IMG/VR virus record: IMGVR_UViG_3300028486_000080 | Coordinates: 80,199-144,198 of that record | Length of the DNA: 64,000 bases | Strand: one strand, 5' to 3' | Origin: a virus | Lineage: Duplodnaviria; Heunggongvirae; Uroviricota; Caudoviricetes | Part shown: in pieces, positions 1 to 64,000 of the stretch | How the letters are laid out: every line of letters begins with the position of its first letter | Numbering within the stretch: position 1 is the first letter of the stretch | The notes under the pieces: generated by a model | Databases searched by the model: none | Seen by the model: the letters and a program-made list of their open reading frames with translations, nothing else | What the model was told of the DNA's origin: nothing | Made by a program: the position numbers and the translations under genes

Positions 1-232
1 TGTAAGTATCGCCTTGGGGAAACATCCCCAGGATAAGATCACCGTTAGCGAGGCGCAGCCATACCCATTGCGATCTCCCATCGGGACTCGTTGGGTCCGC
101 ATTGACGACATTCCTAACCGACTCGGCTGATGCCGGGTGCACATAGGCGAGAGTCGCGCGGGCGATAGATGCGCTGCCATCCTCCGAGTAAACCTCGTCA
201 ACGATGGCATGCGGCTGAATGAAACTCATGGA

Positions 233-532
233 TCAGTCTCCCTGCTCTTCACGATAGCAGCCGATACCGGCAGTCTTCAATGCACCAACCACTGCCGTGG
301 CACGAGCTAGCGCGTTGCCATCGCAGTTGTCATAGCCGACATACAGAACGTTGGTTGCGCCCTGATGCCCCTTGCGCTGAAAAATCTTGCCCAGAGACTT
401 GGCAGCCTTCTCCACAAGCTTGGCTTGCGCCTTGTCAGTTATCGACACGTAGACACGGCAACATCCGATGCCGCGCTCAGGATACACTGGGGCATTGAAA
501 GCGTCAGCCAGTGTGCGGGTCAGATCAGTCAT
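233..532 (-). CDS. hypothetical early protein (start placed at conserved RBS element)
   Basis: ORF 233..574 trimmed to the ATG 8 nt downstream of the AAGGAG/CAGGAG box in the conserved early element. Confidence 0.5.
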   Translation of the reverse strand: MTDLTRTLADAFNAPVYPERGIGCCRVYVSITDKAQAKLVEKAAKSLGKIFQRKGHQGATNVLYVGYDNCDGNALARATAVVGALKTAGIGCYREEQGD

Positions 533-601
533 TGTTCGACTCCTGTTGTTGATCGACTTCAGGCACCCTAACACAGAGGTATTACCAAACCGTTAAAAGA
601 C
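533..601 (-). promoter_or_regulatory. conserved early promoter/5'UTR/RBS element, copy 1
   Basis: minus-strand reading CTTTTAACGGTTTGGTAATACCTCTGTGTTAGGGTGCCTGAAGTCGATCAACAACAGGAGTCGAACAATG; shared with 5 other copies. Confidence 0.6.
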
Positions 602-889
602 TCCTTCCTCCTGCATTTCTAGCGCTTCCTTTTCCCCGTCTTCATCGTAAGACACGCGCGACTGGTCCAATCCGTGGCGCTCAGCCATTTCATAAGCCTC
701 AGCTTCAGCCCAGGTGCGCAGAGTCTTGACCGGAACAGCCCCCGGCATATCCGGCGCAATGTAAGTCTGCGAGCAAGCGCGTGAATTGCCCGCGCTATAC
801 TCTTCTACCGGCTGACTCTCGGCATCGTATGCCGTCACCGCGTAACCGTATGGCGTCGCCCAATACTGAATGTAATACGCCGCACTCAT
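593..889 (-). CDS. hypothetical acidic protein
   Basis: 98 aa ORF co-oriented within the early minus-strand block; no motif recognised. Confidence 0.35.
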   Translation of the reverse strand: MSAAYYIQYWATPYGYAVTAYDAESQPVEEYSAGNSRACSQTYIAPDMPGAVPVKTLRTWAEAEAYEMAERHGLDQSRVSYDEDGEKEALEMQEEGVF

Positions 890-1533
890 GCGATTTTCCC
901 TTCCTCGCTAAATTCATATTCGTTGCAGCGGATATTATCATCGACGTATTCCGCCGAATATCGGTAAGCACTTTCTTTCTCAAGCTGGCGATAAATCCAG
1001 CGCATGAAATCGCGAAGCGCTTCAGTGATTGCCAAGGCACCGGCAGTAAGGTCACGCGTGCCGTAGTCGTCACCGTCCGTCACCTCGATATCGGTGCAAT
1101 ACTCATGGTAGTAATGCCCGGAGTGCTTTACGCGAGCCTCCAGCTTGTAGAAATAGGGACGCTGCGCAGCCTGCAACGCATCGGCAATGGCGTGCAGCTT
1201 TTCGTCCTGAGGCGCGTAGGCACGGATAGCCTTTGGGGCGCCCTTGACGTAGCGATAGCGTCCCGAAAAGCAAGCGCCGTCACCTTGGCAAGAAAAGCCG
1301 GTGAAGTAGATGGCAGATTTGTAGCGCGTGGCACCGCCCATAGTCTGATAGGAGTCTTGATCAAACTCGATACCGAAAATCTTGGCGATGGACTCGATGT
1401 CATCGCCCATGCAATCAAGTAGGTCATCGTCCTGCGAAGCTTCACGATACCAGTCACGCGCGCGTTCCTTGGCGCGATCCGACAACTCGTCAAACTTGAA
1501 AAGCGTGCGCTCGATCACTTCAGTGCGGGGCAT
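886..1533 (-). CDS. conserved hypothetical phage/plasmid protein
   Basis: 215 aa ORF; start set by conserved RBS element (cat at 1531-1533); Cys/Gly-rich FSCQGDGACFSGRY segment; family not recognised with confidence. Confidence 0.55.
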   Translation of the reverse strand: MPRTEVIERTLFKFDELSDRAKERARDWYREASQDDDLLDCMGDDIESIAKIFGIEFDQDSYQTMGGATRYKSAIYFTGFSCQGDGACFSGRYRYVKGAPKAIRAYAPQDEKLHAIADALQAAQRPYFYKLEARVKHSGHYYHEYCTDIEVTDGDDYGTRDLTAGALAITEALRDFMRWIYRQLEKESAYRYSAEYVDDNIRCNEYEFSEEGKIA

Positions 1534-1598
1534 GTTCGACTCCTTTGTTCTCTCGACTTCAGGCACCCTAGCACAAAGGTACTAACAGACCGTTAAAG
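1534..1598 (-). promoter_or_regulatory. conserved early promoter/5'UTR/RBS element, copy 2
   Basis: CTTTAACGGTCTGTTAGTACCTTTGTGCTAGGGTGCCTGAAGTCGAGAGAACAAAGGAGTCGAACATG on the minus strand. Confidence 0.6.
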
Positions 1599-1901
1599 CC
1601 TCTCCATCAAATCATCATCGCCTTGCACGATCACCACGTCTCCCACGAGCACATCGCTCACCATGTGCCCGCCACCAGTCGCCCATGCGAGCGTTGCGAC
1701 ACGATTGATTGGAAGCCCGTTAAGTTTCCCCTCTTCATTACAAAACGCGACGCATCCCTTGTCACCGAAGTTCTCGAATAGCGGCACCAATTCAATGTAG
1801 CCGCCGACGATCTCTTGCAACTCTTCGAGCGTCGGTGCCTTAGTCAGCAGACGCGTCTCGGCAGAGCCGTCAGCACGAATGACTGTCAATGTTCCGTTCA
1901 T
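1593..1901 (-). CDS. DUF3846-like protein (paralog of 4387..4767)
   Basis: 102 aa; EEGKLNGLPINRVATLAW ... GDVVIVQGDDD pattern resembles DUF3846; shares the GLP.N..AT motif with ORF 4387..4767. Confidence 0.45.
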   Translation of the reverse strand: MNGTLTVIRADGSAETRLLTKAPTLEELQEIVGGYIELVPLFENFGDKGCVAFCNEEGKLNGLPINRVATLAWATGGGHMVSDVLVGDVVIVQGDDDLMERL

Positions 1902-2205
1902 TCGAATACCACCTCCACTTCACCACACCATGCACGCTTAGCCGTGCGCGTATCGAATAGACGCCACGCGTGCTTGCCCGAGTCGTAGACTGACAGCATG
2001 TAGGGCGGAAGCTCATAGTCGCGCGGCGTGTGGATAGCCTCAACCGCCTTAGCCGGGAGTCGCGAGGCTACCGACCAGAGGCGCTTGCCTTTCTTTGTCT
2101 CGTTCTCAAGCCCGACGAATTTGCCGTTAGCCTTTGCCAGCATTTCCTCGATCACCGTCTTGGCTTGCGCACGCGGCAGCTTGACCTTGTTTACCGTGAC
2201 CATGT
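1898..2205 (-). CDS. hypothetical early protein
   Basis: ORF 1898..2239 trimmed to ATG following the conserved RBS element (cat 2203-2205). Confidence 0.5.
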
Positions 2206-2268
2206 TCGACTCCCGTTGTGCTCCTACTTCAGGCACCATAGCATATACTCCTTAACAAGCGATTAACG
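2206..2268 (-). promoter_or_regulatory. conserved early promoter/5'UTR/RBS element, copy 3
   Basis: CGTTAATCGCTTGTTAAGGAGTATATGCTATGGTGCCTGAAGTAGGAGCACAACGGGAGTCGAACATG. Confidence 0.55.
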
Positions 2269-2416
2269 CGCGCGGATATATTTTGGTAAGGTTAAGGAAT
2301 CGTATCGTTTCCATTAAGGTAAACGTATGCCCAAACAAAATCGGGCGACACCCAGAGGATGCCGCCCGACTGTGCTACCGGCGAGGGGAGTCGAAGCCTC
2401 TAGCCAGCGCAACCTT

Positions 2417-2806
2417 TTACGTAGGGATGCCCCAATGATCGTTGGCGAACGAGTTGGTGCGTCCCGACTTGAGCTTGAGTGCCAGTGTGAACCCGCGAGG
2501 GTCACCACCACACCGGACCACTTCGGCGCCGTAGGTCTTGGCGATCTCCGAAGCCTTTGCACGTGCCGACTCAAGTTGCTTGTCGGCATGCGCTTGATCG
2601 TTATCCGTCCACTGCGGAACGCTACGCTTCAACTGATGATCATAGCGCTCGATACCGTTGCACTCGCTTTCCGTAATGCGCTGCACCTTGGAAGCGATGG
2701 AAAGCAGTTTCTTCACATCATTCGCAATCTGGAGCGGAGCGGCGACCTTACCCTCCAGTGCCAAGACTGCGGCAAGCTCCAAGCGACTTTCCATACTGGC
2801 GACCAT
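2417..2806 (-). CDS. hypothetical early protein
   Basis: 129 aa ORF; start codon directly follows a conserved early element copy (gcgactccg...). Confidence 0.5.
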   Translation of the reverse strand: MVASMESRLELAAVLALEGKVAAPLQIANDVKKLLSIASKVQRITESECNGIERYDHQLKRSVPQWTDNDQAHADKQLESARAKASEIAKTYGAEVVRCGGDPRGFTLALKLKSGRTNSFANDHWGIPT

Positions 2807-2870
2807 TTGTGCGACTCCGTTTGTTTCGATTTACAGAGACTAGCACAGAGGTACTAACAAATCGTTAAAG
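2807..2870 (-). promoter_or_regulatory. conserved early promoter/5'UTR/RBS element, copy 4
   Basis: CTTTAACGATTTGTTAGTACCTCTGTGCTAGTCTCTGTAAATCGAAACAAACGGAGTCGCACAAATG. Confidence 0.55.
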
Positions 2871-3092
2871 CTCTGCCAGCTTGCGAGAAATTTCTTGGGC
2901 GCTTAGCTCATTGCTCGCTGCTTTCTTCTGATGCACTTGCACCAGCCGCGCGGCGTGCGGCGCATCCGAGCGCTGCCAGAATTTGCTCATGGCGCGATGG
3001 AAGCGTGCCGTGTAATCGTGCGCTGTGCGGCGAGTCTTGAGCGTCACAGCGTGCGGAATCTTGTCGTGGCGGTCAGCATCTTGTGAAGGCAT
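2865..3092 (-). CDS. hypothetical small protein
   Basis: 75 aa ORF in frame-consistent early block. Confidence 0.3.
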   Translation of the reverse strand: MPSQDADRHDKIPHAVTLKTRRTAHDYTARFHRAMSKFWQRSDAPHAARLVQVHQKKAASNELSAQEISRKLAEL

Positions 3093-3121
3093 TTATCTCT
3101 CTCCTAGGGTTTGAAAAGGTC

Positions 3122-3331
3122 TCACCAGACCAGGGGGCACTTAGGCTCACCCGGAAGCATAAGCGTCACCTCTTTGGGTTTGGGGACGACAGGGCGAGGC
3201 GCCGCGGCGTGCTGCCGGTTGCCAGAATTTGTCTGCCCGTTCGCCCATTTCTTGATCTTGATCGTCTGAGAAGGCGTGCCGATCACCGAAGCTGGTGCCC
3301 AGAGCGGACCTTGTGCCATGCGTGCCATCAT
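3122..3331 (-). CDS. hypothetical small protein
   Basis: 69 aa ORF with GAGG-like RBS upstream. Confidence 0.3.
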   Translation of the reverse strand: MMARMAQGPLWAPASVIGTPSQTIKIKKWANGQTNSGNRQHAAAPRPVVPKPKEVTLMLPGEPKCPLVW

Positions 3332-3424
3332 TTACCTCAATGAAAGGTGAAGAAGTACACATAAAAGCAAACGCCCCGGCGCTATGCAAGCACCGAGGCG
3401 TTAAGTGGTGAACGGCGTATTAGC

Positions 3425-3988
3425 TTAAGCCGTGAAGTAAAGCTGCAACGGGTAGCTCGGCACGTTTTGGAGCGACTTGGTAGGGCGCAGCCCACCCTTG
3501 CGCTCGATTGCTACCAGAGCGGCACCACGTGACGGGGCACCAGTGCCCTCTACCTGCACCTTGCCATTGTGCACACGCGCGGGATACCAGCGGCGCTCCC
3601 CGTCCTTGATTGATCCCTTTCGGGGGTGCACCTTAGTTACGACGAAATACTCCCCGTGAAGGTGCGAGGCGACGCGCGCATCGTCAGTAGCGCAGTAGCG
3701 GATGATTGCCGCTACATCGTCAGGGACATTGGATGGCGCCTTAGGATGTGCGATCACCTCAGCATCCGGCACCTTAGCGATGGCGGCGCTCAGTGTGGGA
3801 TAATCACTCTTGTAGATGCGAACAGCGCCCTTTGCCTTAGGATCGAGTCTTGCCACATAGAACCGGTTAGCCTTACTATAGGCGAATAGCCCCTTGGCAT
3901 TGGGGCGCGTCACCATCGAGTCGGCGTGTCCGTTGTTCACAAACGATGTGAGAACAGCGCTCGGGTCTTTGATTGTGTTACGCGGCAT
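3425..3988 (-). CDS. hypothetical protein
   Basis: 187 aa ORF; no recognisable motif. Confidence 0.45.
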   Translation of the reverse strand: MPRNTIKDPSAVLTSFVNNGHADSMVTRPNAKGLFAYSKANRFYVARLDPKAKGAVRIYKSDYPTLSAAIAKVPDAEVIAHPKAPSNVPDDVAAIIRYCATDDARVASHLHGEYFVVTKVHPRKGSIKDGERRWYPARVHNGKVQVEGTGAPSRGAALVAIERKGGLRPTKSLQNVPSYPLQLYFTA

Positions 3989-4386
3989 TCGTTGAGTCTC
4001 CTGCTATGGTAAGGTTACGTGTCGCTAGTTCCTTTTCAGAAAACGGCGGCGGTAACCTTAGGTTCCTATACGATCAAGAATTTTTTCGTCTTGTTACGAA
4101 CGTGAATATAACACAGAGGTCTTAACAAAGTGTTAACACGATAGCGTGACCTACCATAATTTTTGGTAGGGTTACCTGATAATCAATCATTAGGGTTAAC
4201 AAGAAGACGGCTAACGATAGGTTAACCATATAACCCATCGTTAGAAGGCGCTTTGCCCTACACACACAAATTGCCGCCCATCCCAGGTGTAGACCAGCAC
4301 CCGGTTTAAGCCATATTCCGCGGTCACCGCCGCGATCTCTTGCTCAGGCATACAGGCGAACGCCCGCATGATTGTCAGGAAGGGAC

Positions 4387-4767
4387 TCAGAACCACACCC
4401 GACGCATAAAGAGCACCGCAGTCCCCGCAATGAAGTTGAGCATTTCCGGGTCCGCCACCGGGGGCGCCGAACTTCGCCCGGCAAGGTTAGCCGCGCGATA
4501 GATGGCAGTCGCGGTCTCATTGCGCGGCAGCCCGTCCAGCAGTCCAGTCTCATCCACAAACATATCGAGCGCGCGTCTGTTAAAAAGCACGCTCACATGT
4601 TCCAAACGCTTGCCGTCAAGATGCGGCTCGATAATGGTCCGTAGCAGATCGTAACCCGGCTCTCGTGGTAGCTCTCGCACCTCGACCGCAGACTCTTCAA
4701 ACGTCTGTCCTGGCTTGATGATGTGGTAGGTTGTCAGGATAACCGGCTTTGTCTTTAGCTCTGCCAT
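4387..4767 (-). CDS. DUF3846-like protein
   Basis: 126 aa; VSVLFNRRALDMFVDETGLLDGLPRNETATAIYR pattern typical of DUF3846. Confidence 0.45.
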   Translation of the reverse strand: MAELKTKPVILTTYHIIKPGQTFEESAVEVRELPREPGYDLLRTIIEPHLDGKRLEHVSVLFNRRALDMFVDETGLLDGLPRNETATAIYRAANLAGRSSAPPVADPEMLNFIAGTAVLFMRRVWF

Positions 4768-5012
4768 TAGATCGACACCCTCGCAGGTCGTTGGAACGAT
4801 ACAGATTTGCAGCCAGCCTTTTCGCGTATCTTTTCAGCGACGTGTACCATCGTCGATCCTTGATCGAAGACAAACGCCTCAGCACCACATATCCACATAG
4901 GGCGTCCGTCAAACATCCATATTTCGCCTATGACTAGATAGTCATCCGCTACCACGTGGTATCGCCCTTGTCCAGGCTCGTATCCTCGCAAATCTTTCTT
5001 CAACTCAGCCAT
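4767..5012 (-). CDS. hypothetical protein
   Basis: 81 aa ORF, ATGA overlap with downstream gene. Confidence 0.4.
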   Translation of the reverse strand: MAELKKDLRGYEPGQGRYHVVADDYLVIGEIWMFDGRPMWICGAEAFVFDQGSTMVHVAEKIREKAGCKSVSFQRPARVSI

Positions 5013-5019
5013 CGGCTAC

Positions 5020-6369
5020 TCACTTTGAAAGATAGATGTCTGAAATTTTCAGGGCGATGTCGCGAAACGCTTGACGCAATTGTGCGTCATCCGCGGCGTC
5101 ATACTTCATCGTGGCATCGGTAGCGCATTGAGATAGGGTCTCTTTCGCGGTGTAGTCGTCAAGCTTGAACCCTATCGTAAAAACATCAATGCCGTCTGCT
5201 TTCATCCGCTTGCAAATCTCCCGTGCTTGAGTCGCGGATGAACCGTTAGCCGCCGAGCACTTCCCCTTCAGATCGTCGGTGCGGTTTGATGTCTTATCCG
5301 CCGCACCGCTGGAGCAATGTTGGATATTATACTCTCCGTCTGTCATGAGCACCGCCACTTTGCGCACGCTCTTTTTCGACGGGTCATAAGCTTGAGGGCG
5401 CGCGTTGCTCGGGAAGCGCGCCGCCCAGTTAGGAGACAGCGCATAGTATGCCCATGCCGTGCCTATATGACCAGCCGTAGAGCCCGACGCCTTCAGATTG
5501 TCGATAGCATCCATGATCATTTGCTTGTCAGAAGACAGCGGAATGAAAACCGAAGCAGGTTCACACTTACCATCATAGGTGTATGGGCGCATTGGGTAGC
5601 CGTTCGCAGATGATGGCGGCGCATCGGTGTATGCTTGCGAGCCCGTGCGCTCCACTACGCAATAGCTTGTGCGCCGCCAATCCCGCGTCTTGCCGTTGTT
5701 CTGTTGGATGGACTTGGTAGCCGCCGCAGTCGGAGCACCGCTCATGATAGTAGAGAAGCGAGAACCCAGGTTGACCGACTCCGAGAACGGGATGATAGCG
5801 GCTTTTGAAGTCACATCGGATTGATTTTCATCGACTACGACGTTGATCAAATCCTTGGCGGCATCTTTCATTGCATCAAGCTTCGAGCACGGCGAGCACA
5901 TAGAGCCCGTTACGTCCAGCATGAGCGCCACCTCAAGATTGCCGCCAGTCTTGCCGCCCTTGCGCACTTGCGAGCGAGCGGCAACGTTGATGTCCAACTT
6001 TTCCACATGCACGATAGGTAGGAACATGGTTTTGACGATAGAGTGCTCGACTCCATCTAGCACCTTGGCTCCGTCCTGCTCAACCACTGTGAACTTGGCA
6101 GATGGCTCGCCTTGCACCCAGGGACGATTCTTCACGTTGGCGAGGTAAATCTGGCGTGCAGCTTCCGTAGCCGTCGCGAAGCTATCCGGGTTGACTTGAA
6201 GTGACCGCGCACCAGCGAGCACAGCAGCGTCAATCGCGCTTTGCGTTTGGCTTTTAGCGTGATACCAGCGCCCAACGTCAAGTGCGCCGCCAACGCACGC
6301 CACCATTATAGGCAACGAAAAGGCGAACATGACTGCAACGTTACCCCGGTCATCACGAAAAAAGCGCAT
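5020..6369 (-). CDS. TadE/TadG-like pseudopilin N-terminus fused to von Willebrand factor A domain
   Basis: N-term MRFFRDDRGNVAVMFAFSLPIMVACVGGALDVGRWYHAKSQTQSAIDAAVLAGARSL matches the TadE-like (Flp pilus assembly) domain; vWA signature ALMLDVTGSM plus MIDAS-like residues; embedded in the phage early operon. Confidence 0.65.
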   Translation of the reverse strand: MRFFRDDRGNVAVMFAFSLPIMVACVGGALDVGRWYHAKSQTQSAIDAAVLAGARSLQVNPDSFATATEAARQIYLANVKNRPWVQGEPSAKFTVVEQDGAKVLDGVEHSIVKTMFLPIVHVEKLDINVAARSQVRKGGKTGGNLEVALMLDVTGSMCSPCSKLDAMKDAAKDLINVVVDENQSDVTSKAAIIPFSESVNLGSRFSTIMSGAPTAAATKSIQQNNGKTRDWRRTSYCVVERTGSQAYTDAPPSSANGYPMRPYTYDGKCEPASVFIPLSSDKQMIMDAIDNLKASGSTAGHIGTAWAYYALSPNWAARFPSNARPQAYDPSKKSVRKVAVLMTDGEYNIQHCSSGAADKTSNRTDDLKGKCSAANGSSATQAREICKRMKADGIDVFTIGFKLDDYTAKETLSQCATDATMKYDAADDAQLRQAFRDIALKISDIYLSK

Positions 6370-6379
6370 CGACTCCTCC

Positions 6380-6568
6380 CTAGTTGATCGTAAAAATTAC
6401 CACACCCTTTTCGAGTAACGTTGCGACAGCAGATTCCACCGCCACCACATCACACTCAGGGGCATCCTTGGGCAGGTACACTGTTAGGGTGCGCCGCCCA
6501 ACGGTCCCGCCGACCACCGGTTGCTCACCGATGATTCGACGGGAAACCATGAGGGGATGATCGCTCAC
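6380..6568 (-). CDS. hypothetical small protein
   Basis: 62 aa ORF overlapping the upstream gene by 4 nt. Confidence 0.35.
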   Translation of the reverse strand: MSDHPLMVSRRIIGEQPVVGGTVGRRTLTVYLPKDAPECDVVAVESAVATLLEKGVVIFTIN

Positions 6569-6894
6569 CGCTGATAGTCCTGAATGCGGGTTGTCCGCAT
6601 ACCGGGGCGCCCATGCTTATCGAGAAGTGTAGACCAGTTGCGGAATTCTTCATCGCTGATGGACCAGCGAGTGAGCGCTTCCTGCAACGTGATCAGTCCA
6701 CCACGAACGGCGAGCACCACTTCAGCCTTGCGGCGGGTCACCCAGCGCGTGGTATTGGATGGCGGCAGATCAGCAGCGCTAAGAGGCTCGCCCTCCGGTC
6801 CAACTACATAGCGGGGCGCCGCTTTGCGTCCAGGCACAGCAAGTGCCTTTGCTTTTGGCTTGGTCATATAATCCTTTCCATGCGTTGACTTCAC
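6565..6894 (-). CDS. DUF1153-like helix-turn-helix protein
   Basis: RWVTRRKAEVVLAVRGGLITLQEALTRWSISDEEFRNW...GLR pattern typical of DUF1153 (alphaproteobacterial HTH family). Confidence 0.5.
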   Translation of the reverse strand: MKSTHGKDYMTKPKAKALAVPGRKAAPRYVVGPEGEPLSAADLPPSNTTRWVTRRKAEVVLAVRGGLITLQEALTRWSISDEEFRNWSTLLDKHGRPGMRTTRIQDYQR

Positions 6895-6932
6895 TATGAA
6901 AAGGAGGCTAGCACAAAATAGTTAAAGGAAAG

Positions 6933-7286
6933 TTAACGACGCCCCCCATGAATAAGAAATAGCCCCCCAGACCCTAAAGGCTTGGCACGCACAGGAGGCA
7001 CTAACTTAACCTCTTGCTTGCGCGTGTTCTCGTCCGACTTCAGGCGATTGAATAGCTTGCAATAGGCGCTTGCCTCAGCTTCGAGCCTAGGCAAATCGGC
7101 AGGGGTATCTGCGACCCATATTTCCAACACTTGCGCGGGGCGAAACGGGCGGGGATGGATAAGCTGGTAGCCCCAACATTTTCCCTTAACCAAAAACCGG
7201 CGCACCTCAGCAGGAAACATTGCCACCTCACATATGGAAAAGACCCTAGGCGTATACACGCCTAGGGCTAGTTTGGCACTCCCCAT
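6933..7286 (-). CDS. hypothetical protein
   Basis: 117 aa ORF. Confidence 0.4.
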   Translation of the reverse strand: MGSAKLALGVYTPRVFSICEVAMFPAEVRRFLVKGKCWGYQLIHPRPFRPAQVLEIWVADTPADLPRLEAEASAYCKLFNRLKSDENTRKQEVKLVPPVRAKPLGSGGLFLIHGGRR

Positions 7287-7306
7287 GCTAAAGAGTGCGG
7301 ATTTGC

Positions 7307-7546
7307 TTAAGCTTCTGCGACGCCTTCGCCTCTCCGGTCCACAGTTAGCTCATGATTAGTCGGGAACCCGCAAGCGCAGTTGTCGAAGTAAACAACCGTG
7401 CACTCAGGAGTCTCTTGCACAACTTCTGCCACAGCTTGAAATTCGCACTCGTATTCGATGTGGTCATGGTTAGGGTCCGCATACGGATCACCCTCCAGGT
7501 CCACGGCGTCACCGGGCTTCAAGTCTTTTACTTTGATCTTCATCAC
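7307..7546 (-). CDS. hypothetical small acidic protein
   Basis: 79 aa ORF, overlaps the upstream gene by 4 nt. Confidence 0.4.
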   Translation of the reverse strand: MMKIKVKDLKPGDAVDLEGDPYADPNHDHIEYECEFQAVAEVVQETPECTVVYFDNCACGFPTNHELTVDRRGEGVAEA

Positions 7547-7911
7547 GCCACCTTAGAAGACTGCCAACGCGCACGGCGCATGCGCTCAACTTCAGCCTTA
7601 ATAGTCGCACGATGCTGTGGCGTCTGACGCTTGTAGACTTTGAGATTGTAACCGTAAGGGATGCCCTCAAGCTCCGCCTTCAGGTCCGCATATTCTTCAG
7701 GCGTGGCAGGGCGCGTAATCTTGAGCACCCATCCCATATCGCAGGCGCCGTGCTGCCCCACGTGCTCATAGCACGTCAGTTTGTGCCCATATTCATCCCA
7801 AGGCTCGGCAATGAAAACTGCGGTAACGCCATCGCCATACTTTTTGGGATAGCGTGCGACGCGAAACATAACCGGCGTCACGTGCTCATCTTTCTGGAAA
7901 GCTTCCTGCAT
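7543..7911 (-). CDS. hypothetical early protein
   Basis: 122 aa ORF; start codon directly follows a conserved early element copy (cat 7909-7911). Confidence 0.5.
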   Translation of the reverse strand: MQEAFQKDEHVTPVMFRVARYPKKYGDGVTAVFIAEPWDEYGHKLTCYEHVGQHGACDMGWVLKITRPATPEEYADLKAELEGIPYGYNLKVYKRQTPQHRATIKAEVERMRRARWQSSKVA

Positions 7912-7972
7912 GTTCGACTCCTTTTTGTCTCGACTTCAAGCACCCTAGCACAAAGGTACTAACAAATCGTTA
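7912..7972 (-). promoter_or_regulatory. conserved early promoter/5'UTR/RBS element, copy 5
   Basis: ...GATTTGTTAGTACCTTTGTGCTAGGGTGCTTGAAGTCGAGACAAAAAGGAGTCGAACATG; overlaps the stop of the upstream gene. Confidence 0.55.
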
Positions 7973-8145
7973 CTCAGCTTCGATTGCCTTAATGCGTTCA
8001 CGGAGGCATTTTGCGCCTTCGTGCTTGCCCTCTTTCTCTAGCAGTTGCGCGGCTTGCTCGTATAGCTTGACAGCCTTATGGGGGATGCCCCGACGATAGT
8101 ATTCGTCGGCTTCCATTTGCAGCAGGATAGAAGGGGCGTGCATTG
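7970..8145 (-). CDS. small TPR-like helical protein
   Basis: ORF 7970..8227 trimmed to the ATG after the conserved RBS (cat 8143-8145); helical repeat-like YYRRGIPHKAVKLYEQAAQLLEKEGKHEGA. Confidence 0.4.
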
Positions 8146-8200
8146 TTCGACTCCTTGGTTGATAAAGGGTGTCAGAAGAGTGACACTCAGCCAGGGCACT
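8146..8200 (-). promoter_or_regulatory. partial copy (RBS/5'UTR part) of conserved early element
   Basis: ...CCAAGGAGTCGAACAATG on the minus strand. Confidence 0.4.
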
Positions 8201-8454
8201 TGTTTGCGGCTCGTCATGCTGCACCAACGAGGCTACGGCTACGCTATGAACCTAGCTTTCATCAGTCGTGGCGCCTTACGCATCGAAAGAATTCTCGATC
8301 CCGCTTTCCCGTTCGCTACCCCTAAGGGTCCAAATTAGGCGCTAGCCCTATGGATCAACTCGCTACTAGGTATGTGCCGCCGAGCTTCGCGTCTCGCTTT
8401 TCCCGTGCCTTTCGCCTTGTGGCTTCACTCTTCTGACTACACAAAACTAGCATG

Positions 8455-8600
8455 GGCGGGTTAACAAACTCTTAACGCGCCGGGCGCAGTGTCATTAACC
8501 TTAACGTTTAACCAGTTTACGACCTGTTAACCCTAATGCACGTTAACTGCGCCTGTTAACTTGATGTTAACCTGGGATGTGTTACGTTCAGGGCAATCGC
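8455..8600. repeat. cluster of six GTTAAC/TTAAC(C/G) motifs
   Basis: gttaacaaactcttaacg...cattaaccttaacgtttaacc...ctgttaaccctaatgcacgttaactgcgcctgttaacttgatgttaacc. Confidence 0.5.
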
Positions 8601-8810
8601 GAGAAAACTCGCATTTGAATTAAACCATGCTCGCACGTCCTTAACAGGGCGTGAACGGGCATTTTTGCGTTAATGGTAAACGAAACGTTAATGAACGTTT
8701 CAAAGTGAGACGGCGCGCGCCCGTTAACCAAACGGATTGCGCTCGCGAGTTCGCGCGAGTGCTAGAAAAAGCTCACGAGCCTAAAAATTTCGGATCGGGA
8801 TTTGAAAACC

Positions 8811-9383
8811 TCACGAGCCGAAAACCTCACGAGCCCAAAAAATTGACTGCACCATCGACATGCCGTGTCCCCGTGGGACAAATACTATGTTGGTTTTGTT
8901 GCTTTTTCTGAGGTTGTCTTCAGCGAGCATGGGTTGCAGGTTCCAGGGTACATGCAGTCCAGAGCGATCTTCACCCTTCAACGGTTCGATGTGATCTACG
9001 TGCCATTTCTGCCCGGTCGATAATTCTAGCTTACGTGCTAGCGCGAATACATCCTCGATAGCCCGCAGCATTTCGGGGTTGTCGAGCACCCATTTAGGTG
9101 TTGCATTGAGCAACATTGCTCGCGTTTTTGCTCCTTGAGCCCGCGTCTTGTGGCGATTGTTCTCAGCCCACTGCCGCGCGATCTCCCGCAGGCGATCATA
9201 GTTCTTATCACGGTATTTTGCATCATATGCCGCACGACGGTGGGGATGCTTCTTGCGGAATGCTATCGCATAGGCGGTATGACACACCTTGCACTTGGAC
9301 AGGCGTTTGTCTCGCGTATCGGGGCGATGGTGGAAGTCAGTGAGCGGCTTAATCTCGCCGCATGCTTTGCATTGCTTTGTCAT
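8811..9383 (-). CDS. HNH endonuclease
   Basis: N-terminal Cys4 zinc ribbon (CKACGE...CKVCH) and C-terminal HVDHIEPL...NLQPMLAEDNLRKSNK HNH motif. Confidence 0.75.
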   Translation of the reverse strand: MTKQCKACGEIKPLTDFHHRPDTRDKRLSKCKVCHTAYAIAFRKKHPHRRAAYDAKYRDKNYDRLREIARQWAENNRHKTRAQGAKTRAMLLNATPKWVLDNPEMLRAIEDVFALARKLELSTGQKWHVDHIEPLKGEDRSGLHVPWNLQPMLAEDNLRKSNKTNIVFVPRGHGMSMVQSIFWAREVFGS

Positions 9384-9429
9384 GGCGCAGGAGACTACAG
9401 ATATTAACCTTACTATGTCAAGCGCGTTA

Positions 9430-9600
9430 TCGTTAACTAGGCGTGAGTCGTAAGGCGAAAGGCGCTCGTCATTTTATGGGAGGATGCCCTATTTTCGTCG
9501 GGCGATACCTCCCCCTTCATTTTATTTGATGATGGGTCCACCCATTTTTCTGGGGGAAATGCCTCCCCCCTAGAGTCAATCTTAAGATGGGTCCGTTGCG
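9430..9600. repeat. iteron-like degenerate direct repeats in a 400-bp non-coding region
   Basis: four units of the form (C/T)ATTTT-N5-9-G-rich-CCCC(C) e.g. cattttatgggaggatgccc / tattttcgtcgggcgatacctccccc / cattttatttgatgatgggtccaccc / atttttctgggggaaatgcctcccccc. Confidence 0.4.
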
Positions 9601-9790
9601 TTTATTTCGCACGGTGCACTTATTGCGCTTTAACTCAATGAGGATGTGATGACTATGGGCAACAGTGGAGTGTGACACCTACATATTTATCTATGTGACA
9701 TGCGCGCAACGTCGGACTTAAATATGGTAGTTAAACTATAGGGTTCGCTTAACCTTAATTTATGAGTTCACGTGACACCTACCTAGAGTC

Positions 9791-10300
9791 ATGATTCGGT
9801 GGTTCCATAGATATAAGGAACATACGATGCCCCAGATCATGGCTAGAGTCACCCGGTTCGCCTCTGACTTCGGTAAGGGGCTGTGGAAGTTCACCCTTTC
9901 GCTGCCGCGTCAGGTGCTCGTCTTCATGGTCTACGCGGCTGTCGCCCTCCCGCTCGGCGGCGCCATCATGGATACGGTGCTCGTACCGATGCCCCTCTTG
10001 CATGAGGGTATCATCCCCCTAACGCTAGGCAACTTCTTTGTGTTCGCCTCGGTCGTGGTGCTCTTCATTGAGATCATGAAGTCTACGAACTACACTGATG
10101 CCGTCGTGCGCGACCACAACTATTCGATGTTGCTGCTATTGCTGTGTCTCGTGCTGCTCGCAGCCGTGCCCGCGTTCGGCACCATCACGTTCCTCGACTT
10201 CACCGTGCTTCTGCTCGCAGACGTGCTGCTCGGCTACAACGTCACGCAGGCTGTCGCCGGTCGCTCGCTTCAACTCGGCAACCTAACAGGTGGTAACTAA
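9791..10300 (+). CDS. polytopic membrane protein
   Basis: 169 aa with 4 predicted hydrophobic helices; ATGA overlap with the next membrane-protein gene. Confidence 0.5.
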   Translation: MIRWFHRYKEHTMPQIMARVTRFASDFGKGLWKFTLSLPRQVLVFMVYAAVALPLGGAIMDTVLVPMPLLHEGIIPLTLGNFFVFASVVVLFIEIMKSTNYTDAVVRDHNYSMLLLLLCLVLLAAVPAFGTITFLDFTVLLLADVLLGYNVTQAVAGRSLQLGNLTGGN

Positions 10301-10908
10301 TGGAAGCTATCAGCCCCGGCTTCATCGTCGGCTTCGGTATGGGATTTTGGGCTTGGGTAGTCCTCGCTATTTGGACGGTTTCCATAATCACGCTCGTGGC
10401 GTGGGAGCGCCCCGGTTCCGCTGCGCTGACAGTCGTCATCACCCTCGCTATCTTACAGTTTGTCGGCGGAAAAGACGTGTTGGGCTACATCCTCGACAAC
10501 CCCATGACCATCCTCAAGTGGGGCGCATACTACGTCGCGGTTGGCGTTGCTTACTCGTTTGTACGCTGGGATCAGGTTGGACGCGAGTGGCGTAAAAACT
10601 ACGAGTCAGCCGAGCCAGGAAGCGGCACTCAAAAATACTATTGGGACAACCAACCAGACGCGGCGCAGAGCAAGAGCCGTATTGTTTCGTGGACCATGTT
10701 TTGGCCATGGAGCATGTTCTGGTGGCTGCTCTCGGATGTCATCAAGAATGCTTTCGAATGGCTCTATTCAAAGCTGTCTGGCGTCTACACGGCTATAACT
10801 CGGCGCCACCTTGCGGGCGTGGTACCTCCTCCAACCCCCTTTCAAAAGGGTAATGCTGCGCAGAATTTGAATGCTAGAGAATCCTACTCGTCAAGCGACG
10901 GTGGCTAG
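10300..10908 (+). CDS. polytopic membrane protein (Trp-rich)
   Basis: 202 aa; 3-4 hydrophobic helices, WTMFWPWSMFWW aromatic belt. Confidence 0.5.
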   Translation: MEAISPGFIVGFGMGFWAWVVLAIWTVSIITLVAWERPGSAALTVVITLAILQFVGGKDVLGYILDNPMTILKWGAYYVAVGVAYSFVRWDQVGREWRKNYESAEPGSGTQKYYWDNQPDAAQSKSRIVSWTMFWPWSMFWWLLSDVIKNAFEWLYSKLSGVYTAITRRHLAGVVPPPTPFQKGNAAQNLNARESYSSSDGG

Positions 10909-11000
10909 TGATCAAGACGCGAGGTAGCCCGCGTTAACGGTATGTTAATCTTTTACATGTAGACCAAGGGAGAGTATGTAGCACGAGCCGGGGAGTTTTG

Positions 11001-11969
11001 ATGATTGTAAGCGCTGACACGATCCGTAACTTCCGTATGAAAGTTGATGTCGCCCTTGAGTCTCACCACTCATGGGTGAACATCTTTCTTATGACGTTGG
11101 TTATCGCCAACGTGTCCGCGTTCGCCCTCGCGACCGAGCCTGCTGTCCACGACCGCTACTTCACGGTGATCCTTTGGTTTGAGCTTGTCTCTCTCGCGAT
11201 CTTCTCCGTCGAGTATGTGGCGCGCATCTGGGCGCATCCTCAGCCTCGCTGGCGCTTTGCGCTGGAGCCGATGCAGATCATCGACTTCCTGTCTATCGTC
11301 CCGGCAGCTATCGCCCTCACGGTTGGGCATATCGATCTGGGCATCCTCTTCCTGCTACGCCTGATTCGTTTCATCAAGATCGTGCGCTATTCGCAGGGCG
11401 TCGGCTTGCTTTGGGCAGTGATCAAGCAGGAGCGTTCGGCGCTGTTCTCCTCTACGCTGATCATGTTCGGGCTTGCCGTTGTGACGGCGACGGTGATGTA
11501 TTTTCTTGAGCGCGACGCGCAGCCCGACAAGTTCGGATCGGTAGTGCAGGCGATGTGGTGGAGCTTCACCACGCTTGGTACTATTGGCTACGGCGATGTC
11601 GTGCCAGTGACGGTCGCAGGCAAGATCGCTACATGTGTGATGATGATAATCGGCGTCGGCACTTTTGCCATCCCCTTCGCGCTGATCGCGTCGGGCTTCA
11701 CAGCGCAGTTCTCTTTCACGCCCTCGCCGGTCACGGTACCTATCCCGGTTTCCGTCCCCGCAAACACGCTTGTCAACGTGCGCTATGCTGATCACGTTGC
11801 CGAGTTCGCACGACCAAACGGAGAGTCAGACGGCATCAACCTGATCCACCTCGAAGACCCGGTGATCGCGCGTGTGATCACTGATCTGTTGAACGGATCG
11901 GCAGCCGTGAATTTCAACGAGACCACGAAGACGTGGATCATAACGGAGGAACCGAATGCGATTGTTTAA
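11001..11969 (+). CDS. voltage-gated potassium channel homologue (6TM Kv-type)
   Basis: S4 voltage sensor LLRLIRFIKIVRY (basic residue every third position); pore helix plus selectivity filter WWSFTTLGTIGYGDVVP; S1-S6 hydrophobic segments; GGGAG RBS 5 nt upstream of ATG 11001. Confidence 0.85.
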   Translation: MIVSADTIRNFRMKVDVALESHHSWVNIFLMTLVIANVSAFALATEPAVHDRYFTVILWFELVSLAIFSVEYVARIWAHPQPRWRFALEPMQIIDFLSIVPAAIALTVGHIDLGILFLLRLIRFIKIVRYSQGVGLLWAVIKQERSALFSSTLIMFGLAVVTATVMYFLERDAQPDKFGSVVQAMWWSFTTLGTIGYGDVVPVTVAGKIATCVMMIIGVGTFAIPFALIASGFTAQFSFTPSPVTVPIPVSVPANTLVNVRYADHVAEFARPNGESDGINLIHLEDPVIARVITDLLNGSAAVNFNETTKTWIITEEPNAIV

Positions 11970-12219
11970 TGATGAAGTGCCTGAGGATATCCAGGCGAAG
12001 TATCTCTCGCTCGCAGAGACGGCGCTGGAGCGGATTAAGCACAACTTGCCAATCCCTAGCGACGAGCTTGACGTGTTGCGAGCTATCGTGCGTATATCGG
12101 ATAGTTCTCGTGGGGCTTCCCCCCTCATTGAGAACCTTCCACGGTGCCATACGAGCGGGCAGTTACTCTGTCCGTGTTGCGGTGAGCACCTAGGAACGGA
12201 AGCCCCGCCGCTGCAATAG
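11956..12219 (+). CDS. hypothetical small protein
   Basis: 87 aa ORF overlapping the channel gene end by 14 nt; C-terminal CPCCGEH cysteine cluster. Confidence 0.3.
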   Translation: MRLFNDEVPEDIQAKYLSLAETALERIKHNLPIPSDELDVLRAIVRISDSSRGASPLIENLPRCHTSGQLLCPCCGEHLGTEAPPLQ

Positions 12220-12282
12220 GTTTCAGCGCCCCAATTGCGCGCAGGCTTCCTCAGGCGCCCCTGATGCTTACCCCCCGAGGCA

Positions 12283-12849
12283 TCAGGGGCGCCGCTTCTT
12301 TACAGTGTAGACGGTCGCCACGCGAACCCGGCGATTAGGTGCCTGTTCTATCGGCACCCATTTCTCGATATGAGAACAGCAATAGTAGCCCCCGAGCACG
12401 ACCGCCCAATGTCCATCCGGCTCACGCTTGGTCCCGCATAGCTCAATCACATAGGCGACCCCAGCCTTTCGTTTGTAGGTCTTCAGCCACTTTGCCATTG
12501 TGAGGTGGTCTAGTAGCTCGCCATGGCACATGTAGAACAGGCGCATGGCGTAGCCGAGTTTGTGTAGAGCAAACTCCAGGTCTTCAGCCCGAGTACCGGT
12601 AACCACACTTTTCCGGTTCTTTCTATGGGCACGGATCAACTCACGAATAAGTTCCGTATCGGCACCAGTTATGGCGGACACGACCGCAGGTCCGCACCAT
12701 AGGAGGGTATTAAGGTTATGATTGATGGCGTAGGGCTTAACTGGATGCCCTTTAACCAACTCCGTCATTTCGATCTCAGCAAAGATCAACCCCGCAAGGC
12801 GGACCTTGGACGCAGCGCGATACTCAGCTAGGTATTGTGATCGCGCCAT
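12283..12849 (-). CDS. hypothetical protein
   Basis: 188 aa ORF; no recognised motif. Confidence 0.45.
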   Translation of the reverse strand: MARSQYLAEYRAASKVRLAGLIFAEIEMTELVKGHPVKPYAINHNLNTLLWCGPAVVSAITGADTELIRELIRAHRKNRKSVVTGTRAEDLEFALHKLGYAMRLFYMCHGELLDHLTMAKWLKTYKRKAGVAYVIELCGTKREPDGHWAVVLGGYYCCSHIEKWVPIEQAPNRRVRVATVYTVKKRRP

Positions 12850-12861
12850 TAACGTTAACCG

Positions 12862-12890
12862 TTGACAAGGGTGAAATGGTTTGCTAAGTT
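12862..12890 (+). promoter_or_regulatory. sigma70-type promoter TTGACA-N17-TAAGTT
   Basis: exact TTGACA, 17-bp spacer, TAAGTT; 38 bp upstream of ATG 12928. Confidence 0.5.
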
Positions 12891-12927
12891 AAGGATACAG
12901 CTTAACCTTAACAGAATAGTGACACAT

Positions 12928-13458
12928 ATGCAACCCCTCATCGAACCTACCAAGTTTACGATGGCTGATGGCTCACCAGTCGATCTCCCCGACAACGGTG
13001 CCTTTCACATGCTGGGTATCGACACCCTGACTGGAAAGGTGGACATGGTGCGCGACCTGCGGGAAGGGGCAGCTAATTCTTCGTGGCTGAAGGCTGCCGT
13101 ATCCTTGGTTCTTGAGGATCATGCGTCTCAATATTCTGAGACGCTGTTCGCGATGGCGGCACAAACAGAAGTCAACCGCAAGATCAACAAGCGCCCATTC
13201 ATTCTCAACAATGATCTGGCGATGCAGCTTATCTCTCGCTGCGCCTCACGTCTGGAGCAAGCGTATGTCCGCATGTACGGCTGGGATGGCTGTGGACGCT
13301 TTGAGGTGCTGCTACCCTATACGGTATCTGCTGTCTTCAAGAATGCATCAGGCGAAGAAGAACTCGACCTGTCTAAGTGTCGCCCCTACGTCAACGGAAC
13401 ATTTTACGTAGCACTAGGAGCGATGGGATGGGATGCGGTTGCAATTCCAGGGGCGTAA
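12928..13458 (+). CDS. hypothetical protein (start revised to ATG 12928)
   Basis: ORF track starts at TTG 12862, which is actually the -35 of a TTGACA-N17-TAAGTT promoter; first ATG at 12928 preceded by the gtgacacat motif. Confidence 0.45.
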   Translation: MQPLIEPTKFTMADGSPVDLPDNGAFHMLGIDTLTGKVDMVRDLREGAANSSWLKAAVSLVLEDHASQYSETLFAMAAQTEVNRKINKRPFILNNDLAMQLISRCASRLEQAYVRMYGWDGCGRFEVLLPYTVSAVFKNASGEEELDLSKCRPYVNGTFYVALGAMGWDAVAIPGA

Positions 13459-13476
13459 GGCGAAAGGCGCCCGTCA

Positions 13477-14067
13477 ATGATCGTGCTGGCAATCGACACC
13501 GACTCCAGAGGCGCTATGGCGATGCTCGACACGAGGCGCCTGATGCTCGACGTGTTCGCGACACCGACCGAGAAGATCAAGATGGCGAGCGGGAAGTCGC
13601 AGCTACAGATGAACTTGCCTGTCCTAGCTGCGATTTTGCACGATCTGACCTCGCATGCCGATGTGGCATGGCTGGAAAAGCAATGGGCTCGCCCAAACCA
13701 GGGCGTAACCAGCACCTTCGGATTCGGCAAGACCTACGGGGAATATCGGGGGATAGTGACGTTCGGGTTTCTCGAAAAAGAGTGCAGTCCGCTACCGCAA
13801 CTTCAAGAGCGCGTACACCTAGTTTCGGGCGCTGAGTGGAAGGGCAAGATGCGCCTGACGAAAGATAAGAAAGAAGCACGAGCGCTGGCGACGCAACTGT
13901 TTCCTGAGTGCGCTAGCGCGTGGAAGAGTAAGGATTCCAGCGCCGAAGCAAGCCTTTTGGCATTCTACGGGGCATCTATGCTTGGTGAAAAAATCCCTTT
14001 CGGAGCTAAGATCAAGCCGAGCATTGTTCGTTACACCGCGCACGCAGAAAGTCTTATTAAGCGTTGA
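13477..14067 (+). CDS. possible RuvC-like Holliday junction resolvase
   Basis: N-terminal MIVLAIDTDSRGAMAML resembles the RuvC catalytic-Asp motif; C-terminal AEASLLAFYG resembles the RuvC DAADALA region; weak. Confidence 0.35.
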   Translation: MIVLAIDTDSRGAMAMLDTRRLMLDVFATPTEKIKMASGKSQLQMNLPVLAAILHDLTSHADVAWLEKQWARPNQGVTSTFGFGKTYGEYRGIVTFGFLEKECSPLPQLQERVHLVSGAEWKGKMRLTKDKKEARALATQLFPECASAWKSKDSSAEASLLAFYGASMLGEKIPFGAKIKPSIVRYTAHAESLIKR

Positions 14068-14120
14068 CATCAGTCTACAGTAAGCTTATATATTTACCTT
14101 ACCGGTAAAGGAGAAATGAC

Positions 14121-14240
14121 ATGTCGAAATGGTTCGATGGCATCAAGGCGTGGCTCAAGCCAAAGACTGATGCGATTGGTATCCCCTGGTGGGTACCGTT
14201 GGTGGTTGTGGCAGTTCTTGTCCTAGCCGTCCTCTTCTGA
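14121..14240 (+). CDS. small membrane peptide (39 aa)
   Basis: ATG with AAGGAGA RBS; single hydrophobic helix; followed by GC hairpin 14249..14271. Confidence 0.3.
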   Translation: MSKWFDGIKAWLKPKTDAIGIPWWVPLVVVAVLVLAVLF

Positions 14241-14295
14241 AGTAAGGAGAGCCCCGGACCTTTCGGGGCTCTTCACTCCGCTGGGAGCCGACTAA

Positions 14296-14463
14296 ATGAT
14301 TGCCCTGTATGTATATTTGACAGCCGCCATCTACATATTTCTCGTGGGTCCAACTGTTTTGCCACAGAATAGCGCGCTGGTGCACCTGTTCTGGGCACTC
14401 CTATATCCAGTCCTGGTTCCTACTGCTCTTATTTATGCTCTTTACATCAAGATCACCCAATGA
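14296..14463 (+). CDS. small membrane peptide (55 aa)
   Basis: two hydrophobic segments; not in ORF track (<60 aa). Confidence 0.3.
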   Translation: MIALYVYLTAAIYIFLVGPTVLPQNSALVHLFWALLYPVLVPTALIYALYIKITQ

Positions 14464-14651
14464 AAAACGATTTTCACCTCCTAGTTGAGCGATTGAGAGC
14501 ACACAATCGCCACAAACGCTGGAAGAATTATCTGAAGAATACCAGTGGGTTACTGGGAATTGCCTCCTACAATGTGCGGCAATCTCGCGCCAATTCTGTG
14601 ACCTGGATTCGCTTCTTGACAGTGGTCAATGGTTAACCTATATTAAGGTTA

Positions 14652-16328
14652 ATGACCATGATGTCCTCGGCACGGCGCAACCTTAAGCGCTTCAAACCTC
14701 AATCGGAAGTCCAGTGGCTAGACCACTCTGACCGTGCGCGCCACCGCACGACCATTCGATTGCTCACCGATATGGCGATGGCGCTCGAATCGGGAACGCC
14801 TCTTACGCCTGCGCAAGAGGCGCTGGTCTATTCCGTCACTCAGTCTGATGTCATCGACACGCGCATCAACGCAGCGTGGAACATGCTTGATCAGACCACC
14901 CTCGACTTCACGCGCAAGCTTGCCGAAATGGCACCGTATGACCTGACGGCATTCCATGAAGTCATGAATCCCGACCAAGCTCCCGCCATGCATCAGATCA
15001 TGGTGTGCGAAGAGCTTATGAAGGTCGCGCGCGGCGAGACCAACACGCTGCTGCTTGCCATGCCACGCGGTGCTGCCAAGACAACGCTCGCCTCTAAGTC
15101 GTTCGCTCAGTGGTGGATGGGACTCAACCCTGACAAGCGCGTTCTGGCAGTTGGTCACGGTCAGAAGTGGATCGATAACGAAATCTCCAAGCCCAACCGT
15201 ACCGCCCTAGAGTCAGACAACTATCGTCTCGTCTTCCCCGACGTAGAGTTGAACACAAACGAGCGCGCTGGCGACTTCTGGCGCCTGCAAGACTGGAAAG
15301 GCTCCTACACATCGCGCGGCGCACTCGCAGGTATTCTCGGTGTGCGTTCGAACCTCGTCCTAGCCGACGACTTGTTCAAGTCTCCTGCCGACGCGTTGTC
15401 GGAGATCGTGCGCGAGAACATCTGGAATTGGTTCACCGCCGCCGTCATGCCGACGCGCCTCCCGTATGCTCCTATCGTGATGGTCAACACGCTCTGGCAC
15501 TCAGAAGACGTGATGAGCCGCATGATCAAGATGGCGGAAGAGAACCCTGATTCGATCCCGCAGCCATGCAAGATCATCAATATCCCGTGCCAGTGTCACG
15601 ATGAAGAAACTGATCCGCTCGGACGCAAGCTCGGTGAGTGGATTTGGCCCGAGTTCTACCCGCCATCGCATTGGGAGAACTTGCGCAACACAATGCCACC
15701 GACGTTGTGGTCCTCACAGTTCCAAGGCATCGCTCTCGACAAGCAGGGTGACTTCGTTGCTGAGGAAGACTTCAAGCGCTATGAGACGCTGCCGGTGAAT
15801 CGTGAAGGTCACCCTATCCAGTGGACCAAGACGGTTATGTCGGTCGATACACCGCTCAAGGGTGCCGACCGCTCGGACTACACTGCAATCTTGATCTTCC
15901 GCCGTCACGTTGACGGTACCCACTACCTCGTTGACGCGTGGCGCGGTAAGAAAAAGATGGATGAGATCATACGCGTCATGTCGCGGCTCATGACGACATG
16001 GGAGTGCGGATATGCCCTGGTAGAAGACTCAGCCATGGGCGCCCAAATTCTCCAGAACTACGGCAACAAGATGCCGTGCCCCATGGTGGCAATCCCCAAC
16101 TCACCGATGAGCACCAAAGAGTTCCGCTTCGATGCCGCTTCCACATGGATCACGAGCGGGAAGGTTCTCTTCCCGCAACAGGCACCATGGCTCACTGATC
16201 TGATCAACGAGTTTATCTCGTTCCCGAACGGGTCAAACGACGACCAAGTGGACGCGTTCTCTCAGTATTGTCAGATGGAACTCAAACGTTTCAAGGGCGG
16301 CACGAAAGCCCTCAAGATGCGGATGTGA
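14652..16328 (+). CDS. terL: terminase large subunit
   Basis: Walker A LLLAMPRGAAKTT, ATPase domain followed by nuclease-like C-terminal domain with acidic residues; 558 aa; typical size and order. Confidence 0.85.
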   Translation: MTMMSSARRNLKRFKPQSEVQWLDHSDRARHRTTIRLLTDMAMALESGTPLTPAQEALVYSVTQSDVIDTRINAAWNMLDQTTLDFTRKLAEMAPYDLTAFHEVMNPDQAPAMHQIMVCEELMKVARGETNTLLLAMPRGAAKTTLASKSFAQWWMGLNPDKRVLAVGHGQKWIDNEISKPNRTALESDNYRLVFPDVELNTNERAGDFWRLQDWKGSYTSRGALAGILGVRSNLVLADDLFKSPADALSEIVRENIWNWFTAAVMPTRLPYAPIVMVNTLWHSEDVMSRMIKMAEENPDSIPQPCKIINIPCQCHDEETDPLGRKLGEWIWPEFYPPSHWENLRNTMPPTLWSSQFQGIALDKQGDFVAEEDFKRYETLPVNREGHPIQWTKTVMSVDTPLKGADRSDYTAILIFRRHVDGTHYLVDAWRGKKKMDEIIRVMSRLMTTWECGYALVEDSAMGAQILQNYGNKMPCPMVAIPNSPMSTKEFRFDAASTWITSGKVLFPQQAPWLTDLINEFISFPNGSNDDQVDAFSQYCQMELKRFKGGTKALKMRM

Positions 16329-16668
16329 CCTTGGTCCCGTCCGTGATCAACTGATAGAACGGTATGCCTTCGCAGACGTTGAATACTGACTGGCAGTGCC
16401 CGCACTTTATGTTCACGTTCATGCCACCGCGCGGACCTTCCAGAAGCTCGCCCTTCGTGTCGCAGATAGGGCACGTGTTATTCTGCATGATCATCGACCA
16501 GCACCGCGTCTCTTCATCGACTTGAGCCTGACGCTCTGGTGGATGAGCGATCACTTTCGGCGCACCGTCCACCCACACGCCATCAATATTGATAGCCTCA
16601 GGACCAGGAGCGGCGATCTCATTCGCCATATTTTTGACACGACGGAATAGTTTATCCAACCACTTCAC
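16312..16668 (-). CDS. zinc-ribbon protein
   Basis: CPICD...CGHC Cys4 arrangement; 118 aa. Confidence 0.4.
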   Translation of the reverse strand: MKWLDKLFRRVKNMANEIAAPGPEAINIDGVWVDGAPKVIAHPPERQAQVDEETRCWSMIMQNNTCPICDTKGELLEGPRGGMNVNIKCGHCQSVFNVCEGIPFYQLITDGTKVTSAS

Positions 16669-16745
16669 GGACCTAACCTCTCACAGCTTTTCCTCCGACC
16701 ACCTTAACATGTCGGAAGAAGGTGTCGCTATTTGATACGGAAATT

Positions 16746-16761
16746 AACGCTAATTAGCGTT
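16746..16761. promoter_or_regulatory. perfect 16-bp palindrome AACGCTAATTAGCGTT (operator candidate)
   Basis: in the divergent intergenic region between 16668 and 16859. Confidence 0.45.
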
Positions 16762-16858
16762 TGCCGAGTTACCGGGTTGACTGAAACAACCACAGGTCTA
16801 GGATCAAATCAGAGGAGTGGAGTAACCTTTACGGTTTATTTCAGAAACCGGAGACTGT

Positions 16859-17224
16859 GTGATGGATACGAATGAAGTTGTGAAGATGCACCGTGCCGCG
16901 CTTTGCGCAGCACCCACTGTGAGCGTAAGTGCCAAGGTATGGGCGCGCATCGTTCTCTTGGCATCAGGCATCTTCGCTGTTCTTGTTGCCATGGGTGACT
17001 TGATCGTGAAGCACTACTGGTTCGGCGTTATCACCGCCCATTTGACGGTGATGCTGTCAACCGATGCGCTCGCGCATGTCTACCACTTGCCGCATTTGGC
17101 TACGGCAACCAAGGTCGCGATCTTCTGCGACTTCGGATTGCTCTTCTTCGAGTGCTTCGAGCTTTACAAGCATGAGAAGGCGCTACGTGAGGCTAAGGAG
17201 AGCGGAACAGAGGTTACCCACTAG
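16859..17224 (+). CDS. membrane protein
   Basis: 121 aa with 3 hydrophobic helices. Confidence 0.45.
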   Translation: MMDTNEVVKMHRAALCAAPTVSVSAKVWARIVLLASGIFAVLVAMGDLIVKHYWFGVITAHLTVMLSTDALAHVYHLPHLATATKVAIFCDFGLLFFECFELYKHEKALREAKESGTEVTH

Positions 17225-17233
17225 TCCTTAATA

Positions 17234-17264
17234 CCCAAGCGGCGGCGCTCTTCACGCCGCTTGG
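17234..17264. terminator. hairpin between convergent genes
   Basis: CCAAGCGGCG...CGCCGCTTGG 10-bp stem between 16859..17224 (+) and 17221..17439 (-). Confidence 0.35.
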
Positions 17265-17611
17265 CGCTTTCTCTGCGTTGGAGAAAGAAAACAAGTGCGA
17301 CTGACGCCAGTACTGCGAACGTCAAATACATTTCAGTCATCCTTTCCTCCAAAGGATACGCGCAGTTTTGATGGGATGCGCGAAGGCATATAGGTACCCT
17401 TGCCAGAACGGCTTGCCCTGATTCATGACCGAATAGCACAGCAAGAACAGTGCCGCTCCTAGCAACAGTATTCCGGCGATGTGCAGGGCGATGGTCATAG
17501 GGCGGTTACCACGTTCTGATATTGGTGTTGCAGGGATAGCTAATATCACCATAGAAGTCTTCAAGAAGTCAACGCAAATCGATCTGATTTTAACCTTTAC
17601 GGAAGGGACAC

Positions 17612-18079
17612 ATGGACATCATCTGCGATATCGACGGCACCATCGCTGACAACACGCACCGACTGTTTCTCGTGCTCAACGATCCTAAGGATTGGGAGCA
17701 ATACCATCGCCGCTGTTCCGAAGATGTGCCTATGGTTCCGATGCTCGATCTCGTGCGCTCTCTGCACCACGCCGGGCACCGCATCGTCTTCTCAACGGGG
17801 CGCCCTGAGCTTACGGATGAGGGCGCCGACGTGCGCACACAGACGGAAATCTGGCTCAAGATGAACCTGTATGCTCACCTCGATTACACGGACGTTCTAT
17901 TCATGCGCCCTCAGCATGATCGTCGTCCCGATTTCCAGGTGAAGGTGGATAACCTCGCCAAGATCAAAGGAGCGGGGTACAATCCGACCATGATCCTCGA
18001 TGACCGTGAACGTTGCCTTGATATGTATAAGGATCAGGGCATCTTCTGTCTTCGAGTAGGGGACAAAGGAGCTTACTAA
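17612..18079 (+). CDS. HAD-superfamily phosphatase (Pnk-phosphatase / 5'-nucleotidase-like)
   Basis: N-terminal DxDGT motif ICDIDGTIADNTH; second motif FSTGRPE; terminal D-rich motif ILDDRE. Confidence 0.6.
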   Translation: MDIICDIDGTIADNTHRLFLVLNDPKDWEQYHRRCSEDVPMVPMLDLVRSLHHAGHRIVFSTGRPELTDEGADVRTQTEIWLKMNLYAHLDYTDVLFMRPQHDRRPDFQVKVDNLAKIKGAGYNPTMILDDRERCLDMYKDQGIFCLRVGDKGAY

Positions 18080-18252
18080 TGGCTATCGCTGCAATCTGGT
18101 ATATGTTCATCCTGTCCACCTTCAGCGGACAAGTTTATGGAACAGGCATAACGACGGTTGAGTTCAACGACCAGAATGCTTGTCTAGTGGCGGCGAAGGT
18201 TCTCAAGGAACAGCAGCGACGCGATATCACTGCTTGGTGCGTGCCTCGCTAA
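18079..18252 (+). CDS. small hydrophobic protein (57 aa)
   Basis: TAATG overlap with the HAD gene; N-terminal hydrophobic segment. Confidence 0.3.
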   Translation: MAIAAIWYMFILSTFSGQVYGTGITTVEFNDQNACLVAAKVLKEQQRRDITAWCVPR

Positions 18253-18746
18253 GACCACAGATGTTCAAGGTCGCGCTCGCGTCCCATCGCGCGCGCGACC
18301 GCTACCCATACCGCATACTCTCGATACTGCTTAGCGGCACGCTGACTGAGAAAGCGTAGAGCCTTATACAGTTCTTCATTAGGTTCTTTGACCACGAACA
18401 GCGCATACTTGTAGAGCGCGACGTGATGCTCGTGCACGCTTTCGATCAAACCATCAAGTTTCTGATAGTACCCGCGCGCTTCGTGAGTGTAGGCGTTGAC
18501 TAGCCGTTCCCATGCCAGCGCTTGCCATGCTAGATCGGCTCGCGTTTGCTTATCGTTGCTCAGTGATCGACTACCGATGATCGCCATATCGAACGCCGCT
18601 ACACCGCCATACTTGCTGGCTTCATCCAACACCTCACGAACCTTTTCGGAATGATCCGCGAAGAAGGTGTCGATGTTTTTCTCACAACGTTTGATTTCGA
18701 GTTCAGTTACAGGCTCGCCAAACACTTCAAGCTGCATCTGTGTCAC
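18249..18746 (-). CDS. hypothetical helical protein
   Basis: 165 aa ORF, 4-nt overlap with neighbours. Confidence 0.45.
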   Translation of the reverse strand: MTQMQLEVFGEPVTELEIKRCEKNIDTFFADHSEKVREVLDEASKYGGVAAFDMAIIGSRSLSNDKQTRADLAWQALAWERLVNAYTHEARGYYQKLDGLIESVHEHHVALYKYALFVVKEPNEELYKALRFLSQRAAKQYREYAVWVAVARAMGRERDLEHLWS

Positions 18747-19320
18747 CTACTTTTTCGTGTAGTCCGCGATACCAACTGATAAATTCCTCAGCCGACTCCT
18801 CATGCGACAACGGGGTTAAAACTTTGTCGAGAGGCTGGTAAGGGAACCGTGCGATCCAGTCGGAGTTTTTAACATACTGAGAGGCTTCTGTTACAAGGGC
18901 GATCTTATCCGCCTTCTTGATCAATTCCACCTCCTCACTGGAGGGCATCTTACCGACAAGTCTCATGAAGATGGCTGTATCGTAAGCGCGCTTCGCGGAC
19001 TCGATGATGTCATACCCGGTTCGATCCGCGATGTACTCAGCAAACGGAGTTGGGATGTCGTTGATGTAACCCTCGTGTCCATCATGTAGAAGCCCAAAAA
19101 GCGCTGCTCGATAGGAGCCCTTCAGGACGTATAGGATAATCCATGCAACGAGAACGCTGTGCTGCGCGACGCTCCAGAACTTTCTAGTCGCCCCGGCAAA
19201 GCGTCCGACGTTTGACAAGTGATGCGCCACATCCTCGACACTGATGTCGCTGTCCTCAGGGTTGTCGTAGAAGAACCTTCCGCCGCTAACCGTCGTGATC
19301 CAGTATTCGTGTGACATCAA
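18727..19320 (-). CDS. HD-domain phosphohydrolase (YfbR-like 5'-deoxynucleotidase)
   Basis: VAQHS...LLHDGHEGYINDIPTP matches the H..HD..D metal-binding motif of YfbR-type HD proteins. Confidence 0.6.
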   Translation of the reverse strand: MMSHEYWITTVSGGRFFYDNPEDSDISVEDVAHHLSNVGRFAGATRKFWSVAQHSVLVAWIILYVLKGSYRAALFGLLHDGHEGYINDIPTPFAEYIADRTGYDIIESAKRAYDTAIFMRLVGKMPSSEEVELIKKADKIALVTEASQYVKNSDWIARFPYQPLDKVLTPLSHEESAEEFISWYRGLHEKVGDTDAA

Positions 19321-19371
19321 TCGCCTCCATATTTACGTTAATTCATAACATCAAAATGTGACGCTCACAAG

Positions 19372-22300
19372 TCAGATGTCGTCACGATCATACGGAGGGA
19401 TGTGAGTGTCAACGTTATCCAGCGCCTCAAGATAATCTGCTTCATCGATGATGCGCAGAGAGTGTAGTTTGGTGATGACTTCACGGCGAGTAGGTAATAC
19501 TAAGGCTTTGACTGTCTTGTTCTCGCTACGGATTGTGCGAGACATATCGGAGGGAAGTCTACCGAAGTATTTCTTGAACAGTTCTGTATACTTACTACGC
19601 TCAAACCGCGCTGACCCTCCTGCTATGAACTTGAGGTAAACTTCAAACGCAGCTTTTAAGCTTTCGTTCTTTACTACGAACTCTGCATCAAGTCCCCAAG
19701 ATAACGTTACCGGTAGAGGAACAGAGTCACCGACACTAGTCAAGCGCCCATACTTGATGAACTCAAGGAAGAATTCGGATGCCGGGTCGATTGACTGACC
19801 AATCTGTCCACGCTTAGCCTCAGTGCTCGGTGGATTGAACAGGTCGCTCCGCGTCAGTCCATGATCTTCAGGCTTCCAGTTCTTGATGTGATGCAGCCAG
19901 AAGCGGCAGCCGTTCTTCTCAGTCAGCCATTCACGGAGATTTTCGAAGTAGGCTGTCTTCTGCTTCTGGGCATCTGACGTGCGGATCACGAAGAAGCGAC
20001 GGTCGTCACTGTCCAAGTGAAGCGCATGTTCCGAGTTCGATGTGAAGAAGTAGCGCGTGAAGTGCGGCACCATGTAGGTGTCGATACCCTTGCGCTCGAT
20101 ACGCAGCGTCTCTTGCGCTACCTTACCTTTGAGGTATGCCGCTTGACCCTTGTTGCCAGCAAACAGCGCCTCATCGGCGTAGAACACAAGCTTGTTCTCC
20201 GCCAGCCCGTTGAAGTTGCCGGTGAGATCGTTAGGGCTTGCTGACTGCACATAGTAGGGGCTTAGCATGTGGCGCAACCCGTGCTCGAACACAATAGATT
20301 TGCCGGTACCTTGCCCACCAAGGATCACAACACTGGAGTGTGGCTTAAGCCCTGGGTTGGTGAAGATGTCCCAGATGTATAGCTGAAGCCAGTTGAAGTT
20401 GCGCTCATCACCCTCGCACCAGATGTTCTTCAAATGGTCAAGGATGGGCGACGCGTCACCCTCCAGCGGTTGCATGCGGAAGCCTGACCACATGTTGAAC
20501 ATGCCGTCATCGGTCTCTTCATTCGGCTGACCAGGATCGAACGTAACGCCGCGGTACATTTTGATATCGCGACAACGCGTGTTCCACACGTTGAACATCA
20601 ACTCAGTCTGGAGGCGATCTTTCCCAGTGCGCGGGTCTTTCTTGTAAGCCTCCACTGTCCAGTTGGAATATCGGAGTGCCATAGATTCCTTGCTGAGCAT
20701 CTTGGGGACGCCAGCCTTCCGGCTTTCTTCCAGATCAAGGAACATCGTGGTTGTGCCGTTCTGCACTTTGGCGAACAGAGAGGTGAGGAAGTTCATATGT
20801 TTGACTACAAGCTCAGCATGCGTCGCCGCGGCTAGATAGTCAGACTGCTCTTTGAAAGCACGCTCTGTCTGCACATGGGTGCGCCCGTAGTAGGCGGCGA
20901 TCTTTCGAAGCGCAGCGTCGCGCTCGCGCCCGACGATCTGCTCGGTTAGTAGGTCACCGATAGCGCGCGCAAAATCAAAGTCGCGCAGCTTGGCGACCAT
21001 CTTGCCGAACTCGCCTGCTGATACGAGCACTACTTCAGGCATCTGTCGCGCGAACTCAGCGACCGAACTTATGTCAGCCTTAGAGGCGGCGCACATAGCC
21101 GCCATGTGTTCAGGATCAATTACGATACCGTTAGAGGTTACAGACTTGGTGAAGTCCACTAGATGCTGCGCAAAGCGTGCTTCCAGCAATTGCTCTTCGA
21201 GCTTGGTCAAGGCTTCAGCCTTGTCCTGAATCGAATGAAGCTCCGTGAGCTTCAAGTCAAAGTCAGGAATCGTATCTGGGTCGATACCCATACCCTGTGC
21301 CGCTTCATTGACCGGGATGTCAATGTGCGCAGGCGCGTCCAACTCCTGGGGTTTTGGAAGTCCAAGATCATCAGCGGTGACGTAACCATCGAGAATCAAC
21401 TTCTTAAGGAAGTCCAGGCGTCGATAGTTGGAAAGATTTTGACATGAGTTGTGCTGACAGTAGATAGTCCACGGACGCTCCTCACCATCACCGGTAACAG
21501 CGAAGGTGCCCAACCCCCCCGGCTCTGTATGATCCTCTTCAAAGGGGCACTGAATGTGGATGCCCTCTTTCCCCCCCGAACGGGGACCACGGATGTGATC
21601 CTCAGGGAGGCAATTGTGCAGCATACCTTCTATGTCGAAGGTGTCTTTGTTCTTGCGATCCCATACGGGGATATCGATACGCCGCCCATTCTTGTCGTAT
21701 ACGATGTAGTCGGTCGGAGATTTCTTCGTAACAGTGCCGTCAGCATTGACTTTCTTGTCAGTGCTTGAGCGCTGCGAGCGAGGATAGTTCGTATAGTCAA
21801 GTAGGGGACCATCATAGAAGCGCACGAAATGCGTGTTGGTACCGACAAGGTGCCCCGGCATGTAATGCAAACGGGACGGATCGGAGCAAGCCTCATCGTA
21901 TTTGAGTTCTAGGGACTCACCGACTCCGTGGTAGATCGCCTTGTAGGTTTCAACAGCTACACTTGTGAGCTTGCTCAGCTTGGCGAGAACGATAGGCTTG
22001 TCACCTAGAGGAAACACCACACGTAGTTTATCTTCAGGTGCATGCTCGATTAGGTAGACGATACCGTTACCAGTATGCGCGGTCTCGCCGGTGAATTTTA
22101 CGTCGGTAAGGTGCCCCTTCTTTGTGGCTTTAAGATACTCAAGCATGGACTCCAGGTCAGGAGTCGTCTTGGCGCCAGCGCGCTTTGCCCACTTGTCGTA
22201 GGCGTCGGTCTTCACCGTCGTAGAGGTGCGCCCGTGATTGAATGTGGTGTAGAGGACAGCCTTCAAGCCTGCCTTGGCGAGGATGTCTTCAACTTCCTTC

Positions 22301-22533
22301 ACCGAGTTGGTGCCGTCGATATCGTAGACCAGACAGTTGACTTCAGGGACCGAAGTCGCGGCGCGCTTACCACCGACCAGACGCCCTGGTAGGAAGCACA
22401 TGCCATCTTTGTCTTTGCGGGGATTGTGGATTGAGAGCAACTTAATGAGTTGCTGTTCAGTAAGAGCCTTCTCTTCGTATACTTTCGTTTCTGCGCGTGG
22501 CGCGAACGTAATGCTGTACTTAAGGTCCGTCAT
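19372..22533 (-). CDS. primase-helicase (AEP primase-polymerase domain plus D5-type SF3 helicase)
   Basis: AEP motif CLVYDIDG near N-terminus; Zn-binding C/H cluster (IQCPFEEDHTEPG...CQHNSC); Walker A VILGGQGTGKS and Walker B FYADE in C-terminal half; 1053 aa. Confidence 0.8.
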   Translation of the reverse strand: MTDLKYSITFAPRAETKVYEEKALTEQQLIKLLSIHNPRKDKDGMCFLPGRLVGGKRAATSVPEVNCLVYDIDGTNSVKEVEDILAKAGLKAVLYTTFNHGRTSTTVKTDAYDKWAKRAGAKTTPDLESMLEYLKATKKGHLTDVKFTGETAHTGNGIVYLIEHAPEDKLRVVFPLGDKPIVLAKLSKLTSVAVETYKAIYHGVGESLELKYDEACSDPSRLHYMPGHLVGTNTHFVRFYDGPLLDYTNYPRSQRSSTDKKVNADGTVTKKSPTDYIVYDKNGRRIDIPVWDRKNKDTFDIEGMLHNCLPEDHIRGPRSGGKEGIHIQCPFEEDHTEPGGLGTFAVTGDGEERPWTIYCQHNSCQNLSNYRRLDFLKKLILDGYVTADDLGLPKPQELDAPAHIDIPVNEAAQGMGIDPDTIPDFDLKLTELHSIQDKAEALTKLEEQLLEARFAQHLVDFTKSVTSNGIVIDPEHMAAMCAASKADISSVAEFARQMPEVVLVSAGEFGKMVAKLRDFDFARAIGDLLTEQIVGRERDAALRKIAAYYGRTHVQTERAFKEQSDYLAAATHAELVVKHMNFLTSLFAKVQNGTTTMFLDLEESRKAGVPKMLSKESMALRYSNWTVEAYKKDPRTGKDRLQTELMFNVWNTRCRDIKMYRGVTFDPGQPNEETDDGMFNMWSGFRMQPLEGDASPILDHLKNIWCEGDERNFNWLQLYIWDIFTNPGLKPHSSVVILGGQGTGKSIVFEHGLRHMLSPYYVQSASPNDLTGNFNGLAENKLVFYADEALFAGNKGQAAYLKGKVAQETLRIERKGIDTYMVPHFTRYFFTSNSEHALHLDSDDRRFFVIRTSDAQKQKTAYFENLREWLTEKNGCRFWLHHIKNWKPEDHGLTRSDLFNPPSTEAKRGQIGQSIDPASEFFLEFIKYGRLTSVGDSVPLPVTLSWGLDAEFVVKNESLKAAFEVYLKFIAGGSARFERSKYTELFKKYFGRLPSDMSRTIRSENKTVKALVLPTRREVITKLHSLRIIDEADYLEALDNVDTHIPPYDRDDI

Positions 22534-22579
22534 CTAAGTCTCTCCGCCCTGCCATCACAGGGCAGGGCACGGGGGTTGC

Positions 22580-22900
22580 TTAAAAATCAGCAAGGAGAGG
22601 GTCGTCGTCCTCTAGATACTCAGTGAGTTCCCAATCCGCTTCGGATGGCGTCTCGTCGTACACTTCCTCGTCTGCGAGTTCTTTGCTTGCTAGATTGTCC
22701 GCCAGCGTATTAAGGTTAACGACGACGGAAGTCCAATATATAGGGTCATTTTCGAGTTTGTCAAGGGCAGGAACTAGCCCAAGGACGGACGCTAAGGTAG
22801 TCAGGACAGCCGACGCGTTGCCCTGTTCGATTAAGGTTACCATTGTCGAATGGGCTTCGTCCAGCTTTTTCAGCGCCTCACATGGCGATAGCTCTTGCAT
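22580..22900 (-). CDS. small highly acidic protein
   Basis: 106 aa, C-terminus EEVYDETPSEADWELTEYLEDDDPLLADF; candidate DNA-mimic type protein, no family recognised. Confidence 0.4.
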   Translation of the reverse strand: MQELSPCEALKKLDEAHSTMVTLIEQGNASAVLTTLASVLGLVPALDKLENDPIYWTSVVVNLNTLADNLASKELADEEVYDETPSEADWELTEYLEDDDPLLADF

Positions 22901-22959
22901 AGGTCTTGATCTCCGTTTACCTTAACCATACATAGTAAGGATAATGATCTCGCGCAAGG

Positions 22960-23670
22960 ATGCTCAGGATGAATAATGTGGTTACCTTCTCCCGACGCCC
23001 GGCTCATGCCGACATCGCAGCAGACTACTGGCCCAAGGTGGGGTATGGTATAGTAGTCCAGCGGCTATGGGAGAACATCCCAGAAGAACGTGGCGCCACG
23101 GACTATTCCTACGTGATCAAGCCTACCCTTGAGACATCCACATGCTCGGTAACGGTGCGACGCAAAGGCGAAGACACGGTAGTCCTGTTCAACGCTTGCG
23201 AGGATGTACAAGATAATAACGACCTGAAGGCGTGGTTCGTCCTCAACGACAAGCGACTGAGACGCCTATTGCCTCGCGCTGGTAAGCTTACAATTGTGGG
23301 GAAAATTGGACACCAGGAGGGGGAAAAAATTTTCTTGATCCACTACATTATTGTGGACAACGAGATAGTCATGGATGAAGTTAGCATTCGAAAACTGATG
23401 GAGCCGGGGGACTTCGGAAGTGCGATCTATGCCGTACCGTGCACCAACATAGTTGAGCTTACCATAAACAAGAACACGGGTGGTGTCAGCTTCCCGTTCA
23501 TGAACAACGCGGCGGAAGGCTTGACAATAATCGGTATCCCCGTTAACGTTATCATCCCGCGCGAAAACGGCGGTGCTCCTGTCCTCAAGGCGAGCCTTGT
23601 CCACATGAGATTTATGTCGTTCACGCACGTAACCCCCAAACGCGCATTGACACTGGAGCCTGCCGCATGA
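22960..23670 (+). CDS. hypothetical protein
   Basis: 236 aa ORF. Confidence 0.45.
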   Translation: MLRMNNVVTFSRRPAHADIAADYWPKVGYGIVVQRLWENIPEERGATDYSYVIKPTLETSTCSVTVRRKGEDTVVLFNACEDVQDNNDLKAWFVLNDKRLRRLLPRAGKLTIVGKIGHQEGEKIFLIHYIIVDNEIVMDEVSIRKLMEPGDFGSAIYAVPCTNIVELTINKNTGGVSFPFMNNAAEGLTIIGIPVNVIIPRENGGAPVLKASLVHMRFMSFTHVTPKRALTLEPAA

Positions 23671-24125
23671 TGAAAGTCATCGAAGTTGTAGTCGAGCCTG
23701 AAGCTCTTCCTGTGATGCTTATTCCGGTCGAACCGGAACCGCAGCGAACTAGTTCCTCACCCGACGCTAAGTATCATCTGGGATGTGATGCGGTGCTCCG
23801 GGATGATGTGTATAGCGACGACACGGGGCTATCGAATGTAGAGAAGTGGCATCAGGCGCAGTCTATTTTTGGGGAAGCTGAGAATATTTTCGCTGAGCTA
23901 TCTTACGAGGAAGTATTTGAGGGGGACGATCCTTACCGCGCGCAAGCCGCCGCCTTCGTTGCCGACCTTCGGGCGCAACACTATCTCGCCAAGATCAGAG
24001 AAGATCGCACTAACATGTACCTTCACAGCCTGTTCGTCTGTCAGGCAACATGGCGCACTAGATTCTTCGAGCGCGCAAACCTGGAGAACATTTCTCAGAT
24101 GATGCGCGACGCACGCTTGATTTGA
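23667..24125 (+). CDS. hypothetical acidic protein
   Basis: 152 aa ORF, ATGA overlap with the upstream gene. Confidence 0.45.
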   Translation: MMKVIEVVVEPEALPVMLIPVEPEPQRTSSSPDAKYHLGCDAVLRDDVYSDDTGLSNVEKWHQAQSIFGEAENIFAELSYEEVFEGDDPYRAQAAAFVADLRAQHYLAKIREDRTNMYLHSLFVCQATWRTRFFERANLENISQMMRDARLI

Positions 24126-24128
24126 CCC

Positions 24129-24157
24129 TTGACAAATAAAGCTTAATGCACTATATG
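24129..24157 (+). promoter_or_regulatory. sigma70-type promoter TTGACA-N17-TATATG
   Basis: exact -35 hexamer, 17-bp spacer, TATATG -10-like hexamer. Confidence 0.45.
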
Positions 24158-24341
24158 AGGTGCACACTGCCTGCTATAGGTTTCACCTAGGCTTTCAATC
24201 CGAATGGTGCAGGGTTCAACTCCCTGGGTGGGCGCCACTTTATAATCGGGAGAGCACGATCATGAACGGCTGAATACATTAGAGCGCCCCCGTCACTGAA
24301 TTTCTTGTGGACTTCAACCCTCAGAAATTCAGGAGACGATC

Positions 24342-24683
24342 ATGTCTAAGCACTTTCTCAAGATCAAAGTCACTTCCCTTGCTGCCGAACAGAAGCTCAT
24401 TCGAGCCGAAGAACGGCGCTTCAAGAAGCGTAAACAAGGCGCACACCCCGTGCGTGAAGCGCTTTACTTCCACCGCACGAAGGATATCCGTCCCGAGTTG
24501 CGTTGCGCTAACCTCGCTTACGGTTTCTTGAAGGGTATCCCGTATAAAACGATGGAGACCAAGGCGTACACTCAGCCGGATTGGACTCGCGTGCGCAAGC
24601 TCGCTGAGAAGTTCGGTGAAGACGATAGCCGCGTTATTGCCCAGCGCTACGCGCAATGGCTTAGCGAGGCTGGAGTAACCTGA
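24342..24683 (+). CDS. hypothetical basic protein
   Basis: 113 aa ORF with AGGAG RBS; preceded by a sigma70-like promoter. Confidence 0.45.
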   Translation: MSKHFLKIKVTSLAAEQKLIRAEERRFKKRKQGAHPVREALYFHRTKDIRPELRCANLAYGFLKGIPYKTMETKAYTQPDWTRVRKLAEKFGEDDSRVIAQRYAQWLSEAGVT

Positions 24684-24842
24684 CGACAGCAGGAAGACCG
24701 TGAGTAAACTGCCAAAGCCATCGACGCAGGTAACGCGCCTGCTGGGGTTAGTAACAGTGTTGGTCTTGGTGCGGCATAGTCGAGTCCTCTCAGGCGTGAG
24801 GGGCTGACATAGCCGAGACTGTAGGCTCACCGTCGTCAGTTA

Positions 24843-24884
24843 AAAGCGCGTCAAGCTCACAGACAGCTTGACGCGCTTTTTTTT
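24843..24884. terminator. rho-independent terminator (bidirectional-capable)
   Basis: 14-bp perfect stem AAGCGCGTCAAGCT/AGCTTGACGCGCTT, 7-nt loop, followed by T8. Confidence 0.75.
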
Positions 24885-24924
24885 ATCCGGTAATCTTCCA
24901 TTAAGGTTACTGGAGAATATTAAC

Positions 24925-25500
24925 ATGCCGTCCCCCTGGAAAATATACTCAAGCCTCAAGGTCGATGATGGCTTGAAGAAATTCGTCAAGACTGTGCGCA
25001 ACCACCACAACGGCGCCGAGTTCGTGGACTCGATCTGTATTGAGACACGCAAGGGCTCAGGCATCTACACCGAAGACCCTGTGTACATCTTCCACCAACC
25101 GAATCCTCCGAACGGCTACCACCCATATTTCGCTATGTATTGGCGCCCTGAGTATCCAGGGCAGAAAGAATATCGGCTCTACATCGCGAGCGGCGAGAGC
25201 TTCGATCCAGAGGTGCAAGCGCTTCTGGTGCCGAACAAGAAAGGCACGGGCGGTCAGCTAATCTATAGCCGCTACCGTCATGACTACTTCACCACAAACG
25301 ATGGCAAGAACATGATCGATGGTGGGCGAGACTACGTGCGCCACACGCTGCCAGAGGGTGGTGAGATCGTGACGCTGAACATCCATACCCGCGTCTTTCA
25401 CTACCACGGCGAACTCTATCAGGGGGACTTCACTAAGGAACGTGAAGCCATGCGCTTTTTTGGACCAGCACCGTATGGAGTAGACGTAGATGCAGTATGA
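24925..25500 (+). CDS. hypothetical protein (start revised to ATG 24925)
   Basis: ORF 24868..25500; upstream part overlaps the terminator, so the ATG after ggagaatattaac is preferred. Confidence 0.4.
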   Translation: MPSPWKIYSSLKVDDGLKKFVKTVRNHHNGAEFVDSICIETRKGSGIYTEDPVYIFHQPNPPNGYHPYFAMYWRPEYPGQKEYRLYIASGESFDPEVQALLVPNKKGTGGQLIYSRYRHDYFTTNDGKNMIDGGRDYVRHTLPEGGEIVTLNIHTRVFHYHGELYQGDFTKEREAMRFFGPAPYGVDVDAV

Positions 25501-26077
25501 TCCAATTATCGTGGCTTTCTGCGGACCACGGCGCCACGGCAAAAACACCGCAGCCAATGTGCTGCTATCGATGGGCTTCATTGATGAACCATTCGCTAAG
25601 CCTGTAAAAGAAGTTTGCGCTATAGCTATGGCTGAGGACGTACTTCTGTATATGTCCGATTCCACCAAAGAAGAGCCTTCAGAGACTTATCCTGAAGACA
25701 CACGTCGGACTATCATGCAGCAGGTAGGTACGGAGCTATTCCGCTCGCGTTGGCCAGACATCTGGGTTCGTAACTGGAAGCGGCGCATCAGTCGCACCAA
25801 CAACGGATACTTTACGTGCACCGATCTTCGCTTTCCAAATGAGGCTGAAGCAGTAAAAGCGCAAGCTAATCACCTGATCATCCGCGTAATCAATCCAAAC
25901 AAACCGGAACCAACTGACGCGCATGAGTCTGAAATTCACTATAAGACTCTGCCCGTCGATGTGGACATCCTCAACGACGGCTCAATTGCAGACTTACACG
26001 ACAAAGTAATTAATGCCGTCCGGGAACGTTGGGATTTTCTCCCATACAATTCAACCCAAACACGGAGATTCAAGTGA
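25490..26077 (+). CDS. P-loop kinase, deoxynucleoside monophosphate kinase-like
   Basis: Walker A FCGPRRHGKNTAA; approx. 195 aa; position among dNTP-metabolism genes. Confidence 0.45.
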   Translation: MQYDPIIVAFCGPRRHGKNTAANVLLSMGFIDEPFAKPVKEVCAIAMAEDVLLYMSDSTKEEPSETYPEDTRRTIMQQVGTELFRSRWPDIWVRNWKRRISRTNNGYFTCTDLRFPNEAEAVKAQANHLIIRVINPNKPEPTDAHESEIHYKTLPVDVDILNDGSIADLHDKVINAVRERWDFLPYNSTQTRRFK

Positions 26078-26430
26078 CAGTATTCGACAACCTGCGCGAC
26101 GCAAACCGGGCGCGGCAGAAAGAATGGGACACGGGAGGGAAGATAACTCTTGCCTACCGTGGTAACGAATTAGGGGGAGAGTGTGGAGAGGCACAGAACG
26201 TCATCAAAAAGATTGAGCGCGAGCGGCTTGGTATCAAAGGATCACGCGCCACTAAGGAGCAGCTAGCGGAGGAGTTGGCGGACATCATCATATGCGCCGA
26301 TCTAATCGCGATGGATATGGATATTGATCTTACTGTCGCTACCGCCCGCAAGTTTAACAAGACTTCCGAGGAAGTCGGACTTTCAACACGTATGCTCGTG
26401 GAGCTTCCTGATGGCTGGAACAACCGCTAA
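26029..26430 (+). CDS. MazG-like nucleotide pyrophosphohydrolase
   Basis: ELGGECGEAQNVIKK and EELADIIICADLIA motifs typical of small phage MazG-like all-alpha NTP-PPases. Confidence 0.55.
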   Translation: MGFSPIQFNPNTEIQVTVFDNLRDANRARQKEWDTGGKITLAYRGNELGGECGEAQNVIKKIERERLGIKGSRATKEQLAEELADIIICADLIAMDMDIDLTVATARKFNKTSEEVGLSTRMLVELPDGWNNR

Positions 26431-27304
26431 GATCATAATGGATAGTGTGGGTGTCGCTAAGGCGCGCATTACCACCTTCGAAGTAACGTGTCCGCGTATT
26501 ATTCTGGCGGAAATCGGTACACACCGCATCGTGACAAAGAGCGCCGCATCATCGCGCGCTATCCCCGTATCGAAGCGTATAGAAATGGTGGAAAATGATC
26601 CATGGATTCCTAAATCATTCGGTAAAAACAAACGCGGCATGTCATCCGATGAGGAGCTAGATGATTCCACCGCGGCTGAGGCGCGCGGAGAATGGATGTA
26701 TGCTATTCGCAACGCGCTATGTCACGCCCGAGCTATGGAGAAGTTTGGGCTGCACAAGCAATTTGCTAACCGAATCCTAGAGACATACTCTTATGTCACG
26801 GTAGCCCTGACGGCGACTGATTGGGACAACTACTTCTGGCTCCGTCGCGGACCAGATGCGCAGCCTGAGTTCAAGGAATTGGCTGATGCAATGTGGGAAG
26901 CATATGAGGACAGCATCCCTGTCAAACGTGTCAATCACCTCCCGTACACGGAAGGTGTAGATATGACGTTACCGCTTGACACTCTAGCAATGATTTCGTC
27001 TGCCCGTTGCGCGCGCACGTCTTATAAGACTTTCGACAATAAGGTGTCCACCGTGAAGGACGACCTTGACTTATGTAAAAAGCTCACTGATCAGGCTCAC
27101 TTGTCACCATTTGACCACCCAGCCATCGCGGATTTTGTGTCTTACGACCACACACGGGAAGGTTGGTTTTGGGCTAACCCTGCTGATGCCCGGCAGTATT
27201 GGGGATGGCGCCCGTACCGCGTTTGGGTGGAAAAAAAGTTGGGGCTGAAACTCAAGAAAAATCCGTATGATATGATCGACCCGTCGCTGATTCTCGACGA
27301 GTAG
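26411..27304 (+). CDS. thyX: flavin-dependent thymidylate synthase (ThyX-like)
   Basis: GTHRIVTKSAASSRAIP resembles the ThyX RHR...S..S.R motif; start moved to ATG 26411 (the upstream part of ORF 26324 overlaps the previous gene). Confidence 0.55.
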   Translation: MAGTTAKIIMDSVGVAKARITTFEVTCPRIILAEIGTHRIVTKSAASSRAIPVSKRIEMVENDPWIPKSFGKNKRGMSSDEELDDSTAAEARGEWMYAIRNALCHARAMEKFGLHKQFANRILETYSYVTVALTATDWDNYFWLRRGPDAQPEFKELADAMWEAYEDSIPVKRVNHLPYTEGVDMTLPLDTLAMISSARCARTSYKTFDNKVSTVKDDLDLCKKLTDQAHLSPFDHPAIADFVSYDHTREGWFWANPADARQYWGWRPYRVWVEKKLGLKLKKNPYDMIDPSLILDE

Positions 27305-27422
27305 GGTTGACGTTAACCTTAACGTCACCTATATTGCATCATTCAACCCATGGATGCCCGATGACACGAGGGCGCATTTGCTTGCGCCAGCGGGGGAACC
27401 TTTGCGCTTTGGAGAATAAGAA

Positions 27423-29333
27423 ATGACCCTAAACCTCTATCAACAAGTCATTCACCGTTCACGCTACGCACGTTGGTCAGAGGAGGAAGGGAGACGCGAA
27501 GATTGGGACGGGACGGTTGATCGTTACTTCGGCTTTTTCGAGTCACACCTAGAAAAGCGCCACGACTACAAAATCCCCCCCAAGCTTCTAAAAGCACTCG
27601 ACAAGGCACTCCGCAACATGGAGATCATGCCCTCCATGCGCACCTTCATGACTGCCGGTCCCGCGCTGGAGTCATGTGAAGTCGCCAACTACAACTGCGC
27701 TTACCTACCCGTCGACTCCGTGCGTGCATTCTCTGAGCACATGTACGTGCTTATGAGTGGCAGCGGTTCTGGCTTCTCCATCGAGCGGCGCTTCACTGAT
27801 AAGCTGCCTGAGATTCCACACGAGCTTCATCCAACCGATACCATCGTGAAGGTATCTGACAGCCGCAAGGGGTGGTGCGTTGCCCTCAATCAGTTCCTCC
27901 AACTTCTGTTCGGCGGCAGCATCCCAGGCTATGATACTTCCAAGCTTCGCAAGGAAGGCGAGAGGCTGAAGACGTTCGGCGGATACTCGTCTGGTCCGAA
28001 GGTGCTCGAAGAGCTATTCGAACACATCATCAAGGTCTTCCTCAAGGCTCGCGGACGTAAGCTCCGTCCTGTGGAAGTCTTCTCTATCTTCTGTTTCATT
28101 GCTCAGATCGTTGTCGTCGGAGGCGTGCGTCGCTCGGCAACAATCGCTCTGTTCGATAAGGACGACGTTGAAATGCGTCGTGCGAAGAGCGGCGCTTGGT
28201 GGGTGGAGAACCCGCACTACGCTATGGCTAATGTATCAGCGGTATTCGAGTCCAAGCCAGAAGCCGTAGAGTTCATGGACATCTGGCGCGATCTCACTGC
28301 GTCTGGATCGGGTGAGCCGGGATTCCTCAACCGTGCGGCGTTGTGGGATCAATGTGATGCTATCGGTAGAGCGACGCGTGAAGCCAATGGTGATCGCATC
28401 TACTTTGGCGTCAACCCGTGCTGCGAGATCATCTTGCGCCCGTATGAGTTCTGCAACTTGACTGGCGTGGCTATTCGCCCTGAGGATACGCTGGAGGATT
28501 TGGTCCGAAAGGTACAGCAAGCGACTATTCTCGGAACGTGGCAATCTACGGTCAGCGAGTTCGATTACCTGCGTAAGATATGGAAGGACAACGTTGACGG
28601 AGAGCGGCTGCTTGGTGTCTGTCTCGCTGGGATGATGGACCACCCCGTGTTGTCCAAGAAGACCGAAGAGAGCCAGGAGTGGCTGAATATCCTTCGCAAT
28701 GAGGCGTGGATAACCAATCAGAAGTTTGCGGGCGACATCGGCATTGAGCCCTCGGCTTCTGTCACGGCTGTCAAGCCTGCCGGTAACTCTGGTGAACTCT
28801 ATGATGTGTCCTCGGGCATCCATCCTCGGTTCGCTCCATACTACATCCGCACGATTCGTCAGTCTAACGGCGACCCGATGACAAAGTTCCTCCAGGAGCA
28901 GGGTGTGCCTTGGGAAGTGTCTAAGCAGAATCCGAGAGATATCGTTTTCAGCTTCCCTATTAAGTCTCCAGATGGCGCGATCTGTGCCGACCAGCTACCG
29001 GCATTGGAACAGCTTGAGCATTGGTTGCACGTGAAGACGCACTTCACGACGCACACGGTTAGCTGCACTATATACGTTAACAAAGATGAATGGCTGGATG
29101 TCGGTGCCTGGGTATACAAGCACTTCGATCAGGTGACCGGGCTCAGCTTCCTACCGTACGATGACCACACCTATGAGCAGGCGCCCTATCAAAAGATCAC
29201 GAAGGAGGCTTATGACCTGTTTATGGATCAGATGCCTACAGAGATCGACTGGAGCCAATTCAAGGAAATGGAAGACACAACCACGGTCAGTCAGGAGTAC
29301 GCCTGCACGGGCGGAGCCTGCGCTCTGGTATAA
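27423..29333 (+). CDS. nrdJ: ribonucleotide reductase, class II (B12-dependent, monomeric type)
   Basis: active-site segment GVNPCCEIILRPYEFCNLTGVAI (NPC.E...E.CNL hallmark); C-terminal CTGGAC cysteine pair; no NrdB partner in the window; 636 aa. Confidence 0.65.
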   Translation: MTLNLYQQVIHRSRYARWSEEEGRREDWDGTVDRYFGFFESHLEKRHDYKIPPKLLKALDKALRNMEIMPSMRTFMTAGPALESCEVANYNCAYLPVDSVRAFSEHMYVLMSGSGSGFSIERRFTDKLPEIPHELHPTDTIVKVSDSRKGWCVALNQFLQLLFGGSIPGYDTSKLRKEGERLKTFGGYSSGPKVLEELFEHIIKVFLKARGRKLRPVEVFSIFCFIAQIVVVGGVRRSATIALFDKDDVEMRRAKSGAWWVENPHYAMANVSAVFESKPEAVEFMDIWRDLTASGSGEPGFLNRAALWDQCDAIGRATREANGDRIYFGVNPCCEIILRPYEFCNLTGVAIRPEDTLEDLVRKVQQATILGTWQSTVSEFDYLRKIWKDNVDGERLLGVCLAGMMDHPVLSKKTEESQEWLNILRNEAWITNQKFAGDIGIEPSASVTAVKPAGNSGELYDVSSGIHPRFAPYYIRTIRQSNGDPMTKFLQEQGVPWEVSKQNPRDIVFSFPIKSPDGAICADQLPALEQLEHWLHVKTHFTTHTVSCTIYVNKDEWLDVGAWVYKHFDQVTGLSFLPYDDHTYEQAPYQKITKEAYDLFMDQMPTEIDWSQFKEMEDTTTVSQEYACTGGACALV

Positions 29334-29358
29334 TCGTTAACCTTAACGTTTAAGATTA

Positions 29359-29397
29359 CCTCCAGGGCTTGACTATTGCGCCCTGGAGGGCTATATT
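29359..29397 (+). promoter_or_regulatory. promoter TTGACT-N17-TATATT embedded in a 10-bp inverted repeat (CCTCCAGGGC / GCCCTGGAGG)
   Basis: inverted repeat arms 29359..29368 and 29380..29389 flank/overlap the -35 and spacer; 30 bp upstream of the wHTH regulator gene. Confidence 0.5.
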
Positions 29398-29426
29398 AAC
29401 CACACCAATTAACCTTAAGGTGACAC

Positions 29427-29690
29427 ATGACCCTCCAGCGCAAGACCACCGACGTGTCTACCGTTCAGCGTGACATCCTCAAGCATCTGCGCACGGCAGG
29501 TCAGCGGGGTATGACCGACGATGAAATCGCTGATGCTCTTCATCTTGAAAATCTAACCACTGCCTCCCAGCGCCGCGCCGGGTTGGAGAAGGCTGGTCTC
29601 GTGAAGGAGCTTGGCGTCACGCGCTCGATCAATGGCAAGATGAAGAACGTATATGTCGTGACCAAAGAGGGCAAGGACGCGGCAGACTGA
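29427..29690 (+). CDS. winged-helix transcriptional regulator
   Basis: 87 aa; LKHLRTAGQRGMTDDEIADALHLENLTTASQRRAGLEKAGLV typical wHTH (MarR/PadR-like); promoter and inverted repeat immediately upstream. Confidence 0.55.
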   Translation: MTLQRKTTDVSTVQRDILKHLRTAGQRGMTDDEIADALHLENLTTASQRRAGLEKAGLVKELGVTRSINGKMKNVYVVTKEGKDAAD

Positions 29691-29704
29691 TTTAGGAGAT
29701 TACC

Positions 29705-30682
29705 ATGGCAATTCTGACTGTCGGTGGGGAAGCTGATTGCTTTCTATTGTGGACGGGTGCATTTGTAAACGACAATACCGCAGGACGCTTTGATGCGGAC
29801 GCATCACGCACGTCGCTTGTCATAGAACAGGGGGTAAGCGAGTACCAACTTCCGATTGCTGACGCGCCGACCGAGCTATATGTCCACATGTATCTTTATG
29901 TCGATGGTGTGGCGGCAGACGACTTTATCTTCTTCTATGGCGACTTGGGAGACGCGATCAAGATCACCCTAGAAAGTGATGGGCGGTGGTCCTTCTATAA
30001 GTATATCTCTGACGCTTACACGCTTCTCGCAACTACTACTAATCCTGTTCTTGTCGATGCGGCAGGAGCTATCGACATATATATCAATATCAGCGCAGTT
30101 GGAACAATTCGCTTGTCCTTGGACGGGACGGAGATTCTGTTGTATGAAGGCGATACAACAGGAGATAGCTCATACTTCAGCGATATTGTTTGGCAGGGCG
30201 CTTCTGGCATGACCGCCAACCTATCGCAGGTCATCGTCGCTGACGCGGACACGATTGGTATGAAGCTGGTAACTTTGCCGGTAACTGGTGCAGGCGCCAT
30301 AAGCGATTGGACGGGCAACTATAGCAACATCGATGAGGCAGACTTGAATGAAGCTGACTTCATTAGTGCACTTGAAGTCGATACTGTTAGCGTTTTCCAG
30401 ATGACTGATATCCCCTCCGCTTTTGCCGGGTACGCAGCTTTGGCGTTTGCGGTGGCGATGACGGGCAACAATCCCGCGGACACTTTCATTGGCAACATTC
30501 AAGCGGCAGTGCGCCCCGATAGCACCGTCTTCTACTCGGGAGATTCTACTACACTTGCACAAGATGGTATTACCACGGGCAGCGTGTTCGTGTTCAACCA
30601 AGACCCAAGCACAAGCGCAGCTTGGACTAAAGCCCGTGTCAACGGTACGCAGATTGGCGTCAAGTCCGTGGCAGGCGAATAA
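29705..30682 (+). CDS. hypothetical beta-rich protein (possible virion or surface protein)
   Basis: 325 aa, S/T/G/D rich; ATGG overlap with the next gene. Confidence 0.4.
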   Translation: MAILTVGGEADCFLLWTGAFVNDNTAGRFDADASRTSLVIEQGVSEYQLPIADAPTELYVHMYLYVDGVAADDFIFFYGDLGDAIKITLESDGRWSFYKYISDAYTLLATTTNPVLVDAAGAIDIYINISAVGTIRLSLDGTEILLYEGDTTGDSSYFSDIVWQGASGMTANLSQVIVADADTIGMKLVTLPVTGAGAISDWTGNYSNIDEADLNEADFISALEVDTVSVFQMTDIPSAFAGYAALAFAVAMTGNNPADTFIGNIQAAVRPDSTVFYSGDSTTLAQDGITTGSVFVFNQDPSTSAAWTKARVNGTQIGVKSVAGE

Positions 30683-31473
30683 TGGCTATAGCCTATACGA
30701 CAGCGTGGGAAATTAGCCTCACCAACAATCAGAATTTTTTCTACAATACGACGGCGCGATATTGGATCGATTCTGCGTCTTTTGATCCTATAGTCCCAGT
30801 CCCGGATGGGCAGACACATGTGCGTCTGCGTTTTGTCGCTTCGGGAACGGCAGCGCTTAGCATCAATAGCGCTTATATCGGACATGGGTATGATTACGAT
30901 AGTCCAGGTTTTCCAGACAGCGAATCCTATTGGCAGGCTAAAGACCTAACACCTATTACATTTAGCGGTGAGACCGATGTGGTAATTCCACAGGGGACTA
31001 CCCTATTGTCTGATCCGATTCCGTTCGTGTACGACGGCACAAGTCCAATTATCATCAGCATGGATGGTCCGCTTACAGGACCGAGTGGGTACAAGTATAC
31101 AAATTTCAACATCGCGGGTGGCGATGGCTGGCAGCCTTGGGAGATTTCCGGTGATGGGCAGCTAGCATCAACACTAGTGCTTGAAGGTTACGTAGCTGGA
31201 GAAAACATCGGTTCCCAGACTTCTGGTCCGCGCGGTATTGATCGTTTCGAGTGGGGAGTTGATACGGAAGCACTGGTCCCGCTTAAGGTATCCAAGCTCA
31301 CTGGCTATGCCGTAGTCTTCGAGCTAACCCCCATGGAGGTATCCAAACTCACAGGGTACGCGGTGGTAAAAGAGGCTAGTGCGCTCAACGTTAGTAAGTT
31401 AACAGGATACGTTGTCGTGCGCGAGGGTGGTAATCTGATTTACCAGTATAGCTACATGCCTGTCGTTAACTAA
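30682..31473 (+). CDS. hypothetical protein with three C-terminal VSKLTGY(A/V)VV repeats
   Basis: 263 aa; tandem decapeptide repeat three times near the C-terminus. Confidence 0.45.
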   Translation: MAIAYTTAWEISLTNNQNFFYNTTARYWIDSASFDPIVPVPDGQTHVRLRFVASGTAALSINSAYIGHGYDYDSPGFPDSESYWQAKDLTPITFSGETDVVIPQGTTLLSDPIPFVYDGTSPIIISMDGPLTGPSGYKYTNFNIAGGDGWQPWEISGDGQLASTLVLEGYVAGENIGSQTSGPRGIDRFEWGVDTEALVPLKVSKLTGYAVVFELTPMEVSKLTGYAVVKEASALNVSKLTGYVVVREGGNLIYQYSYMPVVN

Positions 31474-31505
31474 ACTTAAAGACAGACGTGACACACCTCC
31501 AGGTC

Positions 31506-31519
31506 GGTGATATATCACC
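31506..31519. promoter_or_regulatory. perfect 14-bp palindrome GGTGATATATCACC (operator candidate)
   Basis: 30 bp upstream of the SPFH gene start. Confidence 0.4.
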
Positions 31520-31549
31520 CTCAGGTTTAACCTAAACTGGAGAGCCTTA

Positions 31550-32494
31550 ATGGCACGAACGTTCGATGACCGCTACGACTCGTTGGGTCGGGAAACCAAG
31601 GCGCGCGGTCTGGGTTGGAAGATTGGCGTGGGTTTAGCCATCTTCCTGGGACTCCTCACCGCATGGCTCAGCTACTACACGGTGGATCAGGGCGATGTTG
31701 GCATCGTCAAGCGCTGGGGTGAGCGGATCGCCATCAGCGATCCGGGGCTCCACTTCAAGGTTCCGTGGATCGATACGGTCGATGAGATCGAAGTCCGCAA
31801 CCGCAAGATCACTAAGGAAATGGACTCGTCGTCGTCTGACCCGATGTCTCTGCCCATCGTCGTGACGATGAACTGGGAAGTGAACAAGAAAGACATTGGT
31901 GCCCTTTATGACGAGTATGGCGGGCTAACGCAGTTCGAGGAACGCATCCTCATTCCGCGTTTTCTTTCCGGCTCTAAGACGGCGGCATCACGCTTCTCCG
32001 TCAATGATCTGGTGCTCAATCGCGACAAGCTCCAGACCGAGATCGGCAAGGTGCTCGATGAGCGTATGCCAACCAACGTCATGGGCGTAACCGGTGTGTC
32101 GGTGGAAGACGTTCTCTTCCCGCCTGACTACATGAAGCAGATCAAGGACAAGCAGATTGCTCGTGAAGCTGCCTTGACTGAGAAGTTCACCCTGGAGCAG
32201 CAGAAGTACAAGTCGCAGCAGATCACCCAGACTGCCGTATCGCAGGCGAATGCTGATCGCGCCAAGGCGGACGCCGAAGCTTACGGTATTACCAAGAAGG
32301 GTAATGCTGAGATCGCTGTCATCGAAGCCAAGGGTAAGGCTATTGCAGCGAACCCGTTGATCATCCAATATACGAATGCATCCAACTGGAGCGGCAAGCT
32401 GCCCGATACATTCATCGGCGGCGAACAGGCAGGTAACATCCTGTTCAACTTGCCTTCCCAGAATGGTGCCCAGCGCGCGGCAACTACGCCTTAG
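31550..32494 (+). CDS. SPFH/band-7 (prohibitin/HflC-like) membrane protein
   Basis: N-terminal TM helix then YYTVDQGDVGIVKRWGERIAISDPGLHFKVPWIDTV band-7 core followed by a coiled-coil region. Confidence 0.75.
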   Translation: MARTFDDRYDSLGRETKARGLGWKIGVGLAIFLGLLTAWLSYYTVDQGDVGIVKRWGERIAISDPGLHFKVPWIDTVDEIEVRNRKITKEMDSSSSDPMSLPIVVTMNWEVNKKDIGALYDEYGGLTQFEERILIPRFLSGSKTAASRFSVNDLVLNRDKLQTEIGKVLDERMPTNVMGVTGVSVEDVLFPPDYMKQIKDKQIAREAALTEKFTLEQQKYKSQQITQTAVSQANADRAKADAEAYGITKKGNAEIAVIEAKGKAIAANPLIIQYTNASNWSGKLPDTFIGGEQAGNILFNLPSQNGAQRAATTP

Positions 32495-32530
32495 GCAAGC
32501 CGGAAATACCTAAGGGTAGTGTCACAGTGG

Positions 32531-32560
32531 AGCCCGGCGTAGAATCCTACGTCGGGCTCT
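32531..32560. terminator. hairpin terminator between convergent genes
   Basis: GAGCCCGGCGTAG-aatc-CTACGTCGGGCTC 13-bp stem (1 mismatch) followed by TTGTC. Confidence 0.45.
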
Positions 32561-32765
32561 TGTCATCTATTCTGGCAGCAGCGAAAGCTAGCCCTACAGA
32601 AAAGTAACCCAGCCCCGCCGCGGTAACCACGTGAGCCATAATAAGGTCCGATGTCTCTCGGCTGAGACCACCGGCACGGCTCGTGTGTAGAAAGTGCTCC
32701 ATAGCTCGCACCACCACATCATCAGCGCCTAGAATTACGCTGCGAACGGCATTCTCGCTGATCAT
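32547..32765 (-). CDS. hypothetical small protein
   Basis: 72 aa ORF with ATGA overlap to the CAP gene. Confidence 0.3.
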   Translation of the reverse strand: MISENAVRSVILGADDVVVRAMEHFLHTSRAGGLSRETSDLIMAHVVTAAGLGYFSVGLAFAAARIDDKSPT

Positions 32766-33292
32766 TGCTCACTCCCTAGAACCATAGCCCAGAAATGCTT
32801 GTACTTCGTGTTCAGCTTATCGACGCTAGCTATGCCGATTTCTGTCACTTTGGGGTTGAGGAGGTTGGCGTTGTGCCCAGGGCTTGCTTTCCACTCAGCG
32901 AACGCCTGTTCCCAAGAGTCCTGTCCACCAGCCACGTTCTCAGCGACGACGGTCCACTTGTAGTCGTAGGCTTCGACGCGCTCCTTTACCGAAGCATACT
33001 TGCCGTCAAATGGGTTTAGGAAATACCCCTGGTCATGCCCGACGTAATCATTATCAGCCATATACGTGGCTTGGAACCGCGCCGCCGCGGTGAGGCGCTT
33101 GCTCCACTCCAGTGGCTTCAGCCCCTTCGAAACGCGATAGTCGTTCACGTCCTTAAGACGAAGCTCCGATTCCGTCAGTGTCTTCTCCACCGTTGGGCTG
33201 GAGTCGCTAGGCGAAAGACCCACGACGTTCTTCACGCTGTCACACGATGCGAGGCTCAGCGTCATCACTAGGGGGAAGATGATCTCTTTCAT
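32762..33292 (-). CDS. CAP/SCP/PR1-domain lipoprotein
   Basis: lipobox LSLASC after the signal peptide; CAP motifs GHDQGY..NPFDGKY and GHNANLLNPKVTEIGIA. Confidence 0.6.
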   Translation of the reverse strand: MKEIIFPLVMTLSLASCDSVKNVVGLSPSDSSPTVEKTLTESELRLKDVNDYRVSKGLKPLEWSKRLTAAARFQATYMADNDYVGHDQGYFLNPFDGKYASVKERVEAYDYKWTVVAENVAGGQDSWEQAFAEWKASPGHNANLLNPKVTEIGIASVDKLNTKYKHFWAMVLGSEQ

Positions 33293-33308
33293 CAGTATTT
33301 GTCTCCTG

Positions 33309-33524
33309 TTAGATTCCCAACTCAGGGATATTTGACCATCCCCACTGGTTAGCTATTTCAGCACCAATCTGCACAATATGATTTCGGGCTTCCATGTGAT
33401 AGAACCGTTGGTATCCATCAGCAGCATTGTTGGCTAGCTCTTCTTGATCCTTTGCGGCTGCGACGATGGCATCCAGCACAGCTTGCTCAGCATCCTCGCG
33501 ATCCATGTCAGTACTTTGCTCCAT
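33309..33524 (-). CDS. hypothetical small acidic protein
   Basis: internal ATG chosen to limit overlap with the upstream gene. Confidence 0.3.
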   Translation of the reverse strand: MEQSTDMDREDAEQAVLDAIVAAAKDQEELANNAADGYQRFYHMEARNHIVQIGAEIANQWGWSNIPELGI

Positions 33525-34173
33525 GCTTGACGGGACGAGTCTTGTTGAAGGCGAACTTGGCATCCATGATCGGCATGTAGTCGATACCCAGCAGACGGCA
33601 CACCTCAATGGTCGCGGTCAATGCCGCAGCTAGGTCAAGATGGTACTGTGGGCACTGAATAATATATGAGCTTCCCAAGTCATCCCAGACTTCGAACTCC
33701 GTCTGCACACTTTTGCGGTGAGCGTCGAGCGCCTTTGAGATAAGGTGGTGCAGGACCATCAGCTTATCGTTGAGGCTGCCGTATTCCACTCCGTCGAGGA
33801 AGCCATGCACTGTCATTCCATAGACGTGGTTCATGATCTCATCGAAGTCAGCCGTGACGTAGGCGCCGCAGGCGTCGTAGAGCCGGATGATGGTATCGAC
33901 GATCTCGACATCGACTGCCTTATATTGTGGCAGCTTGTCGTCCTGCCCATTGGTCCAGGAAGCCTCATAGGCTTCATCCACCTCGCCATGGATCAGAGCA
34001 ATCACCTGACCGAAATCCCGCTCTGGCTCCCCGTCGAGCGGCCAGAAACCCTTAGCCTTGTTCGCCGCATGAACGGTCCAGGCTATATCTGCATGACACA
34101 TATGTGTCAGGAATCCCTCATTGGTCGCGATAGCTTCCTCAAGCTCAGCACGTTGCTCACGGATATCGGTCAT
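33508..34173 (-). CDS. MazG-like / all-alpha NTP pyrophosphohydrolase domain protein
   Basis: VIALIHGEVDEAYEA segment resembles the MazG-type EExxE metal-binding helix; weak. Confidence 0.35.
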   Translation of the reverse strand: MTDIREQRAELEEAIATNEGFLTHMCHADIAWTVHAANKAKGFWPLDGEPERDFGQVIALIHGEVDEAYEASWTNGQDDKLPQYKAVDVEIVDTIIRLYDACGAYVTADFDEIMNHVYGMTVHGFLDGVEYGSLNDKLMVLHHLISKALDAHRKSVQTEFEVWDDLGSSYIIQCPQYHLDLAAALTATIEVCRLLGIDYMPIMDAKFAFNKTRPVKHGAKY

Positions 34174-34270
34174 CTAGGTAATCTTTCCTGTTAACGTTAA
34201 CTTGTATCCTAGACCTAGCAACCCCACATATGTTCTGTCAACCTTAATTTTCATATACGGGGACAAATAA

Positions 34271-34945
34271 ATGGCGCGACCTGCGGGACTTCAAGTCAAG
34301 CTCCACCCTAACCTAACTCCCACTCAGAAGGAAGTTCTCCGCTACCCAGACTATCACTTGATCTTGGAGGGTCCGGCTGGTACCTCTAAGACCTACTTAG
34401 CCCTCGCTAGGGGACTTTCACTCTTAAAGAACGATGACGTAGAGAAGATCATCATCATACGCTCAGCCGTAGAGACTCGATCCATCGGCTTTCTACCGGG
34501 CGGCAGAGACGAAAAAATGGAAGCTTATGCAGCGCCATATATCCACCTGATCAGTGAGTTATCCCCCCAACGTAATTACGCCGCATTGATGAACACCAAA
34601 CTCTTGGAGTTCCATTCAACATCATTCTTGCGTGGCTGTACGTTCGATGATGCCTTCATCATCTGTGATGAGTATCAGAACATGAACGCGCACGAATTGG
34701 AGACCATAGTCACTCGTGTAGGTGAGCGCTCGCACTTGTGCTTATGCGGCGACGGTGATCAATCAGACTTACGCGGCGACGAAGCCCGAGAGCACAAGCT
34801 GGTTCTAGAAATCCTCACGCAGATGGAGGAATTCTACTATGTCAAGTTTGGTGTTGAGGATATCGTGCGCTCTGACTTCGTGCGCCGGTACTACGAGGTA
34901 AAAGAGCAGGTATACAAGGGTGGCGTCAAGAGAACTCTGGCTTGA
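34271..34945 (+). CDS. phoH: PhoH-like ATPase
   Basis: Walker A ILEGPAGTSKTYLA, Walker B FIICDEYQN; size and motif spacing typical of phage PhoH. Confidence 0.85.
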   Translation: MARPAGLQVKLHPNLTPTQKEVLRYPDYHLILEGPAGTSKTYLALARGLSLLKNDDVEKIIIIRSAVETRSIGFLPGGRDEKMEAYAAPYIHLISELSPQRNYAALMNTKLLEFHSTSFLRGCTFDDAFIICDEYQNMNAHELETIVTRVGERSHLCLCGDGDQSDLRGDEAREHKLVLEILTQMEEFYYVKFGVEDIVRSDFVRRYYEVKEQVYKGGVKRTLA

Positions 34946-35001
34946 CCATCTTGTATCCGACGTAGATTTGAGCCACGGCGATTGAGGCACCTAACGCCAC
35001 C

Positions 35002-35451
35002 TCAGTCCCGTGGCTCGAAAAGAAAGATATCGCAGTCAACATCAATAAGCTCCTGTATGATAAGAGGCTTGACGGTATCCCAAGAGAGACCGCCTAGCCC
35101 GCATCCTAGGGCAGGGATCGCAATGGAAGTGATCTTTTCTCCTTCTATGGCGCGACGCAACGCGGGCAACGCGGAAATAACATACTCCAGCTTCGAAGGC
35201 AGCCGGGGGGTGCTCTTCGTAGGGAAGCTGATGATGAATTGCGGAATAGTCAAGCCTGTGGCATGCACGGCGACTGTGCCTGTCTTTATGTCCCCGCCGC
35301 GACAAAGCTCGCGGTATTCGTGGAAGTATTCAGGAAAGCGCTCCTTGAAAGCGAGAGCGATGCCGCCGCCCATCACGCCTTCACAGTTGACTGCGTTAAC
35401 GAGGCACTGACACCCAGAGGCAAATAAGTCACCGTTAGTTGCGATTAACAT
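35002..35451 (-). CDS. macro domain (ADP-ribose binding/processing) protein
   Basis: LVNAVNCEGVMGGGIALAFKERFPE (macro N-x6-GGG-V motif) and IAIPALGCGLGG distal motif; start at ATG 35451. Confidence 0.7.
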   Translation of the reverse strand: MLIATNGDLFASGCQCLVNAVNCEGVMGGGIALAFKERFPEYFHEYRELCRGGDIKTGTVAVHATGLTIPQFIISFPTKSTPRLPSKLEYVISALPALRRAIEGEKITSIAIPALGCGLGGLSWDTVKPLIIQELIDVDCDIFLFEPRD

Positions 35452-35680
35452 GGGCGTCCTCTGCTTTATCACACCACTCAGCGAAAGCGCGCCCGAGCGC
35501 GGCATCATCCATCACTTCCAGCACTGTCTTAGCCATCGGTGCTGATAGCGGGTAGCTTTCACCGATACGTTCGGCGGCGAACGCTTGAATGAGAGGATTG
35601 TTATAGTCCCGACACGTCTTGCCTAGATCGATAGCCTCAGCGTCAGTTAGATTTCCCGCCCGTTGCTGTGTCGTCTGCAT
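35435..35680 (-). CDS. hypothetical small protein
   Basis: 81 aa from internal ATG of ORF 35435..35788. Confidence 0.3.
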   Translation of the reverse strand: MQTTQQRAGNLTDAEAIDLGKTCRDYNNPLIQAFAAERIGESYPLSAPMAKTVLEVMDDAALGRAFAEWCDKAEDAHVNRN

Positions 35681-35873
35681 TATCTTTAGCCCATCCCATG
35701 ATTTTGTACTTGAGGAAATCCCCAATGCGAGCGGCGATGCCGCAATGGATTTTATTGCGCCCGTAGGTGGTGACGTGCTCGCCCTCACCTACCTTGCGCG
35801 CGACGATGACGACTTGATCGTAGTCGTAGAGCTTCGCGATCTCACGCGCCGCCTTGATTGGAATCCGCTTCAT
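35643..35873 (-). CDS. hypothetical small basic protein
   Basis: 76 aa ORF. Confidence 0.3.
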   Translation of the reverse strand: MKRIPIKAAREIAKLYDYDQVVIVARKVGEGEHVTTYGRNKIHCGIAARIGDFLKYKIMGWAKDNADDTATGGKSN

Positions 35874-36246
35874 AATCGTTCTCTTCGAATACCCACTTCT
35901 CCGAGCATAGATCGCAGAGGCTATGCCAACCCTCCCAGGTGTGGATCACCGGAGCATCGGGAGCAGCCTCCCACAGCTTTTGCAGCCACTCAACCGCAGT
36001 CATCCATGTATCGCCACGTTGCGCTGCGCACTGTTCGAGAATCTGAGCGATGGTGGGGATGTGATAGATGCCGAAGGTCTCGACCTGTGGCTCATTGATG
36101 TTGACGCCCACCTTCTCGAAGATCGCTTCGATATGGACAAGCTCATCGGTGAAGATGTTCCACCATTGCTCAGGGGTTTGGATTGACACAGACTGGTTCA
36201 CCCTTCTCATTGACGGTCTGAACGGAGCCAATCGGGCAGTGGACAT
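35842..36246 (-). CDS. hypothetical protein
   Basis: 134 aa ORF. Confidence 0.4.
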   Translation of the reverse strand: MSTARLAPFRPSMRRVNQSVSIQTPEQWWNIFTDELVHIEAIFEKVGVNINEPQVETFGIYHIPTIAQILEQCAAQRGDTWMTAVEWLQKLWEAAPDAPVIHTWEGWHSLCDLCSEKWVFEENDYEADSNQGGA

Positions 36247-36323
36247 TACCCGGCTCTAGCAGACCCAAGATACCGATAGTGAGCGTGACGGCAAGCGCGA
36301 TCAGCGCTAGCGTTAAAATCAAT

Positions 36324-36896
36324 CTAGGAAGAGGCATTCATCCTCGCTACGAGTTCATCCATATGAAAGGGGTAGTAATCGTTCTTTTCGACTGAGACGT
36401 TGAGGTAGCGGGGGTCGGGCGCTCCGTTGAGCATCACATCCTTCTCATGGATGTGTCCGTGGATGCACCACTTGTGTCCGTACCCCAGGCTCATCGGGTG
36501 CCAGGGGAAGTGGCACATCACGAAGGGCATCTTCCAAGGCTCAAGATCATGCCCCACGCGGCACGGCACGACCTTATAAAAGTGGCGTCGATATGCCAAT
36601 ACATCTAAGCCGTCATGGTTACCAGGGATGAGCACCTTCCGACCATTAAGGCGGGGCATGGTCTCATCCATAGCCTCTTCACCTTTCGAGCCGTAACCGA
36701 AGCCGAGATCACCTAGCATGTAAACTTTATCGTTAGGCTTAACACGGGCGTTCCAGCGCTCGATCATCACCTCATCCATTTCCTCTACACAGGAGAAGCC
36801 GGGGCGGATAAGGTTACCGTCATTGCCCTTAAAGGTTAATATCTTGGCGTGGCGGTAGTGTTGATCGGAGGTTACCCAGGTATCGTGCATCACCAA
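36324..36896 (-). CDS. calcineurin-like metallophosphoesterase
   Basis: motif I DTWVTSDQHYRH, motif II GDLGF, motif III GNHD and histidine-rich HGHIH block. Confidence 0.7.
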   Translation of the reverse strand: MVMHDTWVTSDQHYRHAKILTFKGNDGNLIRPGFSCVEEMDEVMIERWNARVKPNDKVYMLGDLGFGYGSKGEEAMDETMPRLNGRKVLIPGNHDGLDVLAYRRHFYKVVPCRVGHDLEPWKMPFVMCHFPWHPMSLGYGHKWCIHGHIHEKDVMLNGAPDPRYLNVSVEKNDYYPFHMDELVARMNASS

Positions 36897-37114
36897 ATCT
36901 CATATGGGGTGGCGTCAAACTTCTCTCCACTACAGCCGCACGTGACCACGAGGATCAAGCCGAGCGATGTAGGTGAAAAGCTCCAGGTGAACTGCCCGCC
37001 GATGGCGCCTGTATAGGACAGACGCTTGCCCTCTAAGAACGCGGCAAGCTCTTTGGCAAGAGCGTCCGTCGTGAAGTAATCGCACACAGGTGTCTTGACG
37101 GTCACGGGCTTCAA
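36890..37114 (-). CDS. hypothetical small protein
   Basis: 74 aa ORF. Confidence 0.3.
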   Translation of the reverse strand: MKPVTVKTPVCDYFTTDALAKELAAFLEGKRLSYTGAIGGQFTWSFSPTSLGLILVVTCGCSGEKFDATPYEIW

Positions 37115-37147
37115 GGAACCACCTCCAACTCAAGCTGATAGTATAGT

Positions 37148-37345
37148 TTAGCCGCCGCCATAGTTCACCCCCGCGCACCTGGGACATACATCGCCCGCTT
37201 GAGATAGCATCACCCACCCATGAAGGTAGGCGTAACGCCTAACGTCACGGATACCCTCGGGGACGAACAGGATCGCCGGGCAGTAGGTGCACTTAATCTT
37301 TTCACACATACCGGCACCCATAAAGGTTACTCGGGAGCTTGTCAA
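37148..37345 (-). CDS. small zinc-ribbon protein
   Basis: CTYC...CPRC Cys4. Confidence 0.3.
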   Translation of the reverse strand: MTSSRVTFMGAGMCEKIKCTYCPAILFVPEGIRDVRRYAYLHGWVMLSQAGDVCPRCAGVNYGGG

Positions 37346-37446
37346 GCGGAACCGGCTGACAACCGGCGCCGGTTAGCACGGATAAATCCGCTACTGAGCC
37401 AGCCGGTTCCTAGCCCGTGTGGGAGTTCCACCCACACGGGAGTCTC

Positions 37447-37854
37447 TTAGAGATCGTCCGCGTTGAGGATGCGATTGATCTCGGTATCGGCGGCGAGTTT
37501 CGCCTTCATGACGTTGTGGGCACCGACGATGGCAGCCTTCGCAGCGTCAGGATGGAGAACCGTGCTCTTGTTGCCCTGGGTCACTACCATAGGGGCTTCG
37601 ATATTGAAATTGCGGAGGAAGTCGTTGTAGTCGAGCGTGCCGCCGCTGATCGACTTCTTGGCACCCCAGGTACCCTTGACGCGGGACTTGAGGCTCTTGG
37701 GCTTCGCCTGCTTGGGGACGAAATCTTTGCCCGTGACGGACTTGATCGCGGCAAGCTCCTCTGCGGACTTACGTCCGCGCTTGGAGATAGCGCGCTTAAA
37801 GACCTTGCGCGTGCGCGCGTCAGCTTTCTTCAGGTTTTCTGCGAGGACATTCAT
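37447..37854 (-). CDS. lysine-rich hypothetical protein
   Basis: ORF 37447..38043 trimmed to ATG 37854 because the upstream part overlaps a tRNA gene. Confidence 0.45.
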   Translation of the reverse strand: MNVLAENLKKADARTRKVFKRAISKRGRKSAEELAAIKSVTGKDFVPKQAKPKSLKSRVKGTWGAKKSISGGTLDYNDFLRNFNIEAPMVVTQGNKSTVLHPDAAKAAIVGAHNVMKAKLAADTEINRILNADDL

Positions 37855-37922
37855 TAAGCTACTCCTACTGGTTAACAAATGCAGATGCCATATGATATGC
37901 AATTGCCTTGCCAATTTCAAAT

Positions 37923-37999
37923 TGGCACTAGCGAGTGGGTTCGAACCACTGTATCCCGATCCACAATCGAGCGCTCTCACCCATTGAGCTACGCTAGCA
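37923..37999 (-). tRNA. tRNA-His(GTG)
   Basis: minus-strand cloverleaf: acceptor gctagcg/cgctagt, anticodon arm ctcga-ttGTGga-tcggg, T-arm agtgg-gttcgaa-ccact, encoded CCA. Confidence 0.6.
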
Positions 38000-38001
38000 T
38001 T

Positions 38002-38085
38002 ATTGGTGCTCCAGGAGGGACTCGAACCCCCACGCCTAGGCACGTGGTCCTAAGCCACGCGTGTCTACCGTTTCACCACTGGAGC
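38002..38085 (-). tRNA. tRNA-Leu(TAG)
   Basis: acceptor gctccag pairs with ctggagc; anticodon loop cttagga; long variable arm; T-loop ttcgagt. Confidence 0.55.
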
Positions 38086-38087
38086 GG

Positions 38088-38161
38088 TGCCCTACCCCGG
38101 GCTCGAACCGGGAAAACTCGAATTTTAAGTCCGATACGTATACCAATTCCGTCAGTAGGGC
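38088..38161 (-). tRNA. tRNA, anticodon loop cttaaaa (TAA) in a short-variable-arm body
   Basis: acceptor gccctac/gtagggc, T-arm cccgg-ttcgagc-ccggg; class I length but a Leu-type anticodon, so identity is uncertain. Confidence 0.4.
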
Positions 38162-38185
38162 TGTTAGATTGTTACACTTTCTTAA

Positions 38186-38270
38186 TGGTGCGCCCGGTAG
38201 GACTTGAACCTACACGCCTTGCGACATTCCCTTTTGAGGAGAACGCGTCTACCAATTTCGCCACGAACGC
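38186..38270 (-). tRNA. tRNA-Leu(CAA)
   Basis: acceptor gcgttcg/cgggcgc (two G-U), D-loop aattggtaga, anticodon arm ttctc-ctCAAaa-gggaa, long variable arm, T-arm gtagg-ttcaagt-cctac, CCA encoded. Confidence 0.55.
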
Positions 38271-38271
38271 A

Positions 38272-38349
38272 TGGTGCCGATAGGAGGACTCGAACCTCCA
38301 TTTGCCCAGACTCTCGATCTGGTGCGTCTACCAATTTCGCCATATCGGC
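38272..38349 (-). tRNA. tRNA, anticodon unassigned (GAG-like loop with C33)
   Basis: acceptor gccgata/tatcggc, T-arm ggagg-ttcgagt-cctcc; anticodon stem-loop ambiguous. Confidence 0.4.
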
Positions 38350-38361
38350 TTTTGTAAGTTT

Positions 38362-38448
38362 TGGAGGACCGAGTGAGATTCGAACTCACGTTGGGCTTTC
38401 GCCTTCCGATTAAAAGTCGGGTGCCATCGTCCGCTCGGCCACCGGTCC
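38362..38448 (-). tRNA. tRNA, class II (Ser-like D-arm), anticodon unclear
   Basis: D-arm tggccgagcgg resembles tRNA-Ser; T-arm gtgag-ttcgaat-ctcac; anticodon loop reads cttttaa. Confidence 0.45.
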
Positions 38449-38633
38449 TGAAGACCTAGCCGTCGAGCGGTTAGGTCAGTCGATGGACGAGCTTTTTAAG
38501 TCGTAAGGCATGCAACGACAATCGCGCGGCGTGTGCGCCAGCGATTAAATGTCGGAAGATGTTCGTTGCGTTTGTCATGACGGGATATATAAGGTATCTA
38601 TATGCGTATGTCAACAGGTAAAGGTAAATAAAA

Positions 38634-38918
38634 ATGTCTGCGAATATTGCTCTGCTACCGCTCTCCACTGATGAGATTTTCAAACTTGTCAGGCGGCAGA
38701 TCAAAGCCAAAAAGCTGAAAACCGCAACGCTATCCACGAGAGCCGGATGCTTCTATTTCTACCTGCGCCTCGACAAAGACACGACCATCACTGTTGCTAT
38801 GTATCTAGATGGGCGGATGTCGATGTCGTACACCTCCCGCCTCGCTGGCAAGGAGCATGTCATCTGGTTCAGCAAACAGGAGCGTCAGGCATTGGCGCCA
38901 TCGTTGGTGCAACTGTGA
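38634..38918 (+). CDS. hypothetical small protein between tRNA clusters
   Basis: 94 aa ORF; weak. Confidence 0.25.
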   Translation: MSANIALLPLSTDEIFKLVRRQIKAKKLKTATLSTRAGCFYFYLRLDKDTTITVAMYLDGRMSMSYTSRLAGKEHVIWFSKQERQALAPSLVQL

Positions 38919-39056
38919 AGAAGCTGTGGCGGTGGATCACGTCTTGGTGGCGACCGAAGCCGCAGTACACTCAGATTGAATGGCAGGTTGATCTCGTAGT
39001 CATATGCGGCAAAGGCGCGGCGCGCATCTGGGGCATCGAAACCTCCGAAGAGGAAG

Positions 39057-39130
39057 TGGAGCGAATGAAGGGAATCGAACCCTTGTAACCTGATTGGAAG
39101 TCAGGGACTCTACCATTGAGCTACATCCGC
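39057..39130 (-). tRNA. tRNA-Gly(TCC)
   Basis: anticodon arm cctga-ctTCCaa-tcagg; T-arm aaggg-ttcgatt-ccctt; acceptor gcggatg/cattcgc. Confidence 0.6.
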
Positions 39131-39499
39131 ATTGTCTCGTTACGCTCTAGTATCTCCATAAACTCTACCGCCTTGTCCCGCTTGATCCGTAGATAAGGGA
39201 TCAGTTGGGGCAGCAGCGCCAGCAAGTCCAACTGCTTCGTGACATGCCACGTCAGCATCGGCTTTCTGTTATCCGGCACCTTCTTGTTACGGACGCGACC
39301 GCAGCCCGTAATCTCTTGGCACCACTCTATACTCCCGAAGTGCGTGTTGTGCACTTGAAGGCACAGGGCTCGATATCTTTTTCCACCGCGACCAGTGACC
39401 GTGTGGATTGAGAAGTTTCCCTCACCGTCAATGTAACCGGCGATCCAAGCCGCGTCGGTCTTTCGGAGGCGCTTTACAGTGCAAGCTCTAAGTACACGA
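39121..39499 (-). CDS. LAGLIDADG homing endonuclease (single-motif type), start uncertain
   Basis: AWIAGYIDGEGNFSI LAGLIDADG motif; the 195-aa ORF in the track runs through two tRNA genes, and no in-frame ATG lies between the motif and the tRNA at 39507. Confidence 0.5.
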
Positions 39500-39506
39500 G
39501 CGATGG

Positions 39507-39580
39507 TGGTTCTCCTGCGAGGATTCGAACCTCGATCTTCAGCTTCAAAGACTGCTATCCTACCGTTAGACGAAAGGAGA
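39507..39580 (-). tRNA. tRNA, anticodon unassigned
   Basis: T-arm cgagg-attcgaa-cctcg on the minus strand with complementary acceptor ends. Confidence 0.4.
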
Positions 39581-39581
39581 G

Positions 39582-39655
39582 TGGTTCTCGAAGCCTGACT
39601 CGAACAAGCATTCACCGCTCCAGAGGCGGGTGTCCTACCATTAGACGATTCGAGA
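39582..39655 (-). tRNA. tRNA, possibly Gln(CTG)
   Basis: acceptor tctcgaa/ttcgaga; anticodon loop ctctgga with a 4-bp stem. Confidence 0.4.
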
Positions 39656-39663
39656 ATGGACGC

Positions 39664-39739
39664 TGGAGCATAAGGTGGGACTCGAACCCACAGCCTCTTC
39701 GTTGGCAACGAAGCGCTCTAACCCTTGAGCTACAAATGC
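39664..39739 (-). tRNA. tRNA-Gly(GCC) with U5-U68 and U6-U67 acceptor mismatches
   Basis: D-arm gctc-aagggtta-gagc, anticodon arm cttcg-ttGCCaa-cgaag, T-arm gtggg-ttcgagt-cccac, CCA encoded; acceptor gcatttg vs cttatgc. Confidence 0.5.
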
Positions 39740-39740
39740 G

Positions 39741-40067
39741 TTAGCGTTGTCGTCCAGTCCAGTAAGCGTCCATGTTCTCTAGTGCCATCCGCAGATGGCG
39801 CTCTCCTTCAGGGTTTGCCGAGTGGATATTCCACCGGTAGTGTTTGCCAAATCCGTTACGCGCCCAAAGTTCAAGCGTATCGGCTACGATCTGAGAAGTG
39901 TTGTCTCCTCCGAGATCGTGATCGAAGGAGATACGATAGATGTCATAGTCAGGGTTCAACAGCGCTTGTAGTGCTTCCTCCGCCGTGCGCGCGATGATCC
40001 AACGCACGTAGTTGCCGGTTGGCGGCATACGCTCATCATCGATCCACAAGGCGCAGTAGTAACCCAT
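39741..40067 (-). CDS. hypothetical protein
   Basis: 108 aa ORF between tRNA genes; family not identified. Confidence 0.4.
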   Translation of the reverse strand: MGYYCALWIDDERMPPTGNYVRWIIARTAEEALQALLNPDYDIYRISFDHDLGGDNTSQIVADTLELWARNGFGKHYRWNIHSANPEGERHLRMALENMDAYWTGRQR

Positions 40068-40080
40068 CGTCTAAATTCCC

Positions 40081-40160
40081 TGGCGAGCATACCGGGACTC
40101 GAACCCGGTTTTCAAGGTGGACAGCCAAGCGTAATAACCCATATACGATACGCCCCAAGC
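40081..40160 (-). tRNA. tRNA-like element (atypical, possibly pseudo-tRNA)
   Basis: T-arm ccggg-actcgaa-cccgg and CCA present but no consistent anticodon arm found. Confidence 0.25.
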
Positions 40161-40163
40161 CAA

Positions 40164-40238
40164 TGGAGCCGGATACAGGACTCGAACCCGTGCAGCCGCC
40201 TTACAAGAGCGGTGCTCTACCTGTTGAGCTAATCCGGC
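40164..40238 (-). tRNA. tRNA-Thr(TGT)
   Basis: acceptor gccggat/atccggc; anticodon arm ccgct-ctTGTaa-ggcgg; D-arm tagctcaacaggtagagc. Confidence 0.6.
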
Positions 40239-40415
40239 GATGTGTTTGGGAGGGGGCGCGCGAAACGCGACTTGTATGATTACAGGCTTGCGCCCTGCGC
40301 AACCATACGCGCGCCCCCGGTGGTATCGAGACCACCGAGAGTGTTTGTGCCTTGAAGGCGCGTATGTTGCAGCATTTTGATCATGAGGGCTATATAAACC
40401 CTAATGATCCCGATG

Positions 40416-41786
40416 TCAAGAGCTAAGTGCTGCATTTTTTCTAATAGTCGAAAAGCTCTCGGGGTAGCGCACATAAGGGGCTTCCCATAACACTTCGAAC
40501 TGATGATGCTGCTGGACTCCGCGCTTGGACTTCTTACCTTTGTCAGTCACCGGCTCTTTGAAAACATCGACAAGCTCGCCGTTGATATGCGCCGCTGACG
40601 CCTTCATCGCATACTTGAACGTATCGCGGTTGACCTTCTGAAGAAGCCCACCACCCATACCAAACGCGATGTTGTCGATGGACCATCCATTGTTCATGAG
40701 CACATCCATCATATCGACAATCGTATCCGGCTCCATGCCGTCGCCTTGAATGATACGCAGATAGGGTGGCAGAACTTTGTAGCCTTTGCCGTTGGTCGTG
40801 AAACCGAACCGCTGCGCGAGGCTTTCGAGCACAGCGAGCACCACTTCATTCGGACGCCCACTGTCGGGACGAATGACAAGCGTACCCCCGCGCGACATGA
40901 CCTCATGACGTAGGCGGTCGCCCCAAATGTTTGAGACGGCATTGTAGATATCGTAAGAGTCCGACACGACTGAGAACAACGCCCCAGGCTTGGAGAATTG
41001 CTCAATCATATTCCGGTAGGCATCAACTTCGCGGTTGCGTCCCCACGAGGTGATGGTGCTGTGTTCCGCGGCGGGTATGGAGAACCCAGGCATGTCGATA
41101 TCGGAGTATGCTGCATAGTACTTGTCGAAGGCTTCCAGCGCCTCCATTGTGTCGGTGCCTTGGAAGTTGATCAGATGTGCGAGCCCACCCAGACCAGCGC
41201 TTTCGCTAGAGGATGCCCCACGTGCTCCGAAGTCGTGGAGCTTGTAGTCCAGACCATGAAGCGTATCGCATGTTAGCGCCATGTAGCGCTGGATGCGTTT
41301 TTTGATCTCGCGTGAGACAGTTGCGACAGTGGATGGATACCAAATTGCGCGCAACAGCGCGGTCTCCACGAAGCTCGTCAGCCAAGGCAGGCGATCATCA
41401 GTGTTCACGACCTGAATTTGTGGCGTGCCGATAGGTACAGGCAAGCCGCTGGGGAGAGATTGAATACGCAGCGGCAAGAATCCGCCGTGTTTGGTGACGA
41501 TGTAAATCCAGTCTTCGAGGTTGAAAGGAACCCCATGACGACGACATATGTCGCTGGCACGCGCAACATCGTCAGCGGTGATGGGATTACGCAGATAGTC
41601 CAGCGCAAACTGCACCGCACCGAAATGAACGATTTCGACGGGTCCATATTTGTCTTGATCGAACCAGCGCTTGGCTTCATTGCTCAAGCCGCGCGCTTCG
41701 ATGTAGGACCACACCTTCGTAGTCCCTGGAGGGTATTGAAGGTAGTGGCTCATCTTGTAGCTGTCGGTATGAAGAATCGGGTTCAT
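40416..41786 (-). CDS. nadV: nicotinamide phosphoribosyltransferase (NadV/NAMPT)
   Basis: N-terminus MNPILHTDSYKMSHYLQYPPGTT is the NAMPT signature; 456 aa; adjacent NMNAT gene. Confidence 0.85.
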   Translation of the reverse strand: MNPILHTDSYKMSHYLQYPPGTTKVWSYIEARGLSNEAKRWFDQDKYGPVEIVHFGAVQFALDYLRNPITADDVARASDICRRHGVPFNLEDWIYIVTKHGGFLPLRIQSLPSGLPVPIGTPQIQVVNTDDRLPWLTSFVETALLRAIWYPSTVATVSREIKKRIQRYMALTCDTLHGLDYKLHDFGARGASSSESAGLGGLAHLINFQGTDTMEALEAFDKYYAAYSDIDMPGFSIPAAEHSTITSWGRNREVDAYRNMIEQFSKPGALFSVVSDSYDIYNAVSNIWGDRLRHEVMSRGGTLVIRPDSGRPNEVVLAVLESLAQRFGFTTNGKGYKVLPPYLRIIQGDGMEPDTIVDMMDVLMNNGWSIDNIAFGMGGGLLQKVNRDTFKYAMKASAAHINGELVDVFKEPVTDKGKKSKRGVQQHHQFEVLWEAPYVRYPESFSTIRKNAALSS

Positions 41787-42109
41787 TTTATAGCTCCTAA
41801 GAAGCTCTCAATGAATGGGATGATGTCCGCATCATGATCGACGTGCGGGCGAACTACTCTGATGAGCAGCGCAGCCTTTTTGAGGTAATCTTGCTGCGAA
41901 TGCTCTTGCCACGTAGGGACACCATTTTTGATGAAGTAGAACCAACCACATCCGTCCGTATGGTTCCACCGACACAAACGGTCGTGCAGCACGATAGCTA
42001 CTTGCTGATCTAGCGTCAGCGCTGTTAGATGCTTCTGTTCCTCGATGAGTTTCGCCTTCTCGGCTTCAAGCTCAGCGATCTTCTTATCGATGCTGGATAC
42101 ACTGTTCAT
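41783..42109 (-). CDS. hypothetical protein between nadV and nadM
   Basis: 108 aa, N-terminal coiled coil; ATGA overlaps on both sides. Confidence 0.45.
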   Translation of the reverse strand: MNSVSSIDKKIAELEAEKAKLIEEQKHLTALTLDQQVAIVLHDRLCRWNHTDGCGWFYFIKNGVPTWQEHSQQDYLKKAALLIRVVRPHVDHDADIIPFIESFLGAIK

Positions 42110-43125
42110 ATCCCCACCATCACTTCCAGGATTGCGTAATGATCTTCGAAGAGCATGTCACGGTTGCGGCGTATCTCATCGAATGGCTTCCAGAAAGCTC
42201 GCTTGGCGTCGTCTCCACCTTTGACCTTTGGTAGAGACTCGCGCTCTTCGAGCTTGAACAGATACGCCTCGGTAATCGTGCGCCCACGTTCTGAGCGCAT
42301 CGGATCATCGAACGTCAACTGCTTGGTGATTGACCCTTCTAGAACCCGATCAGGGACTTTGATCTTAGTCTCTTCCTTGAGTTCTCGGAGCACTGCCTGC
42401 TTCAGAGTCTCAGTCTGATTGACGAAACCTCCAGGCAATGCCCACAAACCCCGCCCTGGAGAGGATCGGCGCTGCACCAGGAGGATGTGACCTGACTGGA
42501 CCACTACGGCATCTACCGTCTGGAATGTGGGCTTGTACGGGGCGACCGACCACTCTTCCTTATAGTCCTTGATAACGCGGAATTCTTCACGTAGCCAGCC
42601 GACGACAGGTTCAGCCGCCTTTCGGAAGGCTATGAAGTGTGCGTCGTTTATGAAGTCCTCGCGATAGACGCCCACCTCAAGCCAACGCCCACGGAACATG
42701 GTGCCGCTGAAGTCAGCAACCTCCTGCACCTCGACGTAATCCCATTGCGGGAACTTATGGAGGTAGTAGGTGGTGTGATCCTTATCGAGTCCGACGATAC
42801 CGATCTTGATTGGATCGGCGCTGAACTTTTTGTGCGTGATCGAATGGACGACATCCTGAAGTGATGCCACCCAACGATCATCGTTGTAGGTGTGGTCGTG
42901 CTGTACACCGAAGTGGATGCGCGGATCATTCTCCGGGAAGCACGCCTTGATCATGGCGATTCGCTCCGCGCTGGAGAACGGATTTCGGGTAGATCGGGAT
43001 TTCTGATGGGAGCCCAGAACGAAGATCAGGTTCTTCGATTTCTTCAGGGCTTCGAGGGCAACGTGATGGTGCCCTTTATGGTAGGGCTGGAATCGCCCCA
43101 CGAAAACGAGGTAGTCGTATTCCAT
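42106..43125 (-). CDS. natV: bifunctional NMN adenylyltransferase / Nudix ADP-ribose pyrophosphatase (NadM-Nudix, NatV-like)
   Basis: (H/T)xGH nucleotidyltransferase motif FVGRFQPYHKGH; Nudix box GGFVNQTETLKQAVLRELKEETKI in C-terminal half. Confidence 0.85.
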   Translation of the reverse strand: MEYDYLVFVGRFQPYHKGHHHVALEALKKSKNLIFVLGSHQKSRSTRNPFSSAERIAMIKACFPENDPRIHFGVQHDHTYNDDRWVASLQDVVHSITHKKFSADPIKIGIVGLDKDHTTYYLHKFPQWDYVEVQEVADFSGTMFRGRWLEVGVYREDFINDAHFIAFRKAAEPVVGWLREEFRVIKDYKEEWSVAPYKPTFQTVDAVVVQSGHILLVQRRSSPGRGLWALPGGFVNQTETLKQAVLRELKEETKIKVPDRVLEGSITKQLTFDDPMRSERGRTITEAYLFKLEERESLPKVKGGDDAKRAFWKPFDEIRRNRDMLFEDHYAILEVMVGI

Positions 43126-43207
43126 AGATAGCTCCTATCTATGAGGGTGGAACCCTCCCGTCTATCGGGTGGGCATGTAGTCTAATGTAGTATATCTTCA
43201 GCGGATG

Positions 43208-43807
43208 TCAAGCCTTATCGCGTATTTCAGCGTAAGAATGATCTAGGCGCGCGGGGAACGCCTTATCGATCTCCTGTGTCGAGAGGTACACGTCGTAATA
43301 CACCGCCTCATAGCCAAAGGGGCGATACTGATTGACGCCTCGTGGTGCGATAATGCGTGAGTAGGCTTTCTCGCCTGAGCGCTTTACCTCACTTTCATAG
43401 CTGCCATAGTAGTCGCCTGCGAAGATGAATTCGTAGACATGATCCTGCCAGACGCAAGCCGGAACTTTCACAAGGTATTGAGGACCGAGCTTCATCGGGC
43501 GAGCCCATGCCGTGATCTCGCCAGCCTTTAGCGCATCCAATACATGCCGCACAGAGGCGAGAGGCGCGCGGCGCTCGATGAGATTCAGTGCGTCGAGCAG
43601 CTTAGTGTCTGGCAATGCGCCATCAACACCGTTGTCGTTCTTGCCGACATGAGCGAGCGGAGGAGGACTCTGGTAGGCGTCGAGCGGCGGGTTGACTAGC
43701 GGCTCTTGCCGCACAACACGTGAGACTTCAGCCAAGCGCTCCGGGTTGCGGAATACCTGCACTTCGGGTTCAGCCTTGAACAGTTTCCATAGAGCTTTGA
43801 ACATCAC
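43208..43807 (-). CDS. hypothetical protein
   Basis: 199 aa ORF. Confidence 0.45.
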   Translation of the reverse strand: MMFKALWKLFKAEPEVQVFRNPERLAEVSRVVRQEPLVNPPLDAYQSPPPLAHVGKNDNGVDGALPDTKLLDALNLIERRAPLASVRHVLDALKAGEITAWARPMKLGPQYLVKVPACVWQDHVYEFIFAGDYYGSYESEVKRSGEKAYSRIIAPRGVNQYRPFGYEAVYYDVYLSTQEIDKAFPARLDHSYAEIRDKA

Positions 43808-43880
43808 TCCACCTCATCAAATGGCGCCAGCACGCAGAACACGAGCACAGCGAGACACAGGACAATAATGATCTGATAGA

Positions 43881-44078
43881 TCATGAACGGCTGCGCTTTT
43901 TCTCGCGTTCCTCATCCGCTTCTAGCTTCCATTTAGGACAAGCGGCGCCCGTCTTGGGATTGATTTGCGAAGGCGTACCGAAACGTGTCCAGTGCGCGAT
44001 CTTGCGGGCGATGTAGTCGAGTTTAGGTTTGTCAGCCACGGTAGCGATCTCCACGAGAATGACCGATATATCGTCCAC
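43881..44078 (-). CDS. hypothetical small protein
   Basis: 65 aa ORF. Confidence 0.3.
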   Translation of the reverse strand: MDDISVILVEIATVADKPKLDYIARKIAHWTRFGTPSQINPKTGAACPKWKLEADEEREKKRSRS

Positions 44079-44253
44079 GAAGGGCTGAAATGACCGCCAG
44101 AACAGCCAAAATGACCGCGACGAGGGTATACAGCGGCGCTGAAGAGAGGGTGCTGAATGTCACCACTGAACCGATAGCGTTGCCGATGAGTAGCCAGCGC
44201 ATAGTTATCTCCTGTTGAGCCCTAGCATTAACGTAAATGATTAGGGTTGTCAA
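44032..44253 (-). CDS. small membrane protein
   Basis: 73 aa with two hydrophobic helices. Confidence 0.3.
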   Translation of the reverse strand: MTTLIIYVNARAQQEITMRWLLIGNAIGSVVTFSTLSSAPLYTLVAVILAVLAVISALRGRYIGHSRGDRYRG

Positions 44254-44298
44254 GCGCCAATATCACTACCATATTAGTGTTAACCATTGGAGGGTCAT

Positions 44299-44505
44299 AT
44301 GAAACTATTCATCGCTCTAGCAGTCACATTCTTACTAGCGTTCAGTGCTCAGGCGGCGCCTAAGCACCATTCGGGCGCATATAACCATCACGCGCATAAA
44401 CATCACGACGCTCGGCGCTGGCATCAGAACCGTTGGCGCCATCGGCATCATGGTCCGCGTCGCCCGCGTCCCTACTTCGTGTTCCCGTTCTACTTTGGCT
44501 GGTGA
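44299..44505 (+). CDS. secreted histidine-rich small protein
   Basis: GGAGGG RBS then ATG 44299; signal peptide MKLFIALAVTFLLAFSAQA; mature part HH..HKHHD..RRWH..RHRHHG. Confidence 0.45.
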   Translation: MKLFIALAVTFLLAFSAQAAPKHHSGAYNHHAHKHHDARRWHQNRWRHRHHGPRRPRPYFVFPFYFGW

Positions 44506-44528
44506 TACCTTGACACCCTTATCCTGAC

Positions 44529-44804
44529 TTGTTAAGGTTAAGGATGATCAAGATTAAAGCACAGCTATACGTGCAAGGTCGTGGCGTCGCGCGCGACCTT
44601 GCCGACATCACCATCTGGACAGAGATCGACAACGCCCATCACGGGTATCGGATCAGCTTGCCTGATGTCGAAATCAATGGACAGGTTAAGAAGCGGCGTA
44701 GCGCGCACCAGAATATTTTGCACGTCCTGCAAGAGGTGCTGGATAACGCGGACCTGAAAAAGCTTGGGGAGGACTACATCCCCAGAGGCGGCGTAATCAG
44801 GTAA
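44529..44804 (+). CDS. hypothetical small protein
   Basis: 91 aa ORF. Confidence 0.35.
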   Translation: MLRLRMIKIKAQLYVQGRGVARDLADITIWTEIDNAHHGYRISLPDVEINGQVKKRRSAHQNILHVLQEVLDNADLKKLGEDYIPRGGVIR

Positions 44805-44805
44805 T

Positions 44806-44879
44806 TGGAGACGCGAGCCGGAATCGAACCGACATCCGATGAGTTGCAGTCAACTGCATAGCCATTCTGCCATCGCGTC
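44806..44879 (-). tRNA. tRNA, anticodon unassigned
   Basis: acceptor gacgcga/tcgcgtc, T-arm gccgg-aatcgaa-ccgac, CCA encoded. Confidence 0.4.
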
Positions 44880-44885
44880 ATGTAG

Positions 44886-44973
44886 TGGAAGACCAGAAGG
44901 GATTCGAACCCTTGTAGGGCTCGCGCCCGGCTGATTAAGAGTCAGCTACCATTAGCCACTCGGTCACTGGTCT
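44886..44973 (-). tRNA. tRNA, class II, anticodon unassigned
   Basis: acceptor agaccag/ctggtct, T-arm aaggg-attcgaa-ccctt, long variable arm; anticodon loop reads ctcttaa. Confidence 0.45.
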
Positions 44974-45031
44974 ATATTTCAGTCCTAAGGGCATTTTCAC
45001 TGCGCAGTGAAAATGCCCATTCTAGTGAAAG

Positions 45032-45107
45032 TGGTACCCCGTCTAGGAATCAAACCTAGTCAATGACCGGGTGTAAACCGGATGCCGTCCCATCTGGCTC
45101 ACGGGGC
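45032..45107 (-). tRNA. tRNA, possibly Val(TAC)
   Basis: acceptor accccgt/acggggc (G-U), T-arm ctagg-aatcaaa-cctag; anticodon loop tttacac. Confidence 0.45.
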
Positions 45108-45120
45108 ATAATTCATAGTA

Positions 45121-45211
45121 TGGTGCTCGTGCTTGGATTCGAACCAAGTCGAGAACGCTGATCTGGCGCTGAAAGGTTTATAAGACCTCCCTGTGTCCAA
45201 CACCCACGAGC
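45121..45211 (-). tRNA. tRNA, class II, anticodon unassigned
   Basis: acceptor gctcgtg/cacgagc, T-arm cttgg-attcgaa-ccaag, 91 nt with long variable arm; anticodon loop reads cttataa. Confidence 0.45.
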
Positions 45212-45264
45212 GTATTTGCAAGTGGGCTACATATTCGTCCTTCCATAACCTTCTTCCTTCAAAT

Positions 45265-45339
45265 GGTAGACCCGGCTGGCTCTGCCCCAGCGACCTTTCG
45301 ATTATCGGTCGAACGCTCTCCTCACTGAGCTACGAGTCT
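45265..45339 (-). tRNA. tRNA, possibly Ile(GAT), noncanonical T-loop
   Basis: D-arm tagctcagtgagg; anticodon arm ttcga-ccGATaa-tcgaa; T-arm gctgg-ggcagag-ccagc. Confidence 0.4.
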
Positions 45340-45345
45340 ATGTAT

Positions 45346-45421
45346 TGGTGGACAAGGCGAGGATCGAACTCGCTGCCTCCTGATTGCAAGTCAGGCGCTC
45401 TCCCAGATGAGCTACATGCCC
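45346..45421 (-). tRNA. tRNA-Ala(TGC)
   Basis: anticodon arm cctga-ctTGCaa-tcagg; G3-U70 Ala identity pair; D-arm tagctcatctgggagagc; T-arm gcgag-ttcgatc-ctcgc; U6-U67 mismatch. Confidence 0.6.
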
Positions 45422-45504
45422 GTAACTAAATTCAACATGGCGAGGGCTGATTAACGACCTACCCTTCTTACCTCCCGGAACGGTCATGCGGGCGGCCATT
45501 TATT

Positions 45505-45602
45505 TGGCGGATGCGGGATGGATTCGAACCTCCACGACTGTTACGTCCAAACGGTTTTCAAGACCGGTGCCGTTACCCAGCAATCTTTCGGCTTACGCAT
45601 CC
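45505..45602 (-). tRNA. tRNA-Ser(TGA)-like, imperfect T/acceptor arms
   Basis: anticodon region ggcaccggtcttgaaaaccg nearly identical to bacterial tRNA-Ser(UGA); long variable arm; T-stem has a mismatch. Confidence 0.45.
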
Positions 45603-45606
45603 AAAG

Positions 45607-45700
45607 TGGCGGAAGGTCTGGGATTCGAACCCAGGTGACACGGGAACGCCGGTCAAACGCGCTAGCAACGCGCCGGTTTCAGCCTCTCACCCAACCTTCC
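45607..45700 (-). tRNA. tRNA-Ser(GCT)
   Basis: acceptor ggaaggt/accttcc, anticodon arm gcgcg-ttGCTag-cgcgt, long variable arm, T-arm ctggg-ttcgaat-cccag. Confidence 0.55.
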
Positions 45701-45705
45701 AATTC

Positions 45706-46215
45706 TCACGCGATCAACACTAGCCGTAAGTGAAGCTCAGTGACGATTGCTTCCAAAGTCGATAGCTGGATTTCTCCGTTGCCGTTTTCGACCTTCGATA
45801 TCGTCGCCTGCCTAACTCGTGCCAGATTAGCCAACTGCTGTTGAGTCATCCCCTTTTGGCGCCGCAGTGTTCTTATCTGCTCGCCAAGCGGGAGATCATC
45901 AAATTGGTTGAACCAAATCCAGGCTGTTTCGATGTCCTCAGGTGTGGTCATGAACCATTCGGTTCTACCGCGCCTGTGTTCCTTGAGCTTGTTGTGTATT
46001 GCTCGCTCAAGGGTCGTGGCATCGTCGCACCAGATGATTAGATCAACCACCGGCTCCTCTTGCATCGCGGACTTGAGTGATAGAATCCGTTTTACCGGAT
46101 CGCCTCTCGACATGCCGATCTTCAACAAGTAGGGACCGAAGCGCTTTGTCTGGCTCGGATAGTGAAACGCGTAAACTGCCTCCTGACCTTTACCTATCTG
46201 TTTCTCTACGTGCAT
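45706..46215 (-). CDS. T5orf172 (GIY-YIG-like) domain protein fused to XRE-family HTH
   Basis: N-terminus PYLLKIGMSRGDPVKRILSL...TEWF matches the T5orf172 domain; C-terminal LRRQKGMTQQQLANLARVRQATISKVENG is a classic XRE HTH; sits inside a tRNA array. Confidence 0.6.
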   Translation of the reverse strand: MHVEKQIGKGQEAVYAFHYPSQTKRFGPYLLKIGMSRGDPVKRILSLKSAMQEEPVVDLIIWCDDATTLERAIHNKLKEHRRGRTEWFMTTPEDIETAWIWFNQFDDLPLGEQIRTLRRQKGMTQQQLANLARVRQATISKVENGNGEIQLSTLEAIVTELHLRLVLIA

Positions 46216-46279
46216 CGTCCTTAACCTTCATTCGTTACCGCGTATGTTAACCATACCACGATTAACTAAGAAGGTCAAT

Positions 46280-46370
46280 TGGTGGGTGACGGACGGAATC
46301 GAACCTCTTGCCATTAAGGATCGGGGTTACAACCCGACGACAGCCCAGCCATCCTTACTTGCGTCACCCA
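46280..46370 (-). tRNA. tRNA-like element, weak T-stem (possible pseudo-tRNA)
   Basis: acceptor gggtgac/gtcaccc and CCA present, T-loop aatcgaa, but T-stem pairs poorly. Confidence 0.25.
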
Positions 46371-46519
46371 AATTTCTCCTACCGCGGCGCCATGAAAGGC
46401 GAAGGTGTACGCCAATCATAGCGCCGCTCGAATTGGTGAGGAGCCACCGGGTGGACCCGCGCCCTCTGTACCGCTAGCCTCACGGCACCCTATCTTCCCC
46501 TCCTCAGGGAAGTCTTGAT

Positions 46520-46597
46520 TTGGCTGGTCCGGTAGGAATCGAACCTACCTCTATGCTGGTTAACAGCCAGCCGCTTTCACCTTGATTGCTACGGACC
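46520..46597 (-). tRNA. tRNA-Asn(GTT)
   Basis: acceptor tggtccg/cggacca; anticodon arm gctgg-ctGTTaa-ccagc; T-arm gtagg-ttcgatt-cctac. Confidence 0.6.
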
Positions 46598-46598
46598 A

Positions 46599-46675
46599 AT
46601 GGTGCTTGTGGATGGTGCTGCCCCACCGACGCGCGCCTTTTCAAGACGCCGCTCTACTACCTGAGCTACACAAGC
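46599..46675 (-). tRNA. tRNA, anticodon unassigned, noncanonical T-loop
   Basis: acceptor gcttgtg/cacaagc with CCA; T-loop lacks TTC. Confidence 0.35.
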
Positions 46676-47153
46676 AAAGTCTATGTCTTACCTTTCTCCG
46701 AACACGAAAAAGCCGCCTAGATTTCTCTGGCGGCTTGGACCCGATAAACTGTGGAAGCTTCGCTTACGCACACCCATCCGTTCCCAGCCGCATCCCTGCG
46801 ACGGACTTATTAAACGAATAAATGCTGGCGCATATTACGAGCATTACACAGTCATCCTACAGCGCCGCGTGGGGCGCGATTACGTTGATGTGGGAGATAT
46901 AAACCCAATCCACCCTATTGTCAAGGGGTTATTTTAACTTTTTTCTTATCCACCTTCGGGATGCGCGCCCAAGCGACAACTGTCTTGTCAGCTATCGCGT
47001 CTGATCCTAGGGATGTGCGCCAACAAAACGGACCACGGGGTCCAACATGCTTTGTAGCCCGATAGGAGCCGACAATGGGCACCAATCCCTCTACCAGATC
47101 ACACAGTAGGAGTAACCGCCCGCGACGCGGCGGGCGGCTATAATTCCACTCCA

Positions 47154-47459
47154 TCAGCGCCCCCGCTTACCAAATTCCTTCGTGCGCGCCGGGGCATCAT
47201 TCTGCGGACCACCAGGACCAACAAGCGCCGGTTGCTGCGTCGAGAATGACTGTACGACGCTCTTCTTCAGCACTTCGATACGTGCCACATCAAACCACGC
47301 CTCATCGGGCAAGGTCTGTGCCTTACCTACAACCTCGGGAGTGATCAGGAAGCGTACGCATCCATTGAGAAATTCTGACTTTGCAGTCGCGATACCCTTG
47401 AAGCCGGTGACAGTATCTTTAACCTTATCACCAAGCTCTGGCGTCTTGTCGGTTGACAT
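47154..47459 (-). CDS. hypothetical protein
   Basis: 101 aa ORF. Confidence 0.4.
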   Translation of the reverse strand: MSTDKTPELGDKVKDTVTGFKGIATAKSEFLNGCVRFLITPEVVGKAQTLPDEAWFDVARIEVLKKSVVQSFSTQQPALVGPGGPQNDAPARTKEFGKRGR

Positions 47460-47488
47460 TACAAGTCTCCTATGTTAACCTATTTCCC

Positions 47489-47764
47489 ATGAAACAGGTA
47501 AATGACATTCAAAAGCTGCTGCTAGCTGAGGGCTGGATTCGCATCACCTCAAAGCAATGGGTTAAGGGTGACACTATCCTATCCCTTTCTGAGGAAGTCG
47601 TTGAACTCCTCGATACTTTGTATAACCGGGGGTTCATCGGAGGGCTACACCGCGGTCTCTACGAGCAAGAGACCATGGAGGACGTTGAAGCGGGCGATCA
47701 GCAAGCTTTGGCTGAAGCCCGCGCCAACTACTTAGCCCTTGCAAGCCGTCAGATCGATCTTTGA
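47489..47764 (+). CDS. hypothetical protein (start at ATG 47489)
   Basis: internal ATG of ORF 47453..47764 preceded by gttaacc motif. Confidence 0.4.
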   Translation: MKQVNDIQKLLLAEGWIRITSKQWVKGDTILSLSEEVVELLDTLYNRGFIGGLHRGLYEQETMEDVEAGDQQALAEARANYLALASRQIDL

Positions 47765-48106
47765 TCGAATGAAGCGTGCAACGTCGTCAGCGTTGAGCAC
47801 ACCAGAGTGCTCACGGTGAAAGCGATTGCGCTCCCAATCACACTCGGTGATGCCTTTCACTTCCCAGCCTGGACCCTCGCACATGTACTTGCCGTTGGTG
47901 TCCTGCACCACGACATCGGCGTGCCCTCGCCACATGAAAGTGTGACCGTCAACGTCGATCTTATTCCAGTCCCCCTTCTCTGTCGTGATGCGCTTGCCGT
48001 GGAAGTCTTTGTCGCGTTTCCGAAAGCCGCCGCTCATATGGGTAACCTTTCCCTGATACAACAACACCAGCCTACCCAGAGGTAAGCTGGCGTCAAGGTG
48101 CCCCAT
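47732..48106 (-). CDS. hypothetical protein
   Basis: 124 aa ORF, start preceded by the aaccttaat motif. Confidence 0.4.
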   Translation of the reverse strand: MGHLDASLPLGRLVLLYQGKVTHMSGGFRKRDKDFHGKRITTEKGDWNKIDVDGHTFMWRGHADVVVQDTNGKYMCEGPGWEVKGITECDWERNRFHREHSGVLNADDVARFIRSKIDLTACKG

Positions 48107-48174
48107 ATATTAAGGTTAAGTGGCTTCCCAGATAGCTTGCCACAAGTGAGGTTATTTAGGTTAATTTACAAGTG

Positions 48175-48477
48175 TCAAAAAAGGATCGACCGGACAAGCT
48201 CAGCCCGTGGATCGCCGTCAGCCTCTAACTTCTCAACCCACTCTTCTAGGAGCAACCCGCCCTTGTCGTTATTGCACTGATGACATACGAACATACATAG
48301 AACGTGTGATCCACCCTTACACTTGGGGATGATGTGATCACGAGTGATGTTCCGAGGATTGCACTCAGGCTCTTCGCGGCGCTTGTTCATTGGCTGCCCA
48401 CAGTAGGGGCACGGTGTGCCTCCGTAGTCCTGGTACTTTCTCTTGGCGCGCTTTCCACCGCCAGCGTTCGGAATCAT
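48175..48477 (-). CDS. HNH endonuclease (small)
   Basis: CPYCGQ...RDHIIPKCKGGSHVLCMFVCHQCNNDKG: HNH with paired Cys zinc site. Confidence 0.65.
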   Translation of the reverse strand: MIPNAGGGKRAKRKYQDYGGTPCPYCGQPMNKRREEPECNPRNITRDHIIPKCKGGSHVLCMFVCHQCNNDKGGLLLEEWVEKLEADGDPRAELVRSILF

Positions 48478-48492
48478 GACACGTCCGTGTGT

Positions 48493-48567
48493 TGGTGCCG
48501 AAGGGGTGAATTGAACACCCTACCCTTCCCTTACGAGGGGATTGCTCTACCGATGAGCTACAACGGC
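48493..48567 (-). tRNA. tRNA, possibly Thr(CGT), with U5-U68/U6-U67 acceptor mismatches
   Basis: D-arm tagctcatcggtagagc; anticodon loop ctcgtaa; T-arm gggtg-ttcaatt-caccc; acceptor gccgttg vs cttcggc. Confidence 0.45.
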
Positions 48568-48613
48568 GTCAATGATCGAGTGATCATAGAGTGAACTTAT
48601 GATCGCTCGGTTA

Positions 48614-48690
48614 TGGTGCCCCAAAGAGGATTCGAACCTCTGACCTTCACCATACCAAGGTGCTGCTCTGCCGGGCTGAGCTACCGGGGC
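48614..48690 (-). tRNA. tRNA, possibly Thr(GGT)
   Basis: T-arm agagg-ttcgaat-cctct; anticodon loop ttggtat with a 4-bp stem. Confidence 0.45.
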
Positions 48691-48696
48691 GTATTT

Positions 48697-48770
48697 TGGC
48701 AGGTGCCGTAGGAATCGAACCCACGTAAACCGGGTTGGAGCCGGTTGCTCTACCATTGAGCTAGACACCT
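48697..48770 (-). tRNA. tRNA-Trp(CCA)
   Basis: anticodon arm accgg-ctCCAac-ccggt; D-arm tagctcaatggtagagc; acceptor aggtgtc/ggcacct. Confidence 0.6.
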
Positions 48771-48776
48771 ATAACT

Positions 48777-48851
48777 TGGTCGCCCTGGTGGGAATTGAAC
48801 CCAACGCAGCCCGCTTGAGAGGCGAGTGGTCTACCACTAACCTACAGGGCG
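48777..48851 (-). tRNA. tRNA, possibly Glu(CTC)
   Basis: acceptor cgccctg/cagggcg; anticodon arm ctcgc-ctCTCaa-gcggg. Confidence 0.45.
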
Positions 48852-48855
48852 AAAT

Positions 48856-48932
48856 TGGTCCCGCATGTCGGACTTGAACCGACGACCTTCCGCTTGAAGG
48901 GCGGCTGCTCTTCTCTTCTAAGCTAATGCGGG
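48856..48932 (-). tRNA. tRNA, possibly Glu(TTC)
   Basis: acceptor cccgcat/atgcggg; T-arm gtcgg-ttcaagt-ccgac; anticodon loop ccttcaa. Confidence 0.45.
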
Positions 48933-49037
48933 TTATTCGCGAGATTGGTTCGTACCTACTTTTGGCCCCGCAGGCACCAATTTCACTTACGAACCAATCT
49001 CTCGGAAAAGGTAGGATGCTCCTACCCTTTCGGTATT

Positions 49038-49115
49038 TGGTAGCGGTAGTCGGATTCGAACCGACGATTTCCGAGCTTATGAGGCTGGTGAGGACGACCG
49101 CTCCTCCATACCGCA
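49038..49115 (-). tRNA. tRNA, anticodon unassigned
   Basis: T-arm gtcgg-attcgaa-ccgac on the minus strand with CCA; D/anticodon arms irregular. Confidence 0.35.
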
Positions 49116-49118
49116 AAA

Positions 49119-49195
49119 TGGTCTACCGTGTAGGATTCGAACCCACGTGACCGTGTACCCAAAACACGTGCCTGACCAGACTAGGCTAACGGTAG
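49119..49195 (-). tRNA. tRNA-Pro(TGG)
   Basis: acceptor ctaccgt/acggtag; anticodon arm cgtgt-ttTGGgt-acacg; T-arm gtggg-ttcgaat-cctac. Confidence 0.55.
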
Positions 49196-49455
49196 TAACG
49201 AAACGCAAAACGCACCGACTCCTGAACCCCATGCTCACGCATGTTGATCTGGAACCAGTGCGAATTTGTAGAGATTTTGGAAGTGTTTAGTGCTTACAGT
49301 TCGCCGGTTCCGGTCAACGCGTAGTTGGCCAGGGCATCGGTTCGAACATGGTAACAAAAGAAAGCACGGAACACATTCCTCAAGTTTGAATTTGCGAGAC
49401 AAGCCCTGTATAGCCGGTTTATCTCAATCACGCTGCGGGATATATAACCCCTAAT

Positions 49456-49920
49456 TCATCGCTTGTCAAGCCCCCTAAGACGAAATTCTCCATTTATTGC
49501 GTCGAGGACTTCTTTATCGTGAAGCGCATCAATGACGAACCCCAATTGCGCATCCGAGAAAGTCGATACCATTGTGCTCGGTTTCCCATCCCATTTGACG
49601 TACTTGTTGTTGAATACCTCAGGCTTCACCGGATAGAACTCACCGATAGTGCCCTTGACGATGAAGTCACCGACTGACACATGGAGCGGACCTTCAAGGG
49701 TATTCGTGATCAGTTCTAAGGATATGCCCCCATCACGGTCGATGTGGGTATTACAAGTGATATTGCTTCCCGCCCATGCAGCGATGCCGTCGAAGCATTC
49801 CATGCTGCCGGTCCACTCGATGGCTTCAACCGATACGGAACGCCCTACGAAGATTGCGGGTAACGGACTATTCTCAAAACGCATATGTCTATCGCCCTGT
49901 AGACTGCATCGGATCGGCAT
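49456..49920 (-). CDS. hypothetical protein
   Basis: 154 aa ORF. Confidence 0.4.
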   Translation of the reverse strand: MPIRCSLQGDRHMRFENSPLPAIFVGRSVSVEAIEWTGSMECFDGIAAWAGSNITCNTHIDRDGGISLELITNTLEGPLHVSVGDFIVKGTIGEFYPVKPEVFNNKYVKWDGKPSTMVSTFSDAQLGFVIDALHDKEVLDAINGEFRLRGLDKR

Positions 49921-50153
49921 CGCGCTCCTAGCAGGGTTTGCGTTCTGATCTCGTGATCGATGTCTTCCCGCTGCAACCCGCGGCAGGTTTCGATGAACAC
50001 GTTGATCAGTCTTTCCTCATCAAGTTCCGATAGCGCGGCATCATACTTCTCAGCAGCTAGCCGCATTGCCTTGAATAACTCGGCACTGCGAAGCTTGTTG
50101 ATCTCGGAGTCTATATTTACCGGTGCCATCTTAGCCATAGTTAAGCCTAACAC
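49845..50153 (-). CDS. hypothetical helical protein
   Basis: 102 aa ORF overlapping the downstream gene. Confidence 0.35.
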   Translation of the reverse strand: MLGLTMAKMAPVNIDSEINKLRSAELFKAMRLAAEKYDAALSELDEERLINVFIETCRGLQREDIDHEIRTQTLLGARCRSDAVYRAIDICVLRIVRYPQSS

Positions 50154-50822
50154 ATGCTCTCAGGCAAAGCAATAGCCCCCGGATTGCTCCGAGGGCTAAG
50201 GGAAGGCTTTCTGTTGCTAAGCGCCTTCAGAACTCCAGTAGAGGGTGTCCACTAGCTACCGTTAGGCAGCGATGCGGAAGTCCTCAACCATAGGCGAATT
50301 GTCGTTCGCATCTATGTGGTTCTTGCGTTAACGGAGCTTGCGCCCGACTGTCTCTTTTCCGCCTACAACGCCAGTCGATCCTAGTTCCGCCCCATCAACA
50401 GCACACTCGGGACTTGTCTTCCGCCCGTGCCTCTTTAACAGTGTGCTGGTGGTGGAGCGGCGGGGTACTGCCCCCCGGTCCTGTCCGTCTTCAGTTGAAC
50501 GTCATCAACAGTGATGGGTATATGGCATGTGTGAGGTTATTTGTCAAGAGCCTTTGAAAGATGCAGAGCGCGCTCGGGATCGAACCGGGACACCCTTGCT
50601 GTTGCCAAACTTAGACCTACCCGCCCTTGCCGGATCATCAGTCGCGTGGTTCAACGATACCCACGCCAAGCTAGTGGCTCTACACCTTTCAAAAAATCTT
50701 GCTACCGGGTACGAAGTCGCTCTGGGCTCCGTTCTCACCTGTGCTTAGGCTGCGCTTTTGTTACCCAAGGAAGCACCCTTCAGGCGTTTGTGGCGCGTAC
50801 TAGACCCAGCAGCCTGATAACC

Positions 50823-51371
50823 CTACTCATTAGGATTACTTTTGTCAACCCTAAAATCCCAAAAGACGCGAAAAATTAGCCACGCAACCCCTAGAACCGA
50901 AAACGCAACCAACAGCCACCACGTCAGCGACTTGCCCTCAGGCTTCTCAGCCACGGACAACGACGGGGCGTCCTGTGTCCCAGGACGAGGGACAGGGTAG
51001 CCGGGCGGCAGAGCCTCGGGACGTGTCGGAGCGATGACCACCGCAGGGGGGCGCACGACGATTACCGGAGGATTGGGCGGACCCATCTTCGGCTTCACGC
51101 TTTGTTTCTTAACCTTACTAGACTTGCGTGCCGCCTTTACCGAGGACTTTCGCTGAGGTGCCTTTTCGGCTCCAGGCTTGGGATACTTGGTACCAAACTC
51201 CAGAGGCTCACTCAGATCGCGGCGCATAGGCTTTTCACGGGAGGGATACTCCGCGTTGGGCCACGGGTAAGGTTCATGAATAACCTTATCATCTGCCCAC
51301 ACAGTCACCGATATGACTATAAGTGCAGCAAGTAAGAGACCAAAAAAACCTAGACTGCGACCGGATGACAT
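50823..51371 (-). CDS. proline-rich single-pass membrane protein
   Basis: N-terminal TM helix, Pro/Lys-rich low-complexity centre, second TM near the C-terminus. Confidence 0.45.
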   Translation of the reverse strand: MSSGRSLGFFGLLLAALIVISVTVWADDKVIHEPYPWPNAEYPSREKPMRRDLSEPLEFGTKYPKPGAEKAPQRKSSVKAARKSSKVKKQSVKPKMGPPNPPVIVVRPPAVVIAPTRPEALPPGYPVPRPGTQDAPSLSVAEKPEGKSLTWWLLVAFSVLGVAWLIFRVFWDFRVDKSNPNE

Positions 51372-51471
51372 TATAACACCTCTTGCTTAATGCTCGCGTT
51401 AACCTTACTTTTATTATTGACAGTTGTCAACCTCTGTGCTCTGATGTTAACGTTAATGAATAGTTAGCTTT

Positions 51472-51777
51472 GTGAGGTTTGTAATGTGGTATGCAGGTAT
51501 TGTGATTTGCAATCTGATCATTGGAAAGTGTTCAGTTATGGGGCTGGCGCCTGAAGGTAAGACAGCCTTTGAAGCAAAGGAGCAGTGCCAGCGAACGATA
51601 GAATCGGGCATGAGTAAACTCGCAAAGCTCGACATCGACCGCGTTAGAGGAGCGCTTAAGGAAAATACCATCACGATTAGTGGTGGGTGCCTTAACCGTC
51701 CAGCCGACTGGGAGCGTGCCCCATACGAATTCCAGTATTGGTTCGGACCAACCCCGCGGAAAAAGGAAGTCCTCTGA
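51472..51777 (+). CDS. small secreted/membrane-anchored protein
   Basis: N-terminal hydrophobic signal-like segment; 101 aa. Confidence 0.4.
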   Translation: MRFVMWYAGIVICNLIIGKCSVMGLAPEGKTAFEAKEQCQRTIESGMSKLAKLDIDRVRGALKENTITISGGCLNRPADWERAPYEFQYWFGPTPRKKEVL

Positions 51778-51780
51778 TGT

Positions 51781-52049
51781 TCGGGTTAATTTTAACGGTT
51801 TGCCTAGCTTCAAGTCCCGCCTGTGAGTCAATCGACCACCGCACGTGTGTGCGCACGAAGCTATGCTCGGTCCAGTTCGAGCCGGTAGCTGTTGATGTTA
51901 AGCCTAATGAAAAGCAATGCTTTATGCAGGGATCGATGTACCTAGCAAAACCGGGAGGCTGGCAAGACAAGCATCCAGAGCTTCGCATCAAAGCCATTGC
52001 TTGCGGCGAAGCGGTGGACTTCAACAAACATGCTGAGCAGGAGATTTAA
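51781..52049 (+). CDS. small lipoprotein
   Basis: MFGLILTVCLASSPAC lipobox-type signal; internal start of ORF 51738. Confidence 0.4.
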
Positions 52050-52051
52050 TT

Positions 52052-52246
52052 ATGTGGATGCTCGTGGCTGTAGCGTGCCAGCTTTCTGCGATCAATGAGT
52101 GCAAAGGTGTACGTTTCTCAATGCTTGGGGCTGCTACCAAGCGTGAGTGTCGCTTTCAGGGTATCGAAGCGACGAACGAGTGGGGCAAGAAGAACCCCGG
52201 CTGGTTCATCCGTCGCTGGGATTGCGACAACACTGACTTCAAATAA
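52052..52246 (+). CDS. small secreted cysteine-containing protein
   Basis: 64 aa, N-terminal signal-like MWMLVAVACQLSA. Confidence 0.35.
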   Translation: MWMLVAVACQLSAINECKGVRFSMLGAATKRECRFQGIEATNEWGKKNPGWFIRRWDCDNTDFK

Positions 52247-52247
52247 T

Positions 52248-52324
52248 TGGCGAGCACGGCAGGACTCGAACCTGCAACCCCAGGGATAGAAGCCCCGTGC
52301 TCTGTCCAATTGAGCTACGTGCCC
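52248..52324 (-). tRNA. tRNA-Arg(TCT)
   Basis: acceptor gggcacg/cgtgctc; anticodon arm cgggg-ctTCTat-ccctg; T-arm gcagg-ttcgagt-cctgc; CCA encoded. Confidence 0.6.
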
Positions 52325-52329
52325 TCACC

Positions 52330-53142
52330 TTAGCGACAAGTCACGACGCGTCTAAGTAGTGCGTTCAACGGAGCTTCCGGGAACTCACGATCAGGCGCGT
52401 CGTTCTCCAGGCTCTTCAACCCGGCGAGCATGTGCGTAACCCATTCTTCGATGAGTGGGTAAGGCGCAACCTGTGCACCTTCGAATGCTTGATGCTTGCG
52501 GTTCTTCCAGTCTTCAATCTCAGCAAGCACCGGAGCACCAATGCCTTCCACCTCGCGCAGCAATTGATTGAAACCTACAGGTGGAATTTTCCACTCGTGT
52601 TGTACCATCCACAGGGCAGCGAGGATCGGACGAAGAACGTAGACGTACTTCTTCACCGAAATGTTCTTGCCGAAATTACCTTCACCGAACTCGCGATTGG
52701 TCAGCGCGACGTAGTGCTTCATCAGACGAAAGGCTGAGTAGTGCTTCTCTATAGCCTCACGTAGTCCGATGATGAAAATGTTGCTGCCATCCACATAGCG
52801 AGTGTCGCAGAACAACCACTCGATCAGCGATGGGTTGGAAGCTTTTGCCAGCGTCATCGTCTTGAAAATGTCCCACCCAGAGAGATCGTATGGAAAGTCC
52901 ATCTTCTCCAACGTAGGAGGCGGAGCCGACATCTGGAGGTAACGCTGCGCAGGAGCCGTGAAGATGAAGCGCACATCATAGTCGCTGTCAGGCGAAGCTA
53001 AGCCCCACGCCCGACTGCCGCTTTCAACAGCATAGAGCACGCTCACACCGTTCTCGGTCTCTATATCAGTCAGCATCAACTTGATGCGGGCTTCTGGCGT
53101 CAACATAGTTTGGTCTCCCGACCAGTTTGATTTGGAGAGCAC
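52330..53142 (-). CDS. Pol-beta superfamily nucleotidyltransferase (COG3541-like)
   Basis: LYAVESGSRAWGLASPDSDYDVRFIF = GS-x9-13-[DE]h[DE]h nucleotidyltransferase motif; 270 aa; flanked on both sides by tRNA genes. Confidence 0.55.
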   Translation of the reverse strand: MLSKSNWSGDQTMLTPEARIKLMLTDIETENGVSVLYAVESGSRAWGLASPDSDYDVRFIFTAPAQRYLQMSAPPPTLEKMDFPYDLSGWDIFKTMTLAKASNPSLIEWLFCDTRYVDGSNIFIIGLREAIEKHYSAFRLMKHYVALTNREFGEGNFGKNISVKKYVYVLRPILAALWMVQHEWKIPPVGFNQLLREVEGIGAPVLAEIEDWKNRKHQAFEGAQVAPYPLIEEWVTHMLAGLKSLENDAPDREFPEAPLNALLRRVVTCR

Positions 53143-53209
53143 GGTTGGATTCGAACCAACGGCATCCAGCTTCGGAAGCTGGCACTCTAGTCCGCTGAGC
53201 TACGTGCCC
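53133..53209 (-). tRNA. tRNA-Arg(CCG)
   Basis: acceptor gggcacg/cgtgctc; anticodon arm ccagc-ttCCGaa-gctgg; T-arm gttgg-ttcgaat-ccaac. Confidence 0.6.
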
Positions 53210-53365
53210 ATAAAGAAACCCTCGACAGATCGATCCCTTGGGGGCTGTCGAGGGTTCCAACGACTAACCAGGGGTTGACCTATCGCATTTGATCGCTCCC
53301 TATACTGTTACAGATACAGGGAGGCTAGTCCAGCTATAGGCTGGAGGCAAGCTTAATTCGGATTT

Positions 53366-53442
53366 TGGAGGACACGGCAGGATTCGAACCTGCAACCTCA
53401 TGCTTCGTAGGCAAGCGCTCTGTCCAATTGAGCTACGTGTCC
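53366..53442 (-). tRNA. tRNA-Arg(ACG)
   Basis: acceptor ggacacg/cgtgtcc; anticodon loop ctACGaa; T-arm gcagg-ttcgaat-cctgc. Confidence 0.55.
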
Positions 53443-53510
53443 GCTGGTCGCGTCCACGTCTCAGGTGGACACGTTAAATTCGCTGTGCTCTACGTCGCCG
53501 GGTCATAAGT

Positions 53511-53861
53511 TCATTCCTTAGGCAGGGCAGTGAAGCCTATTGTGAAGTCAGGGCTAGCCATGTACGCCTCAGCCACCTCTCGAAAGAAGGCGGCAGCAGC
53601 CGTGTTGATGGCAGCAATCTGATGACAGTATATATCAAGCTTAATTGTGGCTTTGTCAAGGGGGAAAGTGCCACCAATCTGATGAATCTTCTTATAATCC
53701 TTCGTGACCTTGCAGAATAAGGTCCACTGCCCTTCTACGATCCCCTCGTTGACTACCCAGAATTTGGGCCAGAGTTCGTATTCTGGTCCTCTCGCGTCGG
53801 CTCCAGTGGCAACTCCATCTGATCGTCTACGTCCGCCCCCGTTGTTCCCAGCGCTTCCCAT
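53511..53861 (-). CDS. hypothetical protein
   Basis: 116 aa ORF. Confidence 0.35.
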   Translation of the reverse strand: MGSAGNNGGGRRRSDGVATGADARGPEYELWPKFWVVNEGIVEGQWTLFCKVTKDYKKIHQIGGTFPLDKATIKLDIYCHQIAAINTAAAAFFREVAEAYMASPDFTIGFTALPKE

Positions 53862-54123
53862 CCGAATACCTCACTTCTGGGAACCCACACACGGTGATGT
53901 CCCATATCTGTTTCTCGCCCCAGATCAACTAGCACCTCATCATCGCGATACCCAACCGGGTACCCTATGTCGATGCACCCCTCCTTGATCGAACGACGAT
54001 CCACGACCACACTTTCGAACGCAGGACCGAACTCATCGTCCGCCAGTTTGATATCGACATGAACTTCGGCGATGGGATGCGCGAATGGACTACGCCGTTC
54101 GTTGTGCACTCTTAGCCACATGG

Positions 54124-54762
54124 TCAGACTCGCTTCTTCGCCATGTTCTCAGCGATGTTTTCAGGATGCCACTGACAGGTGTAGGACGGGTAGTAGTCGT
54201 CCGCATGATCAGTTCCCACACGCAGGATCAGTAGATCATTACGGCGGTCACGAAACTCCAGACCATCAGCCTGTTCATTACGTCCCAGATACTCACTCAC
54301 CGTCCAGCGAGTGATACGCACCGGGACGTTGATGTAATCGATGCGATCCGCGAACTGGTATAAGGAGCCTGGGATGACCATCGGTTGGTTACACGATGAG
54401 CGGTATCCATCGCTTGGGTCTTCGAAGATGAAGACCGACACGTCATCAAGATCGAGCGCTACACCATGAGCGTGCGGATCAAACGGATGGTGCACATCGG
54501 TACGGATCGCCCGCAGCGTGCGATCACCAACAAGAGCATCCCAAGTGGACATCACAGCCATAGCTTTGCCCCGATCATTCCAATGGCTAAGCCATACAGT
54601 ATGATGAGCAGGTAGCGCATGGTCGTGCACTTCCAACACGGAGGGCAAGATACCTCTTGCCCGGTTACTAGTTCCCACAGGCATACGTGCGCCCACAGGA
54701 AGATAGAGAACCAATGTGCGATGAAGTTCCAGATGGCTCCGAGACCGAACATGGTCAGCCAA
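54124..54762 (-). CDS. hypothetical protein (N-terminus uncertain)
   Basis: 212 aa ORF; N-terminal part overlaps a membrane-protein ORF, so the true start may be internal. Confidence 0.4.
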   Translation of the reverse strand: MADHVRSRSHLELHRTLVLYLPVGARMPVGTSNRARGILPSVLEVHDHALPAHHTVWLSHWNDRGKAMAVMSTWDALVGDRTLRAIRTDVHHPFDPHAHGVALDLDDVSVFIFEDPSDGYRSSCNQPMVIPGSLYQFADRIDYINVPVRITRWTVSEYLGRNEQADGLEFRDRRNDLLILRVGTDHADDYYPSYTCQWHPENIAENMAKKRV

Positions 54763-54809
54763 CGCAACGACTCAGATGTCTTTTTCCAATCCATCAGAAC
54801 CAATTCCAA
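54552..54809 (-). CDS. small two-helix membrane protein (holin/spanin candidate)
   Basis: 85 aa with two hydrophobic helices; directly downstream of the spanin-like and endolysin genes. Confidence 0.35.
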   Translation of the reverse strand: MELVLMDWKKTSESLRWLTMFGLGAIWNFIAHWFSIFLWAHVCLWELVTGQEVSCPPCWKCTTMRYLLIILYGLAIGMIGAKLWL

Positions 54810-55198
54810 GGTAGAGCTTTGCTGAAGTCGGGATACTCAAACGGGGGCACCGGATCGGTGTCTGTGCGGTTGGGCTGCCCTTGCGGATTAGGCGGAGCGA
54901 GCGGGGAGTTGTTGAATGGATCGAACTTCTGCGGCACCTCATCAGGATTGCTGACCCAGCGCTTAATCTGCGCCTTACAGGTTGAGGCATCGATAGCTGC
55001 GTCTCGCCGCTCAATCATTCGCTTGTAGGAAGCTAGGCGACCGTCGTATTTTTTAAGCTCAGCTTTGAGTTCCGCGATCTCGGTAGCCATCTTCGAGTAG
55101 TTGTTCACAAATGCCCAACCGAAAGTCGCAACAAAGATCACCAGCAGGGCAATGCCGCCGTACTTGATCGTCTGCCACCAGTTAAGCACACCAAACAT
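54794..55198 (-). CDS. i-spanin-like protein (N-terminal TM plus coiled coil)
   Basis: TM helix GGIALLVIFVATFGWAFV, coiled coil MATEIAELKAELKKYDGRLASYKRMIERRDAAI, Pro-rich tail; adjacent to the endolysin. Confidence 0.45.
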   Translation of the reverse strand: MFGVLNWWQTIKYGGIALLVIFVATFGWAFVNNYSKMATEIAELKAELKKYDGRLASYKRMIERRDAAIDASTCKAQIKRWVSNPDEVPQKFDPFNNSPLAPPNPQGQPNRTDTDPVPPFEYPDFSKALPWNWF

Positions 55199-55244
55199 GA
55201 TTAATCTCCTATGGTATTAAGGTTACCCTATTAGGTAAAAAATG

Positions 55245-55964
55245 TCAAACCCGTTTTATGAAGGTGTCGTGCACCCATCCCATCGCATAGTCTTGACTCT
55301 CTTTCTGGTAGCTGATTAGCCGCCAGTCCCCGTCCTCCCGGAGAACTGTTACACCGTCTCCTTTGTCGAGCGTGTCTATGTAATCAAACTCAGCCGATGG
55401 ACCCGCATACGTTCTGATATGCCCTGTAACGACATAGCGCCCCAGAGAGTTAGCATTTCCTAGCTGAACGAACTGACGATATCGGTGGATAGGGAACTCA
55501 ATCGTAGGGTCGTAGTAGTGGCGCTCTACAGGTGTTGCATCGTACGCCGTAATTATATCTCGGATGCGGTAGGTTTCAACGATGAGGGGAGTTATAGCGT
55601 CCAGAACTTCTAGCTGGGAATCGGTAAATCCGTTATCCTCAGTGCTCTCTAATTGAATACCGATGGACACACTGTTGAGTCCCGAGTAACCCTGCCAATA
55701 GGACGCCCCACAGTGCCACGCTCTTTCATTCAATAGACAGCGTTGATATATTTCTCCCGTGCGCGCAATCTGGATATGCGGACAGGACTTTGTAGCGTCC
55801 TCCATATAATCCCACGCATACTGTAGTGTGTGTTGGATCGCATGGAATACGAGAAACTTCGGGTTGATGATAGAATCGTGCGTGTAGTTTTTGGTCGGGA
55901 AGTAACCCGCACCGATGAGTCTATCATCCTTGATTGTAAAATTTGTTTTCATGTGCAGAACCAT
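55245..55964 (-). CDS. N-acetylmuramoyl-L-alanine amidase endolysin (Amidase_2/PGRP fold)
   Basis: AWHCGASYWQGYSGLNSVSIGIQLE matches the Amidase_2 zinc-site region; C-terminal beta-rich binding-like domain. Confidence 0.7.
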   Translation of the reverse strand: MVLHMKTNFTIKDDRLIGAGYFPTKNYTHDSIINPKFLVFHAIQHTLQYAWDYMEDATKSCPHIQIARTGEIYQRCLLNERAWHCGASYWQGYSGLNSVSIGIQLESTEDNGFTDSQLEVLDAITPLIVETYRIRDIITAYDATPVERHYYDPTIEFPIHRYRQFVQLGNANSLGRYVVTGHIRTYAGPSAEFDYIDTLDKGDGVTVLREDGDWRLISYQKESQDYAMGWVHDTFIKRV

Positions 55965-56713
55965 GGCGTCTCCACGGGGACATCATCGTCCACCGTGATC
56001 GTGTAGCACGGTGCCTTGGCTTCCTTGCCTGCCAGCGGAAACAACTTGAGATCATTGTACAGCGAACTACCCTCGAACACCGTATCGTATGCCTTACACT
56101 TTTCAACGAAAGCCGTATTGAAAGGACCATGCGGTTGGATGATGGCTGTAGAAGCAAGACCACTTAGCGCCTCCTCAAGATCAGTCGAGAAGTTGCCGTT
56201 AATAAGCTTCGCGGCGAAGCATGATGGACGATGGCGCTCGATAATGATCTTGAGCACTGTTTTTTCCCGCTGAGACAACAACCCAGCGGTGGCTGAGGCT
56301 TCTAACAGAGGGAGAATTTGCGCAGGGTTTTTGGGTGCCAGAAAGATACCGGTGTTGTCCCCGTCAAGAGCCTCTGCTACAGCGTCATCGATTGATAGCT
56401 TACGCTGCGGCATCCGTACGTAGAAGTCCTCGTTAATGTCTGCAACAAAGCGGCGCTTCCAACGCGCATCGCCTTTCGCTCGACAGTATACAGTATGGTC
56501 CTCTCCAAACGCTAACGCCTCACCGTTGATCGTGCGGAAGATTCGACGGGGCTTATCCTCAGGCGTCGATACTGTTGCCTCGTGCTCTTGCCCATACCAA
56601 TCCACGACTTTGAATTTTGGTGGCAACTCTTCCACAGGCACGAGCTTAGATAGTGTGCTGCCTTCGGTTAGAGCACGCACCTTTGTAAGACGTGTAAGCG
56701 ATAGCTCTGCCAT
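55949..56713 (-). CDS. hypothetical virion-associated protein
   Basis: 254 aa in the tail-gene operon. Confidence 0.4.
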   Translation of the reverse strand: MAELSLTRLTKVRALTEGSTLSKLVPVEELPPKFKVVDWYGQEHEATVSTPEDKPRRIFRTINGEALAFGEDHTVYCRAKGDARWKRRFVADINEDFYVRMPQRKLSIDDAVAEALDGDNTGIFLAPKNPAQILPLLEASATAGLLSQREKTVLKIIIERHRPSCFAAKLINGNFSTDLEEALSGLASTAIIQPHGPFNTAFVEKCKAYDTVFEGSSLYNDLKLFPLAGKEAKAPCYTITVDDDVPVETPWFCT

Positions 56714-57453
56714 TAGAGTCTCTTACCCAGAAGTGTGAACGAAATACCAGCAGCCGTAGCGTCAGGTGTGGCGGGGGCTTCGAGTGTCAACACATCACCA
56801 TACTCAAAGAGAACTTCATCTGCGGTAGTTACGAACGTGAACGTTCCATCTGTAGCAATAGTGATAGTACCGACGGGTGTTCCATTCTTGTTGACAATGA
56901 TTTCGAACGATGCCGTAGGATCGGTCCCTACGCTTCCAACAGAGCCGAGGAAGTCATTCTGGTATTCCACCGACTCAACAAAATTGTATCGGAGCATAAT
57001 ATCGGATGCTCCAGGTGTGCCAAATGAATAGGCTCCTACCGTGTGAGGAGGGTTTGCTGCCAGAGCGATGACATCCTCGAAATCGATAAGAACCAGCTTA
57101 GAAGAGAATGGAGGGATGACCGAAACCGCCTGAGTACCTGAGGTCTGAAGGGTAACAGAGAAAGCCTCTTCATTCGTTACCGCGATTATGCGCTTCGTTT
57201 GAAGCGGTGTGGTATCCTCAATCTCGGAAGGAAACGTCAGAGTTACATCGCCGCTATGCCCGGATACACGCAGTGCGCCATAGCGCAGCATATCTAGCAA
57301 ATTGACCGCGATAGTGCCTCCTGCGGACGCATCAAATTCTAGAGGCTCATTAAAGGCAGACTCTAGGGCAGCCACACCGTCGTTGACCGTCTGGAACGCG
57401 TTTGTCTGGTTGGGTGCCAACTCATTAATGAGTAGGATTATGCTCTGTCCCAT
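56713..57453 (-). CDS. tail-associated protein (beta-rich)
   Basis: 246 aa, T/S/G-rich; ATGA overlap with both neighbours. Confidence 0.4.
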   Translation of the reverse strand: MGQSIILLINELAPNQTNAFQTVNDGVAALESAFNEPLEFDASAGGTIAVNLLDMLRYGALRVSGHSGDVTLTFPSEIEDTTPLQTKRIIAVTNEEAFSVTLQTSGTQAVSVIPPFSSKLVLIDFEDVIALAANPPHTVGAYSFGTPGASDIMLRYNFVESVEYQNDFLGSVGSVGTDPTASFEIIVNKNGTPVGTITIATDGTFTFVTTADEVLFEYGDVLTLEAPATPDATAAGISFTLLGKRL

Positions 57454-57454
57454 A

Positions 57455-59611
57455 TTAGTTTCCTCTCAAGAATTCGATGACACGCTGCTGCCCTGGAAGA
57501 TAAGGCTCGGCACGCATGTTGTGGGTATTACCGAAGAAGTCAGCGCAGCGCGGTAATGTCTTGTCACATCCAGGAGCGTAGACAAATTTGTCTCCTACTT
57601 GGATGTCATATGGTAGCTTCTCGTAAAGCTTTGCTACCTTTGATGTGTTGTCCCATACGCGAATAAAGCTGGTGCGCCCAGCGTTGTTACCAGACAGCCA
57701 AACAATCTTACCGCTATAGAAGAGTGTGGATGTGATGCTTAGTCCAACAATTTCGAACGTCTTCTTGTCAGTAACATCACTTACCTCATCGAAGCCAAAG
57801 TGCGGCTGTCTACACTGTACAACCGCAGCGCCGTCTACCGTATAGTCGTTCAGGTCAAAATCATACGTCGGCTCTTCATCCGCAAGTAGACCATAATCAG
57901 GGTCGTTTACATGCTCATATGCCGTCACAATAAAATGCATCTTGGCATCATCAAACACGACGTTCGCGGCTGAGTCTCCGCGTGCATAAAGCGTGATGCG
58001 CATCTTTGCCGAGCCAGCGGGTGCACGTCCGCCAGCACGCAACGTATACCACTCGCCTGTTGGACTAGTCGTATCGTATCCAGAGTCGTAGGTTGCCAAG
58101 ATACTGTTCGAAGAGTTCAAGAACTCCAATGTAATGCGTGGATCACTATCAGTGTCAATGCGTGCAACTTTAACGGACGCCTCACCATAGTACCAACCAG
58201 CCGTTAGATTGTCAGATGTGGGTGATCCTGGGATGTTCTTAGTCTGTGATAGCTGATAGACTTGGTTTGGGTTGCCGCTGCCGTTATTACCTCCTCCGAG
58301 AATATACGAACCAGCCTGAGGAGTGAGCCCACCAAATGTCGTTCCAACTTTCCAATACGAGCCTCCGCCAAAAGTCCACCCCGAGATACCGCTAGTACCG
58401 TTGCTAACAGCCCCGTTGGACTCAAAGCTAGGGTTATCCATGTTGATGGCTTCGTTTGCTCCCCGCGCTGGTAGACGCATAGTTCTGAAGACTCGATTGC
58501 TGAATGATGCAACATCATTCTCCCAATAGCGTAGAACTATCTGATCGAAGGCAACTGTGGCAGCAGAGCCTTCGATACGCCGCGCGCGGATGCCGATACG
58601 CACGTGACGCGTGCCGGGAAGCATGAAGGCAGCTACACCTATACCCTCCCATACTTGATATTCCGGTTGGATGTAGTCTGATGTCTGAACCTGAAGCGTG
58701 TTACCACTGTCATCGAACTGTTCCAGGTACACCGCACCGGTATTAGCGAGCGAGGCGTTGGTGCTAGCGATAAGCCCTGACAGGTCAAGCGTATATAGCC
58801 CAGCATCCACATCAGTATCGGTGACGCCTAGGTCGGATAGATCGAAATCCTGGTACAGAACAAATTCTTCTGCGTCTCCAGTGCCGCCTTCTAGGTAGTA
58901 AGTTCCGGCTCCCGGCGTGAAATTGTCTTCCACCTTCCAGAAGGATGTGGCTCCATAAAACCACCCGGTTATCCCGGAGTTACCGTTGGCTACAGTTGAT
59001 CCGTTAGCTTCGAACCCTGGGTTGGTCACTGTTACCGGGGTGAAGTCAGTTGGAACTAGAAACCAATCAAATGTCTTCACACGCTGCCGATTGCGCCGTA
59101 TGCGCGTCGGTACATTGACAATACCACACTTCTTCCCTCCCAGGTTGACGCGACATGTCGGTGAATATTTTTCAACGATAGTCTTTTGTAGCGCTTGGGT
59201 GAGACCGCGTAGCTGAACAGTGACATTAGTCTCACTGTTGAAAGTTATGTCGCCCAGGGTTCCCTTCTTAAGCGCGATAACACCATCACTTGGGTCTTCC
59301 CAATTCACTATGACCATTTCAAATGGTGCCTGATCATACAGTCCGTTCTCGAAGTCTTCCTTTTTGAGGTAGACGCCATCGAGTACGAAATATAACTCAG
59401 CGTTATCCACGCTAAGTGTGTCAGTGCTTTGCAGGGCAGAACGGCTGTAGGACGCCTCAGCACGGTAGATATCTCCGTCTATTGTAATAGAGGAGTCGTG
59501 CGTCGTGAGGCGCACCACGCTACCATCGGTGCGGGTGATCTTCAGGCACTCGGCAAGTGACGTAACTTGCTGTGCAATATGTGTCTGAAGGGCTGAGGGT
59601 ATCGTGCGCAT
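57455..59611 (-). CDS. distal tail protein, BR0599/DUF2163 family (GTA gp13-like) with two inserted carbohydrate-binding-like modules
   Basis: N-terminus LKITRTDGSVVRLTTHDSSITIDGDIYRAEASYSRSALQSTDTLSVDNAEL and C-terminus CDKTLPRCADFFGNTHNMRAEPYLPG match DUF2163/Phage_BR0599; internal duplicated approx. 60-aa module NP(S/G)FE(S/A)NG...G(I/T)(S/T)GW..G...WKV. Confidence 0.6.
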   Translation of the reverse strand: MRTIPSALQTHIAQQVTSLAECLKITRTDGSVVRLTTHDSSITIDGDIYRAEASYSRSALQSTDTLSVDNAELYFVLDGVYLKKEDFENGLYDQAPFEMVIVNWEDPSDGVIALKKGTLGDITFNSETNVTVQLRGLTQALQKTIVEKYSPTCRVNLGGKKCGIVNVPTRIRRNRQRVKTFDWFLVPTDFTPVTVTNPGFEANGSTVANGNSGITGWFYGATSFWKVEDNFTPGAGTYYLEGGTGDAEEFVLYQDFDLSDLGVTDTDVDAGLYTLDLSGLIASTNASLANTGAVYLEQFDDSGNTLQVQTSDYIQPEYQVWEGIGVAAFMLPGTRHVRIGIRARRIEGSAATVAFDQIVLRYWENDVASFSNRVFRTMRLPARGANEAINMDNPSFESNGAVSNGTSGISGWTFGGGSYWKVGTTFGGLTPQAGSYILGGGNNGSGNPNQVYQLSQTKNIPGSPTSDNLTAGWYYGEASVKVARIDTDSDPRITLEFLNSSNSILATYDSGYDTTSPTGEWYTLRAGGRAPAGSAKMRITLYARGDSAANVVFDDAKMHFIVTAYEHVNDPDYGLLADEEPTYDFDLNDYTVDGAAVVQCRQPHFGFDEVSDVTDKKTFEIVGLSITSTLFYSGKIVWLSGNNAGRTSFIRVWDNTSKVAKLYEKLPYDIQVGDKFVYAPGCDKTLPRCADFFGNTHNMRAEPYLPGQQRVIEFLRGN

Positions 59612-60228
59612 TACGATGGGTCTTTGAGTTCTACGACATTGATGCCGTCAGATGAATTGATGCGGTGTGCTTCCCAAGATATTTCTAGTTGGTCGATATC
59701 GAAGCGGACAGGAACATCGAACTCACACGTCACCTTGATTGTGTGAGTATCGGGCGGGGGCGACACGAAAGTGATGATCCCTGTCGTATGATCAACTGTG
59801 TAGTCTGTGGTTAGCGTCTTAACGACATCGTTGACTTTGACTACGACTGTGCCGTTTACTGGCTTTTTGATGTCACGCACATAGCTGTAAATACCTACGG
59901 CATATGTCTTAGTGATCTGGAACTCGTTTTCGACACCATTGCCGGTACCGATGAGGGAATCGGTTAGCCGCCAGTCACCCCAATCGCGCATGCGAAAACC
60001 GGTGGCACGCCCACGACACACGTAGAACATGGCTAGGACGGTCTGGAAGTCGTCCTCATGACGGATTCCGTAGGACAGGTCATACTTGGCGCGAGATTTG
60101 GACCAACTAGAATTGCGCTGCTCGTATCCAGCCTCCGACTCGAAGATAGTCGTTCGAAAGCCAGGACCACCTTGTGATCCTTCCGATACTTCAATATCAA
60201 GTCGTTCCTCGATGAACGGGGTGGGCAT
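59611..60228 (-). CDS. tail protein, DUF2460 family (GTA gp12-like)
   Basis: N-terminus MPTPFIEERLDIEVSEGSQGGPGFRTTIFESEAGYEQRNSSW matches the DUF2460/TIGR02217 signature. Confidence 0.6.
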   Translation of the reverse strand: MPTPFIEERLDIEVSEGSQGGPGFRTTIFESEAGYEQRNSSWSKSRAKYDLSYGIRHEDDFQTVLAMFYVCRGRATGFRMRDWGDWRLTDSLIGTGNGVENEFQITKTYAVGIYSYVRDIKKPVNGTVVVKVNDVVKTLTTDYTVDHTTGIITFVSPPPDTHTIKVTCEFDVPVRFDIDQLEISWEAHRINSSDGINVVELKDPS

Positions 60229-60290
60229 GGCGGTCCTAGGGTGTTAAGGTTAATTTGGTAACGTTAATATATAGCCGGAAAGGCTACATG

Positions 60291-63200
60291 TCAAGAGGGC
60301 AACTCGGGATATTTCCCTGGCGGGAAGGTGACGAATGTAGGGCGTCCTACTATAGTATCATCATCCGCTATCGCGACTATTGCGAGGTGAACAGGATCGA
60401 CTAGAGGGTCAGATGCCAGGAAAAATGTCGCGTTATGAGGCTCTAGCTCCCCTAGCGGAATCACTTCTATGACGTAAGCCCCATTTTCATCCGCGTCCCA
60501 ATTTTTTTCCTTGACGACGCGCTGCTCAAACGTAGTTAGATCACCAGGGACAGCGAGCAAGAATACGAGGAACGCATTACCCGACCCTGGGATGAAGTCG
60601 TTGACTAGCTCACCACAGTTGTCGATATTATTAACTTCATATGCACGGCGATATTTCCAATCGATGTAGCACGCAAGATCGTCTCCACCCACGATAAATC
60701 TACGCACGTCCCCCGGTCCTGGCGGGCGAACAGAGCCGCCATCCACACTGACATTGAACGACAGGTTGGGGACGCCCGCAGGGAGTGGACGACGATAAAT
60801 GATCTTACCCGGCTCTAGACCAACCGTATAAGTCGGATCGACGGTCATTATCTTAAAGCTCTCAGGCGTGTAGAGATATGCGTGCTCCCCTACCACATGC
60901 TCACGCATGTAGCTCTCAGTCCCATACTGCCCACGGCTAAGAGCGGTGAACTCGACTATTCCTCCGCCCAAGTCATTGAATTGCCCAAATCGGATGTACT
61001 CACGACCGACGATAAGCAACGTATTAGTGGTGAGAAAATCCACCGTCTCTTCGTGGTTGAACGCAATGGTCAGAACGCTGTCGCTATCCGTCAAGAACTG
61101 TTGTGGATAGATGTCTAATGGGGCGACTGTGACCAATCCCGAGTGCAGTGCCTCTGTATGAGCCGCGGAATTATAAAGGGGACTACCAGTCAAGCGGATG
61201 CTGAATGTTGTAGACTCGATCTCACGCTCGGGAGCATCGATGCCGGTGTAAACAACTTGGCTGCCACCCAATGAGCGGGTGACATCCTCGTTGGTAACGT
61301 TGGGAAGGAATAGCGCAACAGGTCGGTATACTGGGTGTTTTGTAGGTCGCACCAACTCGCTGCCGGTAGAAAGCTGCGCGGCATCAAGCGTTACTGAGAT
61401 ATCCATGTTGCTCTTGTCGTACACGGCTCCTTGCACTTGCATAGCGAAGTCTGGTGAAAGAATCGTGGAGCCAACGCGATATGTCTGCCCATTTATGGTC
61501 AAACGATCTTGAGGAACTATCCCAAGCATTTTTGACAATACAGACACACTCACAGTGGAGGCTGACGATATACGGTTAGTCAGCACCTTCTCCAACTTCT
61601 CACGAACGGATACTGGGTTATCTAAAAGCTTGAGAGTGAATAGAAGTTCTCGCACATCGTCTTGGTCAAGGTCGGGATTGAGAGTAGCTGATTGTGTGTC
61701 TTCTATAAGCCCGGTATCGTCGATAGCCACAAATGTAGCAGTCACCGTGTTGACCACAGAAGTTGATGCCTCTCGGCTAGTTTTGAGAGAGTCAGCAATG
61801 ACATCAGTTGACTGATCGGCACTAACTTGGTCAGTGAACGCACTTAGCGATACAACAGTCAAGCGCTGTCCATCATCCACGACAGCGACCTGATATAGCT
61901 CCATCATTTGCGTCATGATACCGGCTAGGTTCGTCTTATAGTCGATCATGAACCCATCAAGATACTGGTCATCGAGAGCGTCGGTATTGAAGATACCGCT
62001 CACACCTGTCTGTGCCGCTAGCGTATCCAGTATTGCTGAAAACGCGAGTCGATTAGGAACCATGCGGTCAAGGAATACTCGTGATAGCCCCTCTGCCGTA
62101 ATATAAAGCAGTGAGCGTGTTCGGCTATCATAATACTGTGCTCCGGTGATGGATGTAACTAGTGAGCCGTAAGTGGTTACCTCACCGGTAGAAAGGGTCA
62201 GCGCGTAAATAGTATCGTCACCATCAGCGAAGTAATGGATGGTGTCCGCAATAACTGTGGCGCTTTCTGCTGGTAGTGACAGCGTTGGAATGGTTCCTCG
62301 CCACACGATTGCAAAGTCGGTGCTGACCTTGGCGGATACTCCATTCGAGAACATGAGCACGAAACTATTGTCTGCGATGTCTCGCACCAGGGAAACAATA
62401 GATGCTCCGGTAAGATCACCAAATACCACGGTATGTGATGTGAACACGTGTGGATCGAGAAGCATATTATCCGCACTTAGGACATCGTAGCGCAGCACTT
62501 TCAGATCAGCGCCATCGATAGCAAACTGCACGTATGATATGAAGTCACCTAGAGCCAGCACTAGTGCTTTCTCTACGGCGTAAGGTGCCGAGGTGGTGTA
62601 AGCTGTTAGAAGCTCAGCCGTCTCGGCGCTGTAGTCAAAGCTCACAACAGCAATGTTGTTTGTTGCGGAATCTGCGATCAATGCTAGCTCGTAGGCTGCG
62701 ACATTGGCATCGTAGTATACCATACTGTCGCTGTAGCTAGCCGGGGCTATGCTCCCAAGAGAAGCCACAACACGATTGCGATATGGATCAACTATATCCC
62801 CATCAGACCAGACATATCCACTCTTTAAGGTGACGAATGGCGCAGCTACATCGGCGCTGTATTTGTGCTCCAGAGTATCGAAATCGTATAGAAAACTTTC
62901 GTCTTCAGAGGCATTTGCTACGTAGGCAATACGCGTTCTCTGATCAACCGTGATGTAAGAGTTGTCAACGGACTCAACGATTGTATCCAACACTGGATCA
63001 GCCGTGTCAGGTGTCGTTGAGAACACCTCGAACCGAAACGAAGGAAAGCTATTTGAGTTGAACAACTGTACATCCACGTCTCGGAAAAGGACGCCAGTGA
63101 TGCCGCGATTAGCGGGCACACGCCCGAAGCCTTCCTCTGTGGCGATATTAGCCTGAACATGCTGAGCCTCGCTGCCACTTATAAATTCCAGTGTGGGGCG

Positions 63201-63992
63201 ATACACAGCTAGACGTTCAAGATTATACTCAGAATCGACGAATGATGCCGCATTTAGATCGATTGATCCATTATTACTTGTTAGAACGGGTGCACCATTC
63301 TCATCTAGTTCTATTGCATTATTGAGGATCAGGATATCATTCATCCACACACGCAAGATTCCCGTCATTGGACCGACGCAAAGTCCAACCAGGAAGTCAA
63401 TCTTAGTGACGATATCAGTGTATTCAGTGACCTTGTTGTCGTTGGTCTGACTGTATGTCACCTCCTCTTCAGTTTCATTACCGATCCAAATGACATTACC
63501 TGCCACAACATAACGCCCAAACACACGCGGAATAACTACGTAGGCGGAGTTTGATGTGAGCTTTGCTATCGTCGGCTCATCAGCATCTTCAACAACTGGA
63601 GCCTCTGGATCAGGGTCAGTTGGCTGGCTGCCAGGATCATCATCATTACCACCACTATGGTGTGTCCCCTTAACACAGCTACGGCACTCACATTCATTGG
63701 CTATACTCGATATACAGTCCCTATAATCACTCTCAGCCGCGTCATCGCACCCATCCGGTATGTACCATCCATGGGCAAGCCCACAATTACCTTCATACAC
63801 CCAGCACTCAAACACCTGCTGATAAAACTGAACGCCACAGTCTTGTGTCTTCTCAAAATAGCATTGAAATAGCTGACGCTTACCCTGCTCCTCTTCACGC
63901 GAGCACTTAGGACCAATGCCTTGTATCGTCCCGTCGTTGTCTTGACACTTTTTTGCATAGTCCCCGCCGCTGGCGTCTATGCCCTCGTACAT
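60291..63992 (-). CDS. giant virion structural protein (tail fibre/host-specificity candidate), N-terminus may extend beyond window
   Basis: 1233+ aa, beta-rich, S/T/V/D/N-rich; Cys-rich N-terminal approx. 110 aa; immediately upstream of the GTA-like tail genes. Confidence 0.55.
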   Translation of the reverse strand: MYEGIDASGGDYAKKCQDNDGTIQGIGPKCSREEEQGKRQLFQCYFEKTQDCGVQFYQQVFECWVYEGNCGLAHGWYIPDGCDDAAESDYRDCISSIANECECRSCVKGTHHSGGNDDDPGSQPTDPDPEAPVVEDADEPTIAKLTSNSAYVVIPRVFGRYVVAGNVIWIGNETEEEVTYSQTNDNKVTEYTDIVTKIDFLVGLCVGPMTGILRVWMNDILILNNAIELDENGAPVLTSNNGSIDLNAASFVDSEYNLERLAVYRPTLEFISGSEAQHVQANIATEEGFGRVPANRGITGVLFRDVDVQLFNSNSFPSFRFEVFSTTPDTADPVLDTIVESVDNSYITVDQRTRIAYVANASEDESFLYDFDTLEHKYSADVAAPFVTLKSGYVWSDGDIVDPYRNRVVASLGSIAPASYSDSMVYYDANVAAYELALIADSATNNIAVVSFDYSAETAELLTAYTTSAPYAVEKALVLALGDFISYVQFAIDGADLKVLRYDVLSADNMLLDPHVFTSHTVVFGDLTGASIVSLVRDIADNSFVLMFSNGVSAKVSTDFAIVWRGTIPTLSLPAESATVIADTIHYFADGDDTIYALTLSTGEVTTYGSLVTSITGAQYYDSRTRSLLYITAEGLSRVFLDRMVPNRLAFSAILDTLAAQTGVSGIFNTDALDDQYLDGFMIDYKTNLAGIMTQMMELYQVAVVDDGQRLTVVSLSAFTDQVSADQSTDVIADSLKTSREASTSVVNTVTATFVAIDDTGLIEDTQSATLNPDLDQDDVRELLFTLKLLDNPVSVREKLEKVLTNRISSASTVSVSVLSKMLGIVPQDRLTINGQTYRVGSTILSPDFAMQVQGAVYDKSNMDISVTLDAAQLSTGSELVRPTKHPVYRPVALFLPNVTNEDVTRSLGGSQVVYTGIDAPEREIESTTFSIRLTGSPLYNSAAHTEALHSGLVTVAPLDIYPQQFLTDSDSVLTIAFNHEETVDFLTTNTLLIVGREYIRFGQFNDLGGGIVEFTALSRGQYGTESYMREHVVGEHAYLYTPESFKIMTVDPTYTVGLEPGKIIYRRPLPAGVPNLSFNVSVDGGSVRPPGPGDVRRFIVGGDDLACYIDWKYRRAYEVNNIDNCGELVNDFIPGSGNAFLVFLLAVPGDLTTFEQRVVKEKNWDADENGAYVIEVIPLGELEPHNATFFLASDPLVDPVHLAIVAIADDDTIVGRPTFVTFPPGKYPELPS

Positions 63993-64000
63993 GTCTTCAA

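Follow-up and report, generated by a model that had tools for sequence, protein, structure and literature searches.

CtrA is a cell-cycle and motility regulator of alphaproteobacteria. In Caulobacter, activating full CtrA sites begin close to -35 (at -39 in ctrA P2, for example), and in the host circuit CtrA activates sciP while SciP blocks CtrA-activated promoters (PMC4287350). The gp005 and gp018 promoters of phage phiCbK are CtrA-bound and CtrA-activated in gel shift and reporter assays (Mascolo 2022, PMC9437464): CtrA~P shifts probes that contain precisely these single sites, mutated half-sites abolish the shift, and lacZ fusions in a ctrA-ts strain show a >29-fold and a 5-fold drop for gp005 and gp018, respectively. 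Both promoters lie in the terminal repeat, and clustered CtrA sites mark phiCbK-like and other alphaproteobacterial phages. According to the same study CtrA represses, rather than activates, in Brevundimonas phage Delta; SciP appears there only as a tested binding motif, and GcrA homologues in phiCbK-like phages and CcrM analogues in some Sinorhizobium phages are cited.

Results

The window, by which we mean the whole 64-kb stretch of DNA analysed, belongs to a large siphophage that encodes 29 tRNAs and a two-piece tmRNA of the alpha type, and whose terminase is closest to those of phages of Erythrobacter, Sphingobium, Citromicrobium, Ruegeria, and Caulobacter; tmRNA type and terminase affinity point to an alphaproteobacterial host. 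One close relative, L062, is colinear with it at 33-72% amino-acid identity.

A repeat search of the window resulted in a 65-nt family of five copies (533-597, 1533-1597, 2203-2267, 2805-2869, and 7910-7974) with 60-83% ungapped identity to the reference copy. Five full ~65-nt cassettes lie on the minus strand (box starts 596, 1596, 2266, 2868, and 7973), together with three promoter-only copies (4136, 6936, and 8475), and seven further copies just left of the window were read from an identical public contig. In total, 15 copies occur within 20 kb, every one on the coding strand and upstream of a gene. The 64-kb window contains nine matches to the composite promoter pattern [GT]TAA-N7-[GT]TA[AG]-N9-[GT][CTG]TA, where 0.15 would be expected; eight of the nine are on the minus strand from 596 to 8475, and the remaining ~53 kb holds a sole copy, the plus-strand site at 10934. 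Exact TTAA-N7-TTAA occurs six times (0.49 expected), always within 2252-10948, and the RBS module GGAGTCGAACA has five exact and two one-mismatch copies, all on the minus strand within 533-8154 (seven against ~1.2 by chance, a count reached by 0 of 100 shuffles).

These results support the family of promoters with a short leader and a strong Shine-Dalgarno, co-oriented with small genes, that was proposed in a preliminary description of this DNA. Six ~65-bp copies had been counted, of which five are full and the sixth, at ATG 8143-8141, is the RBS module alone; two of the six start codons were placed 2 nt off, the true ATGs being the reverse complements of 2201-2203 and 8141-8143 and not of 2203-2205 and 8143-8145. 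The partial copies noted near 4100 and 6895 are real promoter-only copies (boxes 4122-4136 and 6922-6936), and for four genes (233..574, 886..1566, 1898..2239, and 7970..8227) the trimmed starts indeed deviate from the longest-ORF track. Absence of the element from other intergenic regions had been named as an observation that would speak against the family; the element instead recurs, with more copies in neighbouring intergenic regions. The features are collected in Table 1, where four intrinsic terminators split the array into operons.

Table 1. Promoter units, genes, and neighbouring elements of the array, in window coordinates.
Feature	Span	Strand	Box	-10	RBS and start codon	Gene or context
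Cassette 1	530..596	-	TTAAcggtttgGTAA 582-596	TAGGGT 565-570	RBS 533-543; ATG 532-530	233-532, 99 aa
Cassette 2	1531..1596	-	TTAAcggtctgTTAG 1582-1596; first TAA is stop codon of upstream gene	1565-1570	RBS 1533-1543; ATG 1533-1531	886-1533, 215 aa, phrog_5162
Cassette 3	2201..2266	-	TTAAtcgcttgTTAA 2252-2266, perfect	TATGGT 2235-2240	RBS 2203-2213; ATG 2203-2201	1898-2203, 101 aa; operon head after terminator 2339-2371
Cassette 4	2804..2868	-	TTAAcgatttgTTAG 2854-2868	TAGTCT 2837-2842	RBS GGAGTCGCACA 2808-2818; ATG 2806-2804	2417-2806, 129 aa
Promoter-only copy	4105..4136	-	TTAAcactttgTTAA 4122-4136, perfect	TATATT 4105-4110		3425-3988, 187 aa; follows terminator 4211-4244 as operon head; box start to ATG 148 nt
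TadE/TadG-like N-terminus + vWA domain protein	5020..6369	-				449 aa; L062 ortholog 59% identical
SciP (CtrA inhibitor)	6565..6867	-				100 aa, DUF1153
Promoter-only copy	6905..6936	-	TTAActttcctTTAA 6922-6936, perfect	TAGCCT 6905-6910		Directly upstream of SciP gene
Cassette 5	7909..7973	-	GTAAcgatttgTTAG 7959-7973; TAA is stop codon of gene A	7942-7947	RBS 7911-7921; ATG 7911-7909	7543-7911, 122 aa
RBS module alone	8141..8154	-			GGAGTCGAACA 8144-8154; ATG 8143-8141	Gene A, 7970-8143, 57 aa
Long conserved leader	8155..8437	-				Between promoter 8475 and gene A
Head promoter of gene array	8444..8475	-	TTAAgagtttgTTAA(C) 8461-8475, perfect	TG 8451-8452; TAGTTT 8444-8449
Half-site cluster	8480..8728		Full site 8556-8570, several near-full			~14 TTAAC/GTTAA half-sites
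Three direct repeats	8767..8844					GGCTCGTGAGGTTTT on the minus strand; upstream of box cluster
Plus-strand box	10934..10965	+	TTAAcggtatgTTAA 10934-10948	Weak -10-like TGTAGACC		Upstream of ion-channel gene, ORF 10998-11969
Intrinsic terminators	2339-2371, 3370-3402, 4211-4244, 7243-7268	-

Each unit is composed of three modules: a palindromic box, an extended -10, and a leader ending in GGAGTCGAACA-ATG. The box, TTAAC-N5-GTTAA, matches the CtrA consensus TTAA-N7-TTAA, and the extended -10 (TGnTAnnnT) follows exactly 9 nt downstream. In an alignment of 32 sites from three phages, box positions T2, A3, A4, T13, and A14 are invariant and C5 and G11 are present in 29 and 27 sites, which yields the palindrome, while the TG of the -10 is found in 30 of 32 and the hexamer positions T1, A2, and T6 in 31, 32, and 31, a base conservation that bears out the earlier reading of TGCTAGGGT as an extended -10. 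The TTAACG box of the earlier description is not a -35 hexamer: it stands 20 bp from the TAGGGT hexamer, and a consensus scan of the minus strand returned no sigma-70 -35/-10 pair at 16-18 bp, so this box is better read as the 5' half of an activator site. Since the box matches the CtrA consensus, the promoters are probably host-regulator-dependent and not the phage-specific early type originally suggested.

The copies form two sub-classes. Those that head an operon, following a terminator or a long gap, have boxes that fit the consensus, and their leaders vary. Internal copies overlap at their start with the stop codon of the gene before them, have a 3' half-site weakened to TTAG or GTAA, and are near-identical to one another in leader and RBS; because this half-site is degenerate, the CtrA affinity of the seven internal cassettes may be low. 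The leader itself had been called conserved, which holds in part: GCCTGAAGTCGA is exact in only two copies, and has one mismatch at 7930-7941 and two at 2223-2234, whereas the 2868 copy has another sequence in its place. The predicted leaders, 24-27 nt in length, show no more structure than shuffles do, and at orthologous promoters of L062 the leader sequence differs while box, -10, and RBS module are kept; the proposal that the leader binds an RNA-binding regulator thus finds no support.

L062 contains 12 copies by pattern scan and two by eye, with the promoter kept upstream in all six orthologous genes examined and with differing leaders. Where the two phages differ in gene content and order, the differences lie at genes led by a cassette; the cassette with its 122-aa gene, for instance, is placed elsewhere in L062. 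The metagenomic phage L037 has five copies and the same head architecture.

At the head of the array, the promoter of gene A is the box at 8461-8475, 332 nt upstream and behind the long leader. This ~290-nt segment is apparently structured and a candidate RNA element, with GUCAGAAG.../...CUUCUGAC as its closing helix; it has no match among Rfam families. In the adjoining cluster no -10 is associated with any half-site; the 8-10 kb bin holds 25 half-sites vs. 0-8 in most other bins. Such isolated half-sites clustered without a -10 point to a DNA-binding protein and not to a sigma factor. Repeats analogous to those upstream of the cluster occur at the same position in L062 and L037, and because the cluster adjoins iterons and the conserved leader, it may conceivably act in replication or packaging. 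The promoter at 8475, the half-site cluster, and the seven copies left of the window were not mentioned in the preliminary description.

Most early genes have no known family assigned. SciP is identified by Pfam PF06627 (E 2.4e-35) and by the NCBIfam equivalog NF051866 (115.9 bits vs. a cut-off of 100). The TadG-like gene lies downstream of it with no terminator between, both being downstream of one CtrA-box promoter, and L062 has a SciP ortholog likewise behind a CtrA-box promoter. When 50,697 phage records were searched with tblastn, a SciP homologue was seen in Erythrobacter phage XM05 alone. The SciP and TadG-like genes and the conserved leader RNA are new findings, made alongside the analysis of the promoters.

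Discussion

Taken together, motif, spacing, strand bias, enrichment, conservation, and the layout shared with the validated phiCbK promoters make it quite likely that the units are host-RNA-polymerase promoters dependent on host CtrA and joined to a standard translation-start module. A phosphorylated CtrA dimer would bind the palindrome TTAAC-N5-GTTAA, which would substitute for the -35 element with its 5' base ~38 nt before the predicted start site, and CtrA on the box would recruit housekeeping sigma-70-type holoenzyme to the extended -10 TGcTAGGGT 9 nt downstream. Transcription is predicted to start ~7 nt past the -10 hexamer, giving an A/C-rich, presumably unstructured leader of 24-27 nt that ends in AAGGAG-TCGAACA-ATG, and internal copies would re-initiate transcription along the 20-kb array of small genes. 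The CtrA state of the host (its cell-cycle or motility state) could thereby gate expression of the gene block, and phage SciP, made from one such promoter, may feed back negatively on phage CtrA-activated promoters and also act negatively on the host CtrA regulon. Since CtrA represses in Delta, the motif by itself would also be compatible with repression.

The strongly conserved extended -10 could function without an activator, and since such an element does not require a -35, part of the transcription may be independent of CtrA. Box positions 17-20 (ACCT), between box and -10, are moreover conserved in this lineage and in L037 and not in phiCbK, a conservation outside the CtrA half-sites that CtrA does not explain. 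These observations would also fit constitutive host sigma-70 extended -10 promoters in which a dimeric repressor or activator encoded by the phage would bind the TTAAC palindromes as its operators; the early genes without a family may include an unrecognised DNA-binding protein, and our search for regulators and sigma factors covered ~74 kb of the ~165-kb genome, leaving ~90 kb. We nevertheless consider such a regulator unlikely, given that phiCbK promoters sharing box, N7, and -10 spacing are activated by host CtrA without a phage protein, that L037 has the promoter yet no detectable protein similarity to the window, and that the phage carries SciP, whose sole known partner is CtrA.

Two features, the content and order differences at cassette-led genes and the RBS module at 8144-8154 without an adjacent promoter, would suit a repeat that serves chiefly as a cassette for recombination or gene mobility, or that is no more than a signal for translation or RNA processing, with incidental promoter-like features. 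That is very doubtful, as box and -10 are the best-conserved positions across the three phages while the leader varies, the copies at 4136 and 6936 have a promoter and no RBS module, and gene shuffling would follow from the repeats and is no alternative to promoter function. Least probable of all is a middle or late promoter read by a sigma factor or RNA polymerase that the phage itself encodes: the motif is long (~32 bp) and highly conserved and the annotation of the related Sphingobium phage Lacusarx includes a sigma factor, gp182, but gp182 has no homologue in the window or L036, TGnTAnnnT is the housekeeping sigma-70 signature, the upstream part is palindromic and occurs alone in clusters, unlike a sigma -35 element, and phiCbK equivalents are active in uninfected Caulobacter (PMC9437464).

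As with Caulobacter host sciP, phage sciP stands directly behind a consensus CtrA-box promoter; here, however, the gene is virus-borne, and its targets could be phage or host. The phiCbK layout is TTAAcggtttgTTAA-N9/10-GCCAGGGT or TCTAGGGT, with TTAAcggtttgTTAAcatatcggcGCCAGGGT upstream of gp005 and TTAAcggtttgTTAAcccctggccCTCTAGGGT upstream of gp018. Common to both phages are the box TTAAcggtttgTTAA including its N7 spacer, a distance of 9-10 nt from box to a (G/T)C(T/C)AGGGT -10, and copies with a repeated leader preceding many small co-directional genes without assigned function; the two are related, both being large siphophages with a tRNA array, and their terminases are ~32% identical. 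phiCbK differs in that its -10 has no TG extension and its spacer no ACCT motif, and its repeated leader is different and has a hairpin.

At full-motif promoters of C. crescentus (ctrA P2, fliQ, ccrM), a single TTAA-N7-TTAA likewise overlaps or replaces the -35 (PMC4287350, PMC11264516), with the 5' base of the box near -35 to -39 (in the phage relative to a predicted start); one-mismatch sites are tolerated and SciP repression would be expected, whereas the phage sites are at least 15 repeats with near-identical flanks. The ~14 sites in 8480-8728 before the head promoter resemble pilA, where multiple sites upstream of the promoter delay and dampen expression. PeSLs of T4-type phages are reportedly mobile early promoter/stem-loop cassettes; as here, small variable genes lie next to repeated early-promoter cassettes, and relatives differ in order at cassette-led genes, but the present leaders are unstructured, with no stem-loop, and the promoter type differs, being probably host-regulator-dependent. 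Finally, the start-associated sequences (SAS) said to occur in Cluster K mycobacteriophages are, like GGAGTCGAACA, conserved motifs of ~11-13 bp with a Shine-Dalgarno immediately before many start codons; their sequence is unrelated, and in this phage nearly every copy of the motif comes with a promoter 40-50 nt upstream.

The repeated cassette and its gene array

A repeat search confirmed the 65-nt unit singled out in the preliminary description, and its reading as a promoter, leader and RBS cassette proved correct, with five full copies instead of the six that had been counted. The supposed sixth copy, at the gene starting at 8143, carries the RBS module alone, and two of the six assigned start codons were displaced by 2 nt, the true ones being the reverse complements of 2201-2203 and 8141-8143. 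Two elements that had been taken for partial copies (4136 and 6936, named by box start) are promoter-only copies, and a further promoter at 8475, which leads the gene array, had been overlooked.

Positions 1-10532 of the window are 100% identical to a contig (L036) in the public assembly Logan SRR14117729, which gave 10 kb of sequence past the left window end and, with it, seven additional promoter copies. This extended sequence has 15 copies within 20 kb, each directly upstream of a gene and on the coding strand, and in nine of the 15 the distance from box to ATG is 62-65 nt. Within the window the composite pattern for the promoter half was found nine times against 0.15 expected, and the RBS module, GGAGTCGAACA, seven times when up to one mismatch is allowed (1.2 expected), always on the minus strand between 533 and 8154. 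The small-gene array spans at least 20 kb and also encodes DUF932 and DUF3846 proteins.

The cassette allowed four gene starts to be corrected and offers a search pattern for the early regions of related uncultivated phages. For example, one gene publicly called as 113 aa has an annotated ATG that overlaps the promoter -10, and its RBS module implies a start at 2203 and a product of 101 aa. IMG/VR scans with two promoter patterns gave no matches, and the pattern GGTGCCTGAAGTCGA gave 34 single matches, which we took as chance because none was present in more than one copy.

Coordinates of the cassette copies and other features (window positions unless stated)
Feature	Position	Strand	Detail
Full cassette 596	533-597	minus	intact RBS module 533-543
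Full cassette 1596	1533-1597	minus	intact RBS module 1533-1543
Full cassette 2266	2203-2267	minus	intact RBS module 2203-2213
Full cassette 2868	2805-2869	minus	
Full cassette 7973	7910-7974	minus	intact RBS module 7911-7921
Promoter-only copy	4136	minus	
Promoter-only copy	6936	minus	
Head promoter	8475	minus	promoter only
RBS module of first gene	8144-8154	minus	intact
Seven further promoter copies	10978-19070 of L036		left of window edge
Gene with revised start	1898-2239	minus	
TadE/TadG-like vWA protein	5020-6369	minus	449 aa
SciP	6565-6867	minus	
Long leader	8155-8437	minus	3283-3565 in L062
TTAAC cluster	8480-8728		
Three direct repeats	8767-8844	minus	GGCTCGTGAGGTTTT
HNH/endonuclease VII type ORF	8811-9383		
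Plus-strand CtrA box and ion-transport gene	10934-11969	plus	
Large terminase	14652-16328		
tRNA genes	37923-53442	minus	29 genes
NAD-salvage pair	40416-43125	minus	
tmRNA	50171-50551		

The box as a probable CtrA site

CtrA, an OmpR-family protein and the master regulator of cell cycle and motility in Alphaproteobacteria, binds the motif TTAA-N7-TTAA, and the box palindrome of the cassette, TTAAC-N5-GTTAA, is this same motif. Both half-sites are perfect in eight of the 15 sites, with one mismatch in six and two in the remaining one. Exact TTAA-N7-TTAA occurs six times in the window against 0.49 expected (12-fold), each time within 2.2-11 kb, and the CtrA-type sites are all confined to about 20 kb, where they precede genes on the coding strand.

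In an alignment of 32 sites from three phages, box positions T2 A3 A4 C5 and G11 T12 T13 A14 were invariant or nearly so. The element T24 G25 n T27 A28 n n n T32, nine bases past the box, is a textbook extended -10 (TGnTAnnnT), with TG conserved in 30, the first T in 31, A in 32 and the last T in 31 of the 32 sites; the box ends 9 nt before GCTAGGGT and 11 nt before the TAGGGT hexamer. The element is not a canonical -35/-10 promoter: a consensus scan found no minus-strand site in 1-11000 at 16-18 bp spacing, and the hexamer lies 20 bp from TTAACG and 12 bp from TTGTTA. The box, in place of a -35 element, is probably a CtrA site. Assuming a transcription start 7 nt past the hexamer, the 5' base of the box is predicted at about -38, to be compared with -39 at ctrA P2, one of the activating full CtrA sites that start near -35 (PMC4287350). 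CtrA-activated promoters mostly have one site at -35, and sites with one mismatch are functional (PMC11264516).

Upstream of the head promoter, a cluster of 250 bp contains about 14 isolated half-sites and full sites, none with a -10, the pattern expected if the box is bound by a transcription factor and is not a sigma element. This cluster could tune CtrA control, as upstream sites do at pilA, or could mark an origin or packaging site. It is itself preceded by the three direct repeats. Additionally, the sole plus-strand CtrA box, TTAAcggtatgTTAA, precedes a gene for a voltage-gated-channel-like ion-transport protein (Pfam Ion_trans, E 1.6e-30). A regulator supplied by the phage was also considered: over the ~74 kb covered of a genome of ~165 kb, tblastn for CtrA, GcrA or a sigma factor, with approximate CtrA and GcrA queries and the Lacusarx sigma factor, gave a single weak match (E ~1), to an ORF assigned by PHROGs to an HNH/endonuclease VII type protein.

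The copies divide into two sub-classes (Fisher p ~0.006, our own calculation on 15 copies). All seven with a weakened 3' half-site (TTAG or GTAA) start at, or overlap, the stop codon of the gene before them, which in six is the TAA of the first half-site, and all seven have in common a near-identical leader and RBS module; six of the eight with a perfect 3' half-site come after terminators or long gaps. With a predicted start about 7 nt past the hexamer, leader length comes to 24-27 nt; the leaders are A/C-rich and end in AAGGAG-TCGAACA-ATG. The proposal that the conserved leader is a structured or regulator-binding RNA did not hold for these short cassette leaders, which are unstructured and fold no better than shuffles, and the cassette therefore differs from the T4-type PeSL, in which an early promoter is followed by a conserved stem-loop.

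Over the whole window, CcrM methylation sites (GANTC) are depleted (184 observed against 297 expected), and each intact RBS module nonetheless contains GAGTC; the count per 4-kb bin is highest in the first 4 kb.

The phage, its probable host and its relatives

The window is part of a large tailed phage, on record in contigs of 82 kb and 165 kb, and one protein of the phage was also found on the 165-kb contig. In addition to the large terminase and the tRNA genes, it encodes a phiJL001-gp84-type baseplate hub, a primase/helicase-like protein, a ribonucleotide reductase and an NAD-salvage pair. The tmRNA is alphaproteobacterial and two-piece (permuted), with the tag peptide ANDNSPMVEDFRIAA. The terminase is just ~30-33% identical to its best matches, the top one belonging to a Microcystis phage and the next to phages of Erythrobacter, Sphingobium (Lacusarx), Citromicrobium, Ruegeria and Caulobacter (phiCbK-like). 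The alpha-type tmRNA and the terminase relatives point to a host that is probably alphaproteobacterial. The NAD-salvage pair consists of a nicotinamide phosphoribosyltransferase and a cytidylyltransferase-like/NUDIX fusion, and a similar adjacent pair is annotated in Lacusarx (gp168 and gp167).

No DNA-level relatives of the 9-kb region were present among 50,697 phage records, and a distant-mode DNA search with the 70-nt cassette had no match among phage records. With a 215-aa cassette-driven protein as query, one close relative was found, the 167.7-kb metagenomic contig L062, and another early protein matched the two phages of the lineage, and no others, among ~5.8 billion protein clusters. 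L068 and L069, with more remote homologues of this 215-aa gene, proved to be different elements without the cassette.

L062 and the window phage are colinear, with amino-acid identities of 33-72%, and L062 has 12 promoter copies by pattern scan and two more by eye. The promoter is kept upstream of all six orthologous genes checked, sciP included, and the sequence between -10 and RBS differs or shifts in length at several of them; the TCGAACA spacer between Shine-Dalgarno and ATG, which carries a GANTC (CcrM) site, is kept between the two phages. Because the cassette with a 122-aa gene lies at a different position in L062, and because genes without orthologues tend to be cassette-led, the promoter-gene unit appears to be the unit of rearrangement, gene gain, loss and movement. 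In L037, a lower-G+C metagenomic phage fragment whose proteins show no detectable similarity to those of the window, the same promoter is present in five copies and the head is arranged alike, with direct repeats, a TTAAC cluster and then the first promoter with a long leader, an order also seen in L062.

A phage-encoded SciP and its neighbor

The gene directly behind the consensus-box promoter at 6936 encodes SciP, scoring 115.9 bits against a cut-off of 100 with the NCBIfam equivalog NF051866 'CtrA inhibitor SciP' (model positions 6-90 of 90) and E 2.4e-35 with Pfam PF06627 (DUF1153). The closest homologues found are from Sphingomonadales, at 47-56% identity. Among the 50,697 phage records a homologue was present in Erythrobacter phage XM05 only, annotated as hypothetical; PHROGs had no family for the phage protein, an IMG/VR search based on SciP gave no relatives, and no report of a phage-encoded SciP was found in the literature, such that the protein appears to be undescribed. 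Bacterial sciP upstream regions lacked similarity to the phage promoter, which speaks against capture of the host sciP promoter. The small-gene region of XM05 has dense TTAAC/TTAACCAT clusters at 10148-10680 and 16922, without a cassette of the window type.

In Caulobacter, sciP is a target activated by CtrA, and its product in turn blocks the promoters that CtrA activates (PMC4287350). Going by family membership, the phage SciP would bind CtrA and block CtrA-activated transcription, with a putative feedback that would act both on the CtrA promoters of the phage itself and on the host regulon. A phage SciP suggests that the CtrA pathway is not only sensed by phages but also manipulated by them.

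Downstream of SciP, with no terminator between, lies the gene for a protein with a TadE/TadG-like N-terminus and a vWA domain, 59% identical in L062, which keeps sciP, its promoter and this next large gene. The Tad/Flp pilus is the receptor class of phiCbK-like phages, and the TadG-like protein may interfere with the host Tad/Flp pilus.

Conserved long leader of the first gene

The leader between the head promoter and the first gene, ~290 nt in length, is ~80% identical between the window and L062, as against 33-72% for the flanking proteins, and its 148-nt core reaches 85% in BLASTN. The leader has no conserved ORF. Evidence for its structure comes entirely from the comparison with L062, in which three to four compensatory changes fall in predicted long-range helices and no pair is broken; the single-sequence fold is no better than shuffles (z = -0.92). 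Rfam searches of 8000-8900 at E <= 1 and at the gathering threshold both came out empty, and a conserved 21-mer of the leader had no match in IMG/VR. A 19-mer had four coding-like matches there, which nhmmer did not extend to any wider similarity and which we took as chance. The leader was found nowhere beyond these two phages, and we regard it as a candidate new structured RNA.

A joint reading of these elements, which we offer as a tentative and rather doubtful one, is that the host CtrA-SciP circuit has been copied by the phage in both its halves. The small-gene block, with its 15 or more CtrA-activated cassettes, would be switched on solely in cells with active CtrA (motile, piliated or predivisional), and the phage SciP and TadG-like pilus protein would then shut off these promoters along with the CtrA regulon of the host, pilus and flagellum genes included, with the conserved structured RNA from the head promoter as a possible further player. 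If true, early expression would come as a self-limiting pulse, and superinfection would be blocked.

Comparison with phiCbK-like phages

Clustered CtrA sites have been described in phiCbK-like and other alphaproteobacterial phages, in the former as a region within the direct terminal repeat (Mascolo 2022, PMC9437464). CtrA~P shifts single-site probes from upstream of phiCbK gp005 and gp018, mutation of the half-sites abolishes the shift, and in a ctrA-ts strain the gp005 and gp018 lacZ fusions fall >29-fold and 5-fold, respectively (PMC9437464). In the phiCbK terminal repeat sequence the gp005 site reads TTAAcggtttgTTAAcatatcggcGCCAGGGT and the gp018 site TTAAcggtttgTTAAcccctggccCTCTAGGGT, and we found four further copies of the same layout before other small genes. 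Three of these four have their own repeated leader in common, and the gp018 promoter has part of it as well. The phiCbK CtrA promoters are themselves repeated cassettes (sites 3980, 5178, 6403 and 8835 in phiCbK 1-12000), with a conserved leader that contains a ccgggcaatcccgcccgg hairpin; phiCbK also has a TTAAC cluster at ~2000-2080, upstream of gp004. Lacusarx has one exact TTAA-N7-TTAA site in the 100 kb scanned on either side of its middle 30 kb.

The window promoter, TTAAcggtttgTTAGtacctttgtGCTAGGGT, equals the phiCbK layout, with an identical N7 spacer and an identical distance from box to -10. Because these features equal those of the validated phiCbK sites, the promoter half of the cassette is probably a CtrA-activated promoter of the phiCbK type, CtrA~P binding and CtrA-dependent transcription having been shown on phiCbK promoters with this layout. 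At box positions 17-20 the window lineage and L037 keep ACCT, which is absent from phiCbK. Taken together, this kind of element has already been described and tested in phiCbK-like phages and is found here in a rare, previously unseen lineage, and the phage-encoded SciP and the conserved, apparently structured leader RNA look new. The finding extends an idea already grounded in experiment, namely that the CtrA state of the host is read by phages of Alphaproteobacteria, and it shows the phiCbK-type CtrA promoter as a conserved modular unit of box, fixed spacer and -10.

Follow-up and report, generated by a model that had tools for sequence, protein, structure and literature searches.

The stretch of DNA analysed here (64,000 nucleotides, called the window in the following) belongs to a phage, as it encodes a terminase large subunit, a primase, a ribonucleotide reductase and tail proteins. 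It also carries 30 tRNAs and a tmRNA, and its primase is ~30% identical to the primases of Lacusarx, Erythrobacter and phiCbK-type phages. As the third gene of a minus-strand operon, this phage encodes a minor pilin of the CpaL/TadG type that ends in a von Willebrand A (vWA) domain. The operon and its borders are composed as follows:

7243..7268, minus strand: terminator-like hairpin (11 bp, 7 GC pairs), parting the operon from the upstream unit (promoter 7946-7973)
6909..6936, minus strand: promoter-like element of the operon, with the perfect CtrA box TTAAC-N6-TTTAAC (TTAA-N7-TTAAC) at -35, followed by N9 and GCTA
6565..6867, minus strand: operon gene 1, homolog of the CtrA inhibitor SciP, 100 aa (NF051866, DUF1153)
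6380..6568, minus strand: operon gene 2, 62-aa ORF with a 4-nt overlap with the SciP stop, kept in phage relatives
5020..6369, minus strand: minor pilin of the CpaL/TadG type carrying a vWA domain, 449 aa and stop codon (ORF, RBS, Pfam, AF2)
4767..5012, minus strand: operon gene 4, 81-aa ORF, not conserved in the sister phage
4387..4767, minus strand: operon gene 5, 126-aa ORF, kept in the sister phage
4211..4244, minus strand: terminator-like hairpin (stem of 14 bp) between the operon and the CtrA-box promoter that follows (4109-4136)

The pilin gene starts with an ATG that is preceded by a ribosome binding site (GGGAGGAG-N4-ATG). A sequence-only reading of this DNA had placed the gene in a true phage, within an operon made up of small genes and preceded by a conserved promoter, and in this it was right. 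The flanking genes are also on the same strand, as it had stated, with spacers slightly different from the "4-8 bp" it gave (10 nt upstream, 6370-6379; 7 nt downstream, 5013-5019).

The first gene of the operon passes the NCBIfam equivalog NF051866 (115.9 bits, cut-off 100), matches Pfam DUF1153 (E 2.4e-35) and is 60-65% identical to bacterial SciP proteins. SciP of Caulobacter occupies promoters of flagellar, pilus-secretion (cpaB) and chemotaxis genes, and motility is lost when it is overexpressed (PMC4083442). Our literature search returned no paper on DUF1153 and none on a phage-encoded SciP. The 62-aa ORF has no family match and no homolog outside this phage type; within it, the ORF is 65% identical in the sister phage (contig L001), and a 66-aa ORF fills the same slot in contig L088. 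As for the two genes following the pilin gene, the 126-aa ORF is 58% identical in L001 and shows a weak match to DUF3846 (E 0.04, below the Pfam cut-off), and the 81-aa ORF gave neither a tblastn match in L001 nor a family match.

The order SciP, ~62-aa ORF, TadG-like gene was found in three diverged phage contigs (59-70% identity), and in all three the pilin gene is the third gene of the SciP-led operon, which follows a CtrA-box promoter. An identical protein is encoded on a 165 kb contig, and the exact protein is present in two independent assemblies (JGI and Logan). Between the phages, the pilin gene has diverged to the same degree as the neighbouring phage genes. Its dN/dS is ~0.15-0.28 and lowest in the MIDAS-bearing segment, with 0.06-0.28 for the vWA domain and 0.27-0.47 for the pilin head (aa 60-140), the fastest-evolving part among the phage copies; all of these values are rough because dS is saturated (1.1 to above 2.5). 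Further searches of phage and viral collections gave no relative: tblastn against 50,697 phage records found no match to the pilin protein at E<=1e-3, megablast of the region against phages found none, and PHROGs holds no family for the protein. IMG/VR was scanned once with the single protein and once with the alignment and yielded no viral relative either, a weak negative as both scans rest on a few exact peptide patterns, and the BFVD structures gave generic vWA matches, none of them with a pilin module. The clearly bacterial origin of the gene and its absence from the other phage records searched might suggest a functionless host-derived passenger or a mis-assembled bacterial fragment. Such an explanation is scarcely credible in view of the shared position in three diverged contigs, a dN/dS well below 1 even as a rough value, a divergence equal to that of the flanking genes, a phage-type promoter with a strong RBS, and the recovery of the exact protein from both assemblies. 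Our data show that the pilin gene is maintained by purifying selection in a lineage of large phages.

Pfam searches with the 449-aa protein matched two families of Tad pilus proteins at the N-terminus, namely Tad (PF13400; aa 9-55, E 3.4e-13, 50.1 bits against a gathering cut-off of 22.3) and TadE (PF07811; aa 9-49, E 8.6e-8, 32.6 bits against 22.9). The C-terminal part matched VWA (PF00092; aa 272-435, E 7.5e-10) and VWA_2 (aa 147-228), both above their gathering cut-offs. The profile check that the sequence-only reading had proposed (TadE and VWA) was thereby run, with both profiles exceeding their cut-offs, and the architecture it had described, a TadE/G-like N-terminus followed by a vWA domain, is confirmed by Pfam and by an AF2 model. 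The motifs it had quoted are present as well: GGALDVGRW...IDAAVLAGARSL spans aa 27-57, and LMLDVTGSM spans aa 149-157. Pilin families of the T4a or T2SS type gave no match at E<=1; with only Tad, TadE and vWA families matched, the sequence does not place the protein in the FimU/T4a minor pilin family.

In the confident AF2 model (pLDDT 88.9), a pilin "lollipop" precedes a vWA domain whose MIDAS is intact. The protein is divided into the following segments:

6343..6369, minus strand: short hydrophilic leader (aa 1-9, MRFFRDDRG) with Gly9 at its end as a putative prepilin-peptidase site (sequence, TadE profile)
6193..6342, minus strand: alpha-1 helix (aa 10-59), including the hydrophobic stretch VAVMFAFSLPIMVACVGGAL (AF2 helix 7-59, alignment A1)
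5950..6192, minus strand: globular pilin head (aa 60-140), with a helix at 64-79 and a beta-sheet at 92-139 (AF2)
5023..5949, minus strand: vWA domain (aa 141-449) (alignment A1, Pfam VWA, Foldseek)

Position 1 of the TadE profile falls on Gly9, and the corresponding family column holds G or A (alignment A1); Gly9 is the predicted point of cleavage by prepilin peptidase. At position +5 from this site, where Flp, TadE and TadF carry a glutamate, the phage protein has Met14, followed by a conserved Phe15 at +6 (G9|NVAVM14-F15, A1). The designation "TadE-like pseudopilin" that had been given to the protein does not hold. It is not a TadE/TadF pseudopilin because Met replaces Glu at +5; moreover, it is 449 aa long with a vWA domain, lies in no tad operon, and its bacterial relatives are orphan genes that likewise lack Glu at +5 (A1). 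Within the vWA domain, the MIDAS residues D152, T154, S156, T298 and D344 are invariant or nearly so among 43 homologs, and four cysteines (Cys237/269/386/415) are invariant across all of them (A1). The motif C161-S-P-C164 is specific to the phage proteins, and a beta-rich insert is located at ~aa 206-275. Conservation differs along the pilin module: the alpha-1 segment is 51% identical to bacterial homologs, and the head shows 24% identity between phage and bacteria versus 47% among bacteria. The best Foldseek matches of the model are the vWA pilus-tip adhesins SpaC, RrgA, Mfa5 and GBS104; a sequence search of the PDB with the 449-aa protein found distant vWA proteins only.

In genomic data we found 541 relatives of the phage protein, and the best 80 of these 541 come almost exclusively from Hyphomicrobiaceae. 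The nearest ones are stand-alone Hyphomicrobiaceae genes with 37-46% identity to the phage protein, and several paralogs occur per genome. A location of the bacterial homologs inside tad operons was rejected, as no Tad machinery was present among the 112 neighbours of 28 loci; recurrent neighbours are ahcY/PAS-kinase and HPr/EIIA genes. The next-best match (P0004) was considered as a gene of another phage and was dismissed as such, being adjoined by a bacterial HPr/ChvG context. The comparison of sequences shows orphan cpaL-like genes of Hyphomicrobiaceae-type bacteria to be the source of the phage gene. Judged from protein similarity alone, we infer that the host is a budding or stalked alphaproteobacterium.

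CpaL of C. crescentus (CCNA_00199; WP_010918088.1) is a Tad pilus protein that resembles minor pilins and has a vWA domain; its MIDAS consists of D160, T162, S164, T470 and D515, and its gene is an orphan outside the pilus cluster (PMC12607857). Deletion of cpaL results in partial resistance to phiCbK and in fewer and longer pili; it also stimulates holdfast production and surface sensing, and CpaL has been proposed as a mechanosensor (PMC12607857). The phage protein resembles CpaL in its signal or leader, its pilin-like module of ~120 aa and the D-x-T-x-S / T / D MIDAS of its vWA domain, and the bacterial homologs of the phage gene share the orphan locus. CpaL differs in its length of 626 aa, compared with 449 aa, and in having two tandem beta-rich domains where the vWA domain of the phage protein has only a short beta-rich insert, and only the phage gene is placed behind a CtrA-box promoter together with SciP. 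TadG of Aggregatibacter, Pseudomonas and Bradyrhizobium is also a large minor pilin with a PF13400 N-terminus and a modular C-terminal domain, and KilN of Myxococcus is a case related to TadG (PMC12075869). In a predicted tip complex with TadE and TadF, TadG would provide the backbone (PMC12075869). The classical tadG gene lies within the tad operon next to tadE and tadF, whereas the phage gene and its nearest relatives stand alone. The phage protein is, in our assignment, an orphan CpaL/TadG-type tip minor pilin, with CpaL itself compared by its published description.

A role unrelated to pili would require that the Tad-like N-terminus serves as a mere signal anchor of a periplasmic vWA protein, which would bind some other envelope or phage ligand (e.g. 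in envelope remodelling, defence or anti-defence, or virion assembly). The vWA domain is indeed a generic metal-dependent binding module found in many viral proteins, and the bacterial homologs, being orphans with several paralogs per genome, have a pilus role that is itself only putative. Nevertheless we consider this explanation improbable: the N-terminal module is modelled as a full pilin fold (alpha-1 and beta-sheet) and not just as a transmembrane helix, two Tad-family Pfam models are passed, CpaL as the best characterised relative in architecture has pilus phenotypes, and the gene lies far from the structural modules, with the tail genes at 54-64 kb.

The promoter-like element of the operon is located ~540 nt upstream of the pilin gene, with the SciP homolog and the 62-aa ORF in between. 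The pattern TTAA-N7-TTAR-N9-GCTA occurs seven times in the window, every time on the minus strand, versus 0.22 copies expected. Perfect TTAA-N7-TTAAC sites number six versus ~0.1 expected, all of them within 2.2-11 kb of the window, and predicted CtrA boxes are altogether ~30- to 90-fold enriched in the window. The sister phage L001 has the same promoter arrangement (GTTAACGGTTCGTTAAC) upstream of SciP. The "conserved early promoter" of the sequence-only reading is thus retained as a conserved promoter-like element but not as an early one: what it contains is a CtrA box, and expression of the operon is for that reason more likely timed by the host cell cycle. From its sequence, the operon promoter looks CtrA-dependent. 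That the box had been inherited together with the bacterial gene was rejected, with TTAA-N7-TTAA found in only 3 of 78 bacterial loci (<=400 nt upstream).

Pilus- and flagellum-tropic phages of alphaproteobacteria carry clustered CtrA sites as a signature, and promoters of this kind are activated by CtrA in phiCbK and Cp1R7A-A1 (PMC9437464). The "lytic deferment" regions described there consist, as in the present phage, of dense one-sided TTAA-N7-TTAAC clusters that form the promoters of small genes (PMC9437464). The signature is also shown by Lacusarx of the phiCbK cluster, to which the present phage is related. No function could be assigned to the CtrA-box genes in the repeats of the phiCbK cluster (PMC9437464), whereas SciP and a CpaL/TadG-like pilin are recognisable here. 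The CtrA-box clusters of phiCbK-related phages hereby gain two products whose function can be recognised, one a CtrA inhibitor and the other a pilus-tip pilin.

We tentatively favour, with a probability of roughly 40%, a scenario drawn by analogy, in which a phage tip pilin timed by CtrA engages the Tad machine of the host and alters the display or dynamics of the pili, probably as a means of receptor control. Host CtrA would switch on the operon in cells that build or carry polar pili and flagella. The phage pilin would enter the inner membrane by its N-terminal helix, where the host prepilin peptidase would probably cut it after Gly9, and would compete with the host CpaL-type protein for a priming complex of the TadE/TadF (CpaJ/CpaK) type. 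The pilus tip would be replaced or poisoned, and the number, the dynamics or the tip epitope of the pili would change. In parallel, phage SciP would silence CtrA-activated flagellar and pilus-secretion genes. The infected cell might then offer less putative pilus- or flagellum-dependent adsorption, with superinfection exclusion and protection of the progeny phage as the outcome.

A pilus-directed role of the phage pilin is plausible by analogy with P-FimU of Pseudomonas aeruginosa F10-like prophages, which is likewise a phage-borne copy of a host tip minor pilin (PMC12952977), and the SciP homolog and the CtrA-box promoters add supporting context. Other precedents are the phiCbK resistance and altered pili of the cpaL deletion (PMC12607857) and the dependence of pilus dynamics on the minor-to-major pilin ratio (PMC13249403). 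P-FimU is incorporated into the pilus, where it blocks tip-binding phages and supports normal pilus function (PMC12952977). The phage protein may share this mode, i.e. incorporation into the host pilus and exclusion of pilus-dependent phages, and the phage system would then be the Tad (type IVc) counterpart of prophage P-FimU. The two differ in that P-FimU belongs to the T4a pilus and is an unrelated, small and hypervariable pilin, expressed from a prophage and without an adhesin domain, whereas the phage gene is of the Tad/T4c type, has a conserved vWA domain, is coupled to SciP and CtrA, and resides in a large phage that, judged from the window, is apparently virulent. One finding speaks against the replacement of a tip epitope: conservation is highest in the exposed vWA domain and lowest in the pilin head, while in P-FimU it is the exposed, phage-contacted surface that is hypervariable. 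On the sequence data, a changed docking to minor pilins of the host would explain the divergent head no less well. Two further points run counter to receptor control. Among all ORFs of the window, a scan detected neither a TadE, TadF or Flp partner nor a further pilin-like gene, and if the pilus machinery is already repressed by SciP, removal of the receptor might not need a tip pilin.

Aqs1, Tip, Zip and PfsE are comparable to the proposed system as phage proteins that disable pili against pilus-dependent phages (PMC13436744, PMC8764522, bioRxiv 2024.03.05.583538). They differ from it in being small and cytoplasmic and in targeting PilB, PilZ or PilC, and they are not structural parts of the pilus. 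To our knowledge, no cytoplasmic phage inhibitor of this kind has been described for Tad pili. Structural pilus parts are a newly recognised anti-phage strategy of phages, so far represented by P-FimU in type IVa pili of Pseudomonas and by PilA-like proteins. If true, the scenario of receptor control by a phage tip pilin would carry this strategy over to the Tad (type IVc) class and bring in a tip protein with an adhesin or mechanosensor domain.

The intact family-invariant residues, MIDAS and assembly features, together with the purifying selection on the gene, would also suit a functional replacement, in which a working phage tip pilin or adhesin sustains or raises Tad pilus activity and adhesion during infection. 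It could offset a shut-off of the host, or let the infected cell stay attached close to susceptible cells. In line with this, P-FimU leaves pilus function normal, and pilus dynamics, which are governed by the proportion of minor to major pilins, increase in V. cholerae when minor pilins are overexpressed (PMC13249403). The co-transcribed SciP, however, should lower the expression of the pilus machinery and thus works against any boost, and the pilin head is strongly diverged from all bacterial homologs. We assign a low probability to this explanation.

The same engagement of the Tad machine as in receptor control could have been selected for a different outcome. By perturbing surface sensing through the Tad pilus, the phage pilin might, together with SciP, push an infected motile swarmer cell to attach and to differentiate into a replicating stalked or budding cell. 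"Lytic deferment" would thereby come to an end, and the infected cell would find itself among swarmer-producing hosts. We regard this explanation as possible, if on balance unlikely; superinfection exclusion on the one hand and manipulation of surface sensing and the cell cycle on the other are, as outcomes, comparably plausible. In Caulobacter, loss of CpaL turns on holdfast production and adhesion without a surface (PMC12607857). The operon partner SciP is a CtrA inhibitor, and both the operon and its neighbours have CtrA-box promoters. The lytic-deferment model moreover predicts phage genes that "accelerate the transition", and phiCbK has a GcrA homolog (PMC9437464). On the other side, the link between CpaL and sensing comes from deletion phenotypes in Caulobacter only and can be transferred to the phage by analogy at best, and SciP overexpression mainly silences the S-phase CtrA promoters and is not known to set off differentiation. 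A more specific version of this idea, which we think doubtful, describes the operon as a developmental module timed by CtrA, in which a decoy tip mechanosensor and a CtrA antagonist would make swarmers behave as if they had touched a surface, i.e. shed motility, attach and start replication. If this were true, it would provide the first functional content of the "lytic deferment" regions and a first example of bacterial surface sensing hijacked by a virus. A natural variant that evolved in a phage makes both the lytic-deferment hypothesis and the proposed role of CpaL as tip protein and sensor directly testable. The manipulation of surface sensing would also agree with the pattern of conservation in the protein, where conservation is strongest in the vWA domain with its MIDAS, the proposed sensor, in contrast to the diverged pilin head.

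The ORF at 5020..6369 (minus strand) encodes a protein of 449 aa; it begins with ATG, which a strong RBS precedes (GGGAGGAG-N4-ATG). Its N-terminus matches the Pfam families Tad (PF13400, aa 9-55, E 3.4e-13) and TadE-like (PF07811, aa 9-49), the remainder matches VWA and VWA_2, and all four domain matches exceed the Pfam gathering cut-offs. The sequence-only reading, which had described a TadE-type N-terminus followed by a vWA domain and suggested PF07811 and VWA profile searches, is borne out on both counts, and the sequence strings it quoted are present in the protein. A confident AlphaFold2 model (pLDDT 88.9, pTM 0.79; built on 43 homologs) comprises the following parts:

aa 7-59: alpha-1 helix, 53 residues
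aa 64-139: short helix and beta-sheet
aa 144-447: vWA domain

In the model the alpha-1 helix together with the short helix and beta-sheet forms a pilin "lollipop". The best Foldseek matches in the PDB are the vWA-containing pilus-tip adhesins SpaC, RrgA, Mfa5 and GBS104. Alignment of 43 homologs shows that the phage protein retains all family-invariant residues, including the MIDAS (D152, T154, S156, T298, D344) and four invariant cysteines (C237, C269, C386, C415), which probably form disulfides in the exported domain. A phage-specific Cys-Ser-Pro-Cys insertion (aa 161-164; window 5878-5889, minus strand) lies a few residues past the MIDAS D-x-T-x-S loop and is common to the window phage and its sister contig L001 (167.7 kb); most bacterial homologs have 'SG' at this site, and a few carry a longer two-Cys insert.

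The pseudopilin label that had been attached to the protein does not hold. In the N-terminus, MRFFRDDRG9|NVAVM14F15, Gly9 corresponds to position 1 of the TadE profile and position +5 is Met; Glu is likewise absent at +5 in the bacterial homologs. We take this profile position to be Glu in Flp, TadE and TadF (G/XXXXE[YF] motif). In type IV filaments, the minor pilin at the cap, e.g. GspK, characteristically lacks this Glu. Because +5 lacks Glu, and given the size and modular build of the protein, a TadE/TadF pseudopilin is ruled out and the protein is placed with large modular minor pilins such as TadG and CpaL; the family label is to be corrected to CpaL/TadG-type tip minor pilin.

An identical protein is encoded on a 165 kb contig, and relatives with 70% and 59% identity on a 2 kb contig (L088) and on L001, respectively. 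All remaining matches are bacterial, with at most 46% identity. Scanning 185,579 species genomes yielded 541 relatives, the best 80 of which belong almost exclusively to Hyphomicrobium, Filomicrobium and other Hyphomicrobiaceae; a single genome often encodes several paralogs. The phage gene is of bacterial origin. Its bacterial homologs are orphan genes: none of 112 neighbouring proteins (four inspected contigs plus 28 further loci) is a Tad ATPase, platform protein, secretin, Flp pilin or prepilin peptidase. A function of the phage protein outside pili is nevertheless improbable in our view. In the bacteria the gene recurrently lies between ahcY with a PAS histidine kinase and the HPr/EIIA/HprK/ChvG-ChvI genes; this slot is conserved at the bacterial loci L004, L006 and L089 and at about 11-14 of the 28 further ones, which hints at a regulatory link of the cpaL-like pilin to envelope or carbon signalling.

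Caulobacter cpaL is also an orphan outside the pilus cluster, and its product, matched here via its published description, likewise fuses a pilin-like module to a vWA domain with a MIDAS (D160/T162/S164/T470/D515) (PMC12607857). The published model places CpaL at the pilus tip together with CpaJ and CpaK, and its pilin head contacts the other minor pilins; cells deleted for cpaL are partially resistant to phiCbK, carry pili that are longer but less numerous, and show holdfast stimulation constitutively (PMC12607857). Among viruses we found no counterpart in the PHROG families, by tblastn against 50,697 phage records or in two pattern-based IMG/VR scans (a weakly sensitive method), no BFVD structure has both a pilin module and a vWA domain, and no further pilin-like gene occurs among all window ORFs. 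The gene would be the first structural component of Tad pili recorded from a phage, and it is linked with a phage SciP and with control by CtrA. It lies in an operon arranged as follows:

7268..7243: terminator-like hairpin before the operon promoter
6909-6936 (minus): CtrA-box promoter with a perfect box, after the hairpin and directly 5' of the first gene
6867..6565 (minus): SciP homolog, first gene
62-aa ORF, second gene, overlapping the SciP stop by 4 nt
5020..6369 (minus): TadG/CpaL-like gene, third gene
81-aa ORF, fourth gene, 3' of the TadG/CpaL-like gene
126-aa ORF, fifth gene, after the 81-aa ORF
4244..4211: hairpin closing the operon
4109-4136 (minus): next CtrA-box promoter

The flanking genes share the strand of the TadG/CpaL-like gene as previously noted, although the spacers measure 10 nt and 7 nt and not 4-8 bp. 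The SciP assignment of the first gene (6565-6867) is a strong one: it scores 115.9 bits against the NCBIfam equivalog NF051866 (cut-off 100) and shares 60-65% identity with bacterial SciP. Among 50,697 phage records, a SciP-like gene occurs in a single one, that of Erythrobacter phage XM05, where it is annotated as hypothetical. The "conserved early promoter" proposed before is indeed conserved, as an element of ~65 nt repeated on the minus strand; since its core is a CtrA box, "early" is to be read as CtrA-timed. TTAA-N7-TTAR-N9-GCTA occurs in seven copies (0.22 expected), all of them minus-strand and within 1.5-8.5 kb, and perfect TTAA-N7-TTAAC at six sites (about 0.1 expected):

1569-1596, 2239-2266, 2841-2868, 4109-4136, 6909-6936, 7946-7973, 8448-8475 (all minus): TTAA-N7-TTAR-N9-GCTA copies
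8555-8571, 10933-10948: further CtrA boxes

These promoters are followed by a conserved leader and the RBS GGAGTCGAACATG and drive a leftward block of small genes; in L001, GTTAACGGTTCGTTAAC stands in the corresponding promoter position upstream of the SciP gene. Two small DUF3846-like proteins are encoded in the block at 4387-4767 (minus; weak match, E 0.04) and 1593-1901 (minus; PF12957 in the precomputed annotation of contig L003). Bacterial cpaL-like homologs have CtrA boxes at only 3 of 78 loci; CtrA control was therefore added by the phage itself. The array agrees with the skewed clusters of promoter CtrA sites described as a signature of pilus-/flagellum-tropic alphaproteobacterial phages, including the phiCbK/Lacusarx/Cp1R7A-A1 cluster (Mascolo et al. 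2022, PMC9437464). Such promoters are activated by CtrA in phiCbK and Cp1R7A-A1, and none of the genes tied to CtrA sites in the repeat regions of the phiCbK cluster was given a function (PMC9437464). The CtrA box lies at -35 in most CtrA-activated promoters (PMC11264516).

The order SciP homolog, 61-66 aa ORF, TadG-like gene is the same in the window, L001 and L088.

Amino acid identity, window versus L001
TadG-like gene: 59%
SciP: 55%
62-aa ORF: 65%
126-aa ORF: 58%
187-aa ORF: 53%
terminase: 78%

These values indicate that the TadG-like gene diverged along with its phage neighbours. Its dN/dS (Nei-Gojobori; dS saturated) is 0.15-0.28 overall, lowest in the MIDAS-bearing segment (0.06-0.28) and highest in the pilin head (0.27-0.47). 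The gene is phage-owned and under purifying selection, and that it is a mere passenger is hardly credible.

Domain identities
vWA domain: phage versus bacteria 53%, among bacteria 61%, among phages 63-89%
pilin head (aa 60-140): phage versus bacteria 24%, among bacteria 47%, among phages 34-44%

Family, fold, intact MIDAS, assembly features, SciP operon partner and CtrA-box promoter are established for the gene, and we propose the following scenario. Expression of the operon would be CtrA-dependent, in cells building polar organelles; the TadG/CpaL-like protein would be inserted in the membrane and processed, and may compete for the TadE/F-type priming complex against a CpaL-type protein of the host; the pilus tip or pilus dynamics would change as a result. 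The benefit we tentatively favour, with a probability of about 40%, is receptor control, i.e. superinfection exclusion plus protection of progeny. It is favoured because of the parallel with prophage P-FimU, a phage-encoded component of T4a pili whose incorporation blocks phages that bind the pilus tip (PMC12952977), and because SciP should lower flagellar and pilus machinery at the same time. In Caulobacter, flagellar, pilus-secretion (cpaB) and chemotaxis genes have S-phase CtrA promoters to which SciP binds, and cells overexpressing SciP are non-motile (PMC4083442). Superinfection exclusion by the gene, as first suggested, is plausible; a functional boost of pili is unlikely. As the main rival, the phage CpaL variant and the CtrA antagonist may push infected swarmer cells into attachment and differentiation. 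CpaL loss turns on surface sensing and holdfast synthesis, and the lytic-deferment model anticipates such genes (PMC9437464). Because the vWA sensor domain is conserved and the docking head divergent, this hijack of development, or poisoning, fits at least as well as epitope replacement; overall we consider the hijack less likely than receptor control.

The window is a real phage, with genes for the terminase large subunit, primase, ribonucleotide reductase, thymidylate synthase, NAD-salvage enzymes and tail proteins. It also encodes 30 tRNAs and a permuted tmRNA. Nucleotide-level comparison with sequenced phages gave no match; the primase shares ~30% identity with its counterparts in Sphingobium phage Lacusarx, Erythrobacter phages and phiCbK-type Caulobacter phages. 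An HNH/endonuclease VII-type gene (8811-9383, minus; phrog_1035, E 2.6e-27) sits where the leftward CtrA-box block and a rightward block leading to the terminase diverge. The perfect CtrA box at 10933-10948 lies just 5' of a gene (10998-11969, plus), missing from L001, for a 6-TM voltage-gated-type K+ channel homolog (Pfam Ion_trans, 1.6e-30, and Ion_trans_2) whose selectivity filter reads TIGYGD and whose S4-like segment, LRLIRFIKIVR, is rich in Arg. In several clusters, 29 tRNA genes occupy 37923-53442 (minus). The tmRNA (50171-50546) is two-piece and of alphaproteobacterial type, with the tag ANDNSPMVEDFRIAA, and an NAD+ salvage pair, nicotinamide phosphoribosyltransferase and a cytidylyltransferase/Nudix (NadR/NMNAT-like) protein, sits among the tRNA clusters (40416-41786 and 42106-43125, both minus).

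Follow-up and report, generated by a model that had tools for sequence, protein, structure and literature searches.

A six-transmembrane K+ channel homologue in phage DNA that combines a voltage-sensor domain of the Kv type with an orphan C-terminal tail

Work on viral K+ channels has so far dealt almost entirely with two-transmembrane (2TM) pore modules such as Kcv, which is located in the internal membrane of the virion, a membrane that tailed phages do not possess. The role that K+ channels play in bacteria themselves is still poorly understood. The miniature 2TM channels (PBCV-1 Kcv and those of a vibriophage and of mycobacteriophage Myrna) are 80–230 aa long, have no S1–S4 segments, and share with the channel described here a virus-encoded pore with the G(Y/F)GD motif (PMC6163359); a 2018 survey of phage channels listed 2TM proteins and one protein with four predicted transmembrane (TM) segments (PMC6163359). 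Miniature channels of this kind aligned with our channel, a protein of 322 aa with a full S1–S4 domain, in the pore module only (PHROG 14690 and 15627; BFVD). The viral pore-only channels in BFVD likewise aligned with the pore alone (E >= 0.036), and BFVD contained no six-transmembrane (6TM) channel of the present type. Of 50,697 phage records from isolates or GenBank, about four genuine, distinct ones carried a 6TM channel. Two channel matches from Acinetobacter phage MD-2021a were rejected as a precedent because the records are bacterial chromosome. Meanwhile, at least 107 viral contigs in IMG/VR encoded 6TM channels of this type, several of them between bona fide phage genes; PHROG 7872, annotated as of unknown function, already groups viral 6TM channels, and the product HrrHm1_130 of Halorubrum virus Humcor1 is annotated as a "putative ion transport protein, six TM, CxxC". 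An earlier reading of this DNA from the sequence alone (hereafter, the sequence-only reading) considered full voltage-sensor-containing K+ channels to be rare in bacteriophages, and this holds for isolate phages and for the literature searched, but not for IMG/VR or PHROG 7872. The other virus-borne 6TM channels, for which we found no experimental characterisation in the literature searched, also have a voltage-sensor-type S4 and a TVGYGD pore and lie among phage structural, replication, or integration genes. They are 25–42% identical to our channel and typically 230–290 aa long, and our channel differs from them in its 86-aa orphan tail, its partner ORF, its TIGYGD filter, and its tRNA-rich contig of at least 165 kb. 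It is therefore one divergent member added to a channel type already present in more than 100 viral contigs.

Among characterised prokaryotic channels, the nearest relative is MlotiK1 (MloK1) of Mesorhizobium loti (PDB 2zd9, 3beh, and 4chv), which is modulated by a ligand, cyclic nucleotide, retains only the last two of the four S4 charges discussed below, and has not been reported to sense voltage (PMC4086158). MlotiK1 comes from an alphaproteobacterium, the group to which the phage host probably belongs, and the pores of the two channels are almost identical (ERDxQPxKFGS..AMWW..TL.T.GYGD; phage LERDAQPDKFGS..AMWW..TLGTIGYGD, MlotiK1 IERDIQPEKFGSIPQAMWWAVVTLSTTGYGD). [quoted passage not shown] The nearest cellular relatives in the databases were less than 50% identical (top matches 39–45%) and mostly alphaproteobacterial; the top matches had the MlotiK1-type Ion_trans plus cNMP_binding architecture, PF00027 being present in nearly all of them. 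The Kv-type homology proposed by the sequence-only reading stands, with the correction that the cellular proteins closest to the phage channel, bacterial channels ending in a CNBD, differ from plain Kv channels. In terms of sequence, the channel is placed in a proteobacterial clade that combines a MlotiK1-like pore with an S1–S4 domain bearing Kv-type gating charges, and a neighbour-joining tree (216-column core, 200 bootstraps) did not settle its sister group. A second bacterial group, uncharacterised CNBD-less "ion transporter" channels (for example, P0073 and P0114 of Pseudoalteromonas), shares the 6TM core at about 42% identity.

The gene lies within a 64,000-nt stretch of viral DNA (the window) that contains a terminase, a primase, an RNR, tail genes, 29 tRNAs, and a tmRNA of the alphaproteobacterial type. 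The carrier is a large, uncultured phage of siphovirus-like type whose host is probably an alphaproteobacterium. The channel gene is flanked by phage genes, with an HNH endonuclease 1.6 kb upstream and a resolvase and terminase downstream, and its position inside phage DNA, 2.7 kb from the downstream large terminase gene, bears out the earlier claim that it is phage-encoded. The identical protein (P0001) was found on three public contigs from different sources, up to 165 kb in length. The GC content at the three codon positions equals that of the phage core genes, and in composition the gene does not stand out from the window around it; because the codon composition is now phage-like, the phage has probably carried the channel for a long time. 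The nearest cultured phage relatives were Lacusarx, Erythrobacter, and roseophage DSS3P8-like phages, none of which was among the phage records with a channel. The phage collection gave no nucleotide match, and single-protein scans of IMG/VR gave no close relative of the channel or the phage. The locus comprises the following features:

9384..9826, + strand: intergenic region of 443 nt between the divergent HNH gene and ORF1
9827..10300, + strand: ORF1, 157 aa, from an ATG with an AAGGAA ribosome-binding site; about four TM segments by hydropathy; gene call on a public contig
10300..10908, + strand: ORF2, 202 aa, its start overlapping the ORF1 stop; two to three N-terminal TM segments by hydropathy
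11001..11969, + strand: predicted K+ channel gene, 322 aa from ATG; 6TM Kv-like core plus orphan tail
11956..12219, + strand: ORF87, 87 aa, overlapping the 3' end of the channel gene by 14 nt, with its own GGAGGA ribosome-binding site
12254..12293, no strand assigned: GC-rich hairpin of 16 bp between convergent genes, from a terminator scan

The coordinates of the channel ORF were confirmed apart from its start. The sequence-only reading began it at a TTG at 10998, which would give 323 aa, but the ATG at 11001, 5 nt downstream of GGGGAG, is the start chosen in public gene calls (P0001, 322 aa), and all residues are numbered here from this ATG. The Pfam Ion_trans profile (PF00520), a match to which had been suggested as a check, was found at residues 24–235 with 106.5 bits (cut-off 25; E 1.6e-30; profile positions 1–234 of 241), and PHROG 7872 matched residues 19–237 with E 6.4e-35 (profile positions 7–217 of 254). 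The best PDB sequence match was Kv4.2 (9e-27), and KCNQ, Kv1.x, and MlotiK1 (2.5e-20) were also matched; the alignment with Kv4.2, KCNQ, and Kv1.x spanned S2–S6. The sequence-only reading had named six hydrophobic segments and a Kv-type architecture, and the hydropathy profile agreed with the helices of the AF2 monomer model, in which the channel core had a pLDDT mostly above 90. This model, likewise suggested as a check, contained six helices and a pore helix and superposed on solved Kv channels: in Foldseek, it matched open Kv4.2 (7uk5) with E 1.7e-10, a TM-score of 0.73 (target), and an rmsd of 3.6 Å over 249 columns, and its closest structural matches were Kv4, Kv7 (KCNQ), and Kv1 channels. 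The E-values against Kv4.2 in the PDB and in Foldseek exclude a chance likeness. The parts of the protein are as follows:

11073..11390, + strand: S1–S4 voltage-sensor-like domain, residues 25–130, from AF2 helices (S1 25–44, S2 47–78, S3 90–108) and the Kv4.2 alignment over S2–S4
11337..11390, + strand: S4 helix, residues 113–130, from alignment, conservation, and AF2
11394..11429, + strand: S4–S5 linker, helical, residues 132–143, from AF2 DSSP
11433..11717, + strand: pore module, comprising S5 (145–170), pore helix (181–194), filter, and S6 (205–239); Ion_trans_2 match, E 2e-15
11709..11966, + strand: orphan C-terminal tail of 86 aa, acidic (net charge -6), with the proline-rich linker PSPVTVPIPVSVP

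All 19 columns that are invariant among 56 homologues were kept in the channel, including R75, D95, R120, R123, W187, T194, G196, G198, D199, and P225, as were the columns at least 90% conserved at F68, E71, K126, R129, Y197, and G218. The canonical filter TLGTIGYGD, reported earlier after a pore helix, was found at residues 191–199 (nt 11571–11597); its T194-I-G-Y-G-D199 core lies at nt 11580–11597, after W186 and W187 of the pore helix, and S6 bears G218 and P225. The pore residues W187, T194, G196, G198, D199, P202, and P225 are invariant among the 56 homologues. At residues 180–182, where the pore helix starts, the channel has S-V-V in place of the almost universal S-I-P of its homologues, a substitution that might alter the outer pore. 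As judged by its sequence and predicted fold, the phage gene product is a homologue of 6TM K+ channels and includes a voltage-sensor domain of the Kv type; the gene looks intact, and the protein is predicted to belong to the K+-selective branch of the voltage-gated-like superfamily.

The sequence-only reading had drawn attention to basic residues at every third position of S4, and these were found as R120, R123, K126, and R129 within the string LLRLIRFIKIVRY. In the alignment, they fall on the four S4 charges that come last in Kv4.2, and leucines occupy the places of the outermost Kv arginines. The S1–S4 domain also contains E46 in S1, E61, F68, E71, and R75 in S2, and D95 in S3. Across the 56 homologues, F68, E71, R75, and D95 either do not vary or are kept in at least 90% of the sequences, and E61, F68, E71, and D95 aligned with the counter-charge and charge-transfer-centre positions of Kv4.2 (respectively D, F, E, and D). 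Compared with Kv4.2 (PDB 7uk5 and 7e7z), KCNQ, and Kv1.x, the six-helix topology, the helical S4–S5 linker, the WW pore helix, the T-x-G-Y-G-D filter, and the S6 glycine hinge and proline are the same, and the S2 Phe and Glu, the S3 Asp, and the S4 Arg or Lys at every third position align residue by residue. In contrast to eukaryotic Shaker-type Kv channels, the phage channel lacks the outermost S4 arginines and bears just four charges in that helix, has no T1 or other N-terminal domain, has P-x-A rather than P-V-P in S6, shares about 28–30% identity, and originates from a prokaryotic virus. The conserved charges suggest that the channel is probably gated by voltage. Because S4 has four charges instead of six or seven and the two outermost arginines are absent, this gating may be weak or absent. 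Taking these features together, we consider it probable that the gene product is one subunit of a K+-selective tetramer, a 6TM channel that is independent of cAMP, controlled by voltage, and located in the inner membrane of the infected cell.

The clade-wide conservation of the four S4 charges, the S2 Phe and Glu, and the S3 Asp, which differs from the situation in MlotiK1, also argues against the reading that competes most closely with voltage control, namely that the S1–S4 domain is structural and does not sense voltage, as has been proposed for MlotiK1. With the CNBD gone, such a K+ channel would either leak constitutively or take its gating signal through the tail or ORF87, the signal being, for example, Zn2+, redox state, or a phage or host partner. 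We regard this as unlikely. In its favour, the nearest characterised prokaryotic relative is ligand-modulated with no reported voltage sensing (PMC4086158), two outer arginines are missing from the phage S4, and the channel has an acidic tail and a partner ORF rich in cysteine.

A cytoplasmic tail after S6 had been noticed previously; its presence was confirmed, and its length was 86 aa rather than about 90 aa. The AF2 pLDDT of the tail was below 55, and its codon-position GC in the channel frame matched that of the phage's genes. Pfam gave no match to the tail even at E 10, and an exhaustive search of 1.84 billion protein representatives gave no credible homologue apart from the self-match. 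The one further match in this search, a 2392-aa Gram-positive adhesin aligned through its MucB2 repeats (E 3e-5; 24–29% identity per repeat), was set aside as unproven and probably repeat-inflated. A C-terminal extension of more than 130 aa occurred in 34 of 55 aligned homologues, and a profile built from the C-termini of 34 homologues gave the tail -2.1 bits, the same as the average for shuffled sequences. Therefore, we rejected the possibility that the tail is a degenerate, truncated CNBD, even though an ungapped BLASTP alignment with P0002 extended into the CNBD. By these comparisons, the channel is without the CNBD that its nearest cellular relatives carry. In the 80 IMG/VR 6TM loci examined, the tail after S6 was short (median 9 aa) and never included a CNBD (0/80), whereas the median length in 73 cellular loci was 67 aa; the viral loci provide a precedent for phages with stripped-down 6TM channels. 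The retention of the charged sensor together with the loss of the cAMP-binding domain suggests selection in phages for K+ conduction that is no longer tied to host signalling, and the more than 100 similarly stripped-down viral 6TM channels point in the same direction.

ORF87, which is translationally coupled to the channel gene, was absent from the sequence-only reading. It is predicted to form a helical hairpin followed by a C-terminal CPCCG knuckle; in AF2, helices 10–30 and 35–50 had a pLDDT of 71–81, and the mean pLDDT was only 64. ORF87 aligned in hhalign with the cytoplasmic tail of the CNBD-less channel relatives (probability 81–88%; E 1.2e-5 over 66 columns for the alignment at 81%), and in a rerun, its score of 33.7 exceeded those of composition shuffles (10.1 ± 2.2; 0/200) and of shuffles that kept the motif (22.6 ± 2.3; 0/200). 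The hmmsearch score was 9.7 bits (0/300 shuffles). The identity is about 20%, with the CPxCG motif supplying about half of the score, and no homologue was found besides these tails. ORF87 is colinear with the 70–85-aa tail of P0073/P0114-type channels, including the invariant CPxCG; in those channels, the CPxCG tail is fused, whereas in the phage it is a separate coupled ORF and an unrelated 86 aa is fused to S6. A recent frameshift as the origin of this arrangement was rejected, since several stops lie in the ORF87 frame upstream of its ATG, and a split CPxCG ORF was found 3' of none of 99 other channel loci. Thus, on alignment evidence, ORF87 resembles the helical and CPxCG tail that marks the family's CNBD-less channels, and it may be a detachable cytoplasmic subunit of the channel. 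We are doubtful about the fuller proposal of a two-part device, in which a voltage-gated channel and a split-off Zn-knuckle subunit, ORF87, would give electrical control of the infected cell. If true, the phage could, for example, clamp the membrane potential to guard against abortive infection triggered by depolarisation or against the holin firing too early. No viral voltage-sensor channel would have had a demonstrated role before it, and its pairing of channel and accessory subunit would be new.

ORF1, ORF2, the channel gene, and ORF87 form a four-gene unit on the + strand, with ORF1 as its first gene and with overlapping or adjacent starts that have ribosome-binding sites. The hairpin at 12254..12293 (RNA fold -35.8 kcal/mol, z = -4.9, 0/200 shuffles) is likely a bidirectional terminator that ends this unit. 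The two hydrophobic ORFs directly upstream of the channel that had been noted earlier are real (ORF1, 9827..10300; ORF2, 10300..10908). ORF1 had no match in Pfam, PHROG, NCBIfam, PADLOC, or the phage collection. ORF2 had no homologue in a search of 5.8 billion proteins, and its relatives were only weak ones, hypothetical proteins of large Rhizobium phages (about 24% identity) that lie beside TerD/vWA genes and adjoin no channel genes. The "membrane-manipulation module" of the sequence-only reading consequently reduces to adjacency. For the lysis role that it listed as possible, no endolysin, holin, or defence signature was found nearby: Pfam, PHROG, and NCBIfam lysis families, as well as the PDB, gave no match for ORF1, ORF2, ORF87, or a 188-aa neighbour, there was no endolysin, holin, or spanin profile in or beside the cassette, and PADLOC gave 0 matches to anti-phage defence or abortive infection for the channel and five neighbours. 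These results bear on the suggestion that the channel acts with the two upstream membrane proteins as a depolarising or K+-draining effector, serving superinfection exclusion, an abortive-infection-like switch, or holin timing. The tight, co-oriented packing with two small membrane proteins is consistent with such an effector, as is the accessory nature of the channel gene, given that the nearest cultured relatives are not among the channel-bearing phage records. We nevertheless consider it improbable, because a K+-selective pore at normal gradients hyperpolarises rather than depolarises the membrane, no lysis or defence profile accompanies the cassette, ORF1 and ORF2 have no informative homologues, and the weak ORF2 relatives adjoin Ter-like rather than lysis genes.

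For the voltage-controlled channel that we prefer, the following course of events is conceivable. The channel, expressed from the unit closed by the strong hairpin, would insert into the host inner membrane during infection and assemble as a tetramer with TIGYGD at its axis. Its K+ conduction would be set by the membrane voltage through the four S4 charges, independently of host cAMP, with ORF87 possibly docking as a detachable cytoplasmic subunit. More speculatively, a K+ path opened by depolarisation might return the membrane potential towards the strongly negative K+ equilibrium potential, or alternatively, K+ might re-enter through the channel at high external K+. The proton-motive force and the K+ content of the infected cell could thereby be stabilised against threats such as injection-induced leakage, depolarising host defences, or premature triggering of the holin. 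If functional, such proteins would provide compact natural Kv-type channels for biophysics and a handle on whether phages manage the host membrane potential and K+ pool during infection. What the present locus adds is a divergent channel whose tail is an orphan and whose partner ORF may be a detachable tail subunit; it does not by itself constitute a new category.

Another reading treats the gene as cargo in decay: a host channel was captured, rearrangement removed its regulatory domain, and a working channel is no longer formed. This seems to us more improbable still than the effector. A tail with no credible homologue, a tail-like domain in a separate frame with stops between, and the replacement of the near-universal pore-helix proline (SIP to SVV) speak for such a relic. 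The 322-codon frame is intact with a phage-like codon composition, however, all invariant family residues are kept, confidence in the core model is high, three contigs carry the identical protein, and the strong GGAGGA site of ORF87 suggests expression. Host DNA mis-assembled or mis-binned into a viral contig, which does happen elsewhere, as in the two "Acinetobacter phage" channel records that are bacterial chromosome, is very improbable here, since phage genes lie on both sides of the channel, the arrangement recurs on three contigs of different source, the best cellular match is only 38–43% identical, with no copy above 43% in any cellular genome, and the composition is uniform with the remaining window.

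Upstream of the cassette, the intergenic region at 9384..9826 is presumed to be a promoter or regulatory region. Its promoter-like matches were not above chance, and no Rfam family corresponding to a riboswitch or known RNA was found upstream of the cassette. The region contains two copies of the 14-mer GTGACACCTAC(A/C)TA, at 9672 and 9772, and these are the only copies in the 64,000 nt.

The sequence-only reading proposed a six-transmembrane (6TM) Kv-type channel at positions 10998–11969 (+ strand), and the ORF was present at these coordinates. That count began at a TTG (10998); the very next codon is ATG (11001), which sits 5 nt 3′ of GGGGAG, is the start in public gene calls (P0001, an identical protein of 322 aa), and begins the residue numbering used here. 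Pfam matched Ion_trans over residues 24–235 (106.5 bits, cut-off 25; E 1.6e−30), with Ion_trans_2 covering the pore region, and the top PDB sequence matches were Kv4.2 (9e−27), KCNQ1/2/4/5, Kv1.2/1.3, Kv2.1, and the Mesorhizobium loti cyclic-nucleotide-regulated channel MlotiK1 (2.5e−20). The AlphaFold2 model (56 homologues) had pLDDT >90 over most of residues 1–240, with these segments:

residues 25–44: S1
residues 47–78: S2
residues 90–108: S3
residues 113–130: S4
residues 132–143: S4–S5 linker
residues 145–170: S5
residues 181–194: pore helix
residues 205–239: S6

In Foldseek, the model superposed on open Kv4.2 (7uk5; E 1.7e−10, rmsd 3.6 Å), and KCNQ2 and Kv1.x were further matches. Both proposed motifs were found, namely LLRLIRFIKIVRY in S4, carrying R120, R123, K126, and R129, and the filter TLGTIGYGD at residues 191–199. 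A phage-encoded Kv-type 6TM channel homologue is thus confirmed, well past chance.

In the alignment with Kv4.2, E61 (S2) pairs with the outer acidic residue, and F68 and E71 (S2) and D95 (S3) pair with the Phe/Glu/Asp charge-transfer centre; F68, E71, R75, and D95 were invariant or ≥90% conserved among 56 homologues. The four basic S4 residues match the last four of Kv4.2, whereas the outermost S4 arginines of Kv channels are leucines in the phage protein. MlotiK1, the nearest characterised prokaryotic relative, for which voltage sensing is unreported according to Kowal et al. (PMC4086158), has only the last two. Kv-sensor features therefore decrease from Shaker through the phage channel to MlotiK1, and four S4 charges against two, with the outer Kv arginines absent, make the sensor intermediate between MlotiK1 and Shaker. 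On this sequence comparison, voltage gating is plausible. The pore has a WW cuff, the filter T194-I-G-Y-G-D199, a G218 hinge, and P225, invariant in the 56-homologue alignment; at the pore-helix N-terminus (residues 180–182), S-V-V replaces the S-I-P that is near-universal in homologues. The fold and conserved residues are those of a K+-selective, Kv-type subunit.

Among 5.8 billion clustered proteins, the best match after the channel itself had 39% identity, and nearly all top matches were 390–420 aa proteins with Ion_trans and cNMP_binding, such as those of Methyloceanibacter and Methyloligella. The best matches in species-representative genomes were alphaproteobacterial, namely a Devosia MAG (41%), Amaricoccus (43%), Marinicaulis, and Methyloceanibacter. 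The phage channel has lost the cyclic-nucleotide-binding domain (CNBD) of its nearest relatives. A second set of relatives, such as a Pseudoalteromonas “ion transporter,” has no CNBD and ends in a 70–85-aa helical segment with CPxCG. Mean core identity was 44.5% to CNBD-bearing homologues (n = 17, by motif screen) and 41.8% to CPxCG-type homologues, and a bootstrapped NJ tree did not resolve the sister group of the channel.

The tail of the channel (residues 237–322), acidic and proline-rich at its start, had no Pfam match down to E 10, scored no higher than shuffles against a profile of the homologues' CNBD regions, and, when 1.84 billion representative proteins were searched exhaustively, matched only itself and, weakly, one adhesin through its repeats. 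By these searches it is an orphan sequence; its codon-position GC suits its reading frame, so it is probably translated. The adhesin, a Gram-positive LPXTG protein (P0121), is matched in its MucB2-like repeats at 24–29% identity per repeat, with a repeat-inflated overall E of 3e−5; the match spans positions 11709–11860 (tail residues about 240–290), is centred on NVRYAD...IN.I..ED..IA, and is possibly due to chance.

ORF87 (11956–12219, + strand) shares 14 nt with the channel 3′ end and is preceded, at 7 nt, by a GGAGGA site of its own; stops upstream in its frame rule out a simple frameshifted channel tail. It was colinear with the CPxCG tails (hmmsearch, 9.7 bits, reached by 0 of 300 shuffles; N-terminal 60 residues alone, 3.7 bits, reached by 1 of 300), and hhalign against these tails gave a probability of 81% (E 1.2e−5, 66 columns). 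In an hhalign rerun, ORF87 scored 33.7, against 10.1 ± 2.2 for composition shuffles and 22.6 ± 2.3 (maximum 32.9) for shuffles in which CPCCG was kept, and none of 200 in either set reached the real score. The CPCCG motif accounts for about half of the signal, and the rest is still significant. AlphaFold2 predicted a helical hairpin (residues 10–30 and 35–50; pLDDT 71–81) and, weakly, the knuckle. ORF87 had no homologue other than CPxCG tails, and the split between channel and tail ORF was absent from 99 other loci. We consider it reasonably probable that ORF87 is a separately encoded version of a channel tail domain. Two features of this channel are both unusual and uncertain, namely its orphan tail and the tail-like domain split off as an ORF.

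K+ in the bacterial cytoplasm is far above the outside level, so an open K+ path drives the membrane potential to a strongly negative equilibrium potential. The phage protein would tetramerise in the host inner membrane, would be K+ selective, and would be gated by voltage rather than cAMP. Speculatively, a depolarisation-activated channel would serve as a repolarising safety valve, or, at high external K+, could be a re-entry route after the K+ leak linked to DNA injection by phages such as T4 and T5 (PMC6163359). The strongest rival is a non-voltage-gated leak or a tail-regulated channel; the missing outer arginines and the additional tail would suit it, and the four S4 charges and the charge-transfer residues favour voltage gating.

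The channel follows ORF1 (9827–10300; about 4 TM) and ORF2 (10300–10908; start overlapping the ORF1 stop) and precedes ORF87, all in the same orientation, and a 16-bp hairpin (12254–12293; −35.8 kcal/mol, z = −4.9) ends the cassette before a convergent gene. This arrangement is operon-like. The “membrane-manipulation module” of the sequence-only reading, however, reduces to adjacency, because ORF1 had no homologue in any collection searched, the relatives of ORF2 (~24% identity) occurred only in large Rhizobium phages, adjoining TerD/vWA genes with no channel alongside, and no lysis, defence, or known RNA family match was found near the cassette. An effector for competitor exclusion or lysis timing, a second rival, would suit this membrane-gene setting and lacks such a lysis or defence neighbour. 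The Rhizobium phages concerned are roughly 154–208 kb, for example RHph_TM30 (record positions 90751–95009), and a cluster of genes annotated as tellurite resistance, vWA, membrane protein, and TerD-like precedes their weak ORF2 homologues, suggesting that these phages have a set of genes for membrane or ion stress. Ahead of the cassette, the 443-nt intergenic stretch matched no Rfam family and holds the only two copies in the window of GTGACACCTAC(A/C)TA (9672–9685 and 9772–9785, 100 nt apart), a candidate operator or promoter element. The convergent 188-aa ORF (12283–12849, − strand) has conserved-looking Cys/His positions (LLWCGPAVV...HWAVVLGG) and matched nothing in Pfam, PHROGs, NCBIfam, PADLOC, or PDB sequences.

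The claimed rarity of such channels in phages held for isolate or GenBank records, of which 7 of 50,697 matched, but not for IMG/VR, where at least 107 viral contigs carried relatives in a scan with two narrow motifs; PHROG 7872 also exists (6.4e−35 to the window channel). Two of the seven are a mislabelled bacterial chromosome and two are duplicates; the distinct phage records left are Halorubrum virus Humcor1 (its gene is annotated as encoding an ion transport protein with six TMs and a CxxC), Dulem virus 33, a faecal phage contig, and Lactobacillus prophage PLE2. The “Acinetobacter phage MD-2021a” records (CAKLQH020000004.1 and CAKLQF020000002.1; 232 and 306 kb) were rejected as a precedent, since acnB and ydhP flank the ion-transport gene; both appear to be bacterial chromosome under a phage label. 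BFVD contained no significant full-length match, and only 2TM pore proteins aligned. In a 2018 survey of viral transport proteins, the phage K+ channels were 2TM, one had four predicted TMs, and none had a voltage sensor (PMC6163359); a review from 2025 on viral K+ channels mentions no bacteriophage, viral genomes, or metagenomes, and 6TM only for cellular Kv channels. All 41 relatives inspected among the 107 contigs had an R-x-x-R-type S4 and a T[VI]GYGD filter, mostly in ORFs of 200–290 aa, and spot checks of IMG/VR loci showed genuine phage contexts:

L024: channel between head and tail-fibre genes
L040: channel among helicase genes
L029: channel between baseplate and tape-measure genes
L002: channel next to an integrase

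The median post-S6 tail was 9 aa in 80 viral loci against 67 aa in 73 cellular loci, a CNBD occurred in 0 of the 80 viral channels, and 17 of them had a CPxC terminus. Virus-borne 6TM K+ channels are thus systematically minimal, without cytoplasmic domains. The window protein, with ≤42% identity to any viral channel, is a divergent addition to an uncharacterised type that already exists and recurs in viruses.

The channel gene resides in a phage genome, which includes:

8811–9383: HNH/endonuclease VII
13477–14067: RuvC-type resolvase
14652–16328: large terminase
19372–22533: primase-like protein
27423–29333: ribonucleotide reductase
37923–53442, − strand: 29 clustered tRNA genes
50171–50551: two-piece (permuted) tmRNA (Rfam alpha_tmRNA 104.5 bits, tmRNA_permuted 108.5 bits)
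57455–63992: tail proteins

Codon-position GC (positions 1/2/3) was 0.56/0.40/0.74 in the channel and 0.56/0.42/0.72 in the terminase gene, an agreement that argues against recent capture. Decaying cargo would fit the lost CNBD, and fits poorly with the conserved sensor and pore residues. Contamination, the weakest rival, is opposed by three public contigs (up to 165 kb) with the same channel protein in the same context. The terminase and primase shared ~30–33% identity with large alphaproteobacterial siphoviruses (Sphingobium phage Lacusarx, Erythrobacter and Ruegeria phages), and no nucleotide match to the window was found in the phage collection, which indicates an uncultured, distinct lineage. 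The alpha-type tmRNA, whose tag peptide is ANDNSPMVEDFRIAA, and the 29 tRNAs point to an alphaproteobacterial host, the probable one, and to heavy investment in translation.

An NAD+ salvage pair lies between the tRNA clusters (40416–41786 and 42106–43125, − strand), comprising a nicotinamide phosphoribosyltransferase (PHROG 448, 2e−143) and a cytidylyltransferase (nucleotidyltransferase)–Nudix fusion (PHROG 395, 7e−73). A 449-aa protein (5020–6369, − strand) with precomputed Pfam TadE/Tad and weak vWA matches, and no PHROG match, resembles a Tad-pilus-like pseudopilin or TadG, an uncommon cargo in a tailed phage. Three tandem-like copies of AAAACCTCACGAGCC-NAAAA occupy positions 8767–8844, at the 3′ end of the HNH endonuclease gene and just downstream.
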